In this document: in pieces, positions 1-64,000 of the stretch
Layout: every line of letters begins with the position of its first letter
Position numbering within the stretch: position 1 is the first letter of the stretch
Assembly (NCBI GenBank): GCA_000146465.1
Contig: CP001950.1
Reading direction: 5' to 3' (one strand)
DNA: 64,000 nucleotides
The notes under the pieces: model-generated
What the model saw: only the letters and a program-made list of their open reading frames with translations
What the model was told of the DNA's origin: nothing
Databases searched by the model: none
Made by a program: the position numbers and the translations under genes

Positions 1-1
1 T

Positions 2-160
2 AAAAGGTCATTAGTGCAGCACAAAGACTTTATTCTTGGATTGGGAGAAGGATACACAGTATGTGATGTTTGTGGATTTCTTAGATCTGAGAATGAAGTT
101 CATAAGTTCTGCAAGGAACTTTTAGAAAGCGAAAGAGGCTTTGGAAGAAAAAAGAATTGA
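2..160 (+). CDS. 3' end of a gene that starts upstream of the window (partial, unidentified). The translation ends ...GYTVCDVCGFLRSENEVHKFCKELLESERGFGRKKN*.
   Basis: Open frame 2 runs from the window edge to TGA at 158-160. It contains CxxC and C residues suggesting a C-terminal zinc-binding element. No start codon lies inside the window. Confidence 0.3.
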   Translation, partial: KRSLVQHKDFILGLGEGYTVCDVCGFLRSENEVHKFCKELLESERGFGRKKN

Positions 161-180
161 TATCCCATTACCAGGAACCC

Positions 181-576
181 CAGATGACTGTGCTGGAAGT
201 GGAATTTCCCTTTAGAATTGGTAGGAGACATCCTAAGCTTAAGGTGGATGTTACAATGGAAAGAAAAGAAGATTTGGTGTCCTTTGACATGGAATACGAT
301 ATGGACTTGGCGATAGATAATGCAGAACCAAAATCAAAAGAAAGGGCTGGAGGAAGATTTATACACGTATATAAGTTTGTTGATTTGGATAGTGCAATGG
401 AGTTTATGGAAAGTAGGAAAGCGAAGGCCTTGCCCCCTAAAGGATTGCTGGATGTAGAGAGGGTGGAGAAGGAGATGGACTTATTTATGGAAAGATACGA
501 GGCAGGGGAAAGAAAAGTCAAGAAGAAGAAAAAGACAATTGTTGTTAGCGAAGATGGATTCATGAAATATGCATGA
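181..576 (+). CDS. Hypothetical small protein of about 131 aa, possibly RRM-like. The C-terminus is lysine-rich.
   Basis: The track ORF 157..576 begins at TTG. The first ATG is at 181 (MTVLEVEF...). An RNP1-like 'GGRFIHVYKF' stretch is present. No confident family assignment. Confidence 0.4.
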   Translation, partial: QMTVLEVEFPFRIGRRHPKLKVDVTMERKEDLVSFDMEYDMDLAIDNAEPKSKERAGGRFIHVYKFVDLDSAMEFMESRKAKALPPKGLLDVERVEKEMDLFMERYEAGERKVKKKKKTIVVSEDGFMKYA

Positions 577-624
577 GCAGCCAAAGCCGATCCAAGAGGT
601 CTCCAAAGAAAGAAACCTTTATTA

Positions 625-1269
625 TCAAGACAACAGAAACATAATAAACTCTTGGATGACAACTATTCCAAAGAGATAATATGCTCTTCTCATCCTTTCT
701 GCTCCCTTGTCCATCACGCGTCTCTTCAAACTTCTGCTAAGAAATACAAAGAAACTTACATACAGATACATTCCTCCAATCACCCGCACATACTGGATTT
801 TGTTCAGGCGGAGGAGCACGGCAATGACATACTTGTATCCACTGTATGCTATTACATCAAGGGTGCAGAGAGTTACATCAACAAAGTAACCAGAGACTCT
901 CATAAACAACACACACATGGCTTCGAGGAAAAACAGCCTAGTAAACACAATTCCTAGCTTCTCGGGGCTAAACACTCCTTCAAGCCCGAGGTGTAATGCT
1001 CTCACCAAGACATAGGAGATAAAGCTCATAACTGGAATATAAAGCTCAGGCCTTGCCATTCCTTCATCGTCACTTGCCCATTCTTTGTTATTGAATGGAA
1101 ACAGGATGAGCACAAGCTTCTTTAGGACAAATGTATTGTCTATATCGAAATATGTACGGAAGGGTTTTAAAGACACCCCGCTAAGGCCTTTGTTAGCATA
1201 TTCAGTACTCCTCTTAATCGCTTCTTTTCCTATTTCTATTTCCATGGGTGTTTTGATCCAAAGCTTCAT
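625..1269 (-). CDS. Yip1-domain (YIF1/YIP-like) multipass Golgi/ER membrane protein.
   Basis: The track ORF starts at TTG, and ATG is the second codon. The translation shows four or five hydrophobic helices and an 'ELYIPVMSFISYVL' motif typical of the Yif1/Yip1 family. Confidence 0.5.
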   Translation of the reverse strand: MKLWIKTPMEIEIGKEAIKRSTEYANKGLSGVSLKPFRTYFDIDNTFVLKKLVLILFPFNNKEWASDDEGMARPELYIPVMSFISYVLVRALHLGLEGVFSPEKLGIVFTRLFFLEAMCVLFMRVSGYFVDVTLCTLDVIAYSGYKYVIAVLLRLNKIQYVRVIGGMYLYVSFFVFLSRSLKRRVMDKGAERMRRAYYLFGIVVIQEFIMFLLS

Positions 1270-1320
1270 CAAAGCAAAAATATCCTACCACGGTCCCAGA
1301 GATATAATTTATTAATCAAC

Positions 1321-2796
1321 TCATATTTTTCTTTTAAACTTCTTTGGCATCTTCTCCGTTTCTTTGATGTCATTTCTTGTTAAGTCAAAGCTTACTCGCT
1401 TATCATTTCTTTTAGACCCTTCGTCACCTCCTTTTCTTCTTTCTCCAAATCGAAACACCTCCTCCTTATGCTCTTGCCTCTCCGACTTCTTCTTCTGCTT
1501 TTTGAGTTTTGAGTTTTTCTTGGAATCTTCGGGTTGCAAGTCATCCTTTGTCTTCTTGTCCTTTGATATTCCATTTATCCTATCAAACACTCTCTGGATT
1601 ACGGTGCTTGTTCTCTCCACTTCCTCATTAGTGCGAAGAGACTGGATCTTCTTATCAATAAGTGATTTGAGTTCCAGTCCGTAATCCGGAGTCCTATCCT
1701 TCCCAAAATAATCGATCTTTGCGGCAATAGAGCATTTTGTTGCAATGTACCTACAGATCCTTCCTTTGTCTTTGTCTCGGACCCTCGATAAGTAACTGGT
1801 AGTATAGATAAGCCCATACTTTGGTGTCTTCGTCTTTGTCTTCAGAGACTTGAACAGAGACTTCTCCGCTCCAAGAAGTTGAAATGTAGATGCCGGAGCC
1901 TTTGCAAGATTTAACAATCCTCCCCCTTGCGAAATGAGCCTTGCTGCAAGCACATCCCCAAGTATGGCTGCAAGATTAGGCGCAATAGATTCCATTTTGT
2001 CCTTAAGATATTTAGACAGGCCTTTTCTGATTTCAATCTTATTGTTCACTATTTCTATTAACTTCTTCAAGTTAATCATGTCCACAGGAGAAAGTTTCAT
2101 ACCCATGGAATTTCTTTTCAGTTCCTTGATCTTCTCAAGCTTTTCAACATCCACTTCTATATCTTTCCATTCTCCTTTGTTTCCCTCGGTCTCTTCGTCT
2201 ACAAAATGCTTTACAGCCTTAATGTATTCATGGTTGTCCTTCAGTGCAACACTCAACTCGGGAAATACCCATCCATAGATTTCTCTTATCCTCATGGAAT
2301 ACGAATTGATGTCCTTGCCCACTTGTTCTAATAGCATCACTGTGTGGATTACAATAAAGTCTTCTCTCTTTACGTTATATTCAACCTTCTCCCTCGAATA
2401 TTCATATGCTAGACCAAGCACCATCTGCTTGCTATCATATTCATCAAGCCTCATAAGCTTTCTATAGTCCTTTCGGACGCCTCTCATTATATTCTCGCTC
2501 TCCTTCTGTTTGATTCCAAGTACATCAAGGCCCTTTCTTAGAGTGCTGTCGCAATGCAAGACCTTAACATTGTTAAGCTCAAGAAACTTCTTTAAGTCCT
2601 CATGGATCTCTCCTTGCGAAAGACATTTCAGATGGTCTGACGCCTCGTTAAGACTGGCAAATCTCATTCCAGATCTCAAGTTCAGAACTTGAGTTAGTTT
2701 GGTATAGTCTTCGTACGTAGACTTCGACATGTCTTCATATTCCTTGAGTTCAAACAGTCCGTATCCCCCTGCATACTCAAAAAGCAAGTGTTCCAT
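1321..2796 (-). CDS. NOP56: Box C/D snoRNP protein Nop56 (Nop5/Nop56/Nop58 family).
   Basis: N-terminus 'MEHLLFEYAGGYGLF'. Nop domain 'GGGLLNLAKAPASTFQLLGAEKSLFKSLKTKTKTPKYGLIY...KGRICRYIATKCSIAAKIDYF'. C-terminal K/E-rich tail. ATG start verified. Confidence 0.85.
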   Translation of the reverse strand: MEHLLFEYAGGYGLFELKEYEDMSKSTYEDYTKLTQVLNLRSGMRFASLNEASDHLKCLSQGEIHEDLKKFLELNNVKVLHCDSTLRKGLDVLGIKQKESENIMRGVRKDYRKLMRLDEYDSKQMVLGLAYEYSREKVEYNVKREDFIVIHTVMLLEQVGKDINSYSMRIREIYGWVFPELSVALKDNHEYIKAVKHFVDEETEGNKGEWKDIEVDVEKLEKIKELKRNSMGMKLSPVDMINLKKLIEIVNNKIEIRKGLSKYLKDKMESIAPNLAAILGDVLAARLISQGGGLLNLAKAPASTFQLLGAEKSLFKSLKTKTKTPKYGLIYTTSYLSRVRDKDKGRICRYIATKCSIAAKIDYFGKDRTPDYGLELKSLIDKKIQSLRTNEEVERTSTVIQRVFDRINGISKDKKTKDDLQPEDSKKNSKLKKQKKKSERQEHKEEVFRFGERRKGGDEGSKRNDKRVSFDLTRNDIKETEKMPKKFKRKI

Positions 2797-2869
2797 GGGG
2801 TCTTATCCTTCCGTTTTTCTAAGCTCAGAACATGATAAACTTGAGGAATAATAATATCAGCTTTAATCT

Positions 2870-3868
2870 TTATAGTTCGATGACACGGTCTGCCGCCTTC
2901 TCTAACCTATCCATGATTGCATGGCCTTGTTCGTCGCAATCCATTCCAGCAACTAAGATTATATCGTTGACCTTGTCGAGCTTTCGAATTCCTCGGAAAA
3001 AGTTCTTGCATATATTTTTCTTATCATCTCCCATGTCGAAGATGTCAACCTTCACATCCGAAAAGATCTTAAGATCCATTCCTGAATGTAAAGCAACACC
3101 TACTCTAGCAATATTGGAGCTCTCAGAAATATATTTGAGAATTCCATCTTTAATATCTTCTTGTCTTCCTTTGAATAAAACTAACGGTGATTTTGGCGAA
3201 TAATGCTTATGTCTTTTCTCCTTTCCTCCCCATTCATTCTTCTTTACTATCACTTCGCAATCAACAACATCTTTTATTCTTTCCACAGTTATTCCCCCTG
3301 GCCTAAGAACCTGGAGCCTTCCATCCACATACTGCACAATTGTAGACTCTACTCCAATCGAAGACGGACCTCCATCTATCATTAGCTTTACTTCGTCGCC
3401 AAAGTCCTCAATCACATGCTCAATCGTTGTAGGGCTTGGCCTTCCGCTTATGTTGGCTGAGGGGATTACAAGAGGTGCTCCAAGCCTCTCTATTATCTTT
3501 AATAGAAGCTTACTTCCGGGCATTCTAACGGCAATAGTATTAAGTCCTCCTCTGACTATAGGGCTCACATTGTCTTTCGACTTGAAGAGAAGAGTTAGAG
3601 GCCCAGGCCAGAAGTTCTCTATTAACTTTTTATATTGCAAAGGAATCGGGCCCTCAACGATTTCTTCAAGCATTTGAACTGAAGAAATTCCTGCAATTAG
3701 TGGGTTATTTGCAGGCCTTCCCTTGAGTGCAAATATCCTTTCCACAGCACGGAGGTTCCAAATATTTGCAGCTAGCCCATAGACTGTCTCTGTGGGAACA
3801 ACCACCACATCTTCAAAAAAGTCTAGAACCGACTCGACATCGAGCCCTTCCGCAGAAACCACCCTCAT
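2870..3868 (-). CDS. SUA5: Threonylcarbamoyl-AMP synthase Sua5 (YrdC domain plus Sua5 C-terminal domain), for tRNA t6A synthesis.
   Basis: Motifs 'PTETVYGLAANIWNLRAVERIFALKGRPANNPLI', 'WPGPLTLL', 'RMPGS' and 'SANISGRPSPTT', followed by a Sua5-type C-domain. The track start 3913 is TTG. The first ATG is at 3868 (MRVVSAEG...). Confidence 0.85.
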   Translation of the reverse strand: MRVVSAEGLDVESVLDFFEDVVVVPTETVYGLAANIWNLRAVERIFALKGRPANNPLIAGISSVQMLEEIVEGPIPLQYKKLIENFWPGPLTLLFKSKDNVSPIVRGGLNTIAVRMPGSKLLLKIIERLGAPLVIPSANISGRPSPTTIEHVIEDFGDEVKLMIDGGPSSIGVESTIVQYVDGRLQVLRPGGITVERIKDVVDCEVIVKKNEWGGKEKRHKHYSPKSPLVLFKGRQEDIKDGILKYISESSNIARVGVALHSGMDLKIFSDVKVDIFDMGDDKKNICKNFFRGIRKLDKVNDIILVAGMDCDEQGHAIMDRLEKAADRVIEL

Positions 3869-3928
3869 TTGTACTGGGGCATATGCTATGGTAAAATTAC
3901 TGTTAAACTCCAAACATTGGCCCTTGAG

Positions 3929-4126
3929 ATGGTAAAGGCAACAAAGGGATATTTCCTAAGGACAGAACCTAGTGTAAAGGAAGTGATATTGAAGCTTGGG
4001 GAGACAGAGAACTTCATAATAGAAGATATAAATGATACATGTATTTTTATCACTCCGGAAGCAGCCTCAGATATCAAGGAACGGGTGGAGCTTATAATGA
4101 ACAATGCAAAAAACCCAGGAAAGTAA
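3929..4126 (+). CDS. TFB5: TFIIH subunit Tfb5/p8 (TTDA), 65 aa.
   Basis: MVKATKGYFLRTEPSVKEVILKLGETENFIIEDINDTCIFITPEAASDIKERVELIM aligns along its whole length with yeast Tfb5 (MARARKGALVQCDPSIKALILQID...LEELDDTHLLVNPSKVEFVKHELNRLL). The track ORF from 3869 starts at TTG. The ATG is at 3929. Confidence 0.7.
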   Translation: MVKATKGYFLRTEPSVKEVILKLGETENFIIEDINDTCIFITPEAASDIKERVELIMNNAKNPGK

Positions 4127-4176
4127 AGAACATCTTCTCTAGAAGAAAGCATATTAGATGATTCTGAAGAGCCCCT

Positions 4177-5853
4177 ATGGGTGTTCGGTCGTTGTGGAAG
4201 ATTCTCAAGCCCTCGATGGAGAAGACTACGCCGTCTGGGATAAAACTTGCTGTGGACACAAGCATCTGGATATGCCAGTATGGACACTTAGGAAGTGATG
4301 ATATAATTTACTTTTTTTCAAAAAGGATTATCAAACTTCTGTACCATGGGATCCAACCAGTTTTTGTTTTTGATGGAAAGCCTCCGGAGATCAAAAAGCA
4401 TGCCATTTTGGAAAGAAGAAAAAGGAGCAATAGGAGCGGGATAGAAACTGTAGATAAAATGCTCAAATGGGATGAGAATTTAGATCTTCCAAGTAGCAAG
4501 GCTAAGGCTGTCGAGTTTGGAAAGGATAGATATAATTGGGGGGACATCTTCGATTCGGAATTGGATTCACATCTACTTGAATATTCAACAAGTTCGGATG
4601 AAGAAGTCTCTTCTAACGAGCGAGAAGAAAACAGCTTGGAACTAGATATAAGCTTTGATTTTGTTGAATCCAAAGATTTGTCTAGAACACAAAAGCTTAG
4701 AAGGCTGGTTGACCTAAGAGGGCGCAGAAAGGAAATAAGAACAAGATGTAACTTTGACGATCCAGACACTTTCTCAATGCTACAGATTAAGAACTTGAAG
4801 ATTCGAAATCTGATCTCCCATAATATAAAAGCTCTGGAAAAAAAAGGTTATAGAAGAGTCCATGGGGATTGTAAGGCCATATATAAGCTTACAAAGAAGC
4901 CAGATTATGTACGTAACGAGGGAGAAACAACCAACGAATTAAAAAAACCTACAAAGAGGGTTCTTCCTGCAACTGGGCCCGATTTGGAAAATGATATTTC
5001 TGAATTGGTTGATGAAACGTGTGTAAAGAACAATTTGTCTGTTCAGGATTTGGCATCCTATCCTGTCCTTAAAAGTCTGGTAGATAAGTACAAGGATTCG
5101 GATAGAAGTCTGAAAAAGGACACAGAGTGTATCCAAGGAGTAGAGAACTACAAAGAAGAGAAAGTGGCTTTGGTAAGTGGTGCGAAAGAAAGGATGATGG
5201 GAGGTTTTTTTGGCCTAGATGGTAGTTTGGACTCTTGGGACACAGTCCAAGAGGAATATGGTAGCTTTTATAAAGGCAGAGAAATCCCCGATGAAACTAA
5301 TCAGGGAATCCGTGATATTTGCAGAGTGATGAGGCTTATAAAGGATATCCTGGAGGTGTTCAATATTTCATACGTAGAAGCACCTTCGGAAGCTGATGCC
5401 CAATGCGGGTTTATGTGCCGCAATAATACTGTTGATGGTGTGATAACTGAAGACAACGATGTTCTACTCTATGGAGGAACAGTTTATAGAAACTTTTTTA
5501 GAAGGGACCGAGGAATAGAGAAATACAGTCTAGAGAGAATCAAAAAGGAGCTCAACCTTGATAGGAAGAATCTTATAGAACTTTCATATCTTCTGGGAAG
5601 TGACTACACACTAGGAGTCAAGGGAATAGGGCCAGTGAAAGCTCTTGAGGCGGTTAGAAAGGGATCTGTAAGGGAGGAAGATATAGGTATGCTGGTGGGA
5701 TTATACTTGAATCCTGTTGCTATTGATATGAAGGATATTCTAATCCCTGTAGTAGACAAAGACAAAATAAGAATGTTCTATGAAAAAAAAGGACTGAGTA
5801 AGGAAAGAATAGATGGAGTTATGTTTTTCCTTGAAAGAATCAAATTTGGATGA
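4177..5853 (+). CDS. RAD2: XPG/Rad2-family structure-specific nuclease (nucleotide excision repair), reduced to 558 aa.
   Basis: N-domain 'MGVRSLWKILKP...GIQPVFVFDGKPPEIKK'. An acidic spacer of about 280 aa. I-domain 'ISYVEAPSEADAQCGFM...VITEDNDVLLYGG' plus a helix-hairpin-helix 'LLGSDYTLGVKGIGPVKALE'. The long spacer between the N- and I-domains indicates XPG rather than FEN1, EXO1 or GEN1. Confidence 0.8.
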   Translation: MGVRSLWKILKPSMEKTTPSGIKLAVDTSIWICQYGHLGSDDIIYFFSKRIIKLLYHGIQPVFVFDGKPPEIKKHAILERRKRSNRSGIETVDKMLKWDENLDLPSSKAKAVEFGKDRYNWGDIFDSELDSHLLEYSTSSDEEVSSNEREENSLELDISFDFVESKDLSRTQKLRRLVDLRGRRKEIRTRCNFDDPDTFSMLQIKNLKIRNLISHNIKALEKKGYRRVHGDCKAIYKLTKKPDYVRNEGETTNELKKPTKRVLPATGPDLENDISELVDETCVKNNLSVQDLASYPVLKSLVDKYKDSDRSLKKDTECIQGVENYKEEKVALVSGAKERMMGGFFGLDGSLDSWDTVQEEYGSFYKGREIPDETNQGIRDICRVMRLIKDILEVFNISYVEAPSEADAQCGFMCRNNTVDGVITEDNDVLLYGGTVYRNFFRRDRGIEKYSLERIKKELNLDRKNLIELSYLLGSDYTLGVKGIGPVKALEAVRKGSVREEDIGMLVGLYLNPVAIDMKDILIPVVDKDKIRMFYEKKGLSKERIDGVMFFLERIKFG

Positions 5854-5926
5854 TTCTACTGTTCTTTGAGACTTCTGGAAAATATTATACTAATGTAGGG
5901 AAAAAAAAGGATAAAATTATATCCAT

Positions 5927-6889
5927 ATGAAGCTGAGACCAAGAAGAATAAAGAAGAGATGTTTAGTTTTACTGATTATTTTGTTTAATCTCCTACTGGT
6001 TCTTCTTGTGAAGCATAAAAACAAAATGAACATAGGAAACAAGGTGGATCTTGGTCGTTTGAAATGGTTTGGAACTGGTACAATAGTGGTGTCGGCGATG
6101 GAAATGTTCCAAGACGTGGGGTTTTCCGATGCCATCTCGAAATCTGAGTTGATTTCCACAGACGTTCAAGGACAAGGAGACGTTGTGGATTCCATACTGA
6201 GCCGTGTAAACGTCGAGGTTAGGGAGATTCTACTCATAGATACAAGGAGACTTAGAGGCATGAACCGTACTGTTTTCCCAAGGTTTGAGAAAGAGAGGGC
6301 AAACTACAGTCTTGGAATAGACTATATTGAAGAATTGGCCAAGGAATTTATCAGGAGAATAGACAATGGAAGAGTTAAGTACCCATTTGGTAGTAACACA
6401 GCAAGAGAATATGTAATGAGGATAAAGTCGTTTACCAAGAGGCATACCAAGGGAGAAGACGATAGCGAGATTATAAAGCTAGTAAACAAGGTGTTTCCAA
6501 CCATTGAGATATCATTCTACACATACATAATGATGGTTCTACTCAACATTCGAGAGATGATTGTTGAAGATTTTGATTCAATTAAGGAAATATTGAAGAC
6601 AAGAAAGATATATAGCATCAGTAACGACAAGATAAATCAGCTTGGAGGAATGATCATGAGAGCCCGGGCTTTCAACGACGGAATACCCGAGTGGAATTTA
6701 TGCAATGCATGCGATCAAGTCTTTTTTGAAGAAGATCGCGCCGATTTACAAAAGCTTACGTGTGATGATGTTATATGTAGGAGATGTTTAAAGCAATCCT
6801 TCCTGTATTCTGATGATGAGTTCTGCATAAAGTGCGGGACTGAATACGACATTTTACCTGGAAATCGCTTTAAAGATTTACTTGATTAG
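5927..6889 (+). CDS. Hypothetical type-II/signal-anchored membrane protein with a C-terminal RING-like cysteine cluster.
   Basis: N-terminus 'MKLRPRRIKKRCLVLLIILFNLLLVLLV' (signal anchor). C-terminus 'CNACDQVF...(16)...CDDVICRRCL...CIKCG'. The TAG stop at 6887-6889 directly abuts the next gene's ATG. Confidence 0.45.
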   Translation: MKLRPRRIKKRCLVLLIILFNLLLVLLVKHKNKMNIGNKVDLGRLKWFGTGTIVVSAMEMFQDVGFSDAISKSELISTDVQGQGDVVDSILSRVNVEVREILLIDTRRLRGMNRTVFPRFEKERANYSLGIDYIEELAKEFIRRIDNGRVKYPFGSNTAREYVMRIKSFTKRHTKGEDDSEIIKLVNKVFPTIEISFYTYIMMVLLNIREMIVEDFDSIKEILKTRKIYSISNDKINQLGGMIMRARAFNDGIPEWNLCNACDQVFFEEDRADLQKLTCDDVICRRCLKQSFLYSDDEFCIKCGTEYDILPGNRFKDLLD

Positions 6890-8422
6890 ATGGTTAGATC
6901 ATGTGGATCTGGAAATCAATATGACCCGCCCAAGGCTACAAAATTTAGTCGAGGCTCAAACAAATATGTGATGGAAATGCCCATGAAAAGCATGACGGAG
7001 GATATAAAGAAAGAAGGAAAGAAAGGTGGAAGAAATAGAGAAAAAGAATCTTGGAAGAAAGGAGAATTCTTAGGGAAGAAGTATGTGGAAAGAAGCTCTG
7101 CCGGATTGAGTAATATTCGAAGATCCGAGGAGGAATTCCAAGGAAATGGCAAAGATGAAGAAAGAAACAATTTGGAAGGAAAGACAAATAGGAAAGAAAC
7201 GAGAGACACAAAGACTAATTCTTTGGAGCTTTCCCTATTGAATAGAACAGCAGAAAGTGATGGAGGTGTGTTCTTGTCTAAAGACGTAAGAGAAACAGAG
7301 AACGTGAAATGGGAGATATTTGGACTTAAACCCAAACTATTGAAAAGAATACAGGATATTGGGTATAACTTTCCTTCCCCTGTTCAAGTAGCGTCCATCC
7401 CACATGCTTTGAAAGGAAGGGACATGCTTGTTAGATCGAAAAACGGGACTGGAAAAACAGCATCCTACACAATTCCTATTCTTAATGCAATAAATCCTGA
7501 GGAGCTGAATATTCAAGGGATTATATTGGTTCCCATAAGAGAGCTTGCATTGCAGATATCGAGAAATGTCAAAAGGTTATCCGAAGGGATGGGAGTGATA
7601 TCAGCACCTATTGTTGGAGGAACAAACATGCAGGATGACATCATAAGGGTGTCCAATGGTGTCCATGTGATGGTAGGAACACCTGGGAGAATAGTGGATC
7701 TTATAGAAAAGAAAATTGGAGTACTTTCAAAGAAGATCATCTTAGTGTTTGATGAGGCTGATAAACTACTTGATGTGACATTTGGAGAGACGGTCACAAG
7801 GCTCCTGGATATCCTGCCAAGAGAAAGACATATATTATTGTACTCGGCGACATTTCCATATTTTGTTACAGGGTTCATCAAGCGGTACATGAGAGATCCA
7901 CTGTGTCTCAATCTGATGAAGGAGCTTGTCCCTGTAGGAGTTAAACAGTTTTATACAATTGTAAAGCCTTCAGAAAAGCTTCTTTGTTTAAGATCGCTTC
8001 TTCTGAAACTAAAAATCAATCAGTGTGTGATATTTTGCAACAATATCAAGACTGTGGAGCTTCTGGCTATGAAGGTTACTGAGATTGGGATTCCTTCCTA
8101 CTTTATCCATTCGAAAATGACACAAGAAGATAGGAACATAGTATTCCATAACTTTCTGAAGGGAAAGTGCAAGATTCTAGTTGCAACAGACCTCATAACA
8201 CGTGGTGTTGATGTTCCCAACACAAACTATGTGATTAACTTTGATATTCCTAAGTCTCCTGAATCCTACCTTCATAGAATTGGAAGGGCAGGTAGGTTTG
8301 GAACGCCAGGTGTTGCCATAAGTCTGGTTACGACAGAAGAAAAAGAAATGCTAGCAGACATAGAAGTAAAGCTGGGGAAAGAAGTATCTCCTCTCTCAGA
8401 CGGAGGTCTAGATCGCTTATGA
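6890..8422 (+). CDS. DHH1: DEAD-box RNA helicase Dhh1/DDX6 (mRNA decapping activator), with a K/E-rich N-terminal extension.
   Basis: 'GYNFPSPVQVASIPHALKGRDMLVRSKNGTGKTASYTIP', 'LVFDEADKLL', 'YSATFP', 'HRIGRAGRFG'. The core is near-collinear with Dhh1. The start may instead be the ATG at 6971 (MEMPMKSM) because 6890 abuts the upstream stop. Confidence 0.85.
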   Translation: MVRSCGSGNQYDPPKATKFSRGSNKYVMEMPMKSMTEDIKKEGKKGGRNREKESWKKGEFLGKKYVERSSAGLSNIRRSEEEFQGNGKDEERNNLEGKTNRKETRDTKTNSLELSLLNRTAESDGGVFLSKDVRETENVKWEIFGLKPKLLKRIQDIGYNFPSPVQVASIPHALKGRDMLVRSKNGTGKTASYTIPILNAINPEELNIQGIILVPIRELALQISRNVKRLSEGMGVISAPIVGGTNMQDDIIRVSNGVHVMVGTPGRIVDLIEKKIGVLSKKIILVFDEADKLLDVTFGETVTRLLDILPRERHILLYSATFPYFVTGFIKRYMRDPLCLNLMKELVPVGVKQFYTIVKPSEKLLCLRSLLLKLKINQCVIFCNNIKTVELLAMKVTEIGIPSYFIHSKMTQEDRNIVFHNFLKGKCKILVATDLITRGVDVPNTNYVINFDIPKSPESYLHRIGRAGRFGTPGVAISLVTTEEKEMLADIEVKLGKEVSPLSDGGLDRL

Positions 8423-8529
8423 AAGTAACATAGATAAGAATCAAGAATAAGAATAAATATTTTTGAGTTTCATCAATATCTTAAGCATCCATTAGCTTTA
8501 ATACGATCGATTGTGATGTCTAAATCCTT

Positions 8530-9792
8530 CTATTTTTCTTCATCTCCATCTTCTTCTTTTGGAGGCACAAAGTATGGAATCTTCCCTCGGACCCAGTCAT
8601 GAAGGATCATTTTAGAAACGGTATTGGTATTGGGTTCTCCCCCCTTCTGTAGTTTACCAAACTTAATTGCGAGTCTTTCAAGTAGGTCTGTAGAATCAAG
8701 AAATTGAATTCTATATGTCTTTGATATAGAATCCCTAGCCTTTTCAACTATCATATCAATATAGTCTTCTGGATCCTCGATGTTTTCAATTCTTACAGCA
8801 CCTCTAAGGACCGCCTGATCATAGTCAGGAATAGGGACAATTCCCGGGCAGTCTATAAGGTAAATCCCTCTTGTAAGTGCTATATACTGCCATACCTTGG
8901 TTTCCCCCGGAATAGGAGCAACTTTGCACACTTCCTTGTTTCTTAAGGTGTTTATTATACTGCTTTTTCCTGTGTTTGGATATCCAACAAATCCAACGCT
9001 TAGATGTCTCTTCTTGTATAGTTTGCTAAGCTGCTTCAACAGATTTATAAGACTGGCCTTTCCATAGTTGTTTGTTACTGAATTTGAGTGATATGCTATA
9101 GTAGGATGAGACTTTGAGAGACGTTTTAGCCACTTGGCAGTTACCCCAGTAGGAACAAGATCCACTTTGTTCAGTACATACATAAGATGTTTATGAGGCG
9201 CTTCCTCCTTAATGTAACTGGCTATTTTATCACACATGGTTCCCAAAGGATCTCTTGCATCGAGAACATGAACAATCACATCGCTGCTGTCTAGAACCTT
9301 GTACAACTCAAGCCATATTCGATGGCTCTGGCCCTTCACATGGTCTTTCTTGACTTCTTTCTTTTCCTCTTTGGCTTCCTTGGCTTTCTGAGACAATTCC
9401 TCAAGACTGCTGTACTGAAGATTTGGTTTCTTCCTTACAGATCTTTTTCCAAAAACCTCCTCAAAGTCTCCGCGCTTTTTCTTCTTTGTTCCATCTTCAA
9501 GAAGAGAGTATGGTACCTTTCCAGTGCTAAGCAATACATTATATGGGCTTTCTATCTTTGTCTCTAGTCTAAATGCATCTAGTTCGGTGGATGATATCGT
9601 TTTTGACCCGGTAAACCACTTCCTACTTGGCTCAATTCTTCCAACATCAGCCTTCGAGTTTTGGAAAGGTGCATCTTTGATTATGTCTCCTCTTGAATTC
9701 TTCTTTGCTTTCCCAGACCTCAGCATTTCAAGATATTTCAGTTTCTTCTTGTTGTAGTAGTTTTCACGCATTCTCGGGGATAATTTTTTCAT
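8530..9792 (-). CDS. NOG2: Nucleolar GTPase Nog2/Nug2 (GNL2), a circularly permuted GTPase for 60S ribosome biogenesis.
   Basis: Permuted order G4 'LNKVDLVP', then G1 'GYPNTGKSSIIN', then G3 'DCPG'. C-terminus 'ILHDWVRGKIPYFVPP' as in Nog2. ATG start verified. Confidence 0.85.
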   Translation of the reverse strand: MKKLSPRMRENYYNKKKLKYLEMLRSGKAKKNSRGDIIKDAPFQNSKADVGRIEPSRKWFTGSKTISSTELDAFRLETKIESPYNVLLSTGKVPYSLLEDGTKKKKRGDFEEVFGKRSVRKKPNLQYSSLEELSQKAKEAKEEKKEVKKDHVKGQSHRIWLELYKVLDSSDVIVHVLDARDPLGTMCDKIASYIKEEAPHKHLMYVLNKVDLVPTGVTAKWLKRLSKSHPTIAYHSNSVTNNYGKASLINLLKQLSKLYKKRHLSVGFVGYPNTGKSSIINTLRNKEVCKVAPIPGETKVWQYIALTRGIYLIDCPGIVPIPDYDQAVLRGAVRIENIEDPEDYIDMIVEKARDSISKTYRIQFLDSTDLLERLAIKFGKLQKGGEPNTNTVSKMILHDWVRGKIPYFVPPKEEDGDEEK

Positions 9793-9868
9793 GCCTTAAC
9801 ATTCCAATCCAAAGCTGAAGATGTCTCTGCTTCCGAAAAAAGATTCCAAGGAAGACTCCAAGAAGTCT

Positions 9869-10828
9869 TCATATCCCTCCAAACATACGTCTAGCCTTTG
9901 AATTAATATTTATCTCGAATATTTGATCCTCTGAGCTGGAGAATATCTTGTCATTCATCTCGGAAAAGACTGCTCCAGTTATCTGTTTATCAGGAAATAT
10001 CTTGAGTCTTTGGCATCTTCTGAAGTCTCTCATATCACAAATAGTCAGAAACGAGAAATGCTCTGTGAAAAACAGCAGGTCAAGGGAATTCTTCAGAGAA
10101 AACTTCACGTTCCGTACTGCTCCCTTATGACTATCCTTCTGCTTACTCTCAAACTTGTGAAGCATGCGGTCACTTCTTATGTCCCATATGCATACATATC
10201 CGTCCTGGGTTCCCACTGCAAATGAAGAGGACACACTGTTCCACGACACACTGAATCCCCCATCCTCGGTACTCTTCAGTTTTTTAACAAGCTTGTAGTT
10301 GTCGTTGTCTATAGAGTACAAAAATACGTCGTTAGAGTCTCCCACAATAACCAAAAACTTGTTGTCCGGGCTGATTCCGCAGCTGTTGACTTGTGCAATA
10401 TGGTTTATACAACCGCTGCTCTGAAGATCCATTGTAAATACCTTTAAAGTTCTATCATTGTTGCATATGAAGATTCTGTTGTTGTTTATACATATATTAT
10501 TGTTGATCGATGAACTTACAACCTGAGAAAGGACTTCGTTTGTGGAAAGATTCTTAACTTTGAGATGTCCCCTGGATCCTCCTACTGCCAGAATGTCATC
10601 TTTCAAGCAGATGGATGTAGGGAAGAAGTCCGTTCCTTCATACACCATTTTGGTTGCATTTTTATAGGGATCGAAAGACATTACATTGCATGCCTTGGGA
10701 AAGACCAAGGATTCTCCTTTGATCTTAAGCATATCCTTGAGCTGCCAGTGCTGTGAAGTTACTCCAAAGTCACATATCTTATGCATATCATTCACCAGGT
10801 TGGAAACTTCCCGCGCTTCCTGTGACAT
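9869..10828 (-). CDS. WD40-like beta-propeller protein, function unknown.
   Basis: Strand-like repeats with a single canonical 'DGYVCIWDIRSD' WD motif. No confident family assignment. ATG start verified (MSQEAREV). Confidence 0.55.
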   Translation of the reverse strand: MSQEAREVSNLVNDMHKICDFGVTSQHWQLKDMLKIKGESLVFPKACNVMSFDPYKNATKMVYEGTDFFPTSICLKDDILAVGGSRGHLKVKNLSTNEVLSQVVSSSINNNICINNNRIFICNNDRTLKVFTMDLQSSGCINHIAQVNSCGISPDNKFLVIVGDSNDVFLYSIDNDNYKLVKKLKSTEDGGFSVSWNSVSSSFAVGTQDGYVCIWDIRSDRMLHKFESKQKDSHKGAVRNVKFSLKNSLDLLFFTEHFSFLTICDMRDFRRCQRLKIFPDKQITGAVFSEMNDKIFSSSEDQIFEININSKARRMFGGI

Positions 10829-10959
10829 TTGTTTGTTTAGTTTATGGATAAGACTTTCAATGATACTCGTTTTAGCAAAATAACCTTTAGAAGGCTGAGC
10901 AATTCCTTAAAGTCGATGCAGAGTTGTACTTTCTGATGCAAGACTTTTATACAAACGCC

Positions 10960-11109
10960 TTATACATGGTTTAAGAACTCCTCCAGTTGAAGGATTTGGA
11001 TCCCTTCTAGACTGTCATTGCTCATCATAAATTCTCTTATTATTTCTTTAGCATCTTCCGGATTCATAGAAACTTCTCTAGCAATCTCCAACTTACTGTT
11101 ATAATCCAT
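10960..11109 (-). CDS. Possible small ORF (49 aa) upstream of, and on the same strand as, the WD40 gene. It is below the ORF-track size cutoff.
   Basis: ATG...TAA frame translating to MDYNSKLEIAREVSMNPEDAKEIIREFMMSNDSLEGIQILQLEEFLNHV. It lies in a 330-bp spacer that is otherwise empty. Short-helical, UBA/CUE-like composition. Weak call. Confidence 0.2.
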   Translation of the reverse strand: MDYNSKLEIAREVSMNPEDAKEIIREFMMSNDSLEGIQILQLEEFLNHV

Positions 11110-11157
11110 CAAGGGGATTGGATTCGCTTCTTATGAAGTGGGAAATGGAGATCCCCA

Positions 11158-13758
11158 ATGGATTCAAACTGGAACACAAAGGACCTTTACCTACTGGCTT
11201 TGGAAGTTTCTCATCTTCACAAAATTGGCTATGGAGAGATAATGTCCATGAGACTCAGAAATGGAATTCAAATATCCTGTACTCTAGATAACGGAGAAGA
11301 GATCGGGTTTGGGCATTTGTGGAGGTACGAAGGAGAAGAGGCAGAGACCAGATTCAAACTATGTTTGGTAGAAACACAGCTGAAAAATTCGACTGAGGGC
11401 GCTGTGGATCATTTACTGATGATTCTTCCCAACACCTCGAAAGCGAACCAGCTTACAATATTCATGATCTTCTATAAGCTTACCACAAAATATAAAGTAT
11501 ATGATAAAAGAATCCTTCGCGAGTGTAAAGCACATTTGCATGCCATTCACTTAAGGTATCCCATTCTAAAGACATTGGTAGCATATACTCTCTTTAAAGA
11601 AGATCTTGTTTCTGAGGAATTTACTGATGAAGAAATCATAGAAATGAATCTGGTAGATCCTAGAAACTTGAATCCAGAAAATCCAGACGCAGTAAGACTT
11701 GTGAAAAGATTGTTTTCTACTATCACCAAGACCTCCTTTAGATACTCAAGAAGAATATTTAAGCATATGGACGAGAAGTTCTTTTTTCATTTTCCCTTAG
11801 AGCTTAATGGAGTAGGATACTCACATCTTCGGGAACTGATTGGAGAGCTCTCGCCTAGAAAGGCTTTGTCTATTGGAGAAATAATTTGCAGCAGATCAGC
11901 AGTTCGGCTGTTCTTTCCCTTGAAGATAGACGACGTGGAGAGATTTTTCATTCACAAAGATGTAGAGGTTAGAATAGAATCGGTTAGACATATAGATACC
12001 GTAGGATTGATGAAGAGATTTCTTGAAGTTAACCAATTTATCTATAATCGAAATATGGTGAAGTTGTTGTCTAGGTATTTTCGTATATGGCTTGGAAAGA
12101 GAGTTAACGAAGAGCATGAGTTTAAGGTGATGTATACTGAGATTGTATCACCGATGCTTCGAAGCAGAAACACATATAGAAGACTTCTGGGGGTTCACTT
12201 GATGGACTCACTTATAGATATAGGAGTTGTAGAACCATCAGGGCATTCCTGGTTATTATTTGATCCGGACTATGAGATAAGAAGTATCGTATGCAAATAC
12301 AGTGGGTGGATTCCCTTAAACATAGAAGAGGCCAGAATAAGAATAGAAAGTTATCAATCCTATGATGTGAATGGATGTGTAGAATACATCAAGAGTTGCA
12401 GGCCAGAATGGCTTATTAGCGATCTGAAGGATATTTTGGATACCTATGCAAAGGACTTTATGAGTGGAAAAAAAGGCATAGAAGAGGTTCCAATATATGG
12501 ATTTCTCAGACTGTTTTCAGAGGTAAAGAGTTACAACATAAAGATCTATGTAGACAGGGTTTACGAATACTGTTTTGGAAAACTCTCCAATGTTATTCAT
12601 GAACAAGATGACGATGGCCTAGTGGTCTATTGGAAAAATATGAAAGAATGTTGTAACTATTACTGCTCATTAGCACTAGAAGGGGACAAGAGTTCGGCAG
12701 CCAAACTTGTAAGAACTCTTCTCTATATCAATCATCTAGGTGTTGTATTACAGGTGTCTCAATACCTAAATAAGGTGCTTAGAAGTGTGGTTTTTCCCCA
12801 GGACGAACTACTAGAGATAGTAGATCTATCGTTCAAAAGAATTCAAAATTGCAAGATCTTTTTCAGAAAAAGCGGAGGAATACCTTTGTTACTTGTACAG
12901 ATTCTTAGGAACTATCCATCCATCATTAATTATGTTTTAGAAAGATTACTCGAAATGATTGACAAAGATGAAAACAATATCAAAGTTCATTGTTTGAACA
13001 TTCTTAGCAGGATTATCGGGGATGGAAGTCTCAGCCCAAAAATACCTCTTCAGACGATCGAATTGTTCAAAATTTCCTTCAGATGTAGTAGATCCAGCCT
13101 TTGGGCCGTAAGAAATATAGGAATAGAAATATTTTCTCATTTAGTTCGGAAGGTGTTTGAAAGAGGACCTGAATTTATTGTTTCCATAGCCCACAAAGAA
13201 TTTCGAAATCTGTTATATGAGGAGCTTAGTTCCTGTAGCCACAATAAGGATGACATTCTAGTGTTTCTTATACTCCATTTATATGGAAGAGTAAAGAAGC
13301 TAGACGAGAGAGAAATGGAGTTGGTTAGAAGATTTTCGAGTAGAAGTGACCTGATAGGATTAGAGTCTAAGAGTATTTGCGAAGGAAAGGAATGCAGGAG
13401 ACCTCAGTATCGGGAGACGAGAATAAAATTTGATGACAAAATGAACGAAGGAGAAATACTTCTAAGATTGCTAATCCTCTTGGACTCGGAGCAACCTGAG
13501 GAAAGAAGAATGGCCGAGTCTTATATGAAAGATGTTTACAAATTATCTCTGTATTCCGAAGAGTATTTCAGACATTACATAGCAAAAAGGATATGCAGAA
13601 TTGGATACAAAGATGTTGCAGTTAAGAAGCTTCAGGAATATGGGCTAGGTGTTGAAAAATCTCAGAGCTGTTTCTTTAAAGATTCTCCATCCAATGAACG
13701 CTTTGATCTGGAATATAACATATCTCTCATAGAGAAGTATAAAAGTCAAAAATGGTAA
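11158..13758 (+). CDS. Large conserved-looking hypothetical protein (866 aa), probably alpha-helical repeat (HEAT/ARM-like).
   Basis: Long uninterrupted ORF with an ATG start. No diagnostic catalytic motifs recognised. Confidence 0.5.
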   Translation: MDSNWNTKDLYLLALEVSHLHKIGYGEIMSMRLRNGIQISCTLDNGEEIGFGHLWRYEGEEAETRFKLCLVETQLKNSTEGAVDHLLMILPNTSKANQLTIFMIFYKLTTKYKVYDKRILRECKAHLHAIHLRYPILKTLVAYTLFKEDLVSEEFTDEEIIEMNLVDPRNLNPENPDAVRLVKRLFSTITKTSFRYSRRIFKHMDEKFFFHFPLELNGVGYSHLRELIGELSPRKALSIGEIICSRSAVRLFFPLKIDDVERFFIHKDVEVRIESVRHIDTVGLMKRFLEVNQFIYNRNMVKLLSRYFRIWLGKRVNEEHEFKVMYTEIVSPMLRSRNTYRRLLGVHLMDSLIDIGVVEPSGHSWLLFDPDYEIRSIVCKYSGWIPLNIEEARIRIESYQSYDVNGCVEYIKSCRPEWLISDLKDILDTYAKDFMSGKKGIEEVPIYGFLRLFSEVKSYNIKIYVDRVYEYCFGKLSNVIHEQDDDGLVVYWKNMKECCNYYCSLALEGDKSSAAKLVRTLLYINHLGVVLQVSQYLNKVLRSVVFPQDELLEIVDLSFKRIQNCKIFFRKSGGIPLLLVQILRNYPSIINYVLERLLEMIDKDENNIKVHCLNILSRIIGDGSLSPKIPLQTIELFKISFRCSRSSLWAVRNIGIEIFSHLVRKVFERGPEFIVSIAHKEFRNLLYEELSSCSHNKDDILVFLILHLYGRVKKLDEREMELVRRFSSRSDLIGLESKSICEGKECRRPQYRETRIKFDDKMNEGEILLRLLILLDSEQPEERRMAESYMKDVYKLSLYSEEYFRHYIAKRICRIGYKDVAVKKLQEYGLGVEKSQSCFFKDSPSNERFDLEYNISLIEKYKSQKW

Positions 13759-13813
13759 ATAATTTCCAAGAATTTTTTAATTGGATCAGATATTATAGAA
13801 TATTAACTTTAAA

Positions 13814-15157
13814 TTAGGGCTGGCACCTTGAAACTTTTCTTGGATAGAGTGTGGCTTCGTCAACATTCTCATACCTCATAAGACCCATCAAGAACCTTTC
13901 AAACCCAAGACCGTAGCCTCCATGTTTACATGGGCCAAACCTTGCCATGTCAAGGTACCAATAGTATGGATCAATGTTAATGTCCTCTCTCTTAAATCCC
14001 TCGATTAGATCTTCATAAATGTCTTGCCTCATAGAGCCCCCGAGAATTTCCCCAATTCCTGGGAACAAGAGATCAACACTTTCTGTCCAATCCTTGTTTC
14101 CTTTGTCCTTTCTCATATAGAAAGGCTTCTGTTCCACAAGGAAATTTGTTAGAAACACAGGACACCCATCTCCTATGGCCTCAACAATATACCTCTCTGC
14201 TGCATCGGGAATATCATCTCCAATTTCAAAGTCCGTTCCATCTTCTTTTTTATAGCCTTTACTATTTAGAAAGTCTATAGCCTCAGAATACTTGATCTTC
14301 TTAAACGGAGTTTTTGGAATCTTGTGAAATTCGAATTTTGGATATAAACTCAAAATATCGTCTTTCATTCCTTCATAGAACTTCTCCATCGAATACGAAA
14401 TAAGAGACTCGATGGATGACATAAGTTCACTGAAATCGATATCTGCAAGTTCTGCCTCGACATGAGTATACTCACTTAAATGCCTTCTTGTTCTGCTCTT
14501 CTCTGCTCGGTAAGACGGCATGATACAATATGCACGGTGTGAAACCGGCACTACAGTTTCAAGATAAAGTTGCGAAGATTGAGTCAGGTAAGCATCTTCA
14601 CCATAGTAGTCCAGCTTAAAAAGAGTGCTTCCTCCTTCTACTTGTGTTTGGACCATTGTGGGAGGTGTAATCTCCGTATACTCCTTGGCAAAATAGAAAT
14701 CCCGTATGATCTTCAGAAGATATCCTCGAGCCTTAAGGAACAGTTGGCGCTTCTTTGTTCGGAGGGCCAGGTGGGCGTTTGTGAGTATAGCGTTTACCGA
14801 AGATTCCTCATTCAGTGGGAAAGATGGTGCTATAGCATCGTTGTATATTTCAACCTTCTCAACCTGTATTTCAAACTCGTAAGCATCCTTTTTCCCAAAG
14901 TTCTCCGCCACAGTACCATAAATAGTCATGGAAGTGCACATGGTCAAATGCATCTTTTTCGGGTAAACACACTTTACTGTCTTATAGTGGGCATACAAAT
15001 CAATGAACGTTATTGAGGATTGTGATCTTACATTTGTAACCCATCCAAAGGTTCGGATCTTCTGCCCAATATTTTCCTTTGTCAGCTTGGATAGCTCAAT
15101 TCTTTTGTATTCAGAAAAATCCAATTTGGAAATTTCTTCTTCGATTTTTCCAGACAT
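13814..15157 (-). CDS. NARS1: Asparaginyl-tRNA synthetase (class IIb aaRS), reduced to 447 aa.
   Basis: N-terminal OB-fold 'RTFGWVTNVRSQSSITFIDL'. Class II motifs 'FRAE' in the translation, 'GGSMRQ', and 'HGGYGLGFERFLMGLMRYENVDEATLYPR' (AsnRS-type motif 3). Confidence 0.85.
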   Translation of the reverse strand: MSGKIEEEISKLDFSEYKRIELSKLTKENIGQKIRTFGWVTNVRSQSSITFIDLYAHYKTVKCVYPKKMHLTMCTSMTIYGTVAENFGKKDAYEFEIQVEKVEIYNDAIAPSFPLNEESSVNAILTNAHLALRTKKRQLFLKARGYLLKIIRDFYFAKEYTEITPPTMVQTQVEGGSTLFKLDYYGEDAYLTQSSQLYLETVVPVSHRAYCIMPSYRAEKSRTRRHLSEYTHVEAELADIDFSELMSSIESLISYSMEKFYEGMKDDILSLYPKFEFHKIPKTPFKKIKYSEAIDFLNSKGYKKEDGTDFEIGDDIPDAAERYIVEAIGDGCPVFLTNFLVEQKPFYMRKDKGNKDWTESVDLLFPGIGEILGGSMRQDIYEDLIEGFKREDINIDPYYWYLDMARFGPCKHGGYGLGFERFLMGLMRYENVDEATLYPRKVSRCQP

Positions 15158-15300
15158 TAGTAGGGGCTCTTTAATTTTTTAAAAAGACTATGGGCAATGG
15201 AAATAGATCAAATAATACCAAAGGACATTGATTAACTTCAAAATGGCAACATACAAGATAAAAAATTTAAGGTCTAAAGTTCTTGAAACCTTCCCCATAG

Positions 15301-16611
15301 ATGCAGAAGAGGAATGTTTATGCAGTTCCGGATCTCCCGGTAAAGGAAATAATGCAATACTTCAACGAGATGGAAATAAACATAAAGGCAAGCGACATTC
15401 TTAAGCCAACGCCTCAGTCAACTCAAAGGATCTATGAGATATTACTAGAGGTATATTGTGGAATCAAGACATCCGACCTAGTATCCAGAACAGAGAGCAC
15501 AGAAGGGTTTGAAGAATCCTTGTCATACCTTCTTCTCCAGAAGCGAATGGAAGGCTTTCTCAGGAAAATAGGCATGGACAACTTTGGGCTTCGAGACCTT
15601 TCTCCAGATTCAAAAAGGCTTATTGGAATTCTGAGTGTTATTGTAAACTTCTCGATGTTTAGAGATAACAAAAGACATGTTTACGAGAGAGTATGCCAAG
15701 CTAACGACGAGAAGCTACTTTTGAAGAACGAGATAGATGAAAGAGTTTATAATGCCCGAAAAGAGCTTGAGAAGTGCGAGAAAGATGCAAAAAAGAGTGT
15801 TGAGGACGCAAAGGAAGTTGAAAAAGAGATTTCTCTACTGGAATCTGAGCTTAAAGACTTCTACAAGCATCAAAGAGCCCTAGTACAGGAAACAGAAAGA
15901 ATTAAAGCAGAGAGGAATGAGTATAGTGACAAGCTGAGTTCTTTAAGGCTAATGCTGCTTAACTTCAGTCAGGAAATAACCTGTTTGAAGACACAGGTTG
16001 TAAGTGATCCCACAAAGCTCATGGAGCTTCTTGAAGAGATGAGGAGCCTAATTTCCAAGGAGAACGAGATAATAAGGGGACTGGAGACAAAGAGAATAGG
16101 TCTCAAGGAGAAAACCGAATTTATGGAATTGATGAAGGAAGACACAATGAAGGCCATTACACTGGCGATTTCCAACAGAGAGGCTGGGAAGACTGTTGAT
16201 AGAATAAACAGGGAGATATCTGAGCTAGAGGTTCAGATAAAAAACCTTGACTCTGGCATTAATGCCTTAAAGATCCGCCTGAATCACGTGAATAGGCAGA
16301 TTTCCCACATCGAATCAAAAATATTTAACCTTCAGGATAACGACAAAAGATGCTCTGAAGAAATATCTGCAAAGCTTGAAAAGCTTAAAAACAACTACGG
16401 AGTTGTTTCGGGGGAAAGAAACACCATAAGAAAGAAGATCGAGGAGAATGTAAGGCAGACTAAGAACATAGAATATGAATTAGTAAAGAAGAGAAACGAA
16501 CATATTAACGACATAACCGCCATACAATCAGCATTATGCAGGCTCAAGGACGACATCTTCAACTACTTTGCCGAGGCCAAAGGAGTGATTGATAAGACCA
16601 TGTCCAGCTGA
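15301..16611 (+). CDS. NUF2: Kinetochore protein Nuf2 (NDC80 complex): N-terminal CH domain plus coiled coil.
   Basis: 'VPDLPVKEIMQYFNEMEINIKASDILKPTPQSTQRIYEILLE' and 'DLSPDSKRLIGILSVIVNFSMFRD' parallel the yeast Nuf2 CH domain. The rest is a heptad-rich coiled coil. Confidence 0.7.
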   Translation: MQKRNVYAVPDLPVKEIMQYFNEMEINIKASDILKPTPQSTQRIYEILLEVYCGIKTSDLVSRTESTEGFEESLSYLLLQKRMEGFLRKIGMDNFGLRDLSPDSKRLIGILSVIVNFSMFRDNKRHVYERVCQANDEKLLLKNEIDERVYNARKELEKCEKDAKKSVEDAKEVEKEISLLESELKDFYKHQRALVQETERIKAERNEYSDKLSSLRLMLLNFSQEITCLKTQVVSDPTKLMELLEEMRSLISKENEIIRGLETKRIGLKEKTEFMELMKEDTMKAITLAISNREAGKTVDRINREISELEVQIKNLDSGINALKIRLNHVNRQISHIESKIFNLQDNDKRCSEEISAKLEKLKNNYGVVSGERNTIRKKIEENVRQTKNIEYELVKKRNEHINDITAIQSALCRLKDDIFNYFAEAKGVIDKTMSS

Positions 16612-16654
16612 GAGTTTTAGAAGTTTTATCTGAGGAGAATTTTAATCCCTCAAG

Positions 16655-16909
16655 ATGGTTCCGGAATCTGTCAATAACCTTTACAAAGATCTTGAGTCTG
16701 TGATTCTTCAGTTCAAATCTCCAGCATTTGGAAACTATTTCCTCAAGAAAGCTAAGGAAGAGTTTGATAACATCAGCATCCAAACCTCAAAGCAGAAAGA
16801 TGAAGGGGCGATTGAGAGATATTTGAAAGATCAAGGAGAACTCCTGGATGTTCTTCGAAGACAAACAACCATTTACAACATGTTCTATGACGAGTCAAGT
16901 GGAATATGA
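16655..16909 (+). CDS. ISD11: ISD11/LYRM4 (LYR-motif partner of cysteine desulfurase Nfs1; mitochondrial/mitosomal Fe-S cluster assembly), 84 aa.
   Basis: 'NLYKDLESVILQFKSPAFGNYFLKKAKEEF...LLDVLRRQTTIYNMFY' aligns with yeast Isd11 ('NLYRNCLRLSKSFSDYNFRNYFLRSSRDKF...ELQVLKRQSMISQMY'). LYK/F motif present. Confidence 0.7.
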   Translation: MVPESVNNLYKDLESVILQFKSPAFGNYFLKKAKEEFDNISIQTSKQKDEGAIERYLKDQGELLDVLRRQTTIYNMFYDESSGI

Positions 16910-17115
16910 CAGTTTGGGCGACTTGATTGTTGTTGAATACATGCTATAGGTTTGAAATCCCGTCAAAGTCCTAGGAATATCCATTGATATACCCGAGGGG
17001 AAAATGAAGAGAATTGAAGGAAGGCCATTTCCGAGACTCTGTAGCTTCTTAGCAATAAAGATCTTATCAAGCGATTTTTTGAGAAGGATATTTATAGAGG
17101 GAATTTCTATAGCCC

Positions 17116-18843
17116 ATGGTTCTTGGTAGAATAAAGAAGATGTTCTCAAATACTAAGAAGAATTTATTTGGAGATTTGCATTGCGGAAGAACTATTCTTA
17201 TGAATGGATGCGAAGCATTAGCGTCCCAGGAAGATCTTTTATTCTCATCAAAAAAAAGCAAGATGTCATTCAAGCTGTGTGAGATTGTGTCAATTGAACA
17301 CGATAATAAGACCCTTAGCTTCATTCATAACCAGAAAAAGTATCTCTTTACGAGCGGGGAATCTCTAGATCTTTTCTGTAAGGCTATAGTACCCTTTATA
17401 AAGAAGACCAAGATCCTATACAAAAAAAGTGCGGTGTACTCAAGATACAATACAACTACGGGGAGATTTGAAGAAGCTTCGGGAAACGTAGATGTATTTA
17501 TTGTTGAAGATGGGATGTTTTTGATCAGGATAGAAACAAGAGACGACATTATACATTTTGAAGAGATAAGAACGGAGACACAATACTATATGGATCAGAA
17601 AAACATAACGTTTGTATGGTCTGTGATGGAAGGGGGAGTTTTCCACACGTTTTCGTTGAAGTTTTTGGACAATCTTGATTTTCTTGAGTTTCTCGGCAAG
17701 TACATTGGATGTCTCTATAAGAATGTTAATCACGAAAACAAGGAGGACAAGGAAGCGGAGCAGTATTTTGAAAAAATGGAGATGGAGAACTATCACCCTG
17801 ATGAATCCTCGGAGTCGGAAGAGGAAGAGGAGTATGAAAGTTGTGATGATGATGAGCTTGAAAACCATTTTGGAGAAGCAGACGAAAAGAATAAGCATCT
17901 TGTCGTGGGAGATGAAATGGCTTTTATAACAAGAGGAAAGTCAATAGGGGTGTTTGAAAACACAGATGACGGACTTGAGTTTAGGGCAAATATCAAGAAC
18001 GTTCTGAATGAAGATGTAAAAAAGATAATCACACATGATAATTGTGCTTCGCTCATATACTTAGACAAGAGTGAAAGAGACAAGCTCCATAAGCTGGATG
18101 TAGAAAGAGGAGAGGTTATTGAGACTTGGGATGTGCAAAGGGACGTTAATGATTACTTTGATGCGCAGAAGCTAATTGATACTGGTTCGCTTGTTGGGCT
18201 CTCGGATTATTCGGTGTTCAGGATTGATCCAAGAACAAAGAATAAGGTTGTTGAGTCGAAGGACTACAAGACAAGAAATAATTTCAACTGTGGGATGGCT
18301 ACAAGCCTGGGGCATGTTGTTGCAGCAGGTAAGGGAGGAGACTTGAGACTTTACGATAAGATTGACAAACGGGCAAAGTCTCTTCTTCCAGGATTTGGGG
18401 ATGAAATTAAGTATATAGACGTTACAAGCAATGGAAAACATATTATTTGCACATGCAAGAACTACTTGATGCTCACAACTGTTCCCGGAGACTATAAGCA
18501 ACCTATTGGGAAGGATAAGCCTGTTCCAAAAAGACTTCAGCTAAAGCCAGAGCATTTGGCATACATTAATGAAGAGATAGACTTTACTCCTGCAAAGTTC
18601 AGCACAGACACTTCGGAAAGCAGCATAATAACAAGTACAGGAAGTTATGTTGTTAAGTGGAACTTGGATGATGTGCTTAATGGAAAGCTGTACTCGTACC
18701 AGCTAGCCAAATGCAATGATTTGGTTGTTGCCGACAACTTCGAATTTGGGGAAAACAACAGTGTAATTGTGACAATGCCAGACGACATAAGAAAAGTCAA
18801 CGTCCGAAACCTCAAGAGACCTGGGCGAAAGATATGGGGATGA
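17116..18843 (+). CDS. VID27: Vid27-family protein (vacuolar import and degradation).
   Basis: Central acidic stretch (SESEEEEEYESCDDDE). 'HLVVGDEMAFITRGKSIGVFEN' matches the VID27 signature '...vvGyk.drsfVvRG.kIGVF'. C-terminal beta-propeller-like region. Confidence 0.55.
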   Translation: MVLGRIKKMFSNTKKNLFGDLHCGRTILMNGCEALASQEDLLFSSKKSKMSFKLCEIVSIEHDNKTLSFIHNQKKYLFTSGESLDLFCKAIVPFIKKTKILYKKSAVYSRYNTTTGRFEEASGNVDVFIVEDGMFLIRIETRDDIIHFEEIRTETQYYMDQKNITFVWSVMEGGVFHTFSLKFLDNLDFLEFLGKYIGCLYKNVNHENKEDKEAEQYFEKMEMENYHPDESSESEEEEEYESCDDDELENHFGEADEKNKHLVVGDEMAFITRGKSIGVFENTDDGLEFRANIKNVLNEDVKKIITHDNCASLIYLDKSERDKLHKLDVERGEVIETWDVQRDVNDYFDAQKLIDTGSLVGLSDYSVFRIDPRTKNKVVESKDYKTRNNFNCGMATSLGHVVAAGKGGDLRLYDKIDKRAKSLLPGFGDEIKYIDVTSNGKHIICTCKNYLMLTTVPGDYKQPIGKDKPVPKRLQLKPEHLAYINEEIDFTPAKFSTDTSESSIITSTGSYVVKWNLDDVLNGKLYSYQLAKCNDLVVADNFEFGENNSVIVTMPDDIRKVNVRNLKRPGRKIWG

Positions 18844-18903
18844 TTGTGTATTTATGCTATTAAATAAATGTGTTTTTGAACATTTCTATTTCAAAAGAAT
18901 GAT

Positions 18904-20082
18904 ATGCAGCCCCGAGCTATGGACTTTAATCCTGTTCGATTTGAATACAATAAGAATTACACAAAGAGTATAGCAAGCATATTTAGTAGGGTTGAAATAA
19001 TTTCTACAGATACAGACAGCTCTAGCCGAAAGTTTGTTTTTCCTTCCATTGGAAGCATTAAGTATTGCAAAGCCAGAATAGTAGAGACAGAAAGACTCGA
19101 GACCTCCTGGAGAGAGGTTTATCGTATAAAATTCGATAAGAAGTTTGATTTTAAGCCTGGAGATTCCATTGGAATATTGTGTCCAAACAATGATGCTTTG
19201 GTCGACGAAATAATGAAGATTCTCTGTCTCAAAGATTTTAGCTGCCAAATGAGTAGAACGGGCAAGAACTCCTTCAATTACACTGGAAGAATTAGAGACT
19301 TCTTTAAGTACTACTTCGACTTCGGGGGTCTTCCAAGAAAATCCTTATTAATCAATCTAGCTAGAAGTTGCACGGAAGAAAATCAAAAATATATTGAATA
19401 TCTCTGTTCAAGAGAAGGTATTGCAGACTATCTTGGAATAGGGAAAAGATGGAATAACATTCTTGATATTATAAGGACCTTTAAATGCAAGCCCACCCTG
19501 GAGGAAATTATAGGAGAATGTGAGATTGTAAAGCCTAGGTACTTTTCTCTTATAAATGAAATTGGGAAGGAATCCGAAATTCTTATTGGAATAACAAACA
19601 AGATCTTTAATGAGTTTGTAAGATATGGTCATGTCTCAGACTTTATAATTCAATCGGAGGCCGAAGAGATTGAAGCATGTTTAAGAACAAATCTTCTCTT
19701 CAGAATGGATTACAATAGAAGGCGGATCCTGGCAATATGCACAGGGACAGGAATAGCTCCTTTTCTATCTTTTGTGGCAAATCTTCAATCACACCAAAGT
19801 ATTTGGATCATATATGGGTTTAGGAACGATGAAGATGATATTTCTAAATTGATGAAGTCTGGGGAAAAGATAAAAATATCCAGAGTTAAGTCTAGCGACG
19901 GACACTATGTCACCGATTACTTAGTGGAGAAGATTGATGAGATAAAGGAATATATTGATGAGGAATGTGCAGTCTATGCATGCGGGAAGATGGAAATGCA
20001 GAGGAAAGTGTTTGAAATATTCAAAAATGAGCATCCCGAGATTGTAGAGTCCAAGCGATTGATCTTCGACCAATGGGGCTAA
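18904..20082 (+). CDS. FAD/NAD(P)H-binding oxidoreductase of the CPR/Tah18 (diflavin reductase) type, without the N-terminal FMN/flavodoxin domain.
   Basis: FAD-binding 'PRYFSLINE' (R-x-Y-S type) and 'GDSIGILCPN'. NAD(P)-binding 'ILAICTGTGIAPFLSF'. The protein starts directly in the FAD domain. Confidence 0.6.
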   Translation: MQPRAMDFNPVRFEYNKNYTKSIASIFSRVEIISTDTDSSSRKFVFPSIGSIKYCKARIVETERLETSWREVYRIKFDKKFDFKPGDSIGILCPNNDALVDEIMKILCLKDFSCQMSRTGKNSFNYTGRIRDFFKYYFDFGGLPRKSLLINLARSCTEENQKYIEYLCSREGIADYLGIGKRWNNILDIIRTFKCKPTLEEIIGECEIVKPRYFSLINEIGKESEILIGITNKIFNEFVRYGHVSDFIIQSEAEEIEACLRTNLLFRMDYNRRRILAICTGTGIAPFLSFVANLQSHQSIWIIYGFRNDEDDISKLMKSGEKIKISRVKSSDGHYVTDYLVEKIDEIKEYIDEECAVYACGKMEMQRKVFEIFKNEHPEIVESKRLIFDQWG

Positions 20083-20127
20083 GGCTTTGTGCTTATTATC
20101 TGGCGCTTGAAAGTTCGATTATGGAGT

Positions 20128-21363
20128 TTATTTACTTGTGAATGGGAATTCGACAGGTTTTAGAATCAGGCCTATGAGTATTGCAAAAATGAAGATAGCA
20201 ATAGGAAGCGTCATATGAAGGATATTGTATCTTCCGGACATTCTATGTACTCCAACAAAACCATCAAAAGAGGAGAAATAAACCGATTCGTTCATAAACC
20301 CTACTCCCGTTATTGGAACATTGTAAACTTTTTTTCTCCCACTTAGAACACATTTGTTGAATAGGTAGATGTAACCATCTGCGGTTCCAACAACCGTCCA
20401 CTGGCCTTCACACGACATTGTTGTGATTTTTGGGATGCTGTAGATCTTTTCGTGCACCTCCTGAAAGTACAGCTTGGAATCCTTTCCCTTTAAGTAATAA
20501 ACAAGCATTTCATTGTTGTGAGCTATTCTCCCAATCTCCTTTTCATAGGAATACTTTTTGGAATTGTATACAAAAGTGTATCCTCCATCTTCGTAAACAA
20601 TCTTATGGACTAATCCTCTAGTTATGAAAAATCCTTCCCAGTTGTTAGCTATGTCAGACTTTCCTTCCTCTCTCTTGAAAATAATCCTTCTATCCTTCCT
20701 GAAAGGTCTGTATGTATACTCTTCATGAGACTCATCATTGAGCAAGGATCCATTTACTTTTTTTCTTTTCCTTTCAGGTTTCAGCACCTCATCTAATGAA
20801 TCTGGAGAACTTACCACATCATGGAATCCATACAGCTTTTTATCACTAATGATATATAAATCCTTGGCAAATACTTGGGAAGATATCTTTTTCTTTACTC
20901 TTTTGATAAGCGTGAGATTGCTGCCATCAAATATTAACAAGTAGAAGAATTCTTCCCCTAGGGCAGTAATATAAAGTTTCGAACAATCATCTTCTGTTTT
21001 GTTTTTTGTGTCTTTGTTATCTGGAACCAAGTCTTTACAACCTGAATTATCTTCCGAAGAGTCCTTATTGCTGGCACCTTCTATATCCTCTGAACTCCGA
21101 GCAGAGGAAGAAAGGCTTGCCTCATCATATTCATCCCATGACATATCATCCTCTCCTACCTGAAGAAATTCATCTTTGGTGTTGCAGACCGCTATATCCA
21201 CAATAATTTCGTCTGTTGAATAATAGGCCAGCTCTTTGAAGCGAAAACTCTCCAGAACCTTAACTCCATTGGACTTTCCAAATTCCTTTTCTCCCCCTCC
21301 TCCTCCTACAATAACAAATTCTCCCTTTACTTGCAATGTGAATACAGGAAAAGAAACCTTCAT
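20128..21363 (-). CDS. SEC12: Sec12/PREB-type Sar1 guanine-nucleotide exchange factor (type II ER membrane protein).
   Basis: N-terminus 'PVFTLQVKGEFVIVGGGGGEKEFGKSNGVKVLESF' compared with human PREB '[33 protein letters not shown]'. WD-like body. C-terminal TM anchor 'LPIAIFIFAILIGLIL'. Confidence 0.7.
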   Translation of the reverse strand: MKVSFPVFTLQVKGEFVIVGGGGGEKEFGKSNGVKVLESFRFKELAYYSTDEIIVDIAVCNTKDEFLQVGEDDMSWDEYDEASLSSSARSSEDIEGASNKDSSEDNSGCKDLVPDNKDTKNKTEDDCSKLYITALGEEFFYLLIFDGSNLTLIKRVKKKISSQVFAKDLYIISDKKLYGFHDVVSSPDSLDEVLKPERKRKKVNGSLLNDESHEEYTYRPFRKDRRIIFKREEGKSDIANNWEGFFITRGLVHKIVYEDGGYTFVYNSKKYSYEKEIGRIAHNNEMLVYYLKGKDSKLYFQEVHEKIYSIPKITTMSCEGQWTVVGTADGYIYLFNKCVLSGRKKVYNVPITGVGFMNESVYFSSFDGFVGVHRMSGRYNILHMTLPIAIFIFAILIGLILKPVEFPFTSK

Positions 21364-21420
21364 TTAATGGGTTACGAAAAGGTAAATAAAAACCTTCGAA
21401 ATATCTTTAATTTCCTACCA

Positions 21421-22236
21421 TCAGATCCCTAGAATACAGCTTCTGATCCTCTCTTTTATTGAGCTAAGGATGGGCCCATCTACCTTCCCATTCTGAATAG
21501 GAATTTCAATAGCATTCCAGTTCCTCATATAAATACTGCTTGTCATCCCTCTTTTTACAAAGCAAAACGTCGGTATAGAGTTAAATATCTCTCCCACATC
21601 CTTTATATTCCATCTGCTTACTTGCCACTTGGTTCCATCAAGAAATATACATACAACCTTTTTCCAATCCTCAGACGTAAATCTTCCTACATCGTCCACT
21701 GCAACAACTCCAAATCCTTCAATCTTCAGTTCTACCTTCTCGGCTTCACTGATGCTAATCTCATCGGAACATATTCCCTTCTCAAAGAACTCCTTAACGT
21801 TGCTTAGATTTACGGGAGAAGAAACCGATTGCGGAACTATGGCATAGTAGGTCACTGGTCTCCCTTCTTCCTCTTTCTTGCAAATGTTATTTAAATAGCT
21901 ATAATCCCGGAATCCAATGTATCGGAAGTCCGGTCCATCAATCTTGGCTTCAATAGATGCTTCCTTAAAGTTTTCAATCTCCTCTACAATAATCTTTTGG
22001 TCCGTATAATATATCTTTCCTATTCCACTTTCCTTGCACAACGTCATATACGCCGTGTACTTCTTGTCTTTGTTCAGTAGATAGAACAAAACCTGCTCAA
22101 ATGTATACTCCTTGGTTTCTGTTCCTTTAAATTTGATGGTCTGTTTAGGGGAAATCTTTCTTCCCCCGATAGTTATTTCTTCGGGATTCATTTGGCATAT
22201 GCTGGGATCCCTGAGTGCCCTCTTCAGTAGATCCAT
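21421..22236 (-). CDS. CDC73: Paf1-complex subunit Cdc73/parafibromin (reduced, 271 aa).
   Basis: N-terminus 'LLKRALRD...KEYTFEQVLFYLLNKD' compared with human 'LSVLRQYN...REYYTLDSILFLLNN'. C-terminal Ras-like domain 'WKKVVCIFLDGTKWQVSRWN...IFNSIPTFCFVKRG' compared with '[21 protein letters not shown]...IFAKIKAFHLKY'. Confidence 0.75.
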   Translation of the reverse strand: MDLLKRALRDPSICQMNPEEITIGGRKISPKQTIKFKGTETKEYTFEQVLFYLLNKDKKYTAYMTLCKESGIGKIYYTDQKIIVEEIENFKEASIEAKIDGPDFRYIGFRDYSYLNNICKKEEEGRPVTYYAIVPQSVSSPVNLSNVKEFFEKGICSDEISISEAEKVELKIEGFGVVAVDDVGRFTSEDWKKVVCIFLDGTKWQVSRWNIKDVGEIFNSIPTFCFVKRGMTSSIYMRNWNAIEIPIQNGKVDGPILSSIKERIRSCILGI

Positions 22237-22357
22237 TCAAAAGGGCACTTTCTCAAAGCTTTTTATTTAAGACCTATCCTTGAACATTCCAAGCTGAAGT
22301 ATCTCCAAGTTAAAGTATTTTATTGCTAGGAGTCCGGAACAAAAGGCCTGGAAAGCA

Positions 22358-24013
22358 TCATGCCCTGTTTCTTAAACTTCTGTTTACAAAATAATCGTCC
22401 AGAACTTCCCCATCAACAACCCCACGATCCTTTAGTTCTAAAACACGGCTGTGGAACATCTCTAGATTAAAGGGAGGATCTATAAACAGATTGCTGAGAA
22501 GCCTTACAAATGTAATGGCTTCCTTTTTATCCTGGGGAGTAAATGTAGGTAGAAAAGAGAGGTCAAAGCTGTATTTATGGACCATAAAGTATCTTATAAG
22601 GTCCAATGCCATAAACATTAGGCCGTTCTCAATCAGCTTTTCTATCTCTTCCTCAACCTTGCCATTGTCGGCTATCTTCGGCCTTTCAAGGTTATCAAGA
22701 ATATATGGATACAGATACCCATGATCGTCTTTGACTCTGTTCAACATATTCTTGATACCTTCTACATTAATTCTTGAATACGTTTTAAACTCTCTGGCCG
22801 AAGTAAAATTCTTCTTGATGAAATCGACGATATCATCTCGGAACTCATCCCGAAGCTTATTTTTACTTAGGAACTTCTCGGCAACTTCATAAACATTTTC
22901 ATCATTGTTGAATGAAAGGGTATAATACTTGTTTTCTAGCTCAACCTGGAATGTGTTGTCGTGAGGTTTGATTCCTTCTCCCTTACCGAGAAAAACCCAT
23001 TCTCCATTAATCTCTTGATATACAGATCCATCAGTCACCCGGAACTTCTGTCCATCTGATATAAACTCTCCATCTTTTAATGGCGCTTCTTTGCTATTTC
23101 TAATCTCTTCTAGAATCCTAGAGGCCTCGTCAGAGATATCTGAAGAGTACACATACAGCCTTCCATCACTTCCCCCAACATATACTCTACCTTTCCATCC
23201 AAGGACAGCCCAGCATGATGTTGTAGGCACTAGTATCTCCTGAACTAGCTTAAGATCTTCATTAAGTATTACAACTTTTCCATTCTCTCCTGCACATATA
23301 ATCAGGTCACTATCTCCGTTTGTACAGGAAGATATAGTATACATAAAGTCTTTTGCAGAGTAATGCTTTAAAATCCTTCCGTCCAATGATATCTTGAGAA
23401 TCATCCCTTCATTGTCGACAGAAATAATGCTTTTATGTAAAAGAGCAACTCCTCGGACATATGAAAGGTTATAGTTAAACGTACAAGCCAGAGTCCCATT
23501 CTTAAAAACTCTTACCAACTTGTCGCTACAACCTGTTACAACTGTGTTTTCATTGACAAACTTAGCACTCCAGACAACTGCAGGATGTGGTATCTTCTGT
23601 ACTATAGTTACGTTCCCGTTAAGTATATGCTTTGTAGTCCAGATAATGGCTGAGCAATCCCATGAACTAGAAACAACAAGATCCCCTACTGTATCTAAAC
23701 AGCACACGTTGGAGGAATGCTCCTTTATCAATCTCATAGGCTCAACCTTCTGTTCTTCTTTCTGGGCCCCCAGTTCATCCATAGAATACATAACTATACA
23801 CCCGTTCTGGCATCCGACAAATAAAAATCCGTTTCCAGTCGTGATACAATTGATATATCCCTGCCCAGGCTTAATTTCTGCCCAACAACCAAGTTCATAG
23901 CCATAGATTCTTATCACTCCCTCCCGTCCTCCTGTTATAATCATCTCATCGTTTACAAAGAGCGCCTTAACATCGGAGTTGCTAATCTTTTCGATTTTCT
24001 CTATTCCTATCAT
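22358..24013 (-). CDS. DOA1: Doa1/Ufd3/PLAA (WD40 + PFU + PUL domains; Cdc48 cofactor).
   Basis: N-terminal WD repeats. Central PFU-like 'KPHDNTFQVELENKYYTLSFNNDENVYEVAEKFL'. C-terminal armadillo-like PUL region. The track start is TTG. The ATG is at 24013. Confidence 0.75.
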   Translation of the reverse strand: MIGIEKIEKISNSDVKALFVNDEMIITGGREGVIRIYGYELGCWAEIKPGQGYINCITTGNGFLFVGCQNGCIVMYSMDELGAQKEEQKVEPMRLIKEHSSNVCCLDTVGDLVVSSSWDCSAIIWTTKHILNGNVTIVQKIPHPAVVWSAKFVNENTVVTGCSDKLVRVFKNGTLACTFNYNLSYVRGVALLHKSIISVDNEGMILKISLDGRILKHYSAKDFMYTISSCTNGDSDLIICAGENGKVVILNEDLKLVQEILVPTTSCWAVLGWKGRVYVGGSDGRLYVYSSDISDEASRILEEIRNSKEAPLKDGEFISDGQKFRVTDGSVYQEINGEWVFLGKGEGIKPHDNTFQVELENKYYTLSFNNDENVYEVAEKFLSKNKLRDEFRDDIVDFIKKNFTSAREFKTYSRINVEGIKNMLNRVKDDHGYLYPYILDNLERPKIADNGKVEEEIEKLIENGLMFMALDLIRYFMVHKYSFDLSFLPTFTPQDKKEAITFVRLLSNLFIDPPFNLEMFHSRVLELKDRGVVDGEVLDDYFVNRSLRNRA

Positions 24014-24085
24014 CAACCAGGGTATAAAAAGGTATGTTTAACTAAAGATCATGCCTATTCCGTAAATGGAATCAGATTTTTAATC

Positions 24086-25477
24086 CTAGTCTTTTATCCC
24101 ATGCTTCTTTTTATGCTTTTCACTATATTTGTAATCAAAAAATAACTCTTCATTCTTATCTATATCTCTACTGGCATAGAATCCGATTCGCCTGATCCCA
24201 TTCACAAGCAGAACAAGTGCATTTAGGTTAGAATTTTTCTTCGAATGATTTATAAATCTAGACTCGTTTCCTATGAACCTGGAGTCGATGACATAGAGAG
24301 GAACTCCTTCCCTACTGTACAGATCAAACAAGTATGAACATCCTTTCAAATCATAGAAAGTCCCTCTTCTTTCTGCTTCCTCGTTACTTATTATCTCTCC
24401 CACATACTCAATGATAAACTTTCCCTTGGATATCTTTTCCTTGGCAAACAGGCCATATCCTTCTATTTTGCTAGACGACACATATATTGGCGACTTCTTA
24501 CCCAACTGTATATCTCTGTTTCCGCACTGGTTGCATGAACACGTCTGAATACATTCTCTCATTGCTTGTCTACATCTACATTTATTGTCGCATGCCGAAG
24601 AGCATCTACATCCTATGAAGAAGTTTTTGCATCCCGCACAAAGACAAGACATTTCACAGTTGGTCTTGTTAGAGATGCATACACATCCATTCTCTTTAGT
24701 ACAGTTTCCAGAATGGTCGCAAGGTGTAAAAAAGACATTGAAATCAACATTGTTCTTGCTCTTGCTTTCTATCAAATACTTGTGACGTCCTGGCGGAATA
24801 GCACAAGAATCTTTTATTTTTGTACAAGGAATGTATTTCTTATACCTAAAGTAGAAAAGCAGGGAAGCTATACATTCATACCCTTGAGACTCCATACAGG
24901 CCTCATAAAGGGCGTTATAAGCATTAAAGTCAAGCTCTTCCTTAGTGGATTCCTTGCATGTGATTTTCATTTTCTTGCATATATCTCCACAGATGTCTCT
25001 AGCCTCTACAAATGCATTTGTTGGATTCTTCTCAAAACCTACAGGCTTTATGCAAATTCCTTCTGTCTTGGAGTGCCATCTACATCCAAAAATAAAGCAT
25101 ACATTACAAAAGATTCTTCTCATTATTCGAAGTCCATCATCTTTAACACATTCCTCACGGAAACTTGATCTGTCCCAAACATCCAACTTCTTAGGAAGTG
25201 TCCCTTTAACAACTTCCTTATCATATGAATAGCATTTCTCTATAAATCCCGTGTTCTTGAATTCTGTGAGATTTATAAATCCTGAGGCACCCGGGATATA
25301 TGGAATGAATCTTAAAATAGGATCATCCTCTGTTTTTATGCTTGTATTAGTAAAGGTAAAGAAAGTACTTCGAGTTTTTGGTTCTATTCTAGGAATCACT
25401 ATCTTCTTAACGGAGGGATGGAAGCCGTTGGGTCTTAGATGGTTTTCGGTTGTTGGATTAGTGTTATTGCTTATCAT
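24086..25477 (-). CDS. EZH: E(z)/EZH-type histone H3K27 methyltransferase (CXC pre-SET + SET), the PRC2 catalytic subunit.
   Basis: Cys-rich CXC 'CDHSGNCTKENGCVCISNKTNCEMSCLCAGCKNFFIGCRCSSACDNKCRCRQ...CSCNQCGNR'. SET domain 'GLFAKEKISKGKFIIEYVGEIISNEEAERRGTFYD...NHSKKNSNLNALVLLVNGIRRIGFYASRDIDKNEELFFDYKYS' is closely parallel to EZH2. The track start 25489 is TTG. The ATG is at 25477. Confidence 0.85.
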   Translation of the reverse strand: MISNNTNPTTENHLRPNGFHPSVKKIVIPRIEPKTRSTFFTFTNTSIKTEDDPILRFIPYIPGASGFINLTEFKNTGFIEKCYSYDKEVVKGTLPKKLDVWDRSSFREECVKDDGLRIMRRIFCNVCFIFGCRWHSKTEGICIKPVGFEKNPTNAFVEARDICGDICKKMKITCKESTKEELDFNAYNALYEACMESQGYECIASLLFYFRYKKYIPCTKIKDSCAIPPGRHKYLIESKSKNNVDFNVFFTPCDHSGNCTKENGCVCISNKTNCEMSCLCAGCKNFFIGCRCSSACDNKCRCRQAMRECIQTCSCNQCGNRDIQLGKKSPIYVSSSKIEGYGLFAKEKISKGKFIIEYVGEIISNEEAERRGTFYDLKGCSYLFDLYSREGVPLYVIDSRFIGNESRFINHSKKNSNLNALVLLVNGIRRIGFYASRDIDKNEELFFDYKYSEKHKKKHGIKD

Positions 25478-25745
25478 CTTGGCCTCCAAAGCCCTTTTTT
25501 TCTTTTCAATCCTATATTTTTAAATCTTGGTACCTGGCTTGATGATGTCCTGCAAGGTAATTTGTTTGTGTTATCTCCAAGACCCATGGGAAACAAGAGA
25601 CGGCCAAGCTTTGAACAGGAGTTTATTGACTCATTTGTAAGTGATGAAGTTATCAACTGGAAATTTGACCCAATTCTTCTCGATGGAGAGCTTAAGGCTC
25701 GTTTAAGCCAGGAATAGATATTAACTGCAAATTTTCCTCCCCAGA

Positions 25746-26141
25746 ATGCAAGTATCTACTTGGCCACTTCCTCCAAGATTCAAGAAGAAGGAACCGCCAA
25801 AAATACCGTCCTCATACACAATCTTTGGTGTAGGATATAAGGTAGAAAACGGAGAGCCCACAAGCACTTCATTTTCTTCCGTAGAATTCGATAAAAGCAG
25901 ACTCAAAGATCTTCTTAACCTTTCCTTTTCCACATTTGTTGAGCTGCTAACATTTCCTCTCGACCATCAAGAGCTTATAGAAACAATAGGTAGCATACAT
26001 CTTGAAATTAACCAGATTCTCAACGGAGCTAAAAAGATGGAGGCTGTTTCTGAGATTAGAAGAATTAAGAATGATCATACAAGAAATAAAAACCGAATTG
26101 CCGAGGAGGTTAGAAGGGGAATATCCGACTTCAAGATATGA
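25746..26141 (+). CDS. Hypothetical 131-aa protein lying between the E(z) and EED genes.
   Basis: ATG-initiated ORF (MQVSTWPLPPRFKKKEPPK...). No recognisable domain. A second small ORF (25586..25717, 43 aa) lies just upstream in another frame. Confidence 0.3.
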   Translation: MQVSTWPLPPRFKKKEPPKIPSSYTIFGVGYKVENGEPTSTSFSSVEFDKSRLKDLLNLSFSTFVELLTFPLDHQELIETIGSIHLEINQILNGAKKMEAVSEIRRIKNDHTRNKNRIAEEVRRGISDFKI

Positions 26142-26167
26142 GTTATGGAATCTCAATTCTTAGGATA

Positions 26168-27103
26168 TCAGGCAAGACTTAACACTCTAAAGAAAGAATC
26201 TTCAAAAAGAATAAACATTCTGTTTCTAATTACGCGGAAGTCCCGTATCTTTCCCTTCTTGGTTGATCTTAATATTGTTGATTGGGAAGTGAATCCAATA
26301 TCATTCATCTTGAACAGAATTATGTCCTGTGATTCTGTCACTGCCACTAGCATCCCATCGTCTATCTCGAATCCCCGCAATAGTTGGCCTTCAAACTTAA
26401 CGCCTCCCACAAACTCGGTCCTTGATGTGGGTTCTACTTCCCCATATCTTGGAGAAATGATGTCGATTCTGCTTTCTCCAGAATAGAAAACCAGAAACTC
26501 TCTATAGAACCGAACACATTGAATGGGAAATTTATGGATCCTTGGCGATAAATAAATGGGTGCTACACATTGAAACTTGTTCAAGGAGGAAGGAATCCTC
26601 CAAACTCTTATTGAGCAGTCTGTTCCACCAGACGCCAGATACCTCAAGTCATCACTTACATCGATAGACAAGACATGGTCTCTATGGCCTGTGTAGCCTC
26701 CAAAGACACAGACACACTTTAGTTCCGAGACGTCCCACATCTTTATTGTTGTATCTTCACTACAGCTCAACAGATACTCATCCTTATATCTTTTTATCGA
26801 GAAAATTATCCCTCCATGGGCCTGAATATATCCAACAAATGTCCCTTTCGATAGATTCAGGACTTTTATGATTCCAAGACTTCCGCCGAGTGCTAATAAG
26901 ACATCATTCTGTCTTATAAGAAACTCACTGCATTGAAAGTTCTCGTCTGGATGCTCATCGAGAACTCTTTGGACCATCCTGAGATCGTCGGCATATGATA
27001 TAATCACAGAGGTTCTTTTTCCAACCAGCGATACTATCTCATATTCATCGCAGATACTCATAAATTCAAGATATGCATTGGGTATTTCTATTGACAAAGC
27101 CAT
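26168..27103 (-). CDS. EED: ESC/EED WD40 subunit of PRC2 (reduced, 311 aa).
   Basis: 'DENFQCSEF...LLALGGSLGIIKVLN', 'LLSCSEDTTIKMWDVSELKCVCVFGGYTGHRDHVLSIDVS' and 'GGTDCSIRVWRI' align with human EED 'DENFYTCAW...LLAVAGSRGIIRIIN', '[40 protein letters not shown]' and 'CGMDHSLKLWRI'. Confidence 0.85.
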   Translation of the reverse strand: MALSIEIPNAYLEFMSICDEYEIVSLVGKRTSVIISYADDLRMVQRVLDEHPDENFQCSEFLIRQNDVLLALGGSLGIIKVLNLSKGTFVGYIQAHGGIIFSIKRYKDEYLLSCSEDTTIKMWDVSELKCVCVFGGYTGHRDHVLSIDVSDDLRYLASGGTDCSIRVWRIPSSLNKFQCVAPIYLSPRIHKFPIQCVRFYREFLVFYSGESRIDIISPRYGEVEPTSRTEFVGGVKFEGQLLRGFEIDDGMLVAVTESQDIILFKMNDIGFTSQSTILRSTKKGKIRDFRVIRNRMFILFEDSFFRVLSLA

Positions 27104-27127
27104 AGGGTATTTAGAAAAATGTAACCA

Positions 27128-27958
27128 TCAGCATTCTGTATCAAAAATATAAAATCCTTGGAGATCAATCGATACCGGTGTCCACCCGGGAATCTCCAGA
27201 TCTTTGTTCACCACTGTTACAAGATGACCTCCGCATCCTGCTCCTGTTATCTTTACTTCAACTCCTATATCCCTCATCCTTCTCACCACCTCCCTCATCT
27301 CTCTAGGACAAACTCCCAGCTCATCTAAGAGGTCCTGGCTTTTCCTTATGAGCTTATACAATTCTTCCAAAGTAAATTCTCTTTGAAGTAGCCAATATGC
27401 TTCTTCAGAAATCTTCCCTATTTCATCATACAATTCCTTCTTAAGTTCCCCCACCTGGATGGCAGACTGGGTATTCTTAGGTATTCTGCTATTGAAGATA
27501 AGTATCTTGAATCGGGAAAGATGGCGAGTCGAGAGCTTCTGCACATTACCCTGTTTAAAAGAGATCAAACCTCCTGTATAACAAGCCAAGACATCAACGC
27601 CAGACGCCTTTCCATGAAACATATTTTCTATTGCAAGGGCCTCTCTTGTCATCTTCGAATCTTGGACTCTCCCATATGACAGTAGGAGAGACACTGCAGC
27701 ACTTGTTCCTAGCCCACATCCCAGAGAAGCTTCCAAGAAGAGAATTGCATCTGATCCAGGAATGCTACATTTGTACTTTTCGATTAGGTCAATATAATTT
27801 CCCTCGCCATCAATAACAACAGCCTTATCCCTTGGAGAGGGTTTCATAGCCAGATATCCATATATCTTTATGGAAATAGCCAGGCATCTTGCTCCCGACA
27901 AAACACCATGCTCACCAAATAGTATTACTTTCAAAGGAGATCTAGCCAAGTAAGCCAT
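27128..27958 (-). CDS. ERG12: Mevalonate kinase (GHMP kinase family), reduced to 276 aa.
   Basis: 'SPLKVILFGEHGVLSG' (mevalonate kinase motif 1), 'GCGLGTSAA' (GHMP ATP motif) and 'TGAGCGGHLVT'. ATG verified. Confidence 0.7.
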   Translation of the reverse strand: MAYLARSPLKVILFGEHGVLSGARCLAISIKIYGYLAMKPSPRDKAVVIDGEGNYIDLIEKYKCSIPGSDAILFLEASLGCGLGTSAAVSLLLSYGRVQDSKMTREALAIENMFHGKASGVDVLACYTGGLISFKQGNVQKLSTRHLSRFKILIFNSRIPKNTQSAIQVGELKKELYDEIGKISEEAYWLLQREFTLEELYKLIRKSQDLLDELGVCPREMREVVRRMRDIGVEVKITGAGCGGHLVTVVNKDLEIPGWTPVSIDLQGFYIFDTEC

Positions 27959-28023
27959 CCCAGGTAGGGGCCCTAGAGGTTTGAATAATTAGGGTTAGAG
28001 TCATTCCTTGCTTGGAAAGGAGA

Positions 28024-28095
28024 TTCCTACTGGTCTAGCGGTTAGGATGTCTGCCTTTCAAGCAGGAGGTGGGGGTTCGATTCCCCCGTAGGGAA
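28024..28095 (+). tRNA. tRNA-Glu (anticodon TTC), 72 nt, no encoded CCA.
   Basis: Manually folded cloverleaf. Acceptor ttcctac/gtaggga (one G-U pair). D-stem gtct/ggat with loop agcggtta. Anticodon stem tctgc/gcagg with loop c-t-TTC-a-a. T-arm ggggg-ttcgatt-ccccc. Discriminator A. Confidence 0.9.
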
Positions 28096-28105
28096 TTCTT
28101 TTTTG
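28096..28105 (+). terminator. Pol III terminator T-run (ttcttttttg) immediately 3' of tRNA-Glu.
   Basis: A run of T6 on the coding strand directly after the discriminator base. Confidence 0.5.
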
Positions 28106-28215
28106 TTTAAGAAAAAAAGATCAAGCATATCAAAAAACATATATAAATCCAATTTATTTCGATAGAGAGCTTTTTCATTCCTAGAAGTAAAAGAGTAACT
28201 GATTCAAACACATAT

Positions 28216-30318
28216 TCACTCGTCATCTAAAGATATGTTGAATCCAAGTGGCTCAAACAAATACCCCTTTCCCCTGAAGAACTTCGAGTGGAATTCAACC
28301 CAATTAAGCCTTAGGGCATGAAGACACGATCCAAGACCTTCCATTCCAATGAGAAGGACAATAGTCCCAAGAATGTAAACACCAGAAAGTGCAATAGGTG
28401 CAATAAAGCCTTCTTTTCCTATTGTGAACTCATGAAGGACCCTAGTAAGTTGGGCATGGGCAAGAGAGACAGCCCATAGCCTAAGATAGGAAGAGGTATT
28501 TGAGATGAGTCCAAGACCGAACTCAACGACATGGATAAACTGATTAATCCACAAACTGGAAATCTCTTCTTTCTTCACCTTGTTTTTGGCTATCATGTAT
28601 ACAGGTTTACCTAGAAGCATCCAAGGAATACAGAGAAGCATGAGAAAGAGTAGACATAGTTGGACTCTATGCTGATATGGATATATTTCCTCTGCAACAA
28701 CGAATGGATTCGTAAACATGTTCACAAGAACCCCAATTATTGACGGATAGTTCGATGTAACTAGCCACTTGTATATTATTAAAAATACCATGTATCCAAC
28801 AAAGGAACAGAAGACAATTGTTTGGGGGATAAGAACCCCATATATCTCCACCGGCTCGTTAAAGTACATAGCATTCAAAAAAGAAATAACTATTCCCAAG
28901 CTCATGTGAAAGAATCCTATTATTATCGACATTTTCATCTTCATCGAATTGAGAAAGATCATTTCGTTTTTCGAATGGTGCCACATGTGGTCAACACCAA
29001 ACGGATAGGGCCGTCCTGTGTCTTTGCTCGAGGAAAACAGAGGAATCGTAAGAGAGCCAAAGTCAGAATACAAAAATCCAAAGAACATGGCTGCAAGTGA
29101 AAACACAAATATTATATACTTCCCATTGACAATCATCCTTAGAGTCTCCGAGCAGTTCTTGAATTTCTTTGAGTTCTTTATCATGTATACTGATAAGCAA
29201 AGAAGTAGCAATCCATGAAACACATCGCCAAACATGCATCCAAAAAGCATAGGAAATGTAAATAGAGAAAACACCGCAGGATTTATCTCTCCATACGACG
29301 GAATTGCATAGGTGTTGGTAAGAATCTGAAAGGATTCTGTAAACTCATTCGTTCTGAAGTATGTAGGAGGCATCTCTTCGCTTTCTGTGATTTCAAATGC
29401 GAAAAGGCTTGTTCCATCCCCTTTTATCTCATTGATCCTCTTTAACTTTCCTATCTCTTCTCCAAGAATCCAGGCTTCGCCGACAAGGCAATCTCGATCG
29501 AAATCAAAGCTTAACTTGTTAAGAGTCTGATATATTTTCGTTTCCTTGTTTAGATAGTACTTCCAGGTATTTGCAAAATGCCGGATCTTGTCTTGTTCCT
29601 TTTCTATTGCTTCGTCATTATGATCCTCGATTTGTTGCATCTGACTTATTGTTGCACTTAACTCAAGTAATCCTCGCTTACATTCTCTGAATTTTTTGTG
29701 ATCTAGCATTCTTCCTCCTAAAGATGAAAATATATCTCTAACCTTCTCTAAAGCTTCACAACCGTGCGCAAGCACAATAAATACCGTTTTTGTTCCTTCT
29801 TCTACATCCCTTGTCCTTATGACCAGGTTTCTTCTTAGTGCCTGATGAAGTACCTTTCTTATCAAAAGTTTTTTTCCCCTCTCAACTATCCCAGTCATGA
29901 AATCAAACTGAACAAGATGTACTTCTTCTGCAACAGTTCCAAGAAAATTCTCTGTCTCCTCCTGCATATATAGGTCCTCCTTTAACCTTCCCTGGTTTGC
30001 ATTGGTCTCTTTCTTTATCGACTTCAGCTGGGTCAATCTAGAGAAAAATTTGTTAACCTGCTCCTCCACCTGATCTATATCGCTATGCTTGATTCCCTCG
30101 TCAATTTCTCCGACGTCCCCTGTCAAGTATTGCAATCTCGAAATGAGCTTTTCCATATGTGCTATCTCCCTGGTGTACAGTAGATTCTCCGCTTTAATGC
30201 TCTTATTAAGATCTTTGAAGTGAAGAAGTCCATTCTTCCCAATCTCGGTTATCGTCTGCTTTGCAGTATCCTTGCTAAAATACATCGATACCAAACACAT
30301 CTTTTCACTCCTCAACAT
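28216..30318 (-). CDS. VPH1: V-type H+-ATPase V0 subunit a (Vph1/Stv1 family), 700 aa.
   Basis: N-terminus 'MLRSEKMCLVSMYFSKDTAKQTITEIGKNGLLHFKDLN' compared with subunit a 'FRSEEMALVQ...LGELGLVQFRDLN'. Multiple C-terminal TM helices with the conserved 'LRLWALSLAHAQL' proton-path motif. Confidence 0.9.
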   Translation of the reverse strand: MLRSEKMCLVSMYFSKDTAKQTITEIGKNGLLHFKDLNKSIKAENLLYTREIAHMEKLISRLQYLTGDVGEIDEGIKHSDIDQVEEQVNKFFSRLTQLKSIKKETNANQGRLKEDLYMQEETENFLGTVAEEVHLVQFDFMTGIVERGKKLLIRKVLHQALRRNLVIRTRDVEEGTKTVFIVLAHGCEALEKVRDIFSSLGGRMLDHKKFRECKRGLLELSATISQMQQIEDHNDEAIEKEQDKIRHFANTWKYYLNKETKIYQTLNKLSFDFDRDCLVGEAWILGEEIGKLKRINEIKGDGTSLFAFEITESEEMPPTYFRTNEFTESFQILTNTYAIPSYGEINPAVFSLFTFPMLFGCMFGDVFHGLLLLCLSVYMIKNSKKFKNCSETLRMIVNGKYIIFVFSLAAMFFGFLYSDFGSLTIPLFSSSKDTGRPYPFGVDHMWHHSKNEMIFLNSMKMKMSIIIGFFHMSLGIVISFLNAMYFNEPVEIYGVLIPQTIVFCSFVGYMVFLIIYKWLVTSNYPSIIGVLVNMFTNPFVVAEEIYPYQHRVQLCLLFLMLLCIPWMLLGKPVYMIAKNKVKKEEISSLWINQFIHVVEFGLGLISNTSSYLRLWAVSLAHAQLTRVLHEFTIGKEGFIAPIALSGVYILGTIVLLIGMEGLGSCLHALRLNWVEFHSKFFRGKGYLFEPLGFNISLDDE

Positions 30319-30544
30319 GACTATTTTGTTTGCTTGTCCTGGTGAAATCAGGGAAGAACTTTTATTTACTTTGTTTCAAATTTGAAAATCTTTGCTTCTC
30401 GGAAAAATCGAACAAATGAGGATAGTCATATTTTCCTTTCCGTTTTTGGTAGAGGGGCAGAATAGGGAGGATTTCCGTCTTAGAGATGGTATGCAAGAAT
30501 AATCTTCTTATGCAAACCCATCCATACCTACTAAAGTATATAAG

Positions 30545-33325
30545 ATGGATAGAAAACCTTCAGTAAAGTGGGAGGAGCCAGAAAGTGATCGAAAGACTGT
30601 CCCAAAAAAGATAGAAAGGCCAAGCGTCTCAACATTGGACTTTTGGAACCGGGAGCTTGAAAATCCGCTGGATTCAGATAAGGATCAAGACGAATCTACC
30701 GATATGGATGCGTTTTTCACTTCTACAGGCTGTTTGGAGAATGAAAAGGAAAGGGAATTTCTGGTGTATTCGAAATTTACTGTACGGGAAATCAAAAGAT
30801 CGACTGATTCCGTGGTGTTAGTAGGTGACAAGGTTGAATGCCATCTTTCAGGAGAATGGTGCGAGACAGAGTATAGAGTAAACGACCGGATCACTGTTCT
30901 TCACTGCATCTGTTGCAATGAGCAGGATGAAACATCTGATATTGATTACCTGGATGAGATCTTCGAGTCTGAATGTGGAGATCACTCTATGATTGAAGAA
31001 AAAGAAAATTCAGGCCAAAGTATCTTGAGAAATCGAATCTTTGTTACAAATACGGAAAACTACCTCCTCATTGAGGATGATCCCATCTCCATCACAACAC
31101 TGTGTGAGTCCTTGTCATGCAAAAATAAGCGCTATATCAACACCAAGATTGCCTCTATAAGGTTTTCTTATACCGACCTAAGAGTTCTTATTGGAGTAGT
31201 GGTTCATTCTGTGATGGAAAAGGCTCTAGTTGAAAGGAACTTCTCTTTTGACTTCTTAACAAGGCAAACGAAGGCAAAGATTTCTAAAAATGTTGCTCTG
31301 ATGCATAGATGTGGTATTGATGAAAGGACAGCTCTTAATGAATCACTGAAGTTAATAAAGAACATATACCTGTTCCGGGATCACAGGTTTGAGGTTGTTG
31401 AGACGGAAAAAAAGCTCATGTCACTCTTGTTTAACATCAAAGGGAATGCAGATGCAATTGGGGAAGACTCGGTCCTCGAGATAAAGAGCACCAAGTCTCA
31501 AAGAGCAGAACATCGTGCACAAGTAATCTTGTATGCTCTCATGCTTAGGGAAAAAACAGGAAGAGACTTTTCTCCGTGTTTGTACTATATTCCTACAAGA
31601 GAGATGGTTGAAGTTAAGCTAAAGCATCAAGAAATTCGAAGTCTGTTAAACCTTAGAAATAAGATTGCTGTTACAAGTGAACCGTGTGAATGTACATGCG
31701 ACGATTTTAGTTGCAATGCTCTGCTTAAGATAAAATCTCTCGACGAGACACATTTTCTAAGAAGTCAGCTAGACGCAATAGATTCAGAAGAAGGAAGGAC
31801 AGCAGAGTCATTTATTCCAGTTATACTTCGTTATCAAAATAATACTTTAGTTAGGCTGGATATTCAAGGAGTTTTTTCTCCCAACAACATATATCTGAGT
31901 TTGTTCAGCTCTGACTTTGTAAGAATCTCAAAGGGGATTGTTGAGGAGATTAATGGAAATAGACTATTGGTAAGACTAAACGAAGAAATACTTTTCAAAG
32001 ATAGAGAAAAGCTTTATGTGTCTTTTGGAGTCTCAGACATATTCTTCAGGTTTATGAGGTTTTCACTTGTTCATATTGCCTATCCAAGATACTGCACACC
32101 AGAGGTGATAGGAGGATTCACCCTCCCTATGGAAAAGATGGGCCTTGGTTTGGAAAACGGTTTTGATGAGCCAAACTCGGGAGACGGAGATTCTCTTTTG
32201 ACTGAAGAATTGGAGGAGTGTCTTAAAAGTGATAAAGAGGTTTTGGAAAATGACAAGGAAAAAATCAAAGCGGATGGGAATGGTGGAGATAAAACCTCTT
32301 CTAACATATCAGAAATACATACGAGTTATGAGTTGGACGATCACAAAATCACAATACCCGAAGTTTATCGGGAGGAGTTCTTAAAGCTCAACGATGATCA
32401 ACGCTCTGCATTATTTTTGTCCCTGAACTGTAAGAACTACAGAATTATACATGGAATGCCGGGGACGGGAAAAAGTACCCTAATATGCCTCTTAATTAAG
32501 ATTCTTGTTTATCTCAAAAAGAAAGTTCTTCTGATATGCTACACGAATCTTGCACTGGCAAATATTACAAAGAAGTTAAGCGGAATTAGAGTGTACACTG
32601 CCGGAAAGGAGGGCTTTTTCTTCAAAACAACCGAAGAGGCCAAGTTGTTCTTTGATAATATTGAACTGGTAGTAGGAACATGTTTTTCGTTTTCCGATCC
32701 TATCTATTTAAATAGACGGTTTGACTTCTGTGTAGTTGATGAGGGTTCTCAAATGCACCTACTTCTAACCTTGATACCTATAAGCATTTCTTCGAAGTTT
32801 GTGATAGTAGGGGATCATCTCCAACTAAAACCTCTTTCTAGATGTTCTAAGGACCTGAGTATTTCACTTTTTGAGTATTTACTTGGAAAAGATTACTCCA
32901 AACTTAGGACACAATACAGGATGGGAAATGAGATTATGAGGCTGTCAAACACCCTTTTCTACAGTAACCAACTTCTTGGGGAGAAGAGGCCATCGAAGGT
33001 TGAGTTTATAGACACCGATATCATAGATTTCATGGCATTAGTACCTTCTTTTGAAAAATGCACTATCCTCTGCTATTTCAATGCACAGGTAGATACTATA
33101 AGAGAAATGACTAGATGTATTGTAGAAACGGTGGATAGGTTTCAAGGGAGTGAAAGTGACAAGGTTGTTGTTGTCTTTGATCCTATTTCCAAGTGTGAAG
33201 TGATGGAGAGCAGCGAAAGGCTTAACGTGGCATTGACAAGGGCCAAGAAGCACCTTGTTCTTGCAGGGAGCAGGACAAAAATGATGGAAATAGACATATT
33301 GAAGAGACTTATAAGTATCTTGTAA
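30545..33325 (+). CDS. DNA2: DNA2 nuclease/helicase (N-terminally truncated relative to yeast; 926 aa).
   Basis: PD-(D/E)XK nuclease region 'DAIGEDSVLEIKSTKSQRAEHRAQVILYALML' with a Cys cluster 'CECTCDDFSC'. SF1 helicase motifs 'IIHGMPGTGKST', 'VVDEGSQM', 'QYRMGNEIMRLSN' and 'LNVALTRAKKHLVL'. Confidence 0.8.
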   Translation: MDRKPSVKWEEPESDRKTVPKKIERPSVSTLDFWNRELENPLDSDKDQDESTDMDAFFTSTGCLENEKEREFLVYSKFTVREIKRSTDSVVLVGDKVECHLSGEWCETEYRVNDRITVLHCICCNEQDETSDIDYLDEIFESECGDHSMIEEKENSGQSILRNRIFVTNTENYLLIEDDPISITTLCESLSCKNKRYINTKIASIRFSYTDLRVLIGVVVHSVMEKALVERNFSFDFLTRQTKAKISKNVALMHRCGIDERTALNESLKLIKNIYLFRDHRFEVVETEKKLMSLLFNIKGNADAIGEDSVLEIKSTKSQRAEHRAQVILYALMLREKTGRDFSPCLYYIPTREMVEVKLKHQEIRSLLNLRNKIAVTSEPCECTCDDFSCNALLKIKSLDETHFLRSQLDAIDSEEGRTAESFIPVILRYQNNTLVRLDIQGVFSPNNIYLSLFSSDFVRISKGIVEEINGNRLLVRLNEEILFKDREKLYVSFGVSDIFFRFMRFSLVHIAYPRYCTPEVIGGFTLPMEKMGLGLENGFDEPNSGDGDSLLTEELEECLKSDKEVLENDKEKIKADGNGGDKTSSNISEIHTSYELDDHKITIPEVYREEFLKLNDDQRSALFLSLNCKNYRIIHGMPGTGKSTLICLLIKILVYLKKKVLLICYTNLALANITKKLSGIRVYTAGKEGFFFKTTEEAKLFFDNIELVVGTCFSFSDPIYLNRRFDFCVVDEGSQMHLLLTLIPISISSKFVIVGDHLQLKPLSRCSKDLSISLFEYLLGKDYSKLRTQYRMGNEIMRLSNTLFYSNQLLGEKRPSKVEFIDTDIIDFMALVPSFEKCTILCYFNAQVDTIREMTRCIVETVDRFQGSESDKVVVVFDPISKCEVMESSERLNVALTRAKKHLVLAGSRTKMMEIDILKRLISIL

Positions 33326-33379
33326 GAATATCCAAGATAGTTGGTCAATCTTCATTTCATTTTTGAGTCTGAGTAGTTT

Positions 33380-33679
33380 ATGCCCCAACACCAGATGTTG
33401 TTCTATGAGTTTTTCAAATCCAACATAGGAAAACGGATTTTTGTGATGTTGAAAGCTGGAGTGTATGTGTCTGGAGTGCTAAACAGCATAGATCCATACC
33501 TCAACTTGAATCTCGAGGAAGTGGAGATCCTTAGCGACCACCCTGGATTGAGTGGGACTTCTCTGTGCTCAATACGAGGGTCGTCTATAAAATATATCCT
33601 TGCAGATAGAGATGCAGGATTACTTCAAGGAGTGAATGCTGGAAGCAGGCTTAGAATGATACTTGACAAATGTTATTGA
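33380..33679 (+). CDS. LSM2: Sm-like protein LSm2.
   Basis: 'MLFYEFFKSNIGKRIFVMLKAGVYVSGVLNSIDPYLNLNLEEVEI...CSIRGSSIKYI' compared with LSm2 'MLFYSFFKSLVGKDVVVELKNDLSICGTLHSVDQYLNIKLTDISV...CFIRGSVVRYV'. Confidence 0.8.
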   Translation: MPQHQMLFYEFFKSNIGKRIFVMLKAGVYVSGVLNSIDPYLNLNLEEVEILSDHPGLSGTSLCSIRGSSIKYILADRDAGLLQGVNAGSRLRMILDKCY

Positions 33680-33772
33680 CGTCTGTTAATTGAATAGGAA
33701 ATAAACTACTGGCTTAAGGATTATTACTATTACTATTTGTTACTCTCTTTCAACCCCATTTATTTGAGCTTA

Positions 33773-35917
33773 ATGAAAGGTTATAAGCGACAATCGAGGG
33801 AATCGACTATTGTGAAGAAATTTCTGAAAGAACATCTGAACGAAGGAACTACAAAGTCTACATGCGAAAAGATATATCAGCTTTCACAGCGTGTGGCTAA
33901 AGCTAGAATGAGCAAAAGACTCCTTTCGGAGATCATAAAGGTATCTAAAGTTTTTGTAGATGATTATGCAGAAAAAACCCGGGGAATGAGCTCAAAAGAT
34001 ACAGGAAGATGTCTTTACTCGTTTGATTGTCTTTGGAGTAGAAGCATGAATCTCTTTGGGAAAGTGTTCTGTCCAATTATACGAACTAGAAGGAAGTTTA
34101 TAGACCGTTTATCTTCAAAGTTATTTATGCAATTTGTGAAGAACATCGAGGATAAGATAGTAAAATTTATAATAGACAATATAAGAGAGGAAATACAGAA
34201 AGTAGAAACTAATAGGAGAACAAGTAAACCTGAATCCAGTAGTTTGGAATCCTCTTCTAACAAAAAGCAGAAGCTAAGCCAAGACGAGCCTGGAAAATTG
34301 GGGGAGCTTAAGGAAAGGGACTTTGGTGTATTTGAATCGCTTTCCAGAAAGGAGAAAATTTCAACTTTAATCGGCATACTTCAAGGTAGGGGATGCTTCG
34401 ATCTGTTTCTAGAAAGAGTTGTTGGGAGCTTAACTTCGGTCCTTGATGAAAAGATAGATAGGGAAGGTCTTGGGATTTTAGCAATAAAGAGACTTATTGA
34501 CGAGCAGAGAAAAGCCGGGTATATGAAGGACTACTTCTATGCAGTTGAATCGAATCTGATGAGAAAAATAGTTATAAAATATACTAATGAGGAGATTTTC
34601 AAAATGCTGGACAAAGAGGATGAAATGAGATTATGTATGGGATTTTTTTGTGCCTCCAACGAGGAGAAAAGGCTTATGGAGGCTTTGGATGTGTATTTCA
34701 GGAAAATAATGGGAAATCCTTCTATTGATGACTTTATTGGAAAATACTACTGGATCTACCTCAAGTTTAGAGAACTAGAAAATAGCAAGGATGGAGGATA
34801 CGAAAGGATTATAGAAGGAATTAGAAACTGTAAGAAAGACATTCTAAAGTTAGATGCAGAGTGTGTTGTTGAGTGCGTATGCAGATGGACGGATTCGTTT
34901 CTAAGAGGAAAAATAATCATCCAGGAGAACACCATTGAAGGGATGGAAAGTCCAATTTTTATTCCAGGGAGCGAAAGGAAGGAAGTGATAAATGTAGAAA
35001 GAGTTTTAAAGAAAATAGGGATAGACTCTCTTCTTGAAGGTAATGGATGGAGAGAGTATCTTGTATTGAATATTTTCGATATGATTGGAGAAATGTTTCG
35101 TTTCTGCGATTACAAGGAGATGTTTGAAACGACATTACAAGGCAGATTGGGAAGTAGACTTGTCTCTGGATCGTCTATATCAATGGACTGGGAGATTCGA
35201 CTAATTGATAAGATTGATTCCGGTAGAAGCACCATAGACAAGATGAGATGCATGATAAAAGACTTTATGGAAACAGAACAATTCATGGGCCATGATATTC
35301 TGCTTCTTCGGGGATGTAAGTGGCCTAGATATGAAGAGACTATCCTTAGGATCCCAGATGTTGAGGAAGTCAAGAAAAGGTACAATCACGTGGTAAAAAA
35401 CAAAAGAAAGATAATCAGATGGAACGATCTGTTATCATCCTGTGAAATTGAGTTTTTGGGACGTATGGTGAGAGTTACATTGCCTCAATACCTAATGATG
35501 AAGCTTTTGGTTGAAAAGGATAGGACGGCTGAGGATTTGAAGATTTGCAAATCCTGGGACAAGAATCTTGAAGTATTGGTTAAGAAAGGGTTGGTGAAGG
35601 TGGAAGGAAAAAGACATTTTTTGAACATGGATTATTGGAAAGGGGACTTTCCCATGGACTCGATGATTCCTGATATGTTCCCGTTGCTAGGACCGCAGAA
35701 AATCATAAAGATGTTTGATGAATCTGAGTCTTATAAGGATCTTTTAGATTGTAAAATAATAAAGGAAATGAAAGCTAATAAGACACTGAGCAAAAGTGGT
35801 CTCAAAGAACTGCTAAATAAGACGTATCCACAGGAAATTCTCGATGAAAGAATAGACAGCTTGGCAAACCGAGAGTTTTTGAGTGTTGAGGGAGAGAATA
35901 TAAAGTATGTTCCATGA
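33773..35917 (+). CDS. Cullin family protein (E3 ubiquitin ligase scaffold).
   Basis: Helical repeat body. C-terminal cullin-homology/neddylation region ('MRCMIKDFMETEQF', 'RLGSRLVSGSSISMDWEIRLIDKI', C-terminus '...ILDERIDSLANREFLSVEGENIKYVP' compared with the cullin tail 'IKKRIESLIDREYMERD...YVA'). The track start 33737 is TTG. The first ATG is at 33773. Confidence 0.65.
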   Translation: MKGYKRQSRESTIVKKFLKEHLNEGTTKSTCEKIYQLSQRVAKARMSKRLLSEIIKVSKVFVDDYAEKTRGMSSKDTGRCLYSFDCLWSRSMNLFGKVFCPIIRTRRKFIDRLSSKLFMQFVKNIEDKIVKFIIDNIREEIQKVETNRRTSKPESSSLESSSNKKQKLSQDEPGKLGELKERDFGVFESLSRKEKISTLIGILQGRGCFDLFLERVVGSLTSVLDEKIDREGLGILAIKRLIDEQRKAGYMKDYFYAVESNLMRKIVIKYTNEEIFKMLDKEDEMRLCMGFFCASNEEKRLMEALDVYFRKIMGNPSIDDFIGKYYWIYLKFRELENSKDGGYERIIEGIRNCKKDILKLDAECVVECVCRWTDSFLRGKIIIQENTIEGMESPIFIPGSERKEVINVERVLKKIGIDSLLEGNGWREYLVLNIFDMIGEMFRFCDYKEMFETTLQGRLGSRLVSGSSISMDWEIRLIDKIDSGRSTIDKMRCMIKDFMETEQFMGHDILLLRGCKWPRYEETILRIPDVEEVKKRYNHVVKNKRKIIRWNDLLSSCEIEFLGRMVRVTLPQYLMMKLLVEKDRTAEDLKICKSWDKNLEVLVKKGLVKVEGKRHFLNMDYWKGDFPMDSMIPDMFPLLGPQKIIKMFDESESYKDLLDCKIIKEMKANKTLSKSGLKELLNKTYPQEILDERIDSLANREFLSVEGENIKYVP

Positions 35918-36034
35918 TTCCCAAGTGTTCTCCATTTCCATTCTGCAAAGCGTTTATTGGATCCCTATTTTTTTGTAAAATCCAATTAAGGTCTTTGAAA
36001 TTCCGAAAATCCCCCTGGAAACTATTTCATAAAA

Positions 36035-36754
36035 ATGTTTCTCCCTTGGAGTGCAATGAATTCAGAAGCTCGGATTAAAAAGATAATGGAGGAGACAGGA
36101 TGTTCACTAGAGGTTGCAAAAAAAGCGGAGCAAGAATCCCAAGGTAACTTGAATGCGGCTATAGAAATGGCTAAGAAAAAAGGAAATGTTTTGTATTCAG
36201 GGGGAAACAGTGGGCTATATGTTGAGGAAAACCCATCGCGAAAGTCAATAACTCAATACAAAAATGGAATCCTGGTGGAGGATAAGTTCTATGATTTTTC
36301 CGTAGATAATAATATCAGACTCAAGGACATGCTGGAAAAAGGAACTTTTGATGCATCACTTCTTGTTTTGGAGGGAGATACAGCCGAAGTCATCTACAGT
36401 GAAAGGTTGGATGAGGAATACAAAGAAAAAAAGCCCCAGGAACCTTCTAAGGTAACAGCCTCGTTTGTAGGGGAAGGAAGGCAGATTGGGAACTCCAGCA
36501 GAGATATTCCTTGTAATAATATTGAAGACACGTTAGAAATAGTCCATGATGGTGATACAGTATTCAAAGTTATGATAGGGAGCAAAAGAGTCACGGTGAA
36601 AATGCACAAGTTTCAAACAGTTGGCGATTTCTTCGATTATATGGAGAGATATTATGACTTCGGGCTTGTTTTGTCTACCAATGGAAAAGAGATTCCCCCT
36701 AGCCATAGTGTTGAAGAAATATCAAACAAACTTGTTCTCCTTAGCAGAAGATAG
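36035..36754 (+). CDS. SHP1: UBX-domain Cdc48/p97 cofactor of the Shp1/p47 type (UBA-like + SEP + UBX).
   Basis: N-terminal UBA-like 'ARIKKIMEETGCSLEVAKKAEQESQGNLNAAIEM'. SEP domain 'ITQYKNGILVEDKFYDFSVDNNIRLKDMLEKGTFDASLLV'. C-terminal UBX beta-grasp region. Confidence 0.75.
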   Translation: MFLPWSAMNSEARIKKIMEETGCSLEVAKKAEQESQGNLNAAIEMAKKKGNVLYSGGNSGLYVEENPSRKSITQYKNGILVEDKFYDFSVDNNIRLKDMLEKGTFDASLLVLEGDTAEVIYSERLDEEYKEKKPQEPSKVTASFVGEGRQIGNSSRDIPCNNIEDTLEIVHDGDTVFKVMIGSKRVTVKMHKFQTVGDFFDYMERYYDFGLVLSTNGKEIPPSHSVEEISNKLVLLSRR

Positions 36755-36849
36755 GTTTAATAAAAATGATTAAATTTATTAAGTGGTGGCCAATTTTATT
36801 TTTTCTGGTGTTTATCACTTCTATATGTTCACAATGCTATGCAGGTTTA

Positions 36850-37515
36850 TTATTTTGTTTCGGGAGGCCGAAAACTCTCACAGGCATTTCTAAGTCTGAT
36901 AACATTGTCTTTACTGAAAGAAAAGCTGAGAAAACCAAACATTTCGCAGGGAAAATACAAACTTGCATACACTAACTCTATTTCTTTATACGGTTCTCTA
37001 CCTAGAATAAGTATCTTGTCCATCCTCTCCACAGAAAGTTTCCATAGCTTATTAATACATGGGACAATACAGTCTTCCCCACTGTAAACGAAAATCTCTT
37101 CTCCCTTATCTCCTTCAGTAGCTTCTGGAGTATCTCTCGCAACTTTAATGAGTCCTTTTTCTTGGAGTAGAGCAAGTACCCCGTACATCCTAAGGTACAG
37201 ACTTGGGAAATGGAAGTTGTAGTCTAGAACTTCAAACAACTCTGACTCATAATTAAAAATGTTTTTCTTATTGGATCCCGGGAGCCTTTTTATAAGAGTA
37301 TCTATATTGCCATGGAGATCCTCACACTTAGAAGCAACTATTACTATCGCATATATGACATCCCTCATTTCTTTTTTGCCTCTAAGCATTTTACCAATGG
37401 CCCTATCGAATATTTGTATAGATGTACTCCTTACCGTAACAGGTAAGTCTAATTTTATGCATGCCTCTATAATCTCCCATCTGTATCCTATGATCCTCTC
37501 TACAGAGTTTTCCAT
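36850..37515 (-). CDS. Cyclin-box protein of the cyclin C/H family (minimal, 221 aa).
   Basis: Cyclin box 'IIEACIKLDLPVTVRSTSIQIFDRAIGK...DVIYAIVIVASKCEDLH' followed by 'YESELFEVLDYNFHFPSLY', typical of transcription-type cyclins. ATG verified. Confidence 0.5.
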   Translation of the reverse strand: MENSVERIIGYRWEIIEACIKLDLPVTVRSTSIQIFDRAIGKMLRGKKEMRDVIYAIVIVASKCEDLHGNIDTLIKRLPGSNKKNIFNYESELFEVLDYNFHFPSLYLRMYGVLALLQEKGLIKVARDTPEATEGDKGEEIFVYSGEDCIVPCINKLWKLSVERMDKILILGREPYKEIELVYASLYFPCEMFGFLSFSFSKDNVIRLRNACESFRPPETK

Positions 37516-37704
37516 TCAAGGGTGCGGACAAGTCTTTATATTAGTGTGTTCCTGCATGAAATTCGTTTGTATCATACATCTCCAATCTTAAATTACAGAG
37601 AAGAATTTACAAATCGATTCTGGAAACGTTGCAAGCTTGGACTGTGTAAACAAATAAGATTGCCTATGAAAAGTAGATTCTATTCTGATGAATAAGGCCC
37701 TTTA

Positions 37705-38883
37705 TTATTTCAGAAGCTTTCGGAGATCGGAATTCAGATCTCCAGCTTTCTTCAGTACCTTATGGACTGCCATTTCAAAGTCCTCTTGTGTTACATGGAC
37801 TCTTCTTTCTCTCAGAGCATACATTCCAGCTTCTGTGCATACAGCCTTAACCTCTGCTCCAGAGCATCCGACCATCTTGCTTGCTATTGTCTCAAGATCG
37901 ATACCTTTGGTAAGATTCATCTTTCTTGAGTGAATCTTCAGGATCTCAAGCCTTGCGGATTCTTTCGGCTGGGGAAACTCAATCTTCCTATCAATCCTTC
38001 CAGTCCTCAGTAGAGCAGGATCAAGAATATCAATTCTGTTAGTTGCCATTATAACTTTGATGTTATTATGGGACTCGAATCCATCGAGCTGGTTGAGCAA
38101 TTCAAGCATGGTCCTCTGAACTTCACTATCACTTCCCTTGTTTGAATCTCCTCTTGTAGATCCAATAGAGTCGATCTCATCCATAAATATTATGGACGGG
38201 GCATGCTCTCTAGCCATAACAAAAAGTTCCCTCACCAATCTAGATCCTTCTCCAATGTATTTCTGAACAAGCTCCGACCCAGAAACTCTTATGAACTTGC
38301 ATTGGGTGTGATGAGCTACAGCTCTTGCCAACAGGGTTTTGCCTGTTCCGGGAGGACCGTACAGAAGAACTCCTTTTGGCTGGGCAATCCCAAGATTCTC
38401 AAATAGCTCAGGATGTTTTATTGGAAGCTCAATGACTTCCCGAATTTCCTTAATTTGTTCATCAAGGCCTCCTATCATTTGATATGTAGAATCAGGAACT
38501 TTTTCAACCATCATAAGAGATACAAGCGGATCTACTTTTGTAGGAAGTATTCTATGAACATCATATGAGTCACTGCGGAGAGCAACTCTTACCCCGGGCT
38601 TGAGATCATCATAATTTACTCCAGGCTCTACTTTTGCTAAGTACTTTCCATCTGGATTTGTTTTAACTAAGACTTGCATTTTTCCCATTTTTTCTACAAT
38701 CACTCCAACATTAGAGCTGGGTTCCTGCACAATAGATATTTCCTCCCTAAGAAATCTGACCCTTCTGTTCAACTCTGCCCTCTTCTGTTCCAAAACCCGA
38801 AGGACTTTACTCTTCTTGGCTATAAGCACCTCAAGATGGTCCAGTTTGTTGCTATAGAAGTTTTTGCAAAATCCCTCCACCAT
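37705..38883 (-). CDS. RPT6: 26S proteasome regulatory ATPase Rpt6 (PSMC5).
   Basis: Near-identical to Rpt6 across the AAA domain: '[80 protein letters not shown]...[16 protein letters not shown]...[29 protein letters not shown]'. The track start is TTG. The ATG at 38883 ([10 protein letters not shown]...) matches the Rpt6 N-terminus. Confidence 0.9.
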
Positions 38884-39066
38884 CTCAAGGGATTGTATTA
38901 GGATTAGATTTTCATTCAACAAACAAACAACTTTTCGGGCACAGGAAGACTTAGTAAATTCAAGGCATATTCATTATGGAAGAGATCAAGAAGTCCTCTT
39001 TGGCATAGATGTCTCGTCCAGTAAAGTTGGAAGTGTGGCTGAAGTTTACATCCTGGACATATATCG

Positions 39067-39137
39067 GCTGGATTAGCTTAGTGGTAGAGCATGGCGTTGT
39101 GGCCGCCAAGATGCGGGTTCGATTCCCGCATTCAGCA
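39067..39137 (+). tRNA. tRNA-His (anticodon GTG), with a genomically encoded G at -1 (39066).
   Basis: Acceptor gctggat/attcagc. D-arm gctt-agtggta-gagc. Anticodon stem tggcg/cgcca with loop t-t-GTG-g-c. T-arm gcggg-ttcgatt-cccgc. Discriminator A. Followed by cttttg...ctttttcttt T-runs. Confidence 0.9.
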
Positions 39138-39138
39138 C

Positions 39139-39157
39139 TTTTGCTTGGGACACTTTT
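39139..39157 (+). terminator. Pol III terminator region (T4 then T5 runs) 3' of tRNA-His.
   Basis: 'cttttgcttgggacactttttct' directly after the tRNA. Confidence 0.45.
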
Positions 39158-39162
39158 TCTTT

Positions 39163-40353
39163 CTAGTTTTCCTCCTTCCTTCCAATTTTAATTTCAGGAA
39201 GAACAAGTAAAGGACCTCCAACTCCTCTTCTTTTCAATTCCCAATATTCCAATACTTTCAAAAGATCTGGGAAGTTTCCTTCCTTTTGGGTATATGCTTT
39301 AATCTTTGAAAGAATGGATGGTGTGGCAACCGGCTGTAGATTGCAGAGCTTTCTGAATAGCGTAACCTGAGGGCATGCCATTGGAGCCTTTTTTCGGATT
39401 ATTGGAGGATTTCGTAACTTTTCATATCCAAAATACCTTATTTTGGTCACTTTTCTGTAGCCTAATTCATATGGACTTCTTTTCAAAGGACTATGGTCGA
39501 TACAATAAGATATTCTATTTTCCAAATCAAAGTAACATTTGTCTAGAGCACATGACACATGGTATTTCCTAGAACACATAAAATACGAGCAGCATATCAC
39601 AGTTCCAACAGTTTTTTCACAGAAAGAACATCCGGATTCTTTGGTATAGGAGCTAACATCAATGGGGTCTTTTGATAATGGATGGCCAAACGAGAGAGAT
39701 CTGTTGAACATAGCACACAAAACATGGCCCCATCTGTTGTCGGATGTCTGCTTGAAGATGCCGTCTGAAGAAGGGCAGAAAGAACACTCTTTTAGGTCCT
39801 TTCCATATATACATCCCTTGCACAACCAAAAATCACTCAGATCTTGTATTCCATAGCAGTTTTCATGCACACATATTCCACATCCTTGGCATACAAAAAG
39901 AGTTCCGGTGCGTTCCGATGCATGCCTTGTACAGATATCACAGAAGGAAGTGGGTTCTATAGGTTTTACGTGCCTGGATACTAAATCCTGCACGAATAGG
40001 AACCATTCCTTTTCTAATCTGTCGATAACTAACTCAAAAACATCTTTGGAGATATCAATTCCCGATCTCTCCAAATAAAGTTGATCATAGCTGTCTAGTT
40101 TATACACGATAGACTCAAAGAAGTTTCCTTTTTGATTCCTTCTAGTTGTTTTCTTGCTATCCGATTCACTTTCTGATGCATAGGTGCTTTTTGAAATAAT
40201 CTGATGCATTTTCTCGATCTCCAGATTATGATATATCGATCTGTAATCACGTTCCTCCCTCGGAACGCCTCCAAGGCATTTGGAAGTAGACATTTTTGGG
40301 TAGTAAGATTCCCCATAAGGAATGGAAAATTTTTTTTCTCGGCACATAACCAT
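39163..40353 (-). CDS. PHD-zinc knuckle-PHD (PZP) finger protein of the BRPF/JADE/Nto1 HAT-scaffold family.
   Basis: PHD1 'CDICTRHASERTGTLFVCQGCGICVHENCYG'. Zn knuckle 'WLCKGC...CSFCPSSDGIFKQTSDNRWGHVLCAMF'. Extended PHD 'CSFCEKTVGTVICCSYFMCSRKYHVSCA'. The track start 40374 is GTG. The first ATG is at 40353. Confidence 0.6.
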   Translation of the reverse strand: MVMCREKKFSIPYGESYYPKMSTSKCLGGVPREERDYRSIYHNLEIEKMHQIISKSTYASESESDSKKTTRRNQKGNFFESIVYKLDSYDQLYLERSGIDISKDVFELVIDRLEKEWFLFVQDLVSRHVKPIEPTSFCDICTRHASERTGTLFVCQGCGICVHENCYGIQDLSDFWLCKGCIYGKDLKECSFCPSSDGIFKQTSDNRWGHVLCAMFNRSLSFGHPLSKDPIDVSSYTKESGCSFCEKTVGTVICCSYFMCSRKYHVSCALDKCYFDLENRISYCIDHSPLKRSPYELGYRKVTKIRYFGYEKLRNPPIIRKKAPMACPQVTLFRKLCNLQPVATPSILSKIKAYTQKEGNFPDLLKVLEYWELKRRGVGGPLLVLPEIKIGRKEEN

Positions 40354-43300
40354 AGCCGAGACAGGAGGAGACACTTGGATTTACAGTAAAGGATACACGG
40401 CTAGAAAAAATATCATCTACAATGAGTCTGGCGAAAGTATATATGAGATTCCATTTGTCCCAAAACACTTCCATGTTTTAGCATTTGAATACTTCTTAGT
40501 CGATGAACTAAACGCTATATATCTGGTTAACAAAAATACATTGGAAATATTGGAGATTGGAAGAGTGAAAGATGAAGTGGTTGCTCTCAGTGTATCAAGA
40601 GATGAAAAATGGTGTGTTATTGCCTCTACTACGGAGATTCTTCTCTTTGATTCATATATTGACTTCAAGAAGTCGATCAAATTCGAATTTAATGAAGTAA
40701 TTCAGATTGAATGGACGGACTACGAGGTTTTTGGTGTACTAACTAGTAACATGATATTCTTTTATGATATCGAACTTAATTTGGTAGGAAAAAGCAAAGA
40801 AAGGGAATATTCAAGTATTTCTTGGAGAAGCAAATATAACGTATTTGGATGCTCAACGGGCAAGGAAATCTGCTTCGTTGAACCAAATGGACTTGAACAT
40901 GGAGATCCATTAGAGGTACGATGTAACAAATTGACTTTTCTTGAAAATGAAGATTTGCTGGCTACTATTGAAAATAATGACGAAGGTTCTCTGCTCAAAG
41001 TGTTTTACACAAAGAATTTTCATTGGTATTTGAAACTTTTGAAGCAAGTACCTGGAGGATTCCTATGTAGTGAAAAAAATGCCGTGCTGTTCAAAGATAA
41101 AGAGAGGATAGCAAAGGTTTTTTTGTTTGAGGAGAAGACGCATAGCGGCCCAGAATATTACGTGATTGATGGAAATTGCATACTTTACACAGACTTTTCG
41201 AAGAAAATCGTTCCACCACCTTTCTTCTCTGTAAAAATTGAGTTTGATAGTAATGTTATAGATATCTTTCCATCAGCAAAGAAGGGAGCAGTTCTCCTGA
41301 GAGACAAAGTGATTATTTTCAAATGGAACGGAGATAATTTTATTAGCGAAGAAGCTTTTTTTTTGGGAAGGGAATTTGACTCTGTCGTTCAGTTTAAAAG
41401 TTTTCTCCTTCTAAAGAGTAAAGATGAATTTCTTATAAAGAAAATGAATGGCGGTGAGGAAATACGTATCAACAGAAGTGTAAGAATTCAAGAAGCAACA
41501 AGAAGAAACATTATGAATGAAGAAAACATTAATGTCGTTACTAGCCAGCTCTGTGAAATATTGAACAGTTCGGTTGATGTTGTTAGATGTTACAACTTTG
41601 AAGAAAAGCTCTACTTACTGTTAGAAGATGGTTCTGTTATTCATAATGGTAGAATAGTGCATTCAGGAATTGACCTAGAGAAAAGATTTGAAATAGTCAT
41701 AGGAGAAGATATCTTTGTTCATAATGGAACGAAGCTTTTTAAAAATGGTAACGTTACAGAGAATATAACTTCATTTCTGATTGGAGAGCATGGAATAATT
41801 ACTGTATCTGAAGGAACAGGTAGATTTTTCTTAGGCCTTAAAGAAAGCACTTGCCAGGTTGATCATAGGTTGGAGCTTCTGTGTGCTCTGGACTTTAGGG
41901 TTGTTGGATTGACTAGGCATGGAACACTCGAGACATACACGCCTAAGATTTACACGCTAACTTTTATAAGGAAGCTTTTACTTGATGGGAAGTATAAAGA
42001 TGCCATAGAAGGATGCCAAAGATATATAATTCCTTTTGGAGTATTTTTGGATTATAACATTGAACTTTGCAAGTTCATAGAAGCATGCAAAGATACTCAT
42101 CTTATATCCTTCTTCAACGAAGCCCTACAGACGTTTGGAGATTTCGATTTTATTCTTGAAAGTGAAAAGGTAAAAAGATTCAGAAGGGTTTTTAATTTTC
42201 CTATGGTCTTGGAGCCTGGAAAGGGAAAAGAATATTTTGAAGTGTTAATAGCTAACGACGAATCAATAAGTGATGGCTCTCTTGAACATCTAATGGAATA
42301 TAGAAATGGAAAGAGCCAAGAAGACTCAAAATTGGGTAACTCCAGATACTCAAGAGACCTTCCTAGAGACGGGAAGAAACTATGTGGGAGAAACACAAAA
42401 GATTTCTTTAACGAGCTTTTCCAGTCATTGGATCTGGAAAGAAATTTCAAGTTTGCCATTTTCGCACTAGTGAAAGTAAAAAGAATGGATCTCGCGCTCC
42501 AAGTAGCTAAGCATGATATGAAGGGGGGAATTGGATATATGCTTTCTATAACTAATATGAGTAACATTATCAATTCTGCATTGGAAACTTGTGAAGAAGA
42601 TTTGGTGCATGAGGTGATGAAAATTTGCCAGAAGGACTCATCTGACTTTCTTTTTCTGATACGTAACTGTGAGAAAGACCTACGAGGGTTTAAGATTAAT
42701 GACTTCCTTAAGAACAGAATAGATGCACTTTATCACATAAGCAGAACCGGAATGGTGGATTTGGAAAGAGAATATATCCAGAAGCACGATCTTGTTGAAG
42801 AGGCATTGATGTATGAGGCTTGTGGTTTGAGTATTAGAAAGGAAGGATATTATTTCAACCTATGTGCAGAGCTTCTTCCGCCAGAAAAGGCATTGATTCT
42901 TTTCAAGAGAGCCCAAAACATAGAAAAGGCATTAGAAACAGCTATAGAAAATCTCTATTGGAGAGAAGCATTAGGCATGTGTGTCAAAGAAAGACAAGAA
43001 GAACTCGGTAAGTCACTGGCTAGTAGGCTTATTGATTCAGGGAAGAATTATGAAGCAGGACAGTTATTTGAGGAGTTCTTGGGAGATACAGAAAAGGCCT
43101 TCATTGAATATGTAAAGGCAAAAAGTATGGGAAATGCTCTTAGACTGTGTTCTGATGGAGAACTTCTCATGAAGGAAGCACGTGAAATTCTCAAGGAAAA
43201 GCTTCTGGTACTTGATGATATAAAGAAATCGTTTATAAAATACAGAGACAGACTGAAAACTCTTGAGGAAAGAGAAGATGATTGTATGAGTGAGACATCG

Positions 43301-43627
43301 TTTAGTTACACCGAAAACAGAAGAGGTAGTAAGAGTACAAAAGTAAAGAATAGGCCAGGAGGAGGATATGAAAAAGAGTTTGTACTCGGAAAGATTAGAG
43401 ATATTGGCTTGAATTTGATGAGGTGGAGGGATGAAACCGAGGATCTTTTGAAGGTATTTGAGAAATTTGAGATGAAAGAGTGCATCGATGCACATAATAC
43501 CTCATTTAGCGCAGTAGGTGAAGTTTTAAAGATGGAAATAGACAATGTATTCGGAACAGAAAAAAGACATCTTTATGAATCAAATAGGCCGATTGTTGAG
43601 AAGCCAGATCTCAGCAAATGGCTTTAA
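40322..43627 (+). CDS. Large WD40/TPR-type protein, tentatively Elongator subunit Elp1/Iki3.
   Basis: 1101-aa ORF. N-terminal beta-propeller-like repeats. C-terminal helical region with 'YEAGQLFEEFLGDTEKAFIEYVKAKSMGNALRLC', reminiscent of the Elp1 C-terminal TPR/dimerisation region. Tentative. Confidence 0.45.
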   Translation: MENFFSRHITIAETGGDTWIYSKGYTARKNIIYNESGESIYEIPFVPKHFHVLAFEYFLVDELNAIYLVNKNTLEILEIGRVKDEVVALSVSRDEKWCVIASTTEILLFDSYIDFKKSIKFEFNEVIQIEWTDYEVFGVLTSNMIFFYDIELNLVGKSKEREYSSISWRSKYNVFGCSTGKEICFVEPNGLEHGDPLEVRCNKLTFLENEDLLATIENNDEGSLLKVFYTKNFHWYLKLLKQVPGGFLCSEKNAVLFKDKERIAKVFLFEEKTHSGPEYYVIDGNCILYTDFSKKIVPPPFFSVKIEFDSNVIDIFPSAKKGAVLLRDKVIIFKWNGDNFISEEAFFLGREFDSVVQFKSFLLLKSKDEFLIKKMNGGEEIRINRSVRIQEATRRNIMNEENINVVTSQLCEILNSSVDVVRCYNFEEKLYLLLEDGSVIHNGRIVHSGIDLEKRFEIVIGEDIFVHNGTKLFKNGNVTENITSFLIGEHGIITVSEGTGRFFLGLKESTCQVDHRLELLCALDFRVVGLTRHGTLETYTPKIYTLTFIRKLLLDGKYKDAIEGCQRYIIPFGVFLDYNIELCKFIEACKDTHLISFFNEALQTFGDFDFILESEKVKRFRRVFNFPMVLEPGKGKEYFEVLIANDESISDGSLEHLMEYRNGKSQEDSKLGNSRYSRDLPRDGKKLCGRNTKDFFNELFQSLDLERNFKFAIFALVKVKRMDLALQVAKHDMKGGIGYMLSITNMSNIINSALETCEEDLVHEVMKICQKDSSDFLFLIRNCEKDLRGFKINDFLKNRIDALYHISRTGMVDLEREYIQKHDLVEEALMYEACGLSIRKEGYYFNLCAELLPPEKALILFKRAQNIEKALETAIENLYWREALGMCVKERQEELGKSLASRLIDSGKNYEAGQLFEEFLGDTEKAFIEYVKAKSMGNALRLCSDGELLMKEAREILKEKLLVLDDIKKSFIKYRDRLKTLEEREDDCMSETSFSYTENRRGSKSTKVKNRPGGGYEKEFVLGKIRDIGLNLMRWRDETEDLLKVFEKFEMKECIDAHNTSFSAVGEVLKMEIDNVFGTEKRHLYESNRPIVEKPDLSKWL

Positions 43628-43663
43628 GTTCGTATGTTGAATAGTCTTGAGACTGGAAGAGAA

Positions 43664-44482
43664 TTAATTCAATAAATATTTATTCTCTAGCTGGTGCTTC
43701 AGGAGTATCAGAAAGAGGTGTACAATGGTTAATTCGGGCCACAGTACTTTTGCAAAAAATACAGATGTTCCCGTTGCAACTTGGCGTACCATGAAATTAC
43801 TCAGTCTCTTTGCGTCTCCTGTTCTTATAAGTATATCGACTTTACTGTCGAATTTTATTCCTCTATTGATTTCATCTTCCGAGGAATACGCAAAGAAAAT
43901 ATTCACAACTATATCTGTATTGTTCTCAGTTTCCTTTTCTACTTCTATAAGCTTGTTTCTGACATCCGAATCAAGGAGATCCAATCTTCCATAAACTAAA
44001 AACTTTGGCTTGATACTTGTCTTTTTAGGATTTTTTATCTTCTTTCGGATAATATTCATTATCCCGTTCACTTCTTCAGGAGTTCTTCTAAGGTTGCTTA
44101 AGGCGAAACAGAAAAAAGAAACTTCCTTAAGACCATAAAAGTACCCGAAATTAATGAATTCGTATATTTTCTGGAGGCCTGGATCTCTTGTAAACTTGTC
44201 TTTCTGCCCAATCTTCTTCATATATCTTCTATTTCCATCGCAGATGAATGCAACCCTCATGCCTTGGAATATCTTAATCCTGCTTCTTCGAAAGGCGCCA
44301 TCCGAATGATTGGAGTATGGTATTCCATTCCACACATCCAAGCCCATCGATGTCAAGGAAGAGGCCTTTCGAAAAATCCCTACTATGAAAAGAATCAACT
44401 CCATAATATACTTATTATTAACTCCATTTTCAACCGCTTCCACCACACATACCAGAACCTTCCTTGCTAGATTTTCCAGCAT
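43664..44482 (-). CDS. RER2: cis-Prenyltransferase / dehydrodolichyl diphosphate synthase (UPPS family).
   Basis: 'MRVAFICDGNRRYMKK' (HxxxDGNRR motif), 'SFFCFALSNLRRTPEEV' and 'IRTGDAKRLSNFMVRQVATGTSVFFAKVLWPELT'. ATG verified. Confidence 0.85.
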   Translation of the reverse strand: MLENLARKVLVCVVEAVENGVNNKYIMELILFIVGIFRKASSLTSMGLDVWNGIPYSNHSDGAFRRSRIKIFQGMRVAFICDGNRRYMKKIGQKDKFTRDPGLQKIYEFINFGYFYGLKEVSFFCFALSNLRRTPEEVNGIMNIIRKKIKNPKKTSIKPKFLVYGRLDLLDSDVRNKLIEVEKETENNTDIVVNIFFAYSSEDEINRGIKFDSKVDILIRTGDAKRLSNFMVRQVATGTSVFFAKVLWPELTIVHLFLILLKHQLENKYLLN

Positions 44483-44587
44483 TCAACAATCAATGGATTC
44501 CATAAAAACTTTTTAATAGCTTAAGCTTAGAATCCTAATAATTAATTATTAAAACACAGAAATGCTGTAAATCGTTTTCATTCACCT

Positions 44588-45826
44588 CTAAATAAAGTCT
44601 ATGGTGTTTCTGTCAAGTCTCTCTGTCTCCAACTCTAATCTATTTCGGAGAGCGCTCTCCTTATTCCTTTCATTCAATAATTCATTGTTCCTGATTTTCA
44701 GAATATTATACATCCTCTCTAACTCTTCTATATTCTTTTTGATTTCTTGAGTCCTCGTCTCGTCTAGCTGGAGTTCTCTGTTGCCTATATCATACTCCTC
44801 ATCATATTTCTTGATTCTGTCCGAGAATATTTTCTCTTCATCCTCTAGAAGCGCCAGCTTAGACCTCTGGTCATCCATCATCTTCGAAAGTTTTAAAAGC
44901 TCATTTCTAGATAGTCTTATAAGGGCCAATGTCCTTCCTCTTTGGATCTCAACTTCCTTTATGTTAGTTTGTAAGTTTCTTAGATGGTTCTTCTTTGTAT
45001 GAATCCTCGACATCATATTATCCTTCATTTTCTGCGTATCCTGTATCTTCTCAGTAAGCTGGTCTATGTCCTGAAGAAGCTTGTCAATGCTATTTTGCAG
45101 CATGTTTTCTTTTTGCTTGCTCTGTGCCATCTTTAGAACAATAAATGACTTCTTTGCTCCCAGTTCGTCTGATTGATTAGTGTTTTCGCCCATTCCAAAC
45201 CCCATCCCATCTCCCAAGGGAGATCTAGTATATCTAGGGACCTCCATGAAGGAATCCCCACTCTCTCTAAACGACAATGGTATGTATTTGCTCTGCTCAG
45301 GCCTATATCCCGACAAAATATCTTTTGGGAGATAACCCTGTGTTCCAGACCCACTTCCATTAAACATCTGTTGATTACCTCGGTTAAATAGGCTTCTAAT
45401 GTGCAATGGGTTGAGTAATGAACTTTCTTGGTAACTCATTCCCAACTCTGGGGTCGTATCTTCATCCATCGAGCTTGGTGTTGACCTTCCCATGTACTCA
45501 GGCTTGGAGGAGTTCAATTGTAGGCGATTTTCCTCGTCGTCTTTCTTACTTAAGCTATCCTTTCCCTTTCCAAATAGTTTATCTTCGCCTCGGTTTCCTT
45601 CATCATATTTAGAAGGTATGTTCTCATTGTCTCCAACAACTCTTTTTATCCCCTTGGTGTTAGAAAGCAGCACACCATCTCTGCTGTTTTTTATAGTTCC
45701 TCCAAGAGCATTTATCACTTTTCTGGCCATGTCTGGGTCTTTGTTCGGTCTGTCAGTGACTCCAAGATCGTCTACAACAACTATTTTGGATAGACATACC
45801 TGAATCAAAACTATTATTGCTATCAT
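44588..45826 (-). CDS. Hypothetical protein with an N-terminal signal peptide, a low-complexity S/G/N-rich middle and a C-terminal coiled coil (candidate secreted/structural protein).
   Basis: N-terminus 'MIAIIVLIQVCLSKIVVV'. No other TM segment. C-terminal 150 aa is heptad-rich (LQDIDQLTEKIQDTQKMKDNMM...). Confidence 0.5.
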   Translation of the reverse strand: MIAIIVLIQVCLSKIVVVDDLGVTDRPNKDPDMARKVINALGGTIKNSRDGVLLSNTKGIKRVVGDNENIPSKYDEGNRGEDKLFGKGKDSLSKKDDEENRLQLNSSKPEYMGRSTPSSMDEDTTPELGMSYQESSLLNPLHIRSLFNRGNQQMFNGSGSGTQGYLPKDILSGYRPEQSKYIPLSFRESGDSFMEVPRYTRSPLGDGMGFGMGENTNQSDELGAKKSFIVLKMAQSKQKENMLQNSIDKLLQDIDQLTEKIQDTQKMKDNMMSRIHTKKNHLRNLQTNIKEVEIQRGRTLALIRLSRNELLKLSKMMDDQRSKLALLEDEEKIFSDRIKKYDEEYDIGNRELQLDETRTQEIKKNIEELERMYNILKIRNNELLNERNKESALRNRLELETERLDRNTIDFI

Positions 45827-45966
45827 CTTTGTTTATTCCCTGTAGCGTCTTGTTGTTTTTAATTGCTGTGTTTCACACCAAGATCCAAGTTTCCAGGACT
45901 CGGATGGGTAAAAGAGTCTAGACTTATGTGCGTGAGTAAATGGAGATGTACTGAAAAGCCCTCAAA

Positions 45967-48606
45967 ATGAGAAAGACAGACCTAGAAGATATTCGAAGAG
46001 TTTATGAAAAGTATGGGGAGGTTCTTGACGTAGATAAAATAAAGAACGGAGCAAAACATATTTTCAAATATGTTATGGATATTCCTGGATCTTTGCTTGA
46101 CTATCCAAAAGTAAGGCATCTTCGTTTCTTGGCAAAAGAAAAGATCAGCCAGATTGTAAGCGAGATAAGAAGTCAGCATAATGAAGGAGACATAGATTCA
46201 AAAAGAACATTGGAGTGGATTTCAGCCATTAAAAATATTAGAAAGGTCCACTCTGCAATTGTAGGATATGAGTCTGCTCGTATAGCATACTGGAGAAAGA
46301 TCAGCGTGATATGTGCTAGAGAATTGAAAAGAGGGCTTTCCAAGACATCCAGAACCAATCCTATACTTAAGTCAAAGAAAATATACAAAGAACTATTTGG
46401 ACACATAAAGAAAACCGAAAGAAGCATGAAGGACAAGTCGAAGAGAGCAGAGAAGGAGGAAATGGAAAGGAAGAAGAAGGAGATGGAAGAAAAAGAGGAA
46501 CTTCGGCAGAAAAGAAAGTTTGAGTATCTCCTGAGCCAGACAGAACTTTTTTCTCATTTCATATTGAAGAAGAGTAAATGCGATGTTTCAAATACAGAAG
46601 GAGAAGGGACTGAAGAATATAATAGCATGAAGGGATACAAGGCAGCCATGCTTCAAAAGGAAAAGGTAAAAGAGTTTGAAATGGGCAAGCAAGGAAAGAA
46701 ATTCAAGAGCGGAGAAGAAGTTGGAGAAGTAGCATCTCGATATGTATCTCAGCCAAGTATCTTAAAGTGTGTTCTGAAGGAGTATCAATTGAAAGGATTA
46801 AACTGGCTTGTTAGTCTGTACGATAAAGGAATCAATGGAATCCTTGCAGATGATATGGGCCTTGGAAAAACAGTCCAATCGATTTCGCTGTTAGCTTATC
46901 TTTATGAGACAGAGGAGATCCCGGGGCCATTCCTTGTTGTAACCATTTCTTCAACACTCGACAACTGGGCTCAGGAATTTTCAAGATTCCTTCCTAGCTT
47001 TAAGGTATGCCGTTTTTCAGGATCTCCAAGTGAAAGAAAGGAGCTGAAGAAGCAATTCAAGAATTCGGACGTTGTTATTACTACATACCAAACAGCAGTT
47101 AGCGATGAGAAGATGTTGAAAAAGATCAAATGGCAGTATATGATTCTTGACGAAGCACAAGCCATCAAAAGTAGTATGTCGAGGAGGTGGAAAACTCTTC
47201 TGAGTTTCAAGGCAAGGAATAGGCTTCTTTTGACAGGAACACCGATACAAAACTCTATGCAAGAGTTATGGGCTCTTCTCCATTTTATAATGCCTACTTT
47301 GTTTGACTCTCTTAGTGAGTTCAGTGACTGGTTTAGCAAGGAGATAGAAACTTCGGCAACTATGAAAAAGACTGTTGATGAAAAGTCTTTACAAAGACTT
47401 CATACTATTCTAAAGCCATTTATGCTCCGAAGACACAAATCCGATGTTATTCATGAACTAGGGCAAAAGACGCAAATTGATCTATATTGCAACCTGAGCT
47501 ATAGGCAAAGAGTACTATATAAGGAAATAACTAAATCTTGCTCAAGTATGGAGATGGAGAATCTGCTTATGCAATTGAAGAAGGTTTGCAACCATCCAGA
47601 TCTGTTCAAGAAATTGGAGCCGACTTGTGGATTGAGCCTTGAAATTAGTGATGGAGTAGGCGATACTATTTCGTTTGGTAGAAGTAAGCTAGACATAAAA
47701 ATTCCCAGTCTTATCGCAAAGGATGCACTTGAGGTGTTCCATAGAAGGGAACAGGAATTAATTGAAAGAATCAATGCACTGGAGAAGATTGCTTATGGAA
47801 GGGGATTCTGGGGATGGTATTTAGAGAACAGCTTAGACTTCAAATATAAGGGCCGTATTTTTAGAAGTGTTAAAGAGGTTGGTAAATCTATATTGAGGAA
47901 TTTCGAGAATTTAGATTCCAACAAGTTATTAGAGAGCCTGAAAAGATTAATGAATGAGGAAATGTACTGCTTAAAAAGATATGCTTGCTGCATAAGTCCG
48001 GTTGTTGCTACAGTACCTAGGTTGATTTCTAATGAAGTGGAGCTCCCGGGTATATATTTGGAAGATGTGCACATTCCACTTAACACAACCATCCACGTCC
48101 CTCCACTCAATACTTTCATTAGCGACAGCGGAAAAATGATAATTTTGGATGAATTATTACCGAGACTTAAAGCTGAGGGCCATAGATTATTGATATACTT
48201 CCAAATGACACGGATGATAGACCTTATAGAAGATTATCTTGTGAAGAAGGGATACACATACCTGAGACTGGATGGGAGTCTGAAAGCTTCGGCCCGGGCG
48301 GACGTGATCCGAGATTGGCAAACAAATGACAAATTTATTTTTCTATTAAGTACCCGTGCTGGAGGACTAGGTATTAATTTAACTGCTGCAGATACAGTTA
48401 TTTTCTACGACAGCGATTGGAATCCCACTGCTGATCAACAAGCAATGGATAGAGCACATAGACTGGGGCAAACAAGAGATGTAACGGTGTATAGGCTTAT
48501 TACAAGGGGAACGGTTGAGGAAAAGGTTCTAGAAAGTGCCAACAGAAAAGACGAGATACAGAAAATGGTTATTCATGGAAACATATTTGAAGGAGAGAAC
48601 TTTTGA
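45967..48606 (+). CDS. INO80: INO80-type Snf2-family chromatin remodelling ATPase (HSA region plus a split ATPase with a long insertion).
   Basis: HSA/post-HSA 'KRAEKEEMERKKKEMEEKEELRQKRKFEYLLSQTELFSHFILKK' (Ino80 signature 'FLLTQTELFSHF'). 'LKEYQLKGLNWLVSLYDKGINGILADDMGLGKTVQ', 'DEAQAIKSS', 'LLTGTPIQNS'. An insertion of about 270 aa precedes the C-lobe 'GKMIILDELLPRLKAEGHRLLIYFQMTRM...DWNP..DQQAMDRAHRLGQTRDVTVYRLI'. Confidence 0.85.
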   Translation: MRKTDLEDIRRVYEKYGEVLDVDKIKNGAKHIFKYVMDIPGSLLDYPKVRHLRFLAKEKISQIVSEIRSQHNEGDIDSKRTLEWISAIKNIRKVHSAIVGYESARIAYWRKISVICARELKRGLSKTSRTNPILKSKKIYKELFGHIKKTERSMKDKSKRAEKEEMERKKKEMEEKEELRQKRKFEYLLSQTELFSHFILKKSKCDVSNTEGEGTEEYNSMKGYKAAMLQKEKVKEFEMGKQGKKFKSGEEVGEVASRYVSQPSILKCVLKEYQLKGLNWLVSLYDKGINGILADDMGLGKTVQSISLLAYLYETEEIPGPFLVVTISSTLDNWAQEFSRFLPSFKVCRFSGSPSERKELKKQFKNSDVVITTYQTAVSDEKMLKKIKWQYMILDEAQAIKSSMSRRWKTLLSFKARNRLLLTGTPIQNSMQELWALLHFIMPTLFDSLSEFSDWFSKEIETSATMKKTVDEKSLQRLHTILKPFMLRRHKSDVIHELGQKTQIDLYCNLSYRQRVLYKEITKSCSSMEMENLLMQLKKVCNHPDLFKKLEPTCGLSLEISDGVGDTISFGRSKLDIKIPSLIAKDALEVFHRREQELIERINALEKIAYGRGFWGWYLENSLDFKYKGRIFRSVKEVGKSILRNFENLDSNKLLESLKRLMNEEMYCLKRYACCISPVVATVPRLISNEVELPGIYLEDVHIPLNTTIHVPPLNTFISDSGKMIILDELLPRLKAEGHRLLIYFQMTRMIDLIEDYLVKKGYTYLRLDGSLKASARADVIRDWQTNDKFIFLLSTRAGGLGINLTAADTVIFYDSDWNPTADQQAMDRAHRLGQTRDVTVYRLITRGTVEEKVLESANRKDEIQKMVIHGNIFEGENF

Positions 48607-48782
48607 AATAAATAGTATATTGTGAATGCAGTATCGATTCTATTCATTTGTTCTTTTTGAGCCAATTGCATTTATGACTCTATTTGAATAGGTGGCATCC
48701 AATGGAAGTAACTCTTTTGTAAGCAGGCTCCTTTTTATAGAAACAAAATAATATATCAGTGAATATGAAAAAGACAACCTGA

Positions 48783-49988
48783 ATGGAATTCTTGGACAGG
48801 TTAATTCTTGGATCCAGAACTCCAAGATATGCAGACGAAGCTCTTTTTCCTTCAAGGACTTACAAAAAACCTATGTGTAATAGAAAACATTGCAATACCT
48901 CATGTACTTCTAGAGTGCTCGAAGAATTTGAATTCTGGGCTTATTTTCTTTCTGAAAAGGAGCCTAACAGAAGAGAGGTAAGAAAGAAAATTCATACGAT
49001 GAGCAAAGACTTGAGATTTTCAATTTGGATCAAATGTGTTGGATCTCGGGAAAAGTTTATAAGGATGAAGGAGATAGGACTTTCTAATACGAAGGAAGCC
49101 CGAGATGTTGAAAGCAAAGAAGATGGGAATAGGAAGTTGGACGATAAGGGTTTGGTAAAGTTCATATTGGACATGTGTAGAGATGCGGAAGGAAATAACC
49201 AAGAAGCTATATTCAATATTCTAAAGAATTTAGAAAGAGACTTTTCTTCAATATCTAATAAAAAGCTCCTTGCATTGACCATAATGCACATTCTGGAGCT
49301 TCCATATGCCTCCCCACAAACTACATATCGCTTTATTCATTCCTTAATGGAATCTCACAACTTCTGTAGTGTATTCTCAGGATTCAATGAGTCTGAACTA
49401 GATAATGGAATGGATCAAGATGATGAGAATAGCGTCCATTCGGCATTTTGGAAGTTCATCATTTCTGAGAATGCTTTGGTGTTTGACAGAATAATAGATC
49501 TCTTAGTTTGTTATGAGGGTGCGAATATAGCGTCTGTTCCCACATTTCTTAAGAAGCAGACCGGAGATAATGATGTTCAGAAGTGGGTTGAATTCATTTC
49601 TGTGAGATCCAATCTCGACAAGCTAGGAAGTGTTTTCGACAGTGAGAGGTTAGAAGGTCCTACTGAGGTGGAAGACAGAGAAGAGACATACTTTGACTTT
49701 TTAGTCATCCAGAACGAGACGATAAAGGCCCAAGAAATGATGAAAATAGAAACCAATGAAAAGTTGAATTCTCTTAAAGAAGAGAGAGATGAGCTTTATG
49801 CACAAAAGGTCAATCTTATGGAAGCATGTTCTTCCTTGGAGTCGGATCTCAAGGAATATCAAAAAGAATACGTTAAGAAAGTAGAAGAGATGCTCCATAG
49901 TGTTGAAGATAAGTGCGAGAAGTATGAAAAAGAAAATATGGAGCTTAAGGCAAAAGTGGATGAAAAAGAACAAGTGAAAGATTTGTAA
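48783..49988 (+). CDS. Hypothetical protein with a C-terminal coiled coil (possible TBC/RabGAP-like N-terminal region, very tentative).
   Basis: ATG-initiated 401-aa ORF. The C-terminal 100 aa is heptad-rich (KEERDELYAQKVNLMEA...KENMELKAKVDEKEQ). Confidence 0.4.
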   Translation: MEFLDRLILGSRTPRYADEALFPSRTYKKPMCNRKHCNTSCTSRVLEEFEFWAYFLSEKEPNRREVRKKIHTMSKDLRFSIWIKCVGSREKFIRMKEIGLSNTKEARDVESKEDGNRKLDDKGLVKFILDMCRDAEGNNQEAIFNILKNLERDFSSISNKKLLALTIMHILELPYASPQTTYRFIHSLMESHNFCSVFSGFNESELDNGMDQDDENSVHSAFWKFIISENALVFDRIIDLLVCYEGANIASVPTFLKKQTGDNDVQKWVEFISVRSNLDKLGSVFDSERLEGPTEVEDREETYFDFLVIQNETIKAQEMMKIETNEKLNSLKEERDELYAQKVNLMEACSSLESDLKEYQKEYVKKVEEMLHSVEDKCEKYEKENMELKAKVDEKEQVKDL

Positions 49989-50038
49989 CAATTAAATAGA
50001 TATTTTATTTTGGTCCGTAACTGTTTAGACTGTTAGAA

Positions 50039-53000
50039 ATGATCCCCTTGAGTCTTATGCATATCAAGCAAATAAGGTTGAAAAACTTCAAAAGCTTCAA
50101 GGATGAGACTCTGGTAGAATTTACAGAGAATGTCAATATAATTGTGGGGCGGAATGGAAGTGGAAAGAGTAGCATTGTCTCAGCTATCCGTTTTGTTCTG
50201 TGTGGAGAGAAATACAACTGTGAATCTAGGATGGAGCTTATTCACGAAGGAAGTAGGGCTAGCGAAGAAGAGGCAAGCGTTGAGATTGTATTTGATAGTG
50301 GATCTCCGGAGTCCCTGGGGAAGGGATTTAGTATTAAGAGGGTTGTAGATGCCAAGAAAGATGAATATATGCTGGATAACAAGACTATATCTCGAGATGA
50401 GTTGGGAGGTCTGCTTCAAGGTCATGGGTTTGCCACAAGTAGTCCATATTTTATTGTTTTACAGGAAGAAATATCGGAGCTTGCAGTTCTTAGCGACAGA
50501 AGAAGGTATGAATTGATAAAAGATGTTGCGGGAGTGTCTGAATACGAAAAGGATAGGGAAAATAGCATGCAGACGCTTGAAGAAACTAAACAGAGTGAAA
50601 ACAAAATTGAGCTGTTATTAGAAAGGATCGAAGAAAAGTTAAGAGGATTTGAAAACGATAAAAAAGAGGCAGAGTTGTGCTTGGAGCTAGAAAAAGAGAA
50701 AAGAAGGCTTGAATATGGATATATTGAGAGAGAAGTTGGAGAGATCAATGAAGAGATATGTAAAATTGAAAATCTTGGATCTAATAATCTTGAAGAGAGC
50801 TCCGAAGAAAATGAAGATTATGGATGCGAGATCAGAGAAGTAGAGAGCAAACTAGAAAGGCTTGGTAGACGAAGGAAAGAGCTCCATGTAGACGAAAAGT
50901 ACAAAGATAAGGAATCTGAGATTGAAAATGAGATCAAAAATATTGAGAAGAAAAGGAATGATCTTTTAGGATCCCTTGAGATTGAAAAAAAGACTCTAAA
51001 GAGTCTTAAAAGGAATGAAATGGAAACCTTTGTAAGGTCGGGTTATATAAAATATCTAATAGTGTTTTTAGAAACTCTGGGAAATAGAGAAGTGAGTTCT
51101 GAAGAAATAGAGATATCCAAGAGAGCTTTGAAGGAAAAGATCGAGAAGTTAAAGGATTTTAATAATCTGGATCATTCGGGGAAGTTTGAAGAAAAAAGAA
51201 ATATTGAGGAGTTAATTGAAAGGAGAAAGCATCTATGGAGAGAAGAAAGAAGGTTGAAGCTTTCCGAAGAATCAATAGGGGGAATTGTTAAGTCCCAGGA
51301 AGGAAGATTAATTGCGATGGGAAACATCGGTTTGGATGTATACAAGCAGATTAAGAATGAAAAGGGGGTATTGGGATATGTGTACGATTTGATAAGCATA
51401 CCTAATGAGTTAGCCAATGCGTTTGAAGCCGTTGTGGGAAATGCTCTCTTCAATATAGTTGTGGAGAGTGAAGATGTGGCATCTAATGTGTTGAAAAAGA
51501 TGAAGGACTTAAGGTTTAGAGTAACATTTATGCCGCTTAATAGAATTGAATATAAGGAGGAAAATGAGATAGAAGATTCGAATGTTATTTCGTTGACATC
51601 ACAATTGAAATGCAACCAGCAATATAAGCCTCTCCTCAGATATATCACTAAAAATTTCTATCTTTGTCCAGACTTGAAACAAGCACTTCATCTGTCCAAG
51701 AAGTATGGAATCAATGTTGTTACTCTCTCAGGGGAAGTGGTGGCCAGGGAAGGAACTATTACAGGAGGATATGAGAGAAGAAACATGGTTTTCCAGGAAT
51801 ATAAGAGGATATGCAAAGAATCAAGAAAGATAAAAGGTGAAATGATTAAAGTGCAGCATGAACTTGGGAAAATTAATAAGGAGATTGAAGAGGTAAAAAT
51901 GCACAAGGAGTGTGGAAGCGATGAATCCAGATACTACGAAAGTTTGAAATCCTCCGTTCTATTTCTTCAAGAGAAAATAAAGATACTAGAAGAAGTTGTT
52001 AAAGAGAAGCTTGATGGAAACGGTATCAACGGAAAGCTTCGAAAATTAAGAGAAGAGGAAAAAGACCTAAAGCTTAAAGGGATTTGGATTGGAGGAGAAA
52101 TTAAAAAAGTTGGAATGAGAATAGAAGAAGCTGAGATAGGAGTTAGGAATTTAAATGAAGGTGTAGGACGTCTTCGAGAAGAATTAAGTAAATCTAGCAT
52201 GTATAGAGAGGCAAAAGAGATTGAAAAAGAGATCTTGGAGTTGAAGGATAAGAAAAGAGCTGTAAAGGAGATGATGTTTAATGAGGAAAACATGGGACTG
52301 TTTGCAAAACCTAAAAAGATAAATGTTGAAGTGGAAAATCTAGTGAGGAGAAAGCACATGCTGATAAACAAAAGAAATGAACTCTGCGAAAGGATAGGGA
52401 TTTCCGACTTCAGAAACCTAGAAAGGCTATTTCCCGACAAAAAGAAAGAGGATATAATGAATGAAATAGTTAGAATAAATGAGAGAATTCGGGGGCTTTC
52501 GGTGGTTAACCGGGTAGCAGTGTCCCAATGGGAAAGTTATATAGAGCAGAAGAATTCTATAAGAAAAAGACTTGAGGAATTGAAGGATGATAAACGGCAC
52601 ATAAGTGAATTTATAGCCGAGCTGGATTCTCGAAAAGAAGGCGCAATGGGAAAGGCCATGTCTGTAGTAGAAGAAGGATTTTCCGAATTCTATTCAAGAC
52701 TCACGGAAGGAGGTAAAGCTGAGCTTTACTCATATGAATCAAGTATAGGAATTAAAGTTGGAAAGGATGTTGGAACAAGCCTACTTAGTGGAGGGCAAAA
52801 GGCTGTAGTAGCACTGTCTCTTATATTTAGTATGCAAAGAGTAAATCCCTCCCCTTTGTATGTATTTGACGAGATTGATGCCAATCTGGATGCCCAGAGT
52901 AGACAAAAGGTTTCAATGTTGATAAAAGAAATGAGCGAAAGAAATGGAAGCCAGTTTATAATAACGACTTTTAGAAAGGAGTTACTCAACTGCGGAGATA

Positions 53001-53101
53001 AGTATCTTAATGTTGAGTTCCGGGAAAAAAGAAGCAATATTAAGGATATCGATGCAGGAGTAGCCCATAAGTTCCTCGATGAAGACCTAGGGGAAAGATA
53101 A
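50039..53101 (+). CDS. SMC3: SMC3 cohesin ATPase (reduced, 1020 aa).
   Basis: Walker A 'IIVGRNGSGKSSIVSAIRFVL'. 'KRVVDAKKDEYMLDNKTISRDELGGLLQGHGFATSSPYFIVLQEEISELA' compared with SMC3 '[50 protein letters not shown]'. Hinge 'GYVYDLISIPNELANAFEAVVGNALFNIVVES'. Signature 'LSGGQKAVVALSLIFSMQ'. Walker B 'LYVFDEIDANLD'. Confidence 0.8.
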   Translation: MIPLSLMHIKQIRLKNFKSFKDETLVEFTENVNIIVGRNGSGKSSIVSAIRFVLCGEKYNCESRMELIHEGSRASEEEASVEIVFDSGSPESLGKGFSIKRVVDAKKDEYMLDNKTISRDELGGLLQGHGFATSSPYFIVLQEEISELAVLSDRRRYELIKDVAGVSEYEKDRENSMQTLEETKQSENKIELLLERIEEKLRGFENDKKEAELCLELEKEKRRLEYGYIEREVGEINEEICKIENLGSNNLEESSEENEDYGCEIREVESKLERLGRRRKELHVDEKYKDKESEIENEIKNIEKKRNDLLGSLEIEKKTLKSLKRNEMETFVRSGYIKYLIVFLETLGNREVSSEEIEISKRALKEKIEKLKDFNNLDHSGKFEEKRNIEELIERRKHLWREERRLKLSEESIGGIVKSQEGRLIAMGNIGLDVYKQIKNEKGVLGYVYDLISIPNELANAFEAVVGNALFNIVVESEDVASNVLKKMKDLRFRVTFMPLNRIEYKEENEIEDSNVISLTSQLKCNQQYKPLLRYITKNFYLCPDLKQALHLSKKYGINVVTLSGEVVAREGTITGGYERRNMVFQEYKRICKESRKIKGEMIKVQHELGKINKEIEEVKMHKECGSDESRYYESLKSSVLFLQEKIKILEEVVKEKLDGNGINGKLRKLREEEKDLKLKGIWIGGEIKKVGMRIEEAEIGVRNLNEGVGRLREELSKSSMYREAKEIEKEILELKDKKRAVKEMMFNEENMGLFAKPKKINVEVENLVRRKHMLINKRNELCERIGISDFRNLERLFPDKKKEDIMNEIVRINERIRGLSVVNRVAVSQWESYIEQKNSIRKRLEELKDDKRHISEFIAELDSRKEGAMGKAMSVVEEGFSEFYSRLTEGGKAELYSYESSIGIKVGKDVGTSLLSGGQKAVVALSLIFSMQRVNPSPLYVFDEIDANLDAQSRQKVSMLIKEMSERNGSQFIITTFRKELLNCGDKYLNVEFREKRSNIKDIDAGVAHKFLDEDLGER

Positions 53102-53158
53102 AGGTCTTGCACCTACAGGGCTTGTACTTTTCTAAAGCGAGTCGATTCCCCTAATTAA

Positions 53159-53464
53159 ATGGGTGAAAATAAGGACTTTATTTCTCCGCTTGATTTAGCA
53201 AAAAGATTGAGATCTAACGTATATGATCCAGTTAAAACACTTTTATCGATTCAATGCTTAAGTCGTCCACTTTCCGTGGACAGAAGCCAAGTAAGAGCAA
53301 TAAGAAGGCTTTCAAAGTTTCTTTTTAGTCTTTCCCTAGATAAAGAGGTGCTTGTTTCCTTGGCGTTCAATCCCGAAGCAGTTGATACATTTATGGATTT
53401 TGGTAAGATAGTTATGCATCGGGAGTATAACAAAATTTATTACTGCATTGATATTAAGCCATGA
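53159..53464 (+). CDS. Hypothetical small protein (101 aa).
   Basis: ATG-initiated ORF in a spacer that would otherwise be 430 bp. No recognisable motif. Confidence 0.3.
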   Translation: MGENKDFISPLDLAKRLRSNVYDPVKTLLSIQCLSRPLSVDRSQVRAIRRLSKFLFSLSLDKEVLVSLAFNPEAVDTFMDFGKIVMHREYNKIYYCIDIKP

Positions 53465-53535
53465 ACAATTGTAGTAAATATCTCCAAGTTTCTTTTTTTG
53501 TGTAAAGGTTTTTTCATAAAATCAACCAAACCCTA

Positions 53536-54855
53536 ATGCTGAAAGAGCTTATTGATGAAGATGACTTCTGCAGAAAGCTGAGGACATCTAAGGAGGAAGA
53601 CTCAAAAACTGGTTTCTATAGGCTTTTTTATGTTTTATTGGACGATCCGTCTCTGCAAGTGTTGGAAAGCCTTCTTTCTAATTACACATTGCAGGATGTT
53701 GTAAACGGCCTCAAACACCTCATTAAGTTCAAATTCGATAGACTAACTAAGGAGGTCTATGCGAACATACTTCTTGTGGTCCGAATGATGCTGGACTATG
53801 AAGAAAACATAGACACGCTTATCATAAATCTTTTGCGGCACCATCTAGTGGAGGAAGTGTATTCGATGTACAAAGACAAGCCAAAGTATTTCAACAACCA
53901 TCCAAACTGTCTATCATTCTTGGCGTTCTTTTGTGCTCAGAGTAGCACTAGAAGAGATGCTTTCGAAGCCAATCTTAGCACACGGGACTTCTTGTTTATG
54001 ACCATAAAGGAGATGATGTCAGGCTCCCACTTTGAAGATCAGAAAAAAAAAAAGATAAAGAAAGAATCCATCCATGGAAGTTCTGAGTATCCAATCTTTC
54101 CATTTACGTCTTATTTTTCTTCAAAGAAACTCTTGCCGGCTCTGTTTATGCCAACATCTTTAAATATCCTATCTTCCCAGCTTTCTGTGGACTTGGAGAT
54201 GAATATTATGTTTATCTTGGAGCATGACCAAAACTTTGACTTTCATTTAGAGCTCCTCTTCAAGAATCATATAAGAAACTTGGATGACGCATGCAGGGTC
54301 CTAAGATTTGTAGTTAACATTCCATATCCGCAGAATATTGGAAGGCTAGTTAACTCACTTCTAGACAAGTATCCGTCATCGTATATTGCAGTAATATATG
54401 ATATGCTGTTCTGGAATCAAAAGGAAAGGTTAAATGGGAACCTGGTGGAGTATCTCAAAGGAAATAGTAACAAGATTGCAGAAAAAATAACTTCTCTTCA
54501 GGAAGAATGGAAACCATTGAAGCTAGCAATGGAAAGTATTAAAAAAAGGCAAGAATGCACAGTAGAAAGCATAACTAAGATGATTCATGGTCTCAACTTT
54601 CAAAAGTATTTTGGGCTTGTCAAGGAAATGGAAAAATGGGGTACTCCTATAGTTCCAAAAGAAATGTATGATAGAATTATATTAGAATCGTCTGAATGGG
54701 ATGGGTATGCTCAGGTTTATCTATGGAAAATAATAGGGTTTCAGAAAATTTATTTAGGACTGGATGTTGACACACCAAAGAGAATAGAAAGTCTTGAGGG
54801 AATAGAGGGTTTTGAAATTATTAAGAGTCTCTCAAATATTAAAAAGAGAACTTGA
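53536..54855 (+). CDS. Hypothetical alpha-helical protein (439 aa).
   Basis: Long ATG-initiated ORF. Contains an in-CDS A11 homopolymer at 54044-54054 (QKKKKIKKE). Confidence 0.45.
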   Translation: MLKELIDEDDFCRKLRTSKEEDSKTGFYRLFYVLLDDPSLQVLESLLSNYTLQDVVNGLKHLIKFKFDRLTKEVYANILLVVRMMLDYEENIDTLIINLLRHHLVEEVYSMYKDKPKYFNNHPNCLSFLAFFCAQSSTRRDAFEANLSTRDFLFMTIKEMMSGSHFEDQKKKKIKKESIHGSSEYPIFPFTSYFSSKKLLPALFMPTSLNILSSQLSVDLEMNIMFILEHDQNFDFHLELLFKNHIRNLDDACRVLRFVVNIPYPQNIGRLVNSLLDKYPSSYIAVIYDMLFWNQKERLNGNLVEYLKGNSNKIAEKITSLQEEWKPLKLAMESIKKRQECTVESITKMIHGLNFQKYFGLVKEMEKWGTPIVPKEMYDRIILESSEWDGYAQVYLWKIIGFQKIYLGLDVDTPKRIESLEGIEGFEIIKSLSNIKKRT

Positions 54856-54869
54856 AACATGTTTTTTAT

Positions 54870-55511
54870 CTATAAAATTGATTTCCTTTTTAGAATTGTA
54901 TCCAGATCATCCTTATGTTTTTTTATCTCAATTATGTGCTTTTTCAAAGAAAGTGCGTCATCAATCCTCAAATGTCTTAAACAAATCAGATATCTCAAGT
55001 TTATAGCATTCAACTGTTCATCAATAAGATCCATCATTGACTTTATTCGTACTACAGTCCATTCGTTTACTGTGCTTGCTCGAATCTTCAACTTTATGCT
55101 GTTAAGTATAAGTATCTCCTCATGGCTTAGTCCCGTGGGCTCCAAAGTAAGAATTTTTCCAATTAGGTCTTGCAGAGGACACCTTGAAGAGATGCCTAGG
55201 AGCTTAAGGCACTCATCTTCGTTTTTAGAGAGAAGTTTTGATTTCCCAAGGCTTTTTGCTCTTATAATTTGAAATATCTTGGCATATTCAACAGCAATAG
55301 AAATTTTGAAGTCTGCTGGAAAAGGATGTAGTCTACAAAAACATGCCCTACACACAATGTCCTTAATAGGCATCCTCCTGCTGCACAGAGAGCAGCTCGT
55401 AGATTTTGGCTGCTTACTAAGATATTCGAAAATTAGTTTTTTCTGGAATAGACGTTCTTCCATCTTTATATTCCTCAGAACCTTAAATGCATCCGTCCAG
55501 CTGATTATCAT
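54870..55511 (-). CDS. Hypothetical protein with an N-terminal Cys4/5 zinc-ribbon-like motif.
   Basis: 'CSLCSRRMPIKDIVCRACFCRLH' near the N-terminus. The remainder is helical. ATG verified. Confidence 0.4.
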   Translation of the reverse strand: MIISWTDAFKVLRNIKMEERLFQKKLIFEYLSKQPKSTSCSLCSRRMPIKDIVCRACFCRLHPFPADFKISIAVEYAKIFQIIRAKSLGKSKLLSKNEDECLKLLGISSRCPLQDLIGKILTLEPTGLSHEEILILNSIKLKIRASTVNEWTVVRIKSMMDLIDEQLNAINLRYLICLRHLRIDDALSLKKHIIEIKKHKDDLDTILKRKSIL

Positions 55512-55617
55512 GATTCTTTTAAATGGCTGTTTGAGCGTTTGATTTATTATTTAGATAGAAACCTGTTTCAGGGGAGAAACTGCCATTCCAGGATTGGAAG
55601 AATTTTATTGAAATGCT

Positions 55618-56157
55618 TTAATCGGTTTTCTTATTGCTTTCAATTACATCTTTTTTGCTCAATTCACTTTCGGCAACAGTTTTGACGGCGTCGGTTGCTT
55701 TTCTCACCGCATTTTCAATTCCACACTCTTCTCTGTACCAGCTCTCTGGAATGCGTGCTAGTATGTTATCATAAATGATTATTCCCCCATGGAATCTAAG
55801 AGGACCTGCCCATAGAAGGAAAAAGAACTTTATAGTGTACCATAAGGGAATAAGACTGATAACTGTGGTGGAGTAAGCATCTAAGGATGTTAGGATTCCA
55901 AAGACCATCCAAAACACTAGCATATGCTTTCCCTCTTCCTTTTTTGGGTTGACCTGCCTCAATATAACAAGGGTTTCTTGAAGAGGAACAATTATCCCGA
56001 TGGTGGATGTTACTAATGGACCAAGAGATGTTGTCATGATAATTACCAAACAGAGAAAGCTTATTCCAAGCAGAGCATACTCCTTCCTGATGTTCATACG
56101 CTTCTCAAAGGCATCCAGAATAGGAATCTTCTCAGCTTGTTTTCGCAAACAATCCAT
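55618..56157 (-). CDS. YOP1: Yop1/REEP/DP1 (TB2/HVA22) family ER-shaping membrane protein.
   Basis: Two hairpin TM regions with 'MLVFWMVFGILTSLDAYSTTVISLIPLWYTIKFFFLLWAGPLRFHGGIIIYD', matching the TB2/DP1 signature (W..Y...F..E.......iPfY...K..fllWl..P...Ga..iY). Confidence 0.75.
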   Translation of the reverse strand: MDCLRKQAEKIPILDAFEKRMNIRKEYALLGISFLCLVIIMTTSLGPLVTSTIGIIVPLQETLVILRQVNPKKEEGKHMLVFWMVFGILTSLDAYSTTVISLIPLWYTIKFFFLLWAGPLRFHGGIIIYDNILARIPESWYREECGIENAVRKATDAVKTVAESELSKKDVIESNKKTD

Positions 56158-56245
56158 TTTCAGGGCCTATTTTTAAACAAACATATAGGAAATTTTGGAT
56201 TTTATTGACCCTTGGATTTAGAATTTCTTATTTTCATAGCCTGAA

Positions 56246-56695
56246 ATGGCGCTTTCTTCTTCGAGACATAGTTTCTTTATGGACATGGCCTTAGATCAAG
56301 CCGAAAAAGCATTTGATCAGCTGGAAGTTCCAGTGGGTTGTGTTGTTGTTAGAGATGGAATTGTAGTATCAAAATCCCATAATATGACAAATGCTAACAA
56401 ATCTCCACTTGATCATGCCGAAGTTATCTCTATTAGAAGTACAGACTGTTCCAATAGTACATTTTATGTAACTTGTGAGCCATGTATCATGTGTATGGGC
56501 ATACTAGGGAGGTTGAAGGGAGTTAGGGTGTACTATGGATGTAAGAATGAAATCTTTGGAAGTGAAACCATATGCGGGGTTGGGATAGAAAGTACGTATC
56601 TTCCGGATGATCGATGCTTTAAGATACTGCAGAAATTCTATTCTAGAGAAAATGCATTTGCTCCTGATGAAAAGAGAAAGTTGAAGAACCGCTAA
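56246..56695 (+). CDS. TAD2: tRNA-specific adenosine deaminase Tad2/ADAT2 (CDA-fold deaminase).
   Basis: Zinc-binding 'DHAEVISI' (H-A-E) and 'VTCEPCIMCMGIL' (PCxxC). N-terminal 'PVGCVVVRDGIVVSKSHN' is typical of TadA/Tad2. Confidence 0.75.
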   Translation: MALSSSRHSFFMDMALDQAEKAFDQLEVPVGCVVVRDGIVVSKSHNMTNANKSPLDHAEVISIRSTDCSNSTFYVTCEPCIMCMGILGRLKGVRVYYGCKNEIFGSETICGVGIESTYLPDDRCFKILQKFYSRENAFAPDEKRKLKNR

Positions 56696-56719
56696 TGAGA
56701 AGAGGATCGTTGATATCGC

Positions 56720-59700
56720 CTATCTTATTGATTTCAGAATAGACAGTAAGCTTTCTGATGGCAAGTATCTGGGGCATATGAAAGCGTGAGAAGAGACCCC
56801 CGTGTACGAGGGAAGAGTTACAGTTGGATCAGAGATAAATTTGTCATTCCTGTTGTCATTTCCAAAAAAGTATGAAGCCTCTGCATCGAGTTTAGATACA
56901 ATTTCATTTATCTGGAGACAATTCAAAATAGAGCATTCGTCCAAAATCAGGTCTGCCGTCGCTCGAGACTCAACAAGATTGATAAGCCTTATTATAGCTG
57001 TAGTATGAGATAGGTTAAACATCCCCTCCAGATAGTTTATGCTCCTGCAGAACTTATCTATTTCGTTTATGTTGTAGTTTATCTGGACGCCTCTATTGAA
57101 AGACAGGAAATTCTTTTTAACAAGGATCTCGTTGAAAACAGAAATATTGATGGTCTTCAAAAGATAATTGATGGACTCCATGATATATGGGTCTGGAATG
57201 TAATAGTAGGACATCTGGTGGTAGAAATATTCCAAGAGATGTATGAGTTTGGAGATGTGAGGAGGTTTGAATAGTTTTTTGAAATATCCCTCGCTACACT
57301 TGAATTTGGACAGCTGCTGGTGTTCTAGGACAGCATGTGGCAGGACTTCAAGAAGAAAGCTTCTTTGAAGCTCGCAAAGATGTTTGAACAGAATGGATAT
57401 AAGGCTCTTAACTTCTTCCACATTGTTAACACCGTATCCACGAAGTATGTTTTCATATTCAATGAGATTTGATAGTATAAAAGAAACCTTATGTATGTTT
57501 CTTTCAAACATATGTAGTTGAAGATTGATCTCATTCATCATACAAGCAGTACTTTCCACTATATTCTTCCCAAGCTTGTTTACGGCATAGAATGCAGAAT
57601 GAGCAAGCCCTAGAATTTCAGGTTTTGGCACTTCCTCATTAGAAAATGTAGGGACAAATTCCAGATAAAGCTGTACCAAGCAATTGAACACATTGTAGGC
57701 ATTGGTAAATGATACACTCATGTGGGAGTCGTCATCCTCCTCTTTTTCGGAAAGGCGTTTTTCCAGGTCCTCAACCTTTGCCTTGTATTTCTCAAGTTCC
57801 AGTTCAATCATATTTTTTTTCTTTAAAGCTTCACTTTGAAATCTATACTTCAGTTCAAGAGATTTACAATTCCTACAAGGAGCTTCGCAGAACTTTTTAT
57901 ACTTTTCTATCTTTAACTCCAAATCCCGTATGATTTCTTTGTAGCTTCTCTGTTTTCTATTATCTTCCTGTGCATTGCAGGGATCTGTAGTATTATATCC
58001 TTTATCTATCATAAGCTCTACAGAATTGCTTTCAATCGAAACAGAGCTTTCTGCGACCACAGGCTCATTTACAAACATGATTCTTTGCTTTTTATCACAG
58101 TTATGGTTATTCAAATAGCTCCTCAATGCATTCTTTATATTTCTAAAACATTCTTCATAAAATAGAGATCTACGAATCTCTAAAATCCTTAGGCTCTCAT
58201 TACTCATGAAGTATCTGCTCTTCCCTTTTTTCACCGTCACCATTTCAAATGTGGTGGATCCAAGGACTTCGTAACGGGTTTCAAACTCGTTCTTTTGTAT
58301 CTCCTGAGGGAAACATTGCTTACTTATTCTTATTGTTTCTAGGACACCACACTCGGCAAGTTGCTTTGCTATCAATGGCCTGTCAAATAGCTTTGGTTTC
58401 TTCTGTGCATTCGGCCTTATACATTTAATATACTTTGTCTGTGTTTCGTTTATAGAATGAAGCAGATTGTTCATGGAATCTTTAAAGTACTTAACCAAAT
58501 CTTCCTTATTTTCTTCATGAATAATAAGGGGATTTTCGAAAATTTTCAGGTTTCCTCTTTCTCTGTTCTTGTCTAGAAAAGATCTTAAGTCGTATTCTAC
58601 ATCTCCAGCATAGTGAGACACAACTATCTTGTCGTCGGCCTTGGTTCTAATATTTCCTTTTAGATAATTTTTTATCTTCATACTTAGGTTCTGAACATTT
58701 CCCCAGGCATTAAAACTCTCCTCACTTATTAAATCCATAAGTCCACAAGGCTTCTCAAAGTCTAGGATACATTGATTGTTGTCAAAGAACTCAACATCTC
58801 TCCATTCAATTCCCTCTTTCTTGTACATTTCTTGTTTTCCTCGGAAAACCTTCCTAATAAAATCATTCTGTATCTTTTCGTTCGTCCAGTTTATGCAAAG
58901 CTGATCAAGCCCGTTCTTTTCAAAAATCTCAAATCCGAATATATCTAGGACAGATATAAAAAGCTCTCCATTCCCGCTCAGGCAGTTATTTATAGACGAT
59001 GTAATATAATTGAATATATTGGAATACAACAACCGAGCCATCGAGTTTCTTATTGTAACTGCTTGTTTCAAAGTGTTGAAGACTTCAATGGTTTCTCCCT
59101 TAACTTGAATAGAAAACTTGACAAGAGATTCTTCAAATGCATCCTCTTGAATATCATGAAGCTTACAGAATTCTTTAAAACATTCGTTCCTCACAACCTT
59201 CAAAATCCCATCTCCTCCAAATTGAATGGATCCTAAATATAAAATTCCTAAAAGACAATCTTCAATCTTGTTTATGCAAGCCACCCCCACACTTTCCATT
59301 GCCGAACGTGTTGCCGCGTATTCTTTTGACAAACGCATAGAATATTCCTTATTTCCTACAAGACTTGAAGTGTCAATAAAGTCGTTCTTAAGATTTAAAC
59401 CTTTAGATGCACAGAATTGGTAGAATATATGAAAGTTTTTTTCTCCAATTTCATGGTGCGTTACTCTACTTTTTTCGAGGAGATATGTTTCAAATTTGGC
59501 TCCTGTTATTTTTCCATTGAACATTACCTTAATTCTCTTTCCAAACCTCGAACTATTGTCATTAAGAATTGTCTGGGCATTTCCAAATGCCTCTAAAATA
59601 GCATTTGCTGCTGCTATGTTCCTTTCGATCGAGGCACTACTTGCAGTTCTCTCTATCAAGTACTTTATAATCAGCTTTGCGTTTTCGGTTTTTCCCGAAC

Positions 59701-59980
59701 CTGATTCCCCACTAATCACAATAGTTTGGTTTCCATGGATAAACAAATCCTGATATGCAGACTCTGCCACTCCATAAATATGTGGATAGCTATAAGCATA
59801 ATCAGCAGGCGACTGCATGATTTCTTTTATAGAAGGATTGAGGTTTTCGTACGGATTAAGAGCTAGAAATACCAGCCCTGATCTTGTATAGATCTTCCCA
59901 GATGCATATCTCTTCTCAAGTATGTCGGAAATAACATTTCCATCCAGATCTCCTAGTTCGCATAGGTCGTCGTTTTCCAT
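56720..59980 (-). CDS. Class V myosin heavy chain (motor + short coiled coil + DIL cargo-binding domain).
   Basis: P-loop 'GESGSGKTENAKLIIKYL'. Switch II 'LDIFGFE'. 'LEKRYASGKIYTRSGLVFLALNPY'. C-terminal dilute domain 'SFNRGVQINYNINEIDKFCR' compared with Myo2 'SWSNGVQIRSNVSRLEEWCK'. The track ORF extends to an upstream ATG at 60136, adding 52 hydrophobic residues. The conserved start MENDD... is at 59980. Confidence 0.8.
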   Translation of the reverse strand: MENDDLCELGDLDGNVISDILEKRYASGKIYTRSGLVFLALNPYENLNPSIKEIMQSPADYAYSYPHIYGVAESAYQDLFIHGNQTIVISGESGSGKTENAKLIIKYLIERTASSASIERNIAAANAILEAFGNAQTILNDNSSRFGKRIKVMFNGKITGAKFETYLLEKSRVTHHEIGEKNFHIFYQFCASKGLNLKNDFIDTSSLVGNKEYSMRLSKEYAATRSAMESVGVACINKIEDCLLGILYLGSIQFGGDGILKVVRNECFKEFCKLHDIQEDAFEESLVKFSIQVKGETIEVFNTLKQAVTIRNSMARLLYSNIFNYITSSINNCLSGNGELFISVLDIFGFEIFEKNGLDQLCINWTNEKIQNDFIRKVFRGKQEMYKKEGIEWRDVEFFDNNQCILDFEKPCGLMDLISEESFNAWGNVQNLSMKIKNYLKGNIRTKADDKIVVSHYAGDVEYDLRSFLDKNRERGNLKIFENPLIIHEENKEDLVKYFKDSMNNLLHSINETQTKYIKCIRPNAQKKPKLFDRPLIAKQLAECGVLETIRISKQCFPQEIQKNEFETRYEVLGSTTFEMVTVKKGKSRYFMSNESLRILEIRRSLFYEECFRNIKNALRSYLNNHNCDKKQRIMFVNEPVVAESSVSIESNSVELMIDKGYNTTDPCNAQEDNRKQRSYKEIIRDLELKIEKYKKFCEAPCRNCKSLELKYRFQSEALKKKNMIELELEKYKAKVEDLEKRLSEKEEDDDSHMSVSFTNAYNVFNCLVQLYLEFVPTFSNEEVPKPEILGLAHSAFYAVNKLGKNIVESTACMMNEINLQLHMFERNIHKVSFILSNLIEYENILRGYGVNNVEEVKSLISILFKHLCELQRSFLLEVLPHAVLEHQQLSKFKCSEGYFKKLFKPPHISKLIHLLEYFYHQMSYYYIPDPYIMESINYLLKTINISVFNEILVKKNFLSFNRGVQINYNINEIDKFCRSINYLEGMFNLSHTTAIIRLINLVESRATADLILDECSILNCLQINEIVSKLDAEASYFFGNDNRNDKFISDPTVTLPSYTGVSSHAFICPRYLPSESLLSILKSIR

Positions 59981-60154
59981 CTTAGGACATAAGGACCTCT
60001 TCTTTTGTTTTCTAAAGGACCAATAACCTCTAAAAGCGCTGATTGAAAGAGATTTAAACAGTTCCAGAACCAATGAAATAAAATCTAACGGTGAACCATT
60101 TAATAGAACTGATAGCAGCAACGCCAAACAAATCATCTGATGCTCTATTTGTCT

Positions 60155-60748
60155 TTAAGACGTTCTAGGTACATGTTTAACTACTACATCTAATTTCTTT
60201 TCAAAGTATAAAAGGCTGCACAAGAGATCGTCATCATTTTCAAATATTACAAGCGAATCCTTGTCCTTAATAAAGAGGGAAAATTCATTGTAATGGTCTA
60301 AACTCACAAAATCAAGACTCTGAGATGGGAGAAAATGGCTTCCAATCTTCTTGATTACGCTTTTCTTAAAGTCTGAGAAACACATACTTGCAAGAGGAAC
60401 TAGAAATTTCAAATCAGCAAATTCCACAAGTGCCAAGCCCATTATGTCATTCTGACTCATAATTCCCCCAAGCTTTTTGGCCTTGAATATACGAAAGATT
60501 TTTCTTTTATCATCCGATGCACATGGTATCTTTATCCACACTCCGTTTCTCAGGCCGAACTTCAAACCTTCTCTATTTTTTTCAACTCTCAAAATGTTTT
60601 CATAAGAAACTTCCCCCACTTTTCGATCTTTATAGAGAATCGTAAATCTATCGGGGTAAAAGGATGTGGAATAATCAAGGGTCTTGGATCTAAATTTATA
60701 TCTGCCCTGTATGGTTGCTAATATGCTGCTATTATTTTCGGAGTTCAT
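60155..60748 (-). CDS. Hypothetical protein (197 aa), possibly PH/GLUE-like.
   Basis: The track start 60775 is TTG. The first ATG is at 60748 (MNSENNSS...). No confident family. Confidence 0.35.
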   Translation of the reverse strand: MNSENNSSILATIQGRYKFRSKTLDYSTSFYPDRFTILYKDRKVGEVSYENILRVEKNREGLKFGLRNGVWIKIPCASDDKRKIFRIFKAKKLGGIMSQNDIMGLALVEFADLKFLVPLASMCFSDFKKSVIKKIGSHFLPSQSLDFVSLDHYNEFSLFIKDKDSLVIFENDDDLLCSLLYFEKKLDVVVKHVPRTS

Positions 60749-60912
60749 AGTTTTCCCGGTTTCTGTTGTTTTCAATAGTAATTACAAAACCATTAGTTTC
60801 AACTTAATCAGAAATAAAACAAAATAAGACCGAAGATCCTTATGGAATATACCGCCAAATATCGGAAATTCCCTCCAAGGATAGATATAATTCACGGAAC
60901 TCAAAGGGGATA

Positions 60913-61668
60913 ATGATAGATAAAATAAGATCATTTCTTCCATCTCCTAGGTCGCTGGAGCCATTAGAGCCCTTGAAAAAGAGAGTTAAAAGGAAGGAAC
61001 GACCTTCAAAATGCATTCTCTCAAGATCAATCTACGAGGAAACAGACCTTTCAAGACTCACACCCAGGCAGAGATTGCTTCATCAAAAGTATCAGGAAAA
61101 CAAAAATAATGTATCAAGCTTTTTTCTTCTTTCAAACAATATCCCAATAGAAAGACATATTGATATCAAACCAAAAAAATTGAATGAAGAAGCTCCTAGT
61201 AAATCTACGGATAAATCCATAGAACTTGATTGCGAAGCCAATTGGAAGGTTAGAGATGGCAATAGCCTACAGGAAGAAAAGAACTTTTTAATTTTAACTA
61301 GTGACCTGTATAATAGCTCGTACAAAGATATTGAAGAGGAGCAAAGCTCATCAGAAAGTAACGATGAGGTGATAGAGGCAGCAGAAATAGAATCTCCCTT
61401 TCGTAGTAGGATACCCGAAAATGCTAGTGATAAAGATCATCATATCTGCAAAGATTGTTTCAAAGATGCCGTGGAAATATATTACATCCTTGAGAGGATA
61501 AGTGATGTACATAAGTGTAGGCTCAAAAACTTTATATTACTTCATAAGTACAAAATACGGCAAAACTTCAAAAAAAAGCTATGTTTCAGTACAATCAGAA
61601 GAGAGGAAACCGCATTTATAAAAACATTGGAGAAGGTTGAATGTTGTATGGAGAAACCTAGGTTTTAA
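60913..61668 (+). CDS. Hypothetical protein (251 aa) with a basic N-terminus and an acidic/Ser-rich middle.
   Basis: ATG-initiated ORF. Basic 'KKRVKRKERPSK' (NLS-like). No recognised domain. Confidence 0.4.
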   Translation: MIDKIRSFLPSPRSLEPLEPLKKRVKRKERPSKCILSRSIYEETDLSRLTPRQRLLHQKYQENKNNVSSFFLLSNNIPIERHIDIKPKKLNEEAPSKSTDKSIELDCEANWKVRDGNSLQEEKNFLILTSDLYNSSYKDIEEEQSSSESNDEVIEAAEIESPFRSRIPENASDKDHHICKDCFKDAVEIYYILERISDVHKCRLKNFILLHKYKIRQNFKKKLCFSTIRREETAFIKTLEKVECCMEKPRF

Positions 61669-61706
61669 GAGCTACTGAAATTTTGATATTAAGTAAAACC
61701 GTTTAT

Positions 61707-62732
61707 TTATTTGCCTATTTCCTTTTCTTCAAACTCAATAACACTTTCAATTTCTTGAACTATAGGTCCTTCATCTTCTAGTCGCGTGATTCTTGTTATC
61801 TCAAAATTCTTTTCATATCTGTCCGAGGAATTATCAAATAATTGATCCCTTATGGGACAGAACATAGATATCAGAAGCATATCAAGTATTAATCTGGCTC
61901 CCAAGCTTAAACTTTGCTGGATTTGATGGTGTAAGTCTGTCATTTCAAATGGGATTGCCACTGTGTTAATAGTATAAGTAAGAAACCCGTGGAACATGAG
62001 GCAGAAGCTTAATAGATTCGTACTGTCAAGAGACTTGTACTCAGATAGAAAACTGTGTTTTGTTCGGAGAATCAGAAGCAATGCCACAGAAAGATATACC
62101 TCATTCCCAAGGAGAAATGATTCTATAAAAACTGCAGTCTTCTCCCCCATCAGTCTTGATCTGCTATAGTAATAATACAAAAGAGCCGGGGCTCTTAAGA
62201 TTGCATATATCTTAGAAAATGTAACAACAGACGTGTTAAACATGGACTTGGCCACAAAGGTTCTAGTCCCAGTCGAGCTGGACTTAAATATATCAAAAGG
62301 CCTATCTCCTCCATTGAATACCGAGTATGCACAAGGCCCCCAAAGCCCAATCAAAAGAAATACCGAAGACATCCTCAAGATTCTGGACCCGATAAGGGAA
62401 ATATTCAAAAGATACACAAGATCGGCTTTGAAATCCTTGTATCTTACTGGATAGTTTGCATCAAGCCATCCAACAAGCTCTATGTTTGCTTTGTCTATTT
62501 CAAGTTTAGTGCTGAGATACGTAACAATGCATATGTAAATTCCAGATAAAAATATAGAGGACAGCGCAAAAATGGAGCCAAGACTTCGTAATTTTCCTCT
62601 AAATATATTGTAACTGGGCATAGTACTCCTTGTAGATCTCCAAACCGCAAAGACAAGAAGTAGTAGGGAAAACACTGCTTCATTTGTGTACGAAAGAATC
62701 TTCGTGTTGTCTAAAAAACCATCGTCCTCCAT
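61707..62732 (-). CDS. Hypothetical polytopic membrane protein (341 aa).
   Basis: At least 7 hydrophobic segments. ATG verified (MEDDGFLDN...). Confidence 0.45.
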   Translation of the reverse strand: MEDDGFLDNTKILSYTNEAVFSLLLLVFAVWRSTRSTMPSYNIFRGKLRSLGSIFALSSIFLSGIYICIVTYLSTKLEIDKANIELVGWLDANYPVRYKDFKADLVYLLNISLIGSRILRMSSVFLLIGLWGPCAYSVFNGGDRPFDIFKSSSTGTRTFVAKSMFNTSVVTFSKIYAILRAPALLYYYYSRSRLMGEKTAVFIESFLLGNEVYLSVALLLILRTKHSFLSEYKSLDSTNLLSFCLMFHGFLTYTINTVAIPFEMTDLHHQIQQSLSLGARLILDMLLISMFCPIRDQLFDNSSDRYEKNFEITRITRLEDEGPIVQEIESVIEFEEKEIGK

Positions 62733-63229
62733 TTATTTACATTAAGAGCTCTGCTTTATAACTCCCGTGTTTCAAGTTAAAACATGTATTAAATGTCGAA
62801 ATATATATGCATTTCTGAAAGGGATTTTTCCATATCTTTGTTTCCTGTATATTAGTCTTGTACGGCAGTTCATTCCAGCAATTAATCAAAGAATAGAGAG
62901 TATGCAAATCTCTTCTTTCTCTGAATGCTATGGAAGGAAAATTCATATCAACTTGTACTTTGTAGAGTCATCTTATTATTTCTTTATTGAGTCCTTCTTA
63001 TAGCCCACTTCAAGAGGTTCTTAATGCATTTCTTTAAGGCGCATAATATCGAAGATTTCTTATATTTATTAAAGATTGTTTCCTATAATATTAAATTTAT
63101 AAAGTTTTCGAGAAGGAACTAGTTAAAGATATTAGAGGTTCCCTTCAGATAGGGTAATGACCTGAAATAAAAGATAAAATGTAAAAGATTGTATTTTATC
63201 AAGACTCTTGTTTATTCAAGTAGGAAAAT

Positions 63230-63997
63230 TCAAAGAATTTTTTTAACAGCAAGAGAGAAGAGATTTTTGGTAATGAAGAGGAAGAAAAGAAGTGATATGA
63301 ATAGATAAACTACGGTAAGAACGGTGAAAATAAGAACAAAGAGGATTTGTCTCCAGGGAGTAGTCTCAATATTCTTTGGAGGGGAATATTTGAACCTGAG
63401 AAACTTGAATAGGGTAAAGAGAAAGAGGAAAAGGTGGAAGAGAAGGAGATGGTTTCTTTTAAGGAAAAAAATTAAAAGAAGCGAAAAACCAGCTAGGGCA
63501 TCGATAGCAGAGCCAGAGAATTGAATGGTGCTGGGAATAGGAGATAAAGAGGTAAAGAAGAAGTAGGTAATTGACAGAAGGAACAATGAAGAGGAAGAAA
63601 GAACTTTGATGTTCTCTGGTTTGAGAAGAGGAAACATAAAAATTAAAAGAAAGGGGAGGATGGAGAATAGAATGAGGAGAAACTTGAGAACTGAATGGAG
63701 GATTGAATGGAATATAGACATCGTGTTGGAGTTATTGATGGTAGAAAATAAGCAGAAGTTTAGAAAAGTTAACTGAAGCAGTGGAATAGCAAAAAATAGG
63801 AATCTGATAAAGGAATTGTCCTTAAGGGTATTCTCCCCAAAGATTAGAAACATGAGTAGAGGAATTAAGATGGATATAGAGGTACCGAGGTGGCTGTATA
63901 GATCTGGAGACCAATAGGATTCCCGTTTAGAGTTCTCATGATAGGTGTACATAGGTGTAGAAGCCAACTCAGTAATGAAAATTGAACTCATATTCAT
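63230..63997 (-). CDS. Hypothetical Phe/Leu-rich polytopic membrane protein (255 aa or more; the 5' end may run past the window edge).
   Basis: A stop-free minus-strand frame of about 770 nt opposite a strongly purine-rich plus strand. Multiple hydrophobic helices. The ATG at 63997 is 3 nt from the window end. Confidence 0.35.
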   Translation of the reverse strand: MNMSSIFITELASTPMYTYHENSKRESYWSPDLYSHLGTSISILIPLLMFLIFGENTLKDNSFIRFLFFAIPLLQLTFLNFCLFSTINNSNTMSIFHSILHSVLKFLLILFSILPFLLIFMFPLLKPENIKVLSSSSLFLLSITYFFFTSLSPIPSTIQFSGSAIDALAGFSLLLIFFLKRNHLLLFHLFLFLFTLFKFLRFKYSPPKNIETTPWRQILFVLIFTVLTVVYLFISLLFFLFITKNLFSLAVKKIL

Positions 63998-64000
63998 ATG

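What the first reader, a model, noticed from the sequence alone, without database searches (positions are those of the whole stretch)
18904..20082. CPR/Tah18-type FAD-NADPH reductase lacking its FMN (flavodoxin) domain
The protein begins directly in the FAD-binding domain ('GDSIGILCPN', 'PRYFSL') and ends with the NAD(P)-binding 'ILAICTGTGIAPF'. Known diflavin reductases (Tah18/NDOR1, CPR, MTRR) carry an N-terminal flavodoxin domain that delivers electrons to the partner, for example Dre2. Three readings are possible: a truncated Tah18 whose FMN module is encoded elsewhere as a split gene; a ferredoxin-reductase-like enzyme; or a mis-set start.
Basis: partly seen in the sequence, partly recalled or inferred. 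Interest (0 to 1): 0.5.

Follow-up and report, generated by a model that had tools for sequence, protein, structure and literature searches.

The report
Stand-alone FAD/NAD(P)H reductase, not Tah18
This Encephalitozoon intestinalis gene encodes a conserved reductase that really does lack the usual FMN (flavodoxin) domain, but it is not a broken Tah18: the parasite has a complete Tah18 elsewhere, and this is a second enzyme, closest to methionine synthase reductase, whose electron acceptor is unknown.

Summary
ORF 18904-20082 (+) carries FAD_binding_1 and NAD_binding_1 above Pfam cut-offs and no flavodoxin domain. The true start is probably ATG 18919.

The Tah18 reading fails. The window is E. 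intestinalis ATCC 50506, and that genome encodes a separate 508-aa Tah18 with an intact Flavodoxin_1 domain, already described by Freibert et al. 2017.

The window protein belongs to a family of about 70 FMN-less sequences of mostly 340-500 aa. It spans Microsporidia, including Nematocida, and forms a 100%-bootstrap clade outside the Tah18 clade.

A mis-set start or split gene is excluded:
- an in-frame stop lies 27 nt upstream;
- the intergenic gap is 60 nt;
- no flavodoxin-like ORF occurs in the 64 kb window or next to the orthologues in three other genera.

The residues for FAD binding and hydride transfer are invariant, and the AF2 model is confident. The closest characterised relative, by a modest margin, is the FNR-like module of human methionine synthase reductase. 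Microsporidia are reported to lack MetH.

The Arg that binds the NADPH 2'-phosphate is lost in classical microsporidia. The function is best read as NAD(P)H to FAD to a separately encoded acceptor that remains unidentified. Interest is modest: this is a new variant of a known kind.

The parts
18919..20082 (+). Most likely coding sequence (387 aa plus stop) of the FMN-less FAD/NAD(P)H reductase. It equals GenBank ADM12301.1, annotated 'sulfite reductase subunit alpha'.
   Evidence: 100% identity to P0001. Orthologues start at the equivalent Met. A CCCC motif lies just upstream of this ATG.
18904..18918 (+). Five extra codons (MQPRA) of the longest ORF. They are probably 5' flank or promoter, and they contain the CCC-like start-site motif at 18910-18913.
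   Evidence: [quoted passage not shown]
18877..18879 (+). In-frame TGA stop that closes the reading frame 27 nt upstream of ATG 18904. The upstream VID27 gene ends at 18843.
   Evidence: Pfam VID27 for 17116-18843.
19060..19554 (+). FAD-binding plus connecting domain (Pfam FAD_binding_1). It includes PGDSIGILCPN (19156-19188) and the R-x-Y/F-S FAD motif KPRYFSL (19531-19551).
   Evidence: Invariant residues. Coordinates.
19627..19638 (+). GHVS, the G-x-x-S/T FAD-pyrophosphate motif. The His is specific to the microsporidian family.
19735..20010 (+). NAD(P)H-binding domain (Pfam NAD_binding_1). It contains CTGTGIAPF (19738-19764), YGFR (19813-19824) and the catalytic Cys in YACG (19975-19986). 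It also contains KSSDGHYVTD (19888-19917), where the usual 2'-phosphate-binding Ser-Arg is Ser-Ser.
20065..20079 (+). C-terminal FDQWG: Asp and the FAD-stacking Trp in the D-x-W-x pattern of CPR and MTRR. Tah18 ends in E-T-W and CysJ in D-V-Y.

Best explanation
The gene encodes a catalytically intact, stand-alone NAD(P)H:FAD dehydrogenase. It corresponds to the connecting, FAD and NAD(P)H domains (the 'FNR-like module') of a diflavin reductase. It is a paralogue of Tah18, conserved across Microsporidia, that lost its FMN domain in or before the common ancestor of Nematocida and the classical microsporidia. Among characterised enzymes it is closest to methionine synthase reductase (MTRR). Shown: the domain content, the conserved cofactor and hydride-transfer residues, the confident fold, its separation from Tah18, and the absence of any nearby FMN module. 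Inferred: hydride passes from NAD(P)H to FAD, and electrons then leave one at a time to a separately encoded carrier. That carrier would dock in the cleft between the FAD and connecting domains, where the FMN domain sits in full-length relatives. This would work like bacterial Fpr with flavodoxin, or yeast Met10 with the FMN domain of Met5. The acceptor is not identified. Because Microsporidia are reported to lack MetH, it cannot be cobalamin-dependent methionine synthase. Candidates are a small Fe-S or iron protein or an FMN domain in trans (Dre2, the Tah18 FMN domain, Dph3, Tyw1). Loss of the 2'-phosphate-binding Arg suggests relaxed or altered NADPH/NADH preference.
For: Domains are FAD_binding_1 and NAD_binding_1 only. 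The organism and orthologues were identified: mostly 340-500 aa and FMN-less, in Encephalitozoon, Ordospora, Nosema, Pancytospora, Astathelohania, Conglomerata, Gurleya, Tubulinosema, Edhazardia and Nematocida. The residues equivalent to CPR Ser457, Cys630, Asp675 and Trp677, plus R-x-Y-S and GTGxAPF, are invariant or nearly so in 61 family members. The AF2 model has pLDDT 91.7, and its top Foldseek hit is the FNR-like module of human MSR, 2qtz (TM 0.78). The family profile against the PDB scores MSR at 111 bits, NOS at 99, and CysJ and CPR at 95. Nematocida P0201 alone hits only MSR at E<=1e-12. In the exhaustive search, the only two named non-microsporidian hits near the top (P0222, P0226) are both called methionine synthase reductase. 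The family and the Nematocida sequences form a 100% clade, and Tah18 forms a separate 93% clade. A complete Tah18 (P0060, with Flavodoxin_1) and Dre2 exist in the same genome. There is an in-frame stop 27 nt upstream, and no flavodoxin-like ORF in six frames of the window. No flavodoxin gene neighbours the orthologues in Ordospora, Nematocida or Nosema. Microsporidia (one genome analysed) have no MetH, MCM or RNR-II (PMC2667541 Table 7).
Against: The MTRR affinity rests on score margins of about 12 bits and on automatic names. The NJ tree does not resolve where the long microsporidian branch attaches, and no ML phylogeny with curated CPR, NOS or Met10 sequences could be run. No acceptor was identified. 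I could not search a whole microsporidian proteome for flavodoxin, Tyw1, Dph3, Cbr1 or MetH. The Ser-Arg to Ser-Ser change at the 2'-phosphate site could mean weakened nucleotide binding rather than a change of specificity. There are no expression or biochemical data.
Confidence: 0.65

Rival explanations
1. Truncated or split Tah18: this ORF is the FAD/NADPH half of the CIA reductase, with its FMN half encoded elsewhere, and it feeds Dre2.
For: It belongs to the same superfamily as Tah18, with 22% identity to the E. intestinalis Tah18 FAD/NADPH region. Dre2 is present in the genome.
Against: A complete 508-aa Tah18 with Flavodoxin_1 (E 1e-23), FAD_binding_1 and NAD_binding_1 exists in the same genome, and it groups with fungal and animal NDOR1. 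The window family lies outside that 93% clade. It has Cys and D-x-W where Tah18 has Ser/Ala and E-T-W. The family profile scores Tah18 sequences lowest (median 75-81 bits, against 123-165 for the listed MTRR-like and other non-microsporidian hits).
Confidence: 0.03
2. Annotation artefact: the real gene has an upstream exon or an earlier start that encodes a flavodoxin domain.
For: None beyond the general expectation that relatives carry an FMN domain.
Against: An in-frame TGA lies 27 nt upstream, and only 60 nt separate the ORF from the VID27 stop. A flavodoxin HMM finds nothing in any frame of the 64 kb window. Mostly 340-500-aa FMN-less orthologues with matching N-termini occur in about 70 sequences. 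The neighbourhoods in three other genera contain no flavodoxin gene.
Confidence: 0.02
3. Redox-dead relic: a leftover of MTRR retained for a structural or chaperone role rather than for electron transfer.
For: The presumed ancestral partner MetH is absent from Microsporidia. The conserved 2'-phosphate Arg is lost in classical microsporidia. Human MTRR without its FMN domain still binds MTR (bioRxiv 10.1101/2025.11.10.687659), which shows that the module has non-catalytic contacts.
Against: All hydride-transfer and FAD-binding residues (Ser, Cys, Asp, the stacking Trp, R-x-Y-S, GTGxAP) are invariant across a very fast-evolving phylum. That pattern is what selection on catalysis produces.
Confidence: 0.1
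4. Sulfite reductase flavoprotein (CysJ/Met10), as named in GenBank, or a genuine NADPH-cytochrome P450 reductase.
For: Product names in several records say so. With the single sequence, the best PDB hit is the CysJ FAD fragment 1ddg (E 4.7e-11).
Against: With the family profile, MSR outranks CysJ and CPR. The C-terminus is D-x-W, not the CysJ D-V-Y. There is no FMN domain and no membrane anchor. From general knowledge of the group, not tested here, Microsporidia have no sulfate assimilation and no P450s.
Confidence: 0.05
5. Ferredoxin reductase for the mitosomal [2Fe-2S] ferredoxin (plant-type FNR role).
For: The FNR superfamily fold is present, with weak matches to plant and apicoplast FNRs over the NAD(P)H half.
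Against: Microsporidia already have Arh1 for Yah1 (Freibert 2017). The protein carries the diflavin-type connecting domain, and FNR matches are 50-70 bits weaker and cover only positions 204-372. No targeting evidence exists.
Confidence: 0.05

Closest known systems
Methionine synthase reductase (MTRR/MSR), FNR-like module (PDB 2qtl/2qtz)
   Same: It is the best sequence match, both for the family profile and for the Nematocida member, and it is the top structural match. It shares the connecting, FAD and NADPH architecture, the catalytic Cys, and a C-terminal ...KR-x-x-x-D-x-W-x tail.
   Different: The window protein has no FMN domain and no long hinge. The cognate MetH is reported absent from Microsporidia. 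The 2'-phosphate Arg is replaced in classical microsporidia. Phylogenetic placement inside MTRR is not resolved.
FMN-less 'methionine synthase reductase' proteins of insects (e.g. Ceutorhynchus P0222, Exocentrus P0238, Epargyreus P0246) and two unnamed FMN-less clades (P0241 group, P0242 group)
   Same: They share the two-domain architecture (FAD_binding_1 plus NAD_binding_1 only, 408-471 aa for the proteins scanned). They are MTRR-like by PDB score. The insect examples also come from a group reported to lack MetH.
   Different: These proteins are much less diverged (220-228 bits to human MSR) and keep the Ser-Arg 2'-phosphate site. They do not group specifically with the microsporidian clade. 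Their function is equally unknown.
Tah18/NDOR1 (CIA diflavin reductase)
   Same: It is in the same superfamily and is present in the same genome. It is an NADPH to FAD electron source for Fe-S biogenesis.
   Different: Tah18 has the FMN domain, forms a separate clade, ends in E-T-W, and has Ser/Ala at the catalytic Cys position.
Two-component systems: E. coli Fpr plus flavodoxin; yeast sulfite reductase Met10 (FAD/NADPH) plus the Met5 FMN domain
   Same: These are working precedents for an FAD/NAD(P)H module that hands electrons to an FMN domain or protein encoded separately. This is established knowledge. The yeast flavoproteome paper lists Flavodoxin_1 and FAD_binding_1 under its single sulphite-reductase entry (PMC3991850).
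   Different: No separate flavodoxin partner has been identified for the microsporidian protein. Fpr lacks the connecting domain. Met10 carries an extra N-terminal domain.

Membership tests
Tah18/NDOR1 | N-terminal Flavodoxin_1 (FMN) domain | tested here: not met
   No Flavodoxin_1 hit at E<=1. The custom flavodoxin HMM is negative.
Tah18/NDOR1 | Groups with the Tah18/NDOR1 clade in a tree of FAD/NADPH modules | tested here: not met
   The Tah18 clade has 93% bootstrap and the window family lies in a separate 100% clade.
Tah18/NDOR1 | Signature residues: C-terminal E-T-W, and Ser/Ala at the CPR Cys630 position | tested here: not met
   The family has D-x-W and an invariant Cys.
Tah18/NDOR1 | Is the genome's Tah18 orthologue (no other candidate) | tested here: not met
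   P0060 (508 aa, all three domains, 99% identical to the Tah18_Enc_int sequence reconstructed from Freibert 2017) is the orthologue.
Tah18/NDOR1 | Binds and reduces Dre2 | not testable with these tools
   This needs biochemistry or complex modelling.
Diflavin-reductase FNR-like module (FAD_binding_1 + NAD_binding_1) | Both Pfam domains above the gathering cut-off | tested here: met
   58.5 bits against 32.3, and 38.2 bits against 22.
Diflavin-reductase FNR-like module (FAD_binding_1 + NAD_binding_1) | R-x-Y-S/T, G-x-x-S/T, GTGxAPF, catalytic Cys, and C-terminal Asp-x-aromatic | tested here: met
   KPRYFSL, GHVS, CTGTGIAPF, YACG and FDQWG are present and invariant in the family.
Diflavin-reductase FNR-like module (FAD_binding_1 + NAD_binding_1) | Fold with connecting domain | tested here: met
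   AF2 pLDDT is 91.7. Foldseek gives TM 0.69-0.79 to MSR, CPR, NOS and CysJ modules.
Diflavin reductase (complete) | Two flavins: FMN domain fused to the FAD module | tested here: not met
Methionine synthase reductase (MTRR) | Closest similarity to MTRR among characterised subfamilies | tested here: met
   The profile scores MSR at 111 bits against 99 or less for the others. P0201 hits MSR only. The margin is modest.
Methionine synthase reductase (MTRR) | Placement inside an MTRR clade | tested here: inconclusive
   The NJ backbone is unresolved (bootstraps under 30), and the microsporidian branch is long.
Methionine synthase reductase (MTRR) | FMN domain joined by a long hinge | tested here: not met
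   Compare P0251, which has the FMN domain at residues 10-142 and the FAD domain from residue 361.
Methionine synthase reductase (MTRR) | Cobalamin-dependent methionine synthase (MetH/MTR) present as partner | not testable with these tools
   No whole-genome search was possible. The literature reports no MetH in the one microsporidian genome analysed (PMC2667541 Table 7).
Methionine synthase reductase (MTRR) | NADPH 2'-phosphate site Ser-Arg | tested here: not met
   Ser-Ser in E. intestinalis; Ser/Ala/Cys at the Arg position in 54 of 61 family members; Arg in all reference groups.
Plant-type FNR / Fpr | Two-domain enzyme without a connecting domain, with best matches to FNRs | tested here: not met
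   FAD_binding_1 with the connecting domain is present. FNR hits score only 39-52 bits over profile positions 204-372.
CysJ/Met10 sulfite reductase flavoprotein (GenBank name) | C-terminal D-V-Y, and best match to CysJ | tested here: not met
   The family ends in D-x-W. CysJ scores 95 bits against 111 for MSR with the profile.

The most novel reading that the evidence does not exclude
After MetH was lost, the FAD/NAD(P)H module of MTRR was kept, stripped of its FMN domain and repurposed. In this reading it became a dedicated stand-alone electron source for an essential non-cobalamin acceptor in one of the smallest eukaryotic genomes. Possible acceptors are the Dph3/Elp3/Dph1-2 radical-SAM branch, Dre2, or an NADH-reoxidising route, given the lost 2'-phosphate Arg. 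A parallel FMN loss occurred in MetH-less insects. This would define a previously unrecognised, widespread 'MTRR-ΔFMN' reductase class with a B12-independent function.
Probability: 0.2. Interest if true: 0.6.

Novelty: new variant of a known kind. Interest (0 to 1): 0.35.

Why it matters
The finding corrects a tempting misreading. Microsporidian cytosolic Fe-S assembly does not run on an FMN-less Tah18, because the canonical Tah18-Dre2 pair is intact. What remains is an orphan redox enzyme that is clearly under selection. It is retained in genomes of about 1,800 genes, in organisms reported to lack the only known client of its closest relative, MTRR. Identifying its acceptor would fill a gap in the very small redox network of these parasites. 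It could also explain why FMN-less MTRR-like genes persist in other MetH-less lineages. In addition, the database names for both paralogues (sulfite reductase alpha, P450 reductase, nitric-oxide synthase) are misleading and should be revised.

Tried and rejected
- **Literature.** These searches covered microsporidia with Tah18/Dre2, P450 reductase, flavodoxin, MTRR, TYW1 and wybutosine, methionine synthase, and FMN-less diflavin reductases. No paper discusses this FMN-less protein, and one search returned only irrelevant hits.
- **Orlowska et al. 2021 supplements.** They contain no microsporidian names.
- **Freibert et al. Supplementary Table 1.** Presence and absence are encoded as cell colours, which are lost in the text, so it could not tell me whether Tyw1 or Dph proteins are present.
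- **Foldseek against afdb50.** The library was unavailable.
- **MAFFT L-INS-i on 208 sequences.** It timed out, so --auto was used instead.
- **Tree building.** No ML tree program is installed, so only NJ with Scoredist-type distances and 100 bootstraps was possible. This does not resolve the deep attachment of the family.
- **Last homology search, with Nematocida P0201.** It found only Nematocida relatives, so the state in Rozella, Paramicrosporidium, Mitosporidium and metchnikovellids is unknown.
- **Horizontal transfer from insects.** I considered and rejected this: the microsporidian clade shows no specific affinity to the insect FMN-less group.
- **Bacterial CysJ origin.** This was suggested by the word-filtered hits. 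I rejected it because the exhaustive search ranks eukaryotic MTRR-like proteins higher.
Full report
**Identity of the window and the ORF**

The window has about 38% G+C and tightly packed intron-less ORFs on both strands. The translated ORF 18904-20082 is 100% identical to ADM12301.1 of Encephalitozoon intestinalis ATCC 50506. That record is annotated 'sulfite reductase subunit alpha' and is 387 aa long.

Pfam finds FAD_binding_1 at residues 53-217 (E 9e-16) and NAD_binding_1 at residues 278-369 (E 2.5e-9). Both are above their gathering cut-offs. No flavodoxin domain appears even at E<=1.

**Start codon and the 'missing exon' question**

- The frame is closed by a TGA 27 nt upstream of ATG 18904.
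- The preceding gene, VID27 (17116-18843), ends 60 nt upstream.
- I built a flavodoxin HMM from the N-termini of 100+ Tah18 and CysJ proteins. It finds nothing in any of 620 six-frame ORF segments of the 64 kb window.
- GenBank and all orthologues start at the second ATG, 18919 (MDFNPV...).
- A CCCC motif lies 5-9 nt upstream of that ATG, and the ATG is followed by G and A at +4 and +5. This matches the CCC-like start-site signal, the sub-7-nt 5'UTRs and the Kozak bias described for Encephalitozoon (PMC2803860).

The true protein is therefore probably 387 aa. The start is mis-set, if at all, by 15 nt in the short direction.

**It is not Tah18**

Freibert et al. 2017 (PMC5216125) identified Tah18 and Dre2 in E. 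cuniculi and T. hominis. Their Supplementary Fig. 1i and 1j also align the E. intestinalis Dre2 and Tah18 sequences. That Tah18 begins MIPILYGSQTGTSIYVS, carries the FMN motifs, and ends ...FQSETW. It is a different protein from the window ORF.

I reconstructed it from the figure and searched with it. The search returned P0060, 'NADPH cytochrome P450 reductase [E. intestinalis ATCC 50506]', 508 aa and 99% identical. Its Pfam hits are Flavodoxin_1 (E 1e-23), FAD_binding_1 and NAD_binding_1. Its nearest non-microsporidian relatives are fungal and animal NDOR1/Tah18.

P0060 is not encoded in this window. By tblastn it matches only the window ORF, at 22% identity over the FAD/NADPH part. The genome therefore has a complete Tah18, and the window gene is a second, distant paralogue.

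**A conserved FMN-less family**

Homology searches recover orthologues in Encephalitozoon spp., Ordospora, Nosema granulosis, Pancytospora, Astathelohania, Conglomerata, Gurleya, Tubulinosema, Edhazardia and many unnamed assemblies. Most are 340-500 aa long, apart from a few longer proteins and fragments.

Nematocida species carry 420-500 aa homologues, some of them annotated 'methionine synthase reductase'. None has a flavodoxin domain.

In an NJ tree of 208 FAD/NADPH modules (335 columns, 100 bootstraps):
- these 73 sequences form a clade with 100% support;
- Tah18 from microsporidia, fungi and animals forms a separate clade with 93% support;
- the rest of the backbone is unresolved.

The gene neighbourhoods differ in how far synteny is kept. 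Ordospora is syntenic (Nuf2-ISD11-YIF1-VID27-gene-x-CDC73-PFU), Nosema granulosis is partly syntenic, and Nematocida sp. ERTm5 is not syntenic. None contains a flavodoxin gene.

The FMN-less architecture is thus ancestral for the phylum as sampled. It is neither a truncation nor an adjacent split gene.

**Catalytic competence**

Across 61 classical microsporidian members, the following are invariant or nearly so (positions in P0001 numbering):

| Feature | Residues | Equivalent in CPR |
|---|---|---|
| FAD motif | R207-x-(Y/F)-S/T210 | Ser457 |
| FAD pyrophosphate motif | G237-H-x-S240 | |
| Nucleotide-binding motif | G276-T-G278-x-A-P-F | |
| Conserved block | Y299-G-x-R302 | |
| Catalytic Cys | C355-G | Cys630 |
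| C-terminal Asp and stacking Trp | D384-x-W386 | Asp675 and Trp677 |

An AlphaFold2 model built on the 24-sequence alignment is confident, with mean pLDDT 91.7 and pTM 0.86. Its best Foldseek matches are the FNR-like modules of human MSR (2qtz, TM 0.78), CPR, nNOS and CysJ.

There is one systematic deviation. The Ser-Arg pair that binds the NADPH 2'-phosphate has Arg in every reference group. In this family the pair is Ser-Ser in E. intestinalis, and the Arg position is Ser/Ala/Cys in 54 of 61 family members. In Nematocida the Arg position is Arg or Gln. I infer a relaxed or altered nucleotide preference. This is not shown.

**Which subfamily?**

| Query | Best match | Next best |
|---|---|---|
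| Window protein, single sequence, vs PDB | CysJ FAD fragment (E 4.7e-11) | MSR (1e-9) |
| Family profile vs PDB | Human MSR 2qtl, 111 bits | nNOS 99; CysJ 95; CPR 95; FNRs 52 or less |
| Nematocida P0201, phmmer vs PDB | MSR only, at E<=1e-12 | none |

In the exhaustive profile search of 1.84 billion representatives, the top non-microsporidian hits score 123-165 bits. The only two of these for which I obtained a name near the top (P0222, P0226) are both called methionine synthase reductase. Several others have the MTRR architecture of an N-terminal FMN domain followed by a long hinge. By contrast, Tah18 sequences score a median of 75-81 bits and bacterial CysJ-like proteins about 99 bits.

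The family's C-terminal ...(E/D)KR-x-F-F-D-x-W-x also resembles the ...KRYLQD(I/V)W(S/T) tail of the MTRR-like hits. I therefore call it MTRR-like. The margin is modest and the tree does not place the long branch.

**Context that shapes function**

A comparative study found no MetH, MCM or class II RNR in the one microsporidian genome analysed, nor in 19 insects (PMC2667541 Table 7). The known client of MTRR is thus reported absent.

The exhaustive search also revealed FMN-less, clearly MTRR-type proteins in other lineages:
- beetles (P0222, with 220 bits to MSR against 188 to CPR; P0238);
- a butterfly (P0246);
- at least two unnamed clades (for example P0241, with 228 bits against 171).

Loss of the FMN domain from MTRR-like genes has therefore happened more than once. 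At least the insect examples come from a group reported to lack MetH. This is a correlation I did not follow further.

**Mechanism**

Shown: a stand-alone FAD/NAD(P)H module with an intact hydride-transfer site and a retained connecting domain.

Inferred: NAD(P)H reduces FAD, and electrons leave singly to a separately encoded carrier. That carrier would dock where the FMN domain docks in full-length relatives. Precedents are Fpr with flavodoxin, and Met10 with the FMN domain of Met5 (established knowledge).

Candidate acceptors in a microsporidian cytosol:
- Dre2;
- the Tah18 FMN domain;
- the iron protein Dph3, which serves Dph1/2 and Elp3 (Elp3 is present in microsporidia);
- the flavodoxin domain of Tyw1, whose external donor is unknown even in yeast.

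I could not test whether Tyw1, Dph3 or Cbr1 are present in Encephalitozoon. The acceptor is therefore undetermined.

**Verdict**

The gene is an annotated but uncharacterised, phylum-wide, FMN-less, MTRR-like reductase. It is a new variant of a known kind rather than a new kind of system. Its main value is as an orphan redox enzyme in a minimal genome, and as a correction to misleading database names.

Noticed in passing
window 16655-16909 (+): An 84-aa ORF with an N-terminal L-Y-K motif. It hits Pfam PF23511 at 27.5 bits, just under the cut-off of 31.3. The syntenic 84-aa Ordospora gene is labelled PF23511:ISD11. [quoted passage not shown]
   Followed up: partly
window 16909-17116, compared with L001 5219-5839 and L003 4013-4630: Ordospora has a YIF1 gene between ISD11 and VID27, and Nosema granulosis has one just upstream of its VID27-like gene. 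In E. intestinalis only 207 nt separate ISD11 and VID27, so YIF1 has moved or been lost from this position.
   Followed up: no
proteins P0222, P0238, P0246 (insects); P0241 and P0242 groups (unnamed): These are clearly MTRR-type proteins of 408-471 aa with no FMN domain, from beetles, a butterfly and two unidentified clades. Insects are reported to lack MetH. This points to repeated FMN-domain loss from MTRR-like genes, of unknown function.
   Followed up: partly
P0060 and other microsporidian Tah18 proteins (not in the window): The NADPH-binding motif of microsporidian Tah18 reads GTGITLP instead of GTGxAPF. Most of these proteins have no detectable Pfam NAD_binding_1 hit, although the 2'-phosphate Ser-Arg is kept. 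The genuine Tah18 has a divergent nucleotide site.
   Followed up: no
window 18904-20082 and database records: Product names for this family are inconsistent across species: sulfite reductase subunit alpha, NADPH cytochrome P450 reductase, methionine synthase reductase, oxidoreductase. The true Tah18 is named P450 reductase, nitric-oxide synthase or flavodoxin.
   Followed up: yes
window 20128-21363 (-): A 411-aa ORF immediately downstream on the opposite strand has no Pfam hit. It has a hydrophobic C-terminal segment. A syntenic 422-aa gene in Ordospora also has no Pfam hit. This is a conserved uncharacterised gene.
   Followed up: no
P0032 (Edhazardia, 613 aa), P0030 (624 aa), P0217/P0221 (574/617 aa): Some family members are 200 aa or more longer than the rest and match the profile in several separate stretches. 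No flavodoxin domain was detected in them. The extra length probably comes from insertions.
   Followed up: partly

Follow-up and report, generated by a model that had tools for sequence, protein, structure and literature searches.

PRC2 has been described in animals (human EZH2-EED, Drosophila E(z)-ESC) and in the fungi (Chaetomium thermophilum Ezh2-Eed-Suz12 VEFS, Neurospora, Cryptococcus), of which the Microsporidia are relatives. In solved PRC2 structures, the BAM, SAL, MCSS and SANT2L segments of the catalytic subunit wrap EED and activate the SET domain, and the VEFS domain is required for the activity of the canonical complex. The VEFS partner is reportedly divergent or absent in Paramecium, whose Ezl1 is a methyltransferase for H3K9 as well as H3K27 (Frapporti 2019, cited in PMC9018016). 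In the Microsporidia, direct orthologues of the two genes described here were tabulated for Antonospora locustae as E(z) and ESC, together with an extra 'VEFS-box' plus 'zf-Di19' protein; the pair forms a row of a supplementary table in a survey with no Microsporidia in its text discussion, and domain tools recognise only the SET domain of the Antonospora E(z), as they do in Encephalitozoon intestinalis (Sharaf 2022, PMC9018016). The E. intestinalis gene itself (locus tag GPK93_09g17040 in the T2T annotation; Table 1 and Table S4) was entered as 'Clr4/EZH2' in the 2023 T2T genome paper and treated there as an H3K9 enzyme, in line with the Clr4/CLRC system of Schizosaccharomyces pombe (PMC10158259).

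The 64,000-nucleotide stretch of DNA analysed here (the window) derives from chromosome IX of E. intestinalis. Encephalitozoon nuclear genomes are among the smallest of any eukaryote, and two genes in this window very probably specify a reduced PRC2, one its catalytic subunit (E(z)/EZH) and the other its WD40 scaffold (EED/ESC). Both appear in the ORF list of the window with exactly the coordinates, strand and lengths (463 and 311 aa) given by the initial annotation, all the peptides it quoted were found, and the products are 100% identical to the annotated 'SET domain-containing protein' (P0001) and 'WD40 domain-binding protein' (P0058) of E. intestinalis ATCC 50506, respectively. The flanking genes are, as it had also proposed, CDC73 (PF05179, 1.2e-17) and a DOA1-type gene encoding a PFU+WD40 protein (Pfam). 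The features of the locus are as follows.

24086..25477 (-), E(z)/EZH-type histone lysine methyltransferase gene, 463 aa as annotated (ORF; P0001 identity; PDB, BLASTP, hhalign, Foldseek)
24128..24460 (-), SET domain, residues 340-450 (Pfam PF00856, 1.2e-24)
24503..24745 (-), CXC pre-SET cysteine-rich domain, residues about 245-325 (alignment to EZH2 and insect E(z))
25073..25126 (-), MCSS-like zinc motif 'MRRIFCNVCFIFGCRWH', residues 118-135 (alignment to EZH2 and insect 'FHTLFCRRCFKYDCFLH')
25295..25399 (-), BAM-like 'KIVIPRIEP' and SAL-like 'EDDPILRFIPY', residues 27-61 (colinear with insect 'VINAVTP...VEDETVLHNIPYMG')
25495..25501 (-), A7 homopolymer upstream of the annotated E(z) start (sequence)
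25586..25717 (+), conserved 43-aa ORF (MGNKRRPSFEQEFIDSFVSDEVINWKFDPILL...), head-to-head with E(z) (comparison with E. hellem)
25746..26141 (+), MED7-like gene, 131 aa (Pfam Med7 8.9e-4, below gathering score)
26168..27103 (-), EED/ESC-type seven-bladed WD40 gene, 311 aa (ORF; P0058 identity; family profile, AF2, Foldseek, hhalign)

Family identity of the two proteins

For both proteins, the resemblance to PRC2 subunits greatly exceeds what chance would give. Sequence and fold comparisons identify the product of 24086-25477 (-) as an E(z)/EZH orthologue. Its CXC and SET domains form a lobe shared with animal PRC2 and are 41-45% identical to those of insect E(z), which supplies the nearest non-microsporidian database matches (BLASTP, 41% identity, E = 5e-47). 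In a phmmer search of the PDB, EZH2/EZH1 are the best matches over CXC+SET (1e-38) and the best non-EZH SET protein is SUV39H2 (5e-25); hhalign of the same region gives E = 1.3e-59. Foldseek against the PDB returns EZH at all of ranks 1-40, the AF2 model of E(z) being of low confidence (pLDDT 55). In a neighbour-joining tree of SET domains with limited sampling, the protein falls in the E(z) clade (73% bootstrap), apart from the SUV39/EHMT, ASH/NSD and MLL types, and the microsporidian sequences cluster with animal E(z). These results bear out the original placement of the protein within E(z) and not with Set1, Ash1 or SUV39.

The product of 26168-27103 (-) is an EED/ESC orthologue, and here too the best matches are to EED and not to other WD families, as had been proposed. 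The family profile matches EED in one colinear stretch (7e-40, 140 bits), designed repeats outranking EED in the profile search only by summing seven matches of ~37 bits each, and the N-terminal 92 residues match EED only. The AF2 model is all-beta and of high quality (pLDDT 90.5, pTM 0.90), Foldseek ranks 1-43 are all EED (E ~2e-21) with LIS1 next (8e-16), and the TM-score to EED is 0.84-0.88 (~0.86 for human EED). An hhalign comparison with validated human EED gives a probability of 99.8% (E = 4.7e-30). The protein thus has the seven-bladed propeller of animal EED and its specific N-terminal signature ('VQ..DEDxDENF.C...LALGGxLGIIK'), and the Antonospora ESC of Sharaf 2022 (P0079, jgi/Antlo1/1858) is orthologous to it (family profile 1e-119, 99% coverage). 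Fungal ctEzh2 and ctEed also give significant sequence and fold matches, and the microsporidian orthologue P0007 matches the fungal Ezh2-like CXC model of Pfam (9e-6), but the microsporidian pair is nearer to animal EZH2/EED than to the Chaetomium proteins in sequence as well as in fold, and the fungal subunits are much larger.

In the T2T paper, by contrast, the SET protein is read as a Clr4/SUV39-type H3K9 enzyme of a CLRC-like complex (Cul4-Rik1-Dos1) with Swi6/HP1 as the reader of H3K9me, a reading under which the WD40 neighbour would be an unrelated propeller. This is extremely unlikely, even though the protein shares with Clr4 the SET fold and a presumed heterochromatin role, and K9 of Encephalitozoon cuniculi H3 lies in an ARK context. 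Genes for an HP1/Swi6-like protein, for cullins and for a DDB1-like protein are present in the genome, and the table of that paper has the protein matching S. pombe clr4 at 1.5e-20, but its matches to E(z) are far better, with PANTHER E(Z) at 3.9e-67 and EZ_DROME (SwissProt) at 2.8e-39 vs Su(var)3-9 at 2e-24 (PMC10158259). Pfam searches find neither a SUV39-type pre-SET (PF05033, even at E <= 10) nor an N-terminal chromodomain, and there is no Cys-rich post-SET, the C-terminus after ELFFDY having no cysteine and ending in ...ELFFDYKYSEKHKKKHGIKD; membership of the SUV39/Clr4 family is hence largely refuted. The protein has instead a CXC domain and the belt motifs particular to E(z), and its WD neighbour is specifically EED. 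The clr4 match can be attributed to clr4 being merely the nearest SET protein in S. pombe, an organism that is not known to have E(z). Neither gene is new to databases: the E. hellem orthologue is named EZH2 at NCBI, orthologues of the WD protein are named "EED" at JGI, and microsporidian E(z)/ESC are already present in survey tables and annotations, so that the novelty claimed by the initial annotation was overstated. On the E(z)/EED evidence above, the Clr4-type family assignment is contradicted.

Conserved and reduced parts of E(z) and EED

The GxG, YxG, RFINHS and ELFFDY motifs of the SET domain are intact, and across 16 microsporidian E(z) orthologues G340, G342, Y358, G360, N410, H411, S412, E444, L445, F447 and Y449 do not vary. 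The E. intestinalis protein differs from EZH2 in having Tyr at W624 of 'GWG' and Ile at A687 ('RFINHS'). In alignment, the CXC domain matches those of EZH2 and insect E(z) Cys for Cys, 15 Cys being invariant and one nearly so among the microsporidian orthologues, which also share H255; the Pfam CXC (preSET_CXC), MCSS and PRC2_HTH models find no match on the E. intestinalis protein. Towards the N-terminus lie the BAM- and SAL-like stretches, named from EZH2 structures and taken here to be the EED-contacting, SET-activating belt of E(z), in which V27, I28, P29, L55 and P59 are invariant in the 16 orthologues, and the MCSS-like motif, in which F123, C124, C127, F130, C132 and H135 are. When the N-terminal halves alone are compared by hhalign, BAM, SAL, MCSS and SANT2L are found in the same order as in animal PRC2 (E = 6.3e-6, probability 85%, 262 columns colinear). 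As evidence for E(z) membership, these motifs are weaker than CXC and SET.

Both proteins are miniaturised, as initially described: E(z) has 463 aa vs ~750 in animals, with an uncertain start codon, and EED has 311 aa vs 441. The SANT1L/SRM region of E(z) is almost gone, being cut to ~45 residues. The EED-binding N-terminal SBD/EBD helix ('EEYxxxxxxILxxN'), which aligns to insect residues 34-56 and occurs in most microsporidian E(z)s, is cut short or missing in E. intestinalis E(z) as annotated, unlike in animals. One added A in the A7 run would bring an upstream ATG (25587) into frame and yield a 500-aa E(z), but a second assembly has exactly the same run and E. hellem carries a 10-nt indel in the same stretch, so the extension is probably non-coding.

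In EED, the aromatic cage for trimethyl-lysine (F97, Y148, W364 and Y365 in human EED) was not recovered across 23 microsporidian orthologues. The position of W364 is mostly L/I (Phe in 3/23) and that of Y365 is L/V/I/T/P (Phe in 1/23). The position of Y148 is Q/R/L/I/T (aromatic in 1/23). The apparent loss of the cage depends on the alignment of a divergent region, in which Y148 could instead pair with F56 if the conserved Cys is used to set the strand register. The counterpart of F97 is probably L12 (L/F in the family), outside the cage alignment. Judged by these alignments, the methyl-lysine cage is largely aliphatic across the 23 orthologues, unlike that of animal EED at W364/Y365 and probably Y148. 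Together with the strongly shortened SANT1L/SRM, this suggests that the mark is probably written without the EED-mediated loop in which H3K27me3 is read and stimulates the enzyme.

Heavily trimmed regulatory regions, a degenerate EED cage and the lack of a nearby Su(z)12 could also be expected of a relic that is decaying or has been repurposed, with no catalytic activity left or with substrates other than histones. Such a fate is very unlikely for this pair: the catalytic SET motifs and CXC cysteines do not vary among 16 divergent microsporidia, the dN/dS of E(z) (~0.12) is like that of its housekeeping neighbours, and both genes have been kept in a genome that ranks among the smallest of eukaryotes. 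Purifying selection acts on both E(z) and EED.

Intervening DNA and linkage of the pair

The two genes lie on the same strand and are separated by 690 bp (25478-26167), in agreement with the spacing of about 690 bp first reported. This DNA is not intergenic, however, containing a MED7-like gene and a 43-aa ORF, both on the (+) strand. The MED7-like gene is annotated in E. hellem and in L006, and its E. hellem counterpart matches the same region of the Pfam Med7 profile (0.023), also below gathering score. The 43-aa ORF shows 12 synonymous and 4 non-synonymous codon differences from E. hellem over 33 codons, and the genes called in L006 include a 38-aa homologue. Family searches gave no family match for it, and its matches among 1.8 billion representative proteins come from close relatives only; it is part of the intervening DNA and not of PRC2. 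Since two opposite-strand genes separate the pair, and the upstream region of E(z) is common to those genes and not to EED, the term 'tandem' used by the initial annotation was too strong.

The linkage of E(z) with EED nevertheless outlasts three differing local arrangements, while other neighbours differ. In Encephalitozoon and L006 the two genes are on the same strand with genes between them; in L002 they are convergent, with Arv1 between; and in Vairimorpha bombi they are head-to-head, 98 bp apart. The chance that this proximity is incidental, reflecting slow decay of gene order and having no role in co-regulation, is a little short of even. Gene order in microsporidia is unusually stable, the pair in Encephalitozoon is split by two genes and has no common promoter region, and in Vavraia culicis and L007 the two genes are not linked. 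Against this, the V. bombi pair has remained adjacent although the other window neighbours are absent within 8 kb of it, and the L002 pair is still one gene apart despite a changed orientation and a changed intervening gene.

Partners, substrate and a proposed reduced PRC2

The window has 46 ORFs, 12 of them with no Pfam match of any kind, and at Pfam sensitivity no VEFS-box (Su(z)12), CAF1C/RbAp48 or histone gene was detected in this set; the early remark that no Su(z)12/VEFS protein is evident nearby therefore stands. Elsewhere in the genome, a RbAp48/Nurf55/Msi1 homologue is encoded on chromosome VII (GPK93_07g11470, PF12265 at 6.5e-27; Table S4, PMC10158259), and the genome also encodes a chromodomain protein equally similar to HP1 and Pc. 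The RbAp48/Nurf55/Msi1 family also serves complexes other than PRC2. H3 of the sister species E. cuniculi (NP_597654; sequence from the PMC2939574 supplement) has the tail ...KSARK(27)GVSPA, so that K27 is conserved in 'SARKG', as the initial annotation would lead one to expect; K9 lies in QSARKT, and both lysines hence have an S-A-R-K context. A literature search found no biochemical or histone-mark data, including H3K27 methylation, for any microsporidian. A fungal HMM survey reports a single SET-domain gene, left unclassified by that survey, in E. cuniculi and Ordospora, and in Nosema apis only an E(z)-group gene; from this literature, E(z) appears to be the sole SET-domain gene of the genus.

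If so, E(z)-EED could act as a single writer on both H3K9 and H3K27, like Paramecium Ezl1, with the HP1/Pc-like protein rather than EED as the reader, a possibility that can be entertained only tentatively. The SET gene count, the shared S-A-R-K context of K9 and K27, the degenerate EED cage and a chromodomain protein as close to HP1 as to Pc are all consistent with it, as is 'clade II' of Sharaf 2022, which unites microsporidian E(z) with Ezl1 (PMC9018016). Conversely, the count comes from one HMM survey that could not classify the gene, the clade II placement concerned Antonospora and not Encephalitozoon, and the SET-only tree, itself limited, puts the microsporidian proteins with animal E(z).

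For the reduced PRC2 favoured here, H3K27 specificity, activity and complex formation are inferred. The N-terminal belt of E(z), disordered alone, would dock on the EED propeller; the complex would use the chromosome VII RbAp48/Nurf55 homologue and would probably include a divergent Su(z)12-like partner; and it would methylate H3K27, giving rise to facultative heterochromatin, for instance at subtelomeres and rDNA. The tiny genome of the parasite retains true, shrunken versions of both core Polycomb (PRC2) proteins, encoded close together. It is further conceivable, though rather doubtful, that E(z)-EED, devoid of the cage and of most of SRM/SANT1, is the sole SET methyltransferase system, and that the single HP1/Pc-like chromodomain protein, and not EED, reads its mark or marks (K27, possibly K9). 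If true, the heterochromatin system would be pared down to 'one writer, one reader', and what is now credited to Clr4 and H3K9me in these parasites would be of Polycomb type.

Identity of the E(z) and EED homologues

The window derives from strain ATCC 50506 of Encephalitozoon intestinalis, and its genes line up one by one with those of an E. hellem chromosome sequence. Both proteins considered here are 100% identical to annotated proteins, encoded together on a 268,753-bp contig. The initial annotation was accurate in the coordinates, strand, and lengths of the two ORFs, and every peptide it quoted is found in their translations:

24086-25477 (-): SET protein, 463 aa; GenBank name "SET domain-containing protein"
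26168-27103 (-): WD40 protein, 311 aa; GenBank name "WD40 domain-binding protein"

When the SET protein is compared with all PDB sequences, EZH2 and EZH1 are the top matches (about 1e-38), in an alignment that spans the whole of CXC and SET (query residues 245-458). Outside EZH, the highest-scoring SET proteins are SUV39H2 (5e-25), EHMT (4e-23), and ASH1L (1e-19). BLASTP against canonical insect E(z) yields 41% identity across CXC and SET (E = 5e-47), and in a profile-profile alignment insect E(z) shares 45% identity with 16 microsporidian orthologues (E = 1.3e-59). Fifteen CXC cysteines, His255, and the catalytic motifs GYG, EYVGE, RFINHS, and ELFFDY are invariant in the microsporidian family. 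Among Pfam models at E <= 10, SET alone matches the protein, which accounts for its generic GenBank annotation; the CXC, MCSS, and PRC2_HTH models are silent, and the domains are hence documented through pairwise and profile alignment. In a SET-only neighbor-joining tree of limited sampling, the E(z) sequences (11 from Microsporidia, 3 from insects) group with 73% bootstrap support, and the SUV39/EHMT, ASH/NSD/SET2-like, and MLL-like domains fall outside this group. For the AF2 model of E(z), to be used cautiously given its overall pLDDT of 55, all of the 40 best PDB fold matches are EZH2, EZH1, or Chaetomium Ezh2, followed by NSD2, SETD2, and ASH1L.

A 473-aa "hypothetical protein" from a 62-Mb contig of Chironomus riparius is also E(z)-like, with SET as its sole recognized domain, and lies beside microsporidian E(z) and away from insect E(z) in the SET tree. 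It could represent microsporidian contamination of, or transfer into, the midge assembly.

Generic WD repeats obscure the outcome when the WD40 protein is searched as a single sequence. A profile built from 13 orthologues places EED first among natural proteins (7e-40), and EED alone aligns to it colinearly in one piece (profile 25-268 to EED 114-392, 140 bits); designed repeat proteins rank higher by adding up seven matches of ~37 bits, all to the same two blades. The first 92 residues, which are not canonical WD repeats, match EED only (1.3e-5; next family 0.01). AF2 models the protein with confidence (pLDDT 90.5, pTM 0.90), and in Foldseek human EED chains occupy ranks 1-43 (E = 1.8e-21 to 9.5e-19, TM-score 0.84-0.88), followed by LIS1 (8e-16) and then Chaetomium EED. 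Profile alignment with human EED, whose sequence was validated by exact database look-up, gives a probability of 99.8% (E = 4.7e-30). A database search with the family profile returned further microsporidian orthologues and zero canonical EEDs, a consequence of the word-index limit of that search. Three orthologues are named "polycomb protein EED" by JGI, and the family contains jgi/Antlo1/1858, the Antonospora ESC orthologue of Sharaf et al. (2022).

Elements of this assignment have precedents. E(z)-type genes of Microsporidia are mentioned in a survey of fungal SET genes, which lists one unclassified SET gene each in E. cuniculi and Ordospora; the E. hellem orthologue goes by EZH2 at NCBI; and a table in Sharaf et al. 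(2022; PMC9018016) credits Antonospora with a VEFS-box protein as well as E(z) and ESC, and Nematocida with none, without discussion. No study devoted to PRC2, H3K27me3, or SUZ12 in Microsporidia came up in literature searches. The T2T Encephalitozoon genome paper (PMC10158259), which makes no mention of Polycomb, H3K27, or EED, enters the gene (GPK93_09g17040) as "Clr4/EZH2" and gives it the role of H3K9 methyltransferase in a CLRC-like pathway. This interpretation is contradicted by the paper's own table, where E(z) is the top match by 15-40 orders of magnitude, and by the SET protein itself, in which the features that define Clr4 (SUV39 pre-SET, post-SET cysteines, and chromodomain) are all negative. 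The identification of the two genes as E(z) and EED, proposed in the initial annotation, was correct and withstood all the checks devised to overturn it; as far as sequence can tell, the pair is a reduced PRC2 core, somewhat deviant, rather than a new kind of complex.

The N-terminal half of E(z) and the EED aromatic cage

With CXC and SET removed, the microsporidian and insect E(z) profiles remain colinear in hhalign over 262 columns (probability 85%, E = 6.3e-6), and the N-terminal half of the microsporidian protein hence reads as E(z)-like too. The segments, whose functional names we take from PRC2 structures, align as follows:

Microsporidian N-terminal helix: insect EED-binding helix
VIPxIEP: beta-addition motif
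EDDPxLRFxPY: SET-activation loop EDETVLHNIPY
FCNVCxxFxCxxH: MCSS zinc motif
CIASL...C: SANT2L

In Encephalitozoon, the counterpart of SANT1L/SRM is down to about 45 residues. Residues 1-139 of the AF2 model fall below a pLDDT of 50, as would be expected if the belt folds on EED only.

The trimethyl-lysine cage of human EED consists of F97, Y148, W364, and Y365, and all four residues lie at the expected positions in the validated human sequence. In 23 microsporidian orthologues, the W364 position is occupied by Leu, Ile, or other residues (Phe in three) and the Y365 position by Leu, Val, Ile, Thr, or Pro (Phe in one), in a register consistent with the AF2 strand pattern (LLRGFEID for WYMRFSMD). 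The position aligned with Y148 varies and is not aromatic (Q57 in E. intestinalis), although a one-residue deletion adjoins it in the alignment and F56 could fill the site, and the equivalent of F97 is probably L12. Microsporidian EED thus apparently lacks the methyl-lysine cage, and the degenerate cage, taken with the shortened SRM, hints at the absence of an H3K27me3-EED-SRM stimulation loop.

Gene arrangement and the start of E(z)

The two genes had been described as lying about 690 bp apart on the same strand; the size of the interval is right, but it is not empty, being occupied by two genes on the opposite strand:

25586-25717 (+): conserved ORF, 43 aa (MGNKRRPSFEQEFIDSFVSDEVINWKFDPILL...), flanked by E(z) and the MED7-like gene
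25746-26141 (+): MED7-like gene, 131 aa; two species give Pfam hits (9e-4 and 0.023) that stay under the gathering score

The head-to-head neighbors of E(z) are therefore these genes and not EED, which lies tail-to-tail with the MED7-like gene. The MED7 match covers profile positions 47/48 to 183/184 of 189 in both species, and at the E. hellem locus the gene is without Pfam annotation. The 43-aa ORF is uncalled in E. intestinalis and in E. hellem (L001, about 5869-6003, minus strand), and is called as a 38-aa gene in a more distant relative (L006, 4824-4940, minus strand). It shares about 88% nucleotide identity with E. hellem, though dS is saturated elsewhere, with 12 synonymous and 4 non-synonymous codon differences. 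Neither Pfam nor PDB offers a match, and a search of 1.8 billion representative proteins returned close relatives only. Neither similarity nor a conserved splice signal supports it as a missing N-terminus of MED7, and the ORF stays unassigned.

An A7 run at 25495-25501 separates the E(z) ORF from an upstream minus-strand ATG at 25587, such that one additional A would extend the protein from 463 to 500 aa, the length annotated in E. hellem. A 1-nt error truncating the gene is disfavored by the identical run in a second assembly, by a 10-nt indel of E. hellem in the same stretch, and by the assignment of the strong conservation farther upstream to the plus-strand 43-aa ORF. E. hellem also has an internal Met at the corresponding position, and it may instead be the E. 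hellem and E. romaleae annotations that are over-extended. A palindromic CCATGG at 25584-25589 provides an ATG on both strands, the plus-strand one starting the 43-aa ORF and the minus-strand one being the E(z) start of the E. hellem annotation.

Gene order is the same in E. hellem and L006. In a metagenomic relative (L002), E(z) and EED are convergent with Arv1 in between, and Vairimorpha bombi has its EED orthologue (hhalign E = 2.6e-33) head-to-head with E(z) at 98 bp, with all other neighbors differing; the genes are unlinked in Vavraia culicis and at locus L007. Antonospora was left out of the comparison, its EED contig being too short. Linkage is hence kept repeatedly, though not universally, and co-regulation is plausible in Vairimorpha and no more than conceivable in Encephalitozoon. 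A scan for bacterial-type promoters and terminators, uninformative for a eukaryote, gave counts no higher than in shuffled sequence. Other genes in the window, all but the last of them for chromatin or genome maintenance, include:

30545-33325 (+): Dna2
33773-35917 (+): cullin (Cul4 in the T2T paper, PMC10158259)
39163-40353 (-): BRPF/JADE-type PHD protein (zf-HC5HC2H_2)
45967-48606 (+): INO80 (DBINO+SNF2)
50039-53101 (+): SMC protein
63230-63997 (-): DUF2463 protein, at the right end of the window

DUF2463 corresponds to the InterD family, typical of Encephalitozoon subtelomeric gene families (PMC10158259). At the unrelated locus L007, a BRPF-type PHD gene lies about 2 kb from E(z).

Substrate, partners, and implications

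The E. cuniculi H3 tail (NP_597654; ARTKQSARK9TTGGKAPRKQLSAKSARK27GVSPA; supplement of PMC2939574) retains an intact A-R-K context at both K9 and K27, and a second E. cuniculi H3 is without K27 (supplement of PMC2939574). At Pfam sensitivity, none of the window's 46 ORFs is a VEFS-box, RbAp48, or histone gene. An RBBP4/Nurf55 homologue maps to chromosome VII, and a single HP1/Swi6-like chromodomain protein bears equal likeness to HP1 and Polycomb Pc (PMC10158259, Table S4); a VEFS-box protein is present in Antonospora (PMC9018016). A highly divergent VEFS-type partner could be hidden among genes like the twelve window ORFs of at least 90 aa that lack a Pfam match:

168-563, 5927-6889, 20128-21363, 36035-36754, 36850-37515, 44588-45826
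48783-49988, 53159-53464, 54870-55511, 60155-60748, 60913-61668, 61707-62732

Both E(z) and EED are under purifying selection, with a dN/dS for E(z) of about 0.12, similar to its neighbors, these values being rough because dS is saturated between E. intestinalis and E. hellem.

Of note here are the correction of the Clr4 attribution and the apparently cage-less EED. This E(z) is likely the sole SET-domain methyltransferase of the genus, and the placement of the Antonospora E(z) in clade II of Sharaf et al. (2022), alongside Paramecium Ezl1, opens the possibility that the Encephalitozoon enzyme marks K9 as well as K27. A naturally minimized PRC2, with a 463-aa E(z), a 311-aa EED, a seemingly degenerate cage, and a trimmed SANT1/SRM, offers a test bed for asking which parts of the complex are indispensable and whether early-type E(z) proteins are dual K9/K27 writers. 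SAM-competitive EZH2 inhibitors might hit the parasite enzyme, and EED-pocket inhibitors would be expected to be ineffective if the cage is indeed lost. The corrected gene is the only recognizable histone lysine methyltransferase gene in those Encephalitozoon that infect humans and, since it encodes an E(z) with an EED partner rather than Clr4, PRC2 should frame models of heterochromatin and of rDNA and subtelomere silencing in these parasites.

What the first reader, a model, noticed from the sequence alone, without database searches (positions are those of the whole stretch)
25478..26167. Unassigned 690-bp spacer with two small ORFs between the E(z) and EED genes
Spacers elsewhere in the window are mostly under 250 bp. 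This one holds a 43-aa ORF (25586..25717, MGNKRRPSFEQEFIDSFVSDEVINWKFDPILLDGELKARLSQE) and, in another frame, a 131-aa ORF (25746..26141). Neither has a recognisable domain. Their position between the two PRC2 genes makes them candidates for a lineage-specific PRC2 accessory subunit, for example a minimal VEFS-like partner. They could also be a frameshifted single gene, or a promoter with spurious ORFs.
Basis: inference. Interest (0 to 1): 0.5.

Follow-up and report, generated by a model that had tools for sequence, protein, structure and literature searches.

The report
Two known small genes, not spacer
The "empty" 690-bp interval in this Encephalitozoon intestinalis window holds two real, already annotated genes: a minimal Mediator subunit 7 and a published 43-residue microsporidian small protein of unknown function. 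It is ordinary and shows no evident link to the neighbouring Polycomb-type genes.

Summary
Both ORFs are at the stated coordinates, and a 690-bp gene-free gap would be exceptional here, where the median spacer is about 82 bp.

The interval is not unassigned. The window is Encephalitozoon intestinalis ATCC 50506 chromosome IX.

- **131-aa ORF (25746..26141, +).** This is Eint_091780, the ortholog of ECU09_1760, a minimal Mediator subunit 7. Four results support this: a sub-threshold but specific Pfam Med7 match, Med7 chains as the top six PDB profile hits, Mediator-complex chains as the top five Foldseek hits, and Bourbon 2008.
- **43-aa ORF (25586..25717, +).** This is Eint_091775, the ortholog of ECU09_1755. 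Belkorchia et al. 2015 predicted this small CDS and validated it by RACE-PCR in E. cuniculi.
  - It is under strong purifying selection (pN/pS 0.085).
  - It carries its own CCC start signal in all seven loci examined.
  - In a Nosema-type relative it lies away from Med7 and from the SET and WD40 genes.

No conserved splice sites or frame relationship join the two ORFs. No VEFS, DSS1/Sem1 or APC13 similarity was found.

With both genes counted, the remaining spacers are 108, 28 and 26 bp, which is normal. The only open question is what the 43-aa protein does.

The parts
24086..25477 (-). Flanking gene: E(z)/EZH2-like CXC+SET-domain protein (463 aa, annotated 'SET domain-containing protein').
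   Evidence: Pfam SET E = 1.2e-24. The best PDB hits are EZH2/EZH1 at E about 1e-38, well ahead of SUV39H2 and EHMT2. Exact match to ADM12305.1.
25478..25585 (.). 108-bp divergent intergenic region between the SET gene start and the small-CDS start. It carries a GGG-like motif for the minus-strand gene (CCC on the + strand at 25492..25494), a conserved ATTTGTTT at 25560..25567, and CCC at 25583..25585 directly before the small-CDS ATG.
   Evidence: Poorly conserved except for ATTTGTTT and CCCATGG. The CCC-like start signal is described in PMC2803860.
25586..25717 (+). Small CDS Eint_091775 (43 aa), ortholog of ECU09_1755. It has a basic N-terminus and an invariant EFIDSFVxDExxNWxFD core. Function unknown.
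   Evidence: Exact match to XP_009161900.1 / Eint_091775 and to the sequence in the Belkorchia 2015 supplement. Conserved in 5 Encephalitozoon-type loci plus two more distant microsporidians. pN/pS 0.085, no stops. RACE-validated in E. cuniculi.
25718..25745 (+). 28-bp spacer carrying the Med7 start signals: AAATTT (25729..25734) and CCCC (25739..25742).
   Evidence: A CCC motif is present 2-4 nt upstream of the Med7 ATG in all six loci. The motifs are as described in PMC2803860.
25746..26141 (+). Eint_091780, a minimal Mediator subunit 7 (Med7, 131 aa). It has N-terminal proline-rich stretches and a C-terminal three-helix region.
   Evidence: 100% identical to Eint_091780. Pfam Med7 matches in 6 of 7 orthologs, best E = 5.7e-5. 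Med7 chains are the top six hits of the PDB profile search. The top five Foldseek hits are chains of Mediator-PIC complexes. UniRef names ECU09_1760 as Med7. Bourbon 2008 detected E. cuniculi Med7.
26142..26167 (.). 26-bp convergent spacer between the Med7 stop and the WD40-gene stop.
26168..27103 (-). Flanking gene: WD40-repeat protein (311 aa). EED-like, but not securely assigned.
   Evidence: Many generic WD40 Pfam families. EED chains match at 69.8 bits as one continuous stretch, below generic WD40 proteins.

Best explanation
The interval is not a spacer. It holds two independent, conventional protein-coding genes on the + strand of Encephalitozoon intestinalis chromosome IX. Each has the short microsporidian CCC-type start signal immediately upstream of its ATG.

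The 131-aa gene (Eint_091780) encodes a pared-down Mediator subunit 7. By homology, its N-terminal proline-rich stretches (WPLPPRF and PPKIPSSYTIFG) correspond to the Med31-binding part of Med7. Its three C-terminal helices correspond to the part that pairs with Med21 to form the hinge of the Mediator middle module. This is inferred, not shown.

The 43-aa gene (Eint_091775) encodes a microsporidia-restricted small protein. It has a basic N-terminus and an invariant acidic-aromatic core, EFIDSFVxDExxNWxFD. My best guess is that it is a largely unstructured peptide that folds onto a partner protein through this motif. This is inference with low confidence. The partner and function are unknown, and its position next to the E(z)-like and WD40 genes appears to be synteny, not function.

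With both genes counted, the spacers are 108, 28 and 26 bp, typical of this genome.
For: Identity of window and genes:
- The 131-aa product is 100% identical to Eint_091780. Orthologs of 131 aa exist in E. hellem and E. cuniculi and in three unnamed sequence sets (two from sequencing-run assemblies, one from an ENA contig).
- Both products are exact matches to NCBI entries.
- The 43-aa sequence is identical to EINT_091775 in the supplement of PMC4589312.

Med7:
- Pfam Med7 E = 8.9e-4 over residues 9-127.
- 6 of 7 orthologs match Med7, best E = 5.7e-5, with no competing family.
- The ortholog profile finds Med7 chains from three organisms as its top six PDB hits. The alignment includes PPPIKDSYMMFG against ppkvpssYtsfG.
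- The AF2 model has helices 50-69, 74-92 and 97-127.
- Its top five Foldseek hits are chains of Mediator-PIC complexes. Two of them, 7enc_g and 7ena_g, are named Med7.
- Bourbon 2008 reported E. cuniculi Med7.

Small CDS:
- It is conserved at 77-84% identity in five loci.
- pN/pS is 0.085 with no stops. The only other low-ratio frame, the antisense shadow frame, has two stops in E. hellem.
- An exhaustive HMMER search finds further 36-40-aa homologs with the same core.
- CCC lies directly before the ATG in 7 of 7 loci. In the window, 22 of 44 genes have CCC within 20 nt upstream, against 10.6% for random 20-mers.
- All 32 small CDSs in the Belkorchia set, this one included, were confirmed as transcribed by RACE-PCR in E. 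cuniculi.

Independence of the two genes:
- The gap between them is 27, 28, 29 or 198 nt.
- They are unlinked in L011.
Against: - The Med7 matches are each weak. Pfam is below its gathering score, the PDB profile E-values are 0.014-0.3, and Foldseek E is 0.013 with a model of pLDDT 67.
- No transcript data exist here for E. intestinalis itself.
- The proposed way the 43-aa protein works (partner-binding peptide) rests only on composition, conservation pattern and a low-confidence model (pLDDT 66).
- No homolog outside microsporidia and no solved structure was found.
Confidence: 0.92

Rival explanations
1. One or both ORFs encode a lineage-specific PRC2 accessory subunit, such as a minimal VEFS-like partner of the neighbouring E(z)-like and EED-like proteins.
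For: The ORFs lie between an EZH2-like SET gene and a WD40 gene that matches EED among many others. This order is kept in all Encephalitozoon-type loci and in L010. The function of the 43-aa protein is unknown, so it cannot be excluded outright.
Against: The 131-aa product is Med7. There is no VEFS-box or other PRC2 family hit for either product (at E up to 0.1; at E up to 10). In a Nosema-type microsporidian the 43-aa homolog lies between a P-type ATPase gene and a DnaJ gene, with no SET, WD40 or Med7 gene among the seven called genes of the 5.9-kb locus. Microsporidian gene order is generally conserved, so linkage within the Encephalitozoon/Ordospora lineage carries little weight.
Confidence: 0.03
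2. The two ORFs are one gene, joined by an intron or by a programmed or erroneous frameshift, with the 43-aa ORF supplying an N-terminal exon of Med7.
For: They are on the same strand and only 28 nt apart. There is a GTAAGT at 25637..25642, and a TTAAC followed by a pyrimidine run and CAG just before the Med7 ATG in E. intestinalis. The Pfam Med7 match starts at profile position 48.
Against: - The CAG is CAA, AAA or CCT in other species.
- GTAAGT is GTCAGC or GTTAGC in E. hellem and L008, and lies inside the conserved codons F-V-S. The residues after it remain conserved as coding sequence.
- Removing 25637..25744 gives an out-of-frame junction for the ATG-25586 frame (sequence reasoning).
- The gap length varies between 27, 28, 29 and 198 nt.
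- The genes are unlinked in L011.
- Med7 residues 5-14 already align to the N-terminal WPDPPAF of Chaetomium Med7.
Confidence: 0.02
3. The 43-aa ORF acts mainly as an upstream ORF, or as the first cistron of a bicistronic transcript that tunes Med7 translation, and not through its peptide.
For: The tight 27-29-nt spacing is conserved across Encephalitozoon. Transcriptional overrun into downstream genes is documented in E. cuniculi (PMC2803860).
Against: The peptide sequence itself is under strong purifying selection. It is conserved in species where it is 198 nt from Med7 (L010) or not next to Med7 at all (L011). Med7 has its own AAATTT and CCCC signals. Reported 5'UTRs are under 7 nt.
Confidence: 0.06
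4. The 43-aa protein is an extremely reduced homolog of a universal small acidic subunit such as DSS1/Sem1 (Rpn15) or APC13. These have not been found in microsporidia.
For: By eye it resembles the acidic-aromatic EFxxF...W motif, and in E. intestinalis the ELKARL tail resembles the ELKAEL of yeast Sem1 (own recognition). Rpn15 is reported as unidentified in microsporidia (bioRxiv 10.1101/2022.07.11.499521).
Against: - BLASTP against human DSS1 gives E = 40; the DSS1 sequence was verified.
- There is no DSS1_SEM1 or Apc13 Pfam hit at E up to 10.
- The family profile finds no DSS1/Sem1 chain in the PDB at E up to 10, although human DSS1 alone is in 141 entries.
- Profile scores are at most 2.5 bits, and Smith-Waterman scores are no better than composition-preserving shuffles (p at least 0.08).
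- The C-terminal helix is not conserved in P0012 and P0014.
- The Vairimorpha 26S map shows no Rpn15 density.
Confidence: 0.03
5. The interval is only promoter, 5'UTR and 3'UTR sequence of the flanking genes, and the ORFs are spurious.
For: Some assemblies annotate a longer E(z) N-terminus (499-503 aa) that runs through the 108-bp region up to the small-CDS start.
Against: Both ORFs are conserved in length and sequence across species. The selection test supports coding. Transcription was shown by RACE. The Med7 homology is specific.
Confidence: 0.01

Closest known systems
Mediator subunit 7 (Med7; Pfam PF05983; e.g. human MED7 in 7emf_G, Chaetomium Med7 in 6xp5_G, E. cuniculi ECU09_1760)
   Same: It has proline-rich N-terminal stretches followed by Y..FG, and a C-terminal run of three helices. 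It is the best and only consistent hit by sequence profile and by fold. It is 75% identical to the E. cuniculi protein that UniRef names Med7.
   Different: It is only 131 aa, against 222-246 aa in yeast, human and Chaetomium. The segment between the two proline stretches and the C-terminal tail are missing. It scores below Pfam's gathering threshold.
ECU09_1755 small-CDS orthologous group (Belkorchia et al. 2015, PLoS One, PMC4589312)
   Same: The sequence is identical to the published EINT_091775. It has the same position, the same length, and a CCC signal.
   Different: Nothing differs; it is that gene. This work adds a selection test, further homologs from assemblies and metagenomes, and the finding that it is unlinked from Med7 and E(z) in a Nosema-type genome.
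DSS1/Sem1 (Rpn15) and other very small acidic subunits
   Same: Small size, acidic-aromatic composition, and probable disorder until bound.
   Different: No significant sequence similarity in any test. The spacing of the aromatic residues differs, and there is no conserved C-terminal helix.
SUZ12 VEFS-box / PRC2 accessory subunits
   Same: Only the genomic position between an EZH2-like gene and an EED-like gene.
   Different: No profile match. The 131-aa product is Med7. The 43-aa product is too short for a VEFS box and is not linked to PRC2-type genes in L011.

Membership tests
Med7 (PF05983) | Sequence match to the Med7 profile at or above the curated threshold | tested here: inconclusive
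   19.9 bits against a cut-off of 25.8, E = 8.9e-4. 6 of 7 orthologs match, best E = 5.7e-5, and no other family competes. The ortholog profile ranks six Med7 sequences first in the PDB, at E = 0.014-0.3.
Med7 (PF05983) | N-terminal proline-rich stretches (the Med31-binding region in yeast, per established knowledge of Med7N/Med31) | tested here: met
   WP.PP.F at residues 6-12 and PP.(I/V)P..Y..FG at residues 17-28 keep their W, P, Y, F and G positions in all 7 orthologs. They align to WPDPPAF of Chaetomium Med7 and PPPIKDSYMMFG of mouse or human MED7.
Med7 (PF05983) | C-terminal helical region with the Med7 fold (the part that pairs with Med21) | tested here: met
   AF2 predicts helices 50-69, 74-92 and 97-127, at moderate confidence (pLDDT 67). 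The top five Foldseek PDB hits are chains of Mediator-PIC complexes (8ceo_i, 7enc_g, 7ena_g, 7ui9_g, 7uio_Ag), of which 7enc_g and 7ena_g are named Med7. Top probability is 0.99 and E = 0.013.
Med7 (PF05983) | Physical membership of the Mediator complex | not testable with these tools
   This needs purification or cross-linking from Encephalitozoon.
ECU09_1755 small-CDS group | Orthology by sequence and position | tested here: met
   Identical to the published EINT_091775 and to the NCBI entry Eint_091775. 84% identical to ECU09_1755, in the same position upstream of Med7.
ECU09_1755 small-CDS group | Evidence of protein coding (purifying selection in the sense frame) | tested here: met
   pN/pS 0.085 with no stops in 5 species. 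The antisense shadow frame has stops in E. hellem.
ECU09_1755 small-CDS group | Transcription | not testable with these tools
   Reported by RACE-PCR for E. cuniculi only (PMC4589312). No E. intestinalis expression data are available here.
PRC2 accessory / SUZ12 VEFS-box | Similarity to a VEFS-box or another PRC2 subunit profile | tested here: not met
   No such Pfam hit for the 131-aa product at E up to 0.1, or for the 43-aa product at E up to 10.
PRC2 accessory / SUZ12 VEFS-box | Conserved linkage with E(z)/EED beyond close relatives | tested here: not met
   The L011 homolog is flanked by P-type ATPase and DnaJ genes.
DSS1/Sem1 (PF05160) | Significant sequence or profile similarity to DSS1/Sem1 | tested here: not met
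   Scores are at chance level.

The most novel reading that the evidence does not exclude
The 43-aa protein (Eint_091775) has an invariant EFIDSFVxDExxNWxFD motif and no detectable homolog outside microsporidia. It could be a still unrecognised, microsporidia-specific small subunit or regulator of a nuclear complex encoded beside it, either Mediator via Med7 or the reduced E(z)/EED-type methyltransferase. In that case its tight linkage to these genes in the Encephalitozoon/Ordospora lineage would be functional and not only syntenic.
Probability: 0.05. Interest if true: 0.45.

Novelty: already known. Interest (0 to 1): 0.1.

Why it matters
It matters little beyond correct annotation. The case shows that unusually long "spacers" in compact microsporidian genomes are usually very small genes that a domain-based or length-based reading misses. 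Several other long gaps in this window behave the same way.

The only open biology is the function of the 43-residue protein. It is conserved across distant microsporidia and has been uncharacterised since its description in 2015. A partner screen could assign it to a complex.

Tried and rejected
- **Intron joining the ORFs (GTAAGT 25637 to CAG 25744).** Rejected. The splice-like sites are not conserved, the "intron" is conserved as coding sequence, and the junction is out of frame.
- **Frameshifted single gene.** Rejected, because the gap length varies and the genes are unlinked in L011.
- **Conservation of the 43-aa region due to an antisense N-terminal extension of the E(z) gene.** Rejected. 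The antisense frame has stops in E. hellem and is not in frame with E(z) in E. intestinalis.
- **DSS1/Sem1 identity for the 43-aa protein.** This was my own idea from motif resemblance. It has no support from BLASTP, Pfam, the PDB profile search, profile scoring or a shuffle test.
- **APC13 identity.** No support.
- **PIP-box, FxDxF and LIR short-motif readings of the core.** I considered these from memory and dropped them as untestable here. The Q of the PIP-like motif is not conserved.
- **Two large proteins among the exhaustive-search hits (P0013, P0015).** These are repeat artefacts: many 6-bit matches summed.
- **Rfam and tRNA scans of the interval.** Nothing found.
- **AF2 model of the 43-aa protein.** It gave only two short low-confidence helices, so no fold search was attempted.

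Full report
**Observation**

The window region 25200..26500 and the mechanical ORF list confirm both ORFs on the + strand. The 43-aa ORF runs 25586..25717, and the 131-aa ORF runs 25746..26141 in a different frame.

They lie between the ATG (25477) of a minus-strand 463-aa gene and the stop (26168) of a minus-strand 311-aa gene. A crude map of non-overlapping ATG-ORFs of at least 100 aa gives 42 spacers with a median of 82 bp, 35 of them under 250 bp.

The single larger gap in that map (38884..40321) is an artefact of my overlap rule. It contains tRNA-His and a 403-aa PHD-finger ORF on the minus strand.

**Where the window comes from**

The 131-aa product is 100% identical to [quoted passage not shown]. 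It is found on E. intestinalis assemblies with the same neighbours. Exact look-up shows that both ORF products and both flanking proteins are existing NCBI entries:

| Window feature | Annotation |
|---|---|
| 43-aa product | Eint_091775 |
| E. cuniculi 43-aa ortholog | ECU09_1755 |
| E. cuniculi 131-aa ortholog | ECU09_1760, named "Mediator of RNA polymerase II transcription subunit 7" by UniRef |
| Minus-strand 463-aa gene | "SET domain-containing protein" |
| Minus-strand 311-aa gene | a WD40 protein |

The interval is therefore not unassigned.

**The 131-aa gene is Med7**

- Pfam gives Med7 (PF05983) at E = 8.9e-4 and 19.9 bits, below the 25.8-bit cut-off. The match covers residues 9-127 against profile positions 48-183.
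- Scanning seven orthologs separately, six hit Med7 (best E = 5.7e-5), and no other family recurs.
- A profile of the seven orthologs (alignment A4) searched against PDB sequences ranks six distinct Med7 sequences first, from Chaetomium, mouse and human, at E = 0.014-0.3. The alignments pair WP.PP.F with WPDPPAF, and PP.vPssYtsFG with PPPIKDSYMMFG.
- The AlphaFold2 model from six orthologs has moderate confidence (pLDDT 66.7) and shows three helices: 50-69, 74-92 and 97-127.
- Foldseek against the PDB puts five chains of Mediator-PIC complexes first (8ceo_i, 7enc_g, 7ena_g, 7ui9_g, 7uio_Ag). Two of them, 7enc_g and 7ena_g, are named Med7. Top probability is 0.99 and E = 0.013.
- Bourbon (2008, PMC2475620) already reported an E. 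cuniculi Med7.

Each line is weak on its own, but all point to one family and nothing competes. The protein begins with the first conserved Med7 motif, so it needs no upstream exon. It is a shortened Med7, as is usual for microsporidian proteins.

**The 43-aa gene is a known small CDS**

A full-text search for the locus tags found one paper: Belkorchia et al. 2015, PLoS One (PMC4589312). Its Table 1 lists ECU09_1755 / Eint_091775 / EHEL_091775 / EROM_091755, 43 aa. It reports orthologs in Nosema ceranae, Ordospora colligata, N. apis and Edhazardia aedis. It reports no InterPro domain, transmembrane helix or signal peptide. The paper states that all 32 predicted small CDSs were confirmed as transcribed in E. 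cuniculi by 5' and/or 3' RACE-PCR. The supplement prints the E. intestinalis sequence, which is identical to the window ORF.

My own checks agree with this:

- The ORF is present with the same length in E. cuniculi, E. hellem and two further Encephalitozoon-type assemblies, at 77-84% identity. Residues 9-33 are nearly invariant.
- In the DNA alignment, the region upstream of the ORF is poorly conserved while the ORF is well conserved.
- A Nei-Gojobori count over codons 1-33 gives pS 0.727 and pN 0.062 (ratio 0.085), with no stops in the sense frame.
- The antisense frame that shares third positions also has a low ratio (0.156). However, it carries two stop codons in E. hellem and is not in frame with the E(z) gene in E. 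intestinalis, so it is a shadow of the sense frame.
- An exhaustive HMMER search of 1.84 billion representatives found only microsporidian small proteins: P0012 (40 aa) and P0014 (36 aa), which share EFIDSFV.DE..NW.FD. It also found two long repeat proteins whose scores are sums of 6-bit matches, which are artefacts.

**Two genes, not one**

- The 43-aa ORF ends in a stop codon in every species.
- The distance to the Med7 ATG is 28, 27, 29, 29 and 28 nt in the five Encephalitozoon-type loci and 198 nt in L010. L010 keeps the order SET(-), small CDS(+), Med7(+), WD40(-).
- In L011 the homolog sits between a P-type ATPase gene and a DnaJ gene. L011 is a microsporidian contig: it carries a gene with the microsporidial 8TM domain. 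No Med7, SET or WD40 gene is among the seven called genes of that 5.9-kb locus.
- The splice-like features of E. intestinalis are not conserved. These are GTAAGT at 25637 and TTAAC-pyrimidine-CAG before 25745. The GTAAGT lies in the conserved codons F-V-S, and the residues after it are conserved as protein.
- Every locus has CCC directly before the small-CDS ATG, and a CCC(C) 2-4 nt before the Med7 ATG. E. intestinalis also has AAATTT at 25729..25734.
- These are the start signals described for E. cuniculi. [quoted passage not shown]
- In this window, 22 of 44 genes have CCC within 20 nt of the ATG, against 10.6% of random 20-mers.

**The PRC2 idea**

The SET gene is EZH2-like. EZH2 and EZH1 chains score 131-137 bits over the CXC+SET region, against about 91 bits for SUV39H2.

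The WD40 gene matches EED at 69.8 bits as one continuous stretch. Generic WD40 proteins score higher, so "EED" is plausible but not shown.

Neither ORF product matches a VEFS-box or any PRC2 family. One ORF is Med7, and the other is unlinked from PRC2-type genes in L011. Position alone is weak evidence in microsporidia, where gene order is conserved over long evolutionary distances (established knowledge, e.g. the Slamovits 2004 reference listed).

**What the 43-aa protein does**

This is unknown. It has a basic N-terminus (KRR) and an invariant acidic-aromatic core. AF2 predicts only two short helices (9-17 and 34-42) at pLDDT 66. It has no homolog in the PDB. I infer, with low confidence, a peptide that folds on a partner.

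I tested my own suspicion that it is a minimal DSS1/Sem1. That subunit is reported as unidentified in microsporidia, with no density in the Vairimorpha 26S map.

- BLASTP against human DSS1 gives E = 40. The DSS1 sequence was verified against the PDB.
- There is no Pfam hit at E up to 10.
- There is no DSS1/Sem1 chain in the PDB profile search.
- A 9-sequence profile scores at most 2.5 bits against DSS1/Sem1 and APC13.
- Smith-Waterman scores are no better than shuffles (p at least 0.08).

The idea is dropped.

**Verdict**

The remaining spacers of 108, 28 and 26 bp are normal. Novelty: already known. Interest is low. The only loose end is the function of the conserved 43-residue protein.

Noticed in passing
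window 10960..11109 (-): A 49-aa ORF (MDYNSKLEIAREVSMNPEDAKEIIREFMMSNDSLEGIQILQLEEFLNHV) with CCCC just upstream sits in a 329-bp 'spacer'. It is identical to EINT_091675, another small CDS from the Belkorchia 2015 paper.
   Followed up: partly
window 3929..4126 (+), 16655..16909 (+), 33380..33679 (+): Three other long spacers of the >=100-aa gene map each hold a small ORF. By eye, the 65-aa ORF looks like TFIIH Tfb5/p8, the 84-aa ORF like a LYR/Isd11-type protein, and the 99-aa ORF like an Sm/LSm protein. These assignments are my own recognition and were not tested. They show that long gaps here are generally small genes.
   Followed up: no
window 39163..40374 (-) and 40322..43627 (+): A 403-aa PHD-finger ORF on the minus strand has a mechanical GTG start. 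Its first ATGs overlap the start of the divergent 1101-aa gene, so its true start codon is uncertain. tRNA-His lies next to it at 39067..39138 (+), and tRNA-Glu at 28024..28095 (+).
   Followed up: partly
window 25478..25656 (-); L004 1332..2843, L006 1336..2838, L009 1412..2911: Gene models for the E(z)-like SET protein differ between assemblies. Some give 463-469 aa and others 499-503 aa. The longer models run through the poorly conserved 108-bp region up to, or in L009 into, the small CDS on the other strand. The extension is not conserved and, in E. intestinalis, is not in frame, so the short model seems right.
   Followed up: partly
window 24086..25477 (-) and 26168..27103 (-): An EZH2-like CXC+SET gene and a possibly EED-like WD40 gene lie within 700 bp of each other in a microsporidian. 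This arrangement is conserved in all Encephalitozoon-type loci and in L010. The EED assignment is weak, because generic WD40 proteins score higher. No SUZ12-like gene was looked for.
   Followed up: partly
window 25560..25567 (+): An A(T/C)TTGTTT octamer 19-26 nt upstream of the small-CDS ATG is conserved in all five Encephalitozoon-type loci, while the rest of the upstream region is not. It is possibly a promoter element.
   Followed up: no
window 26145..26486 (+): A 113-aa ORF lies antisense to the 3' part of the WD40 gene. It has no Pfam hit and is most likely a shadow ORF.
   Followed up: no
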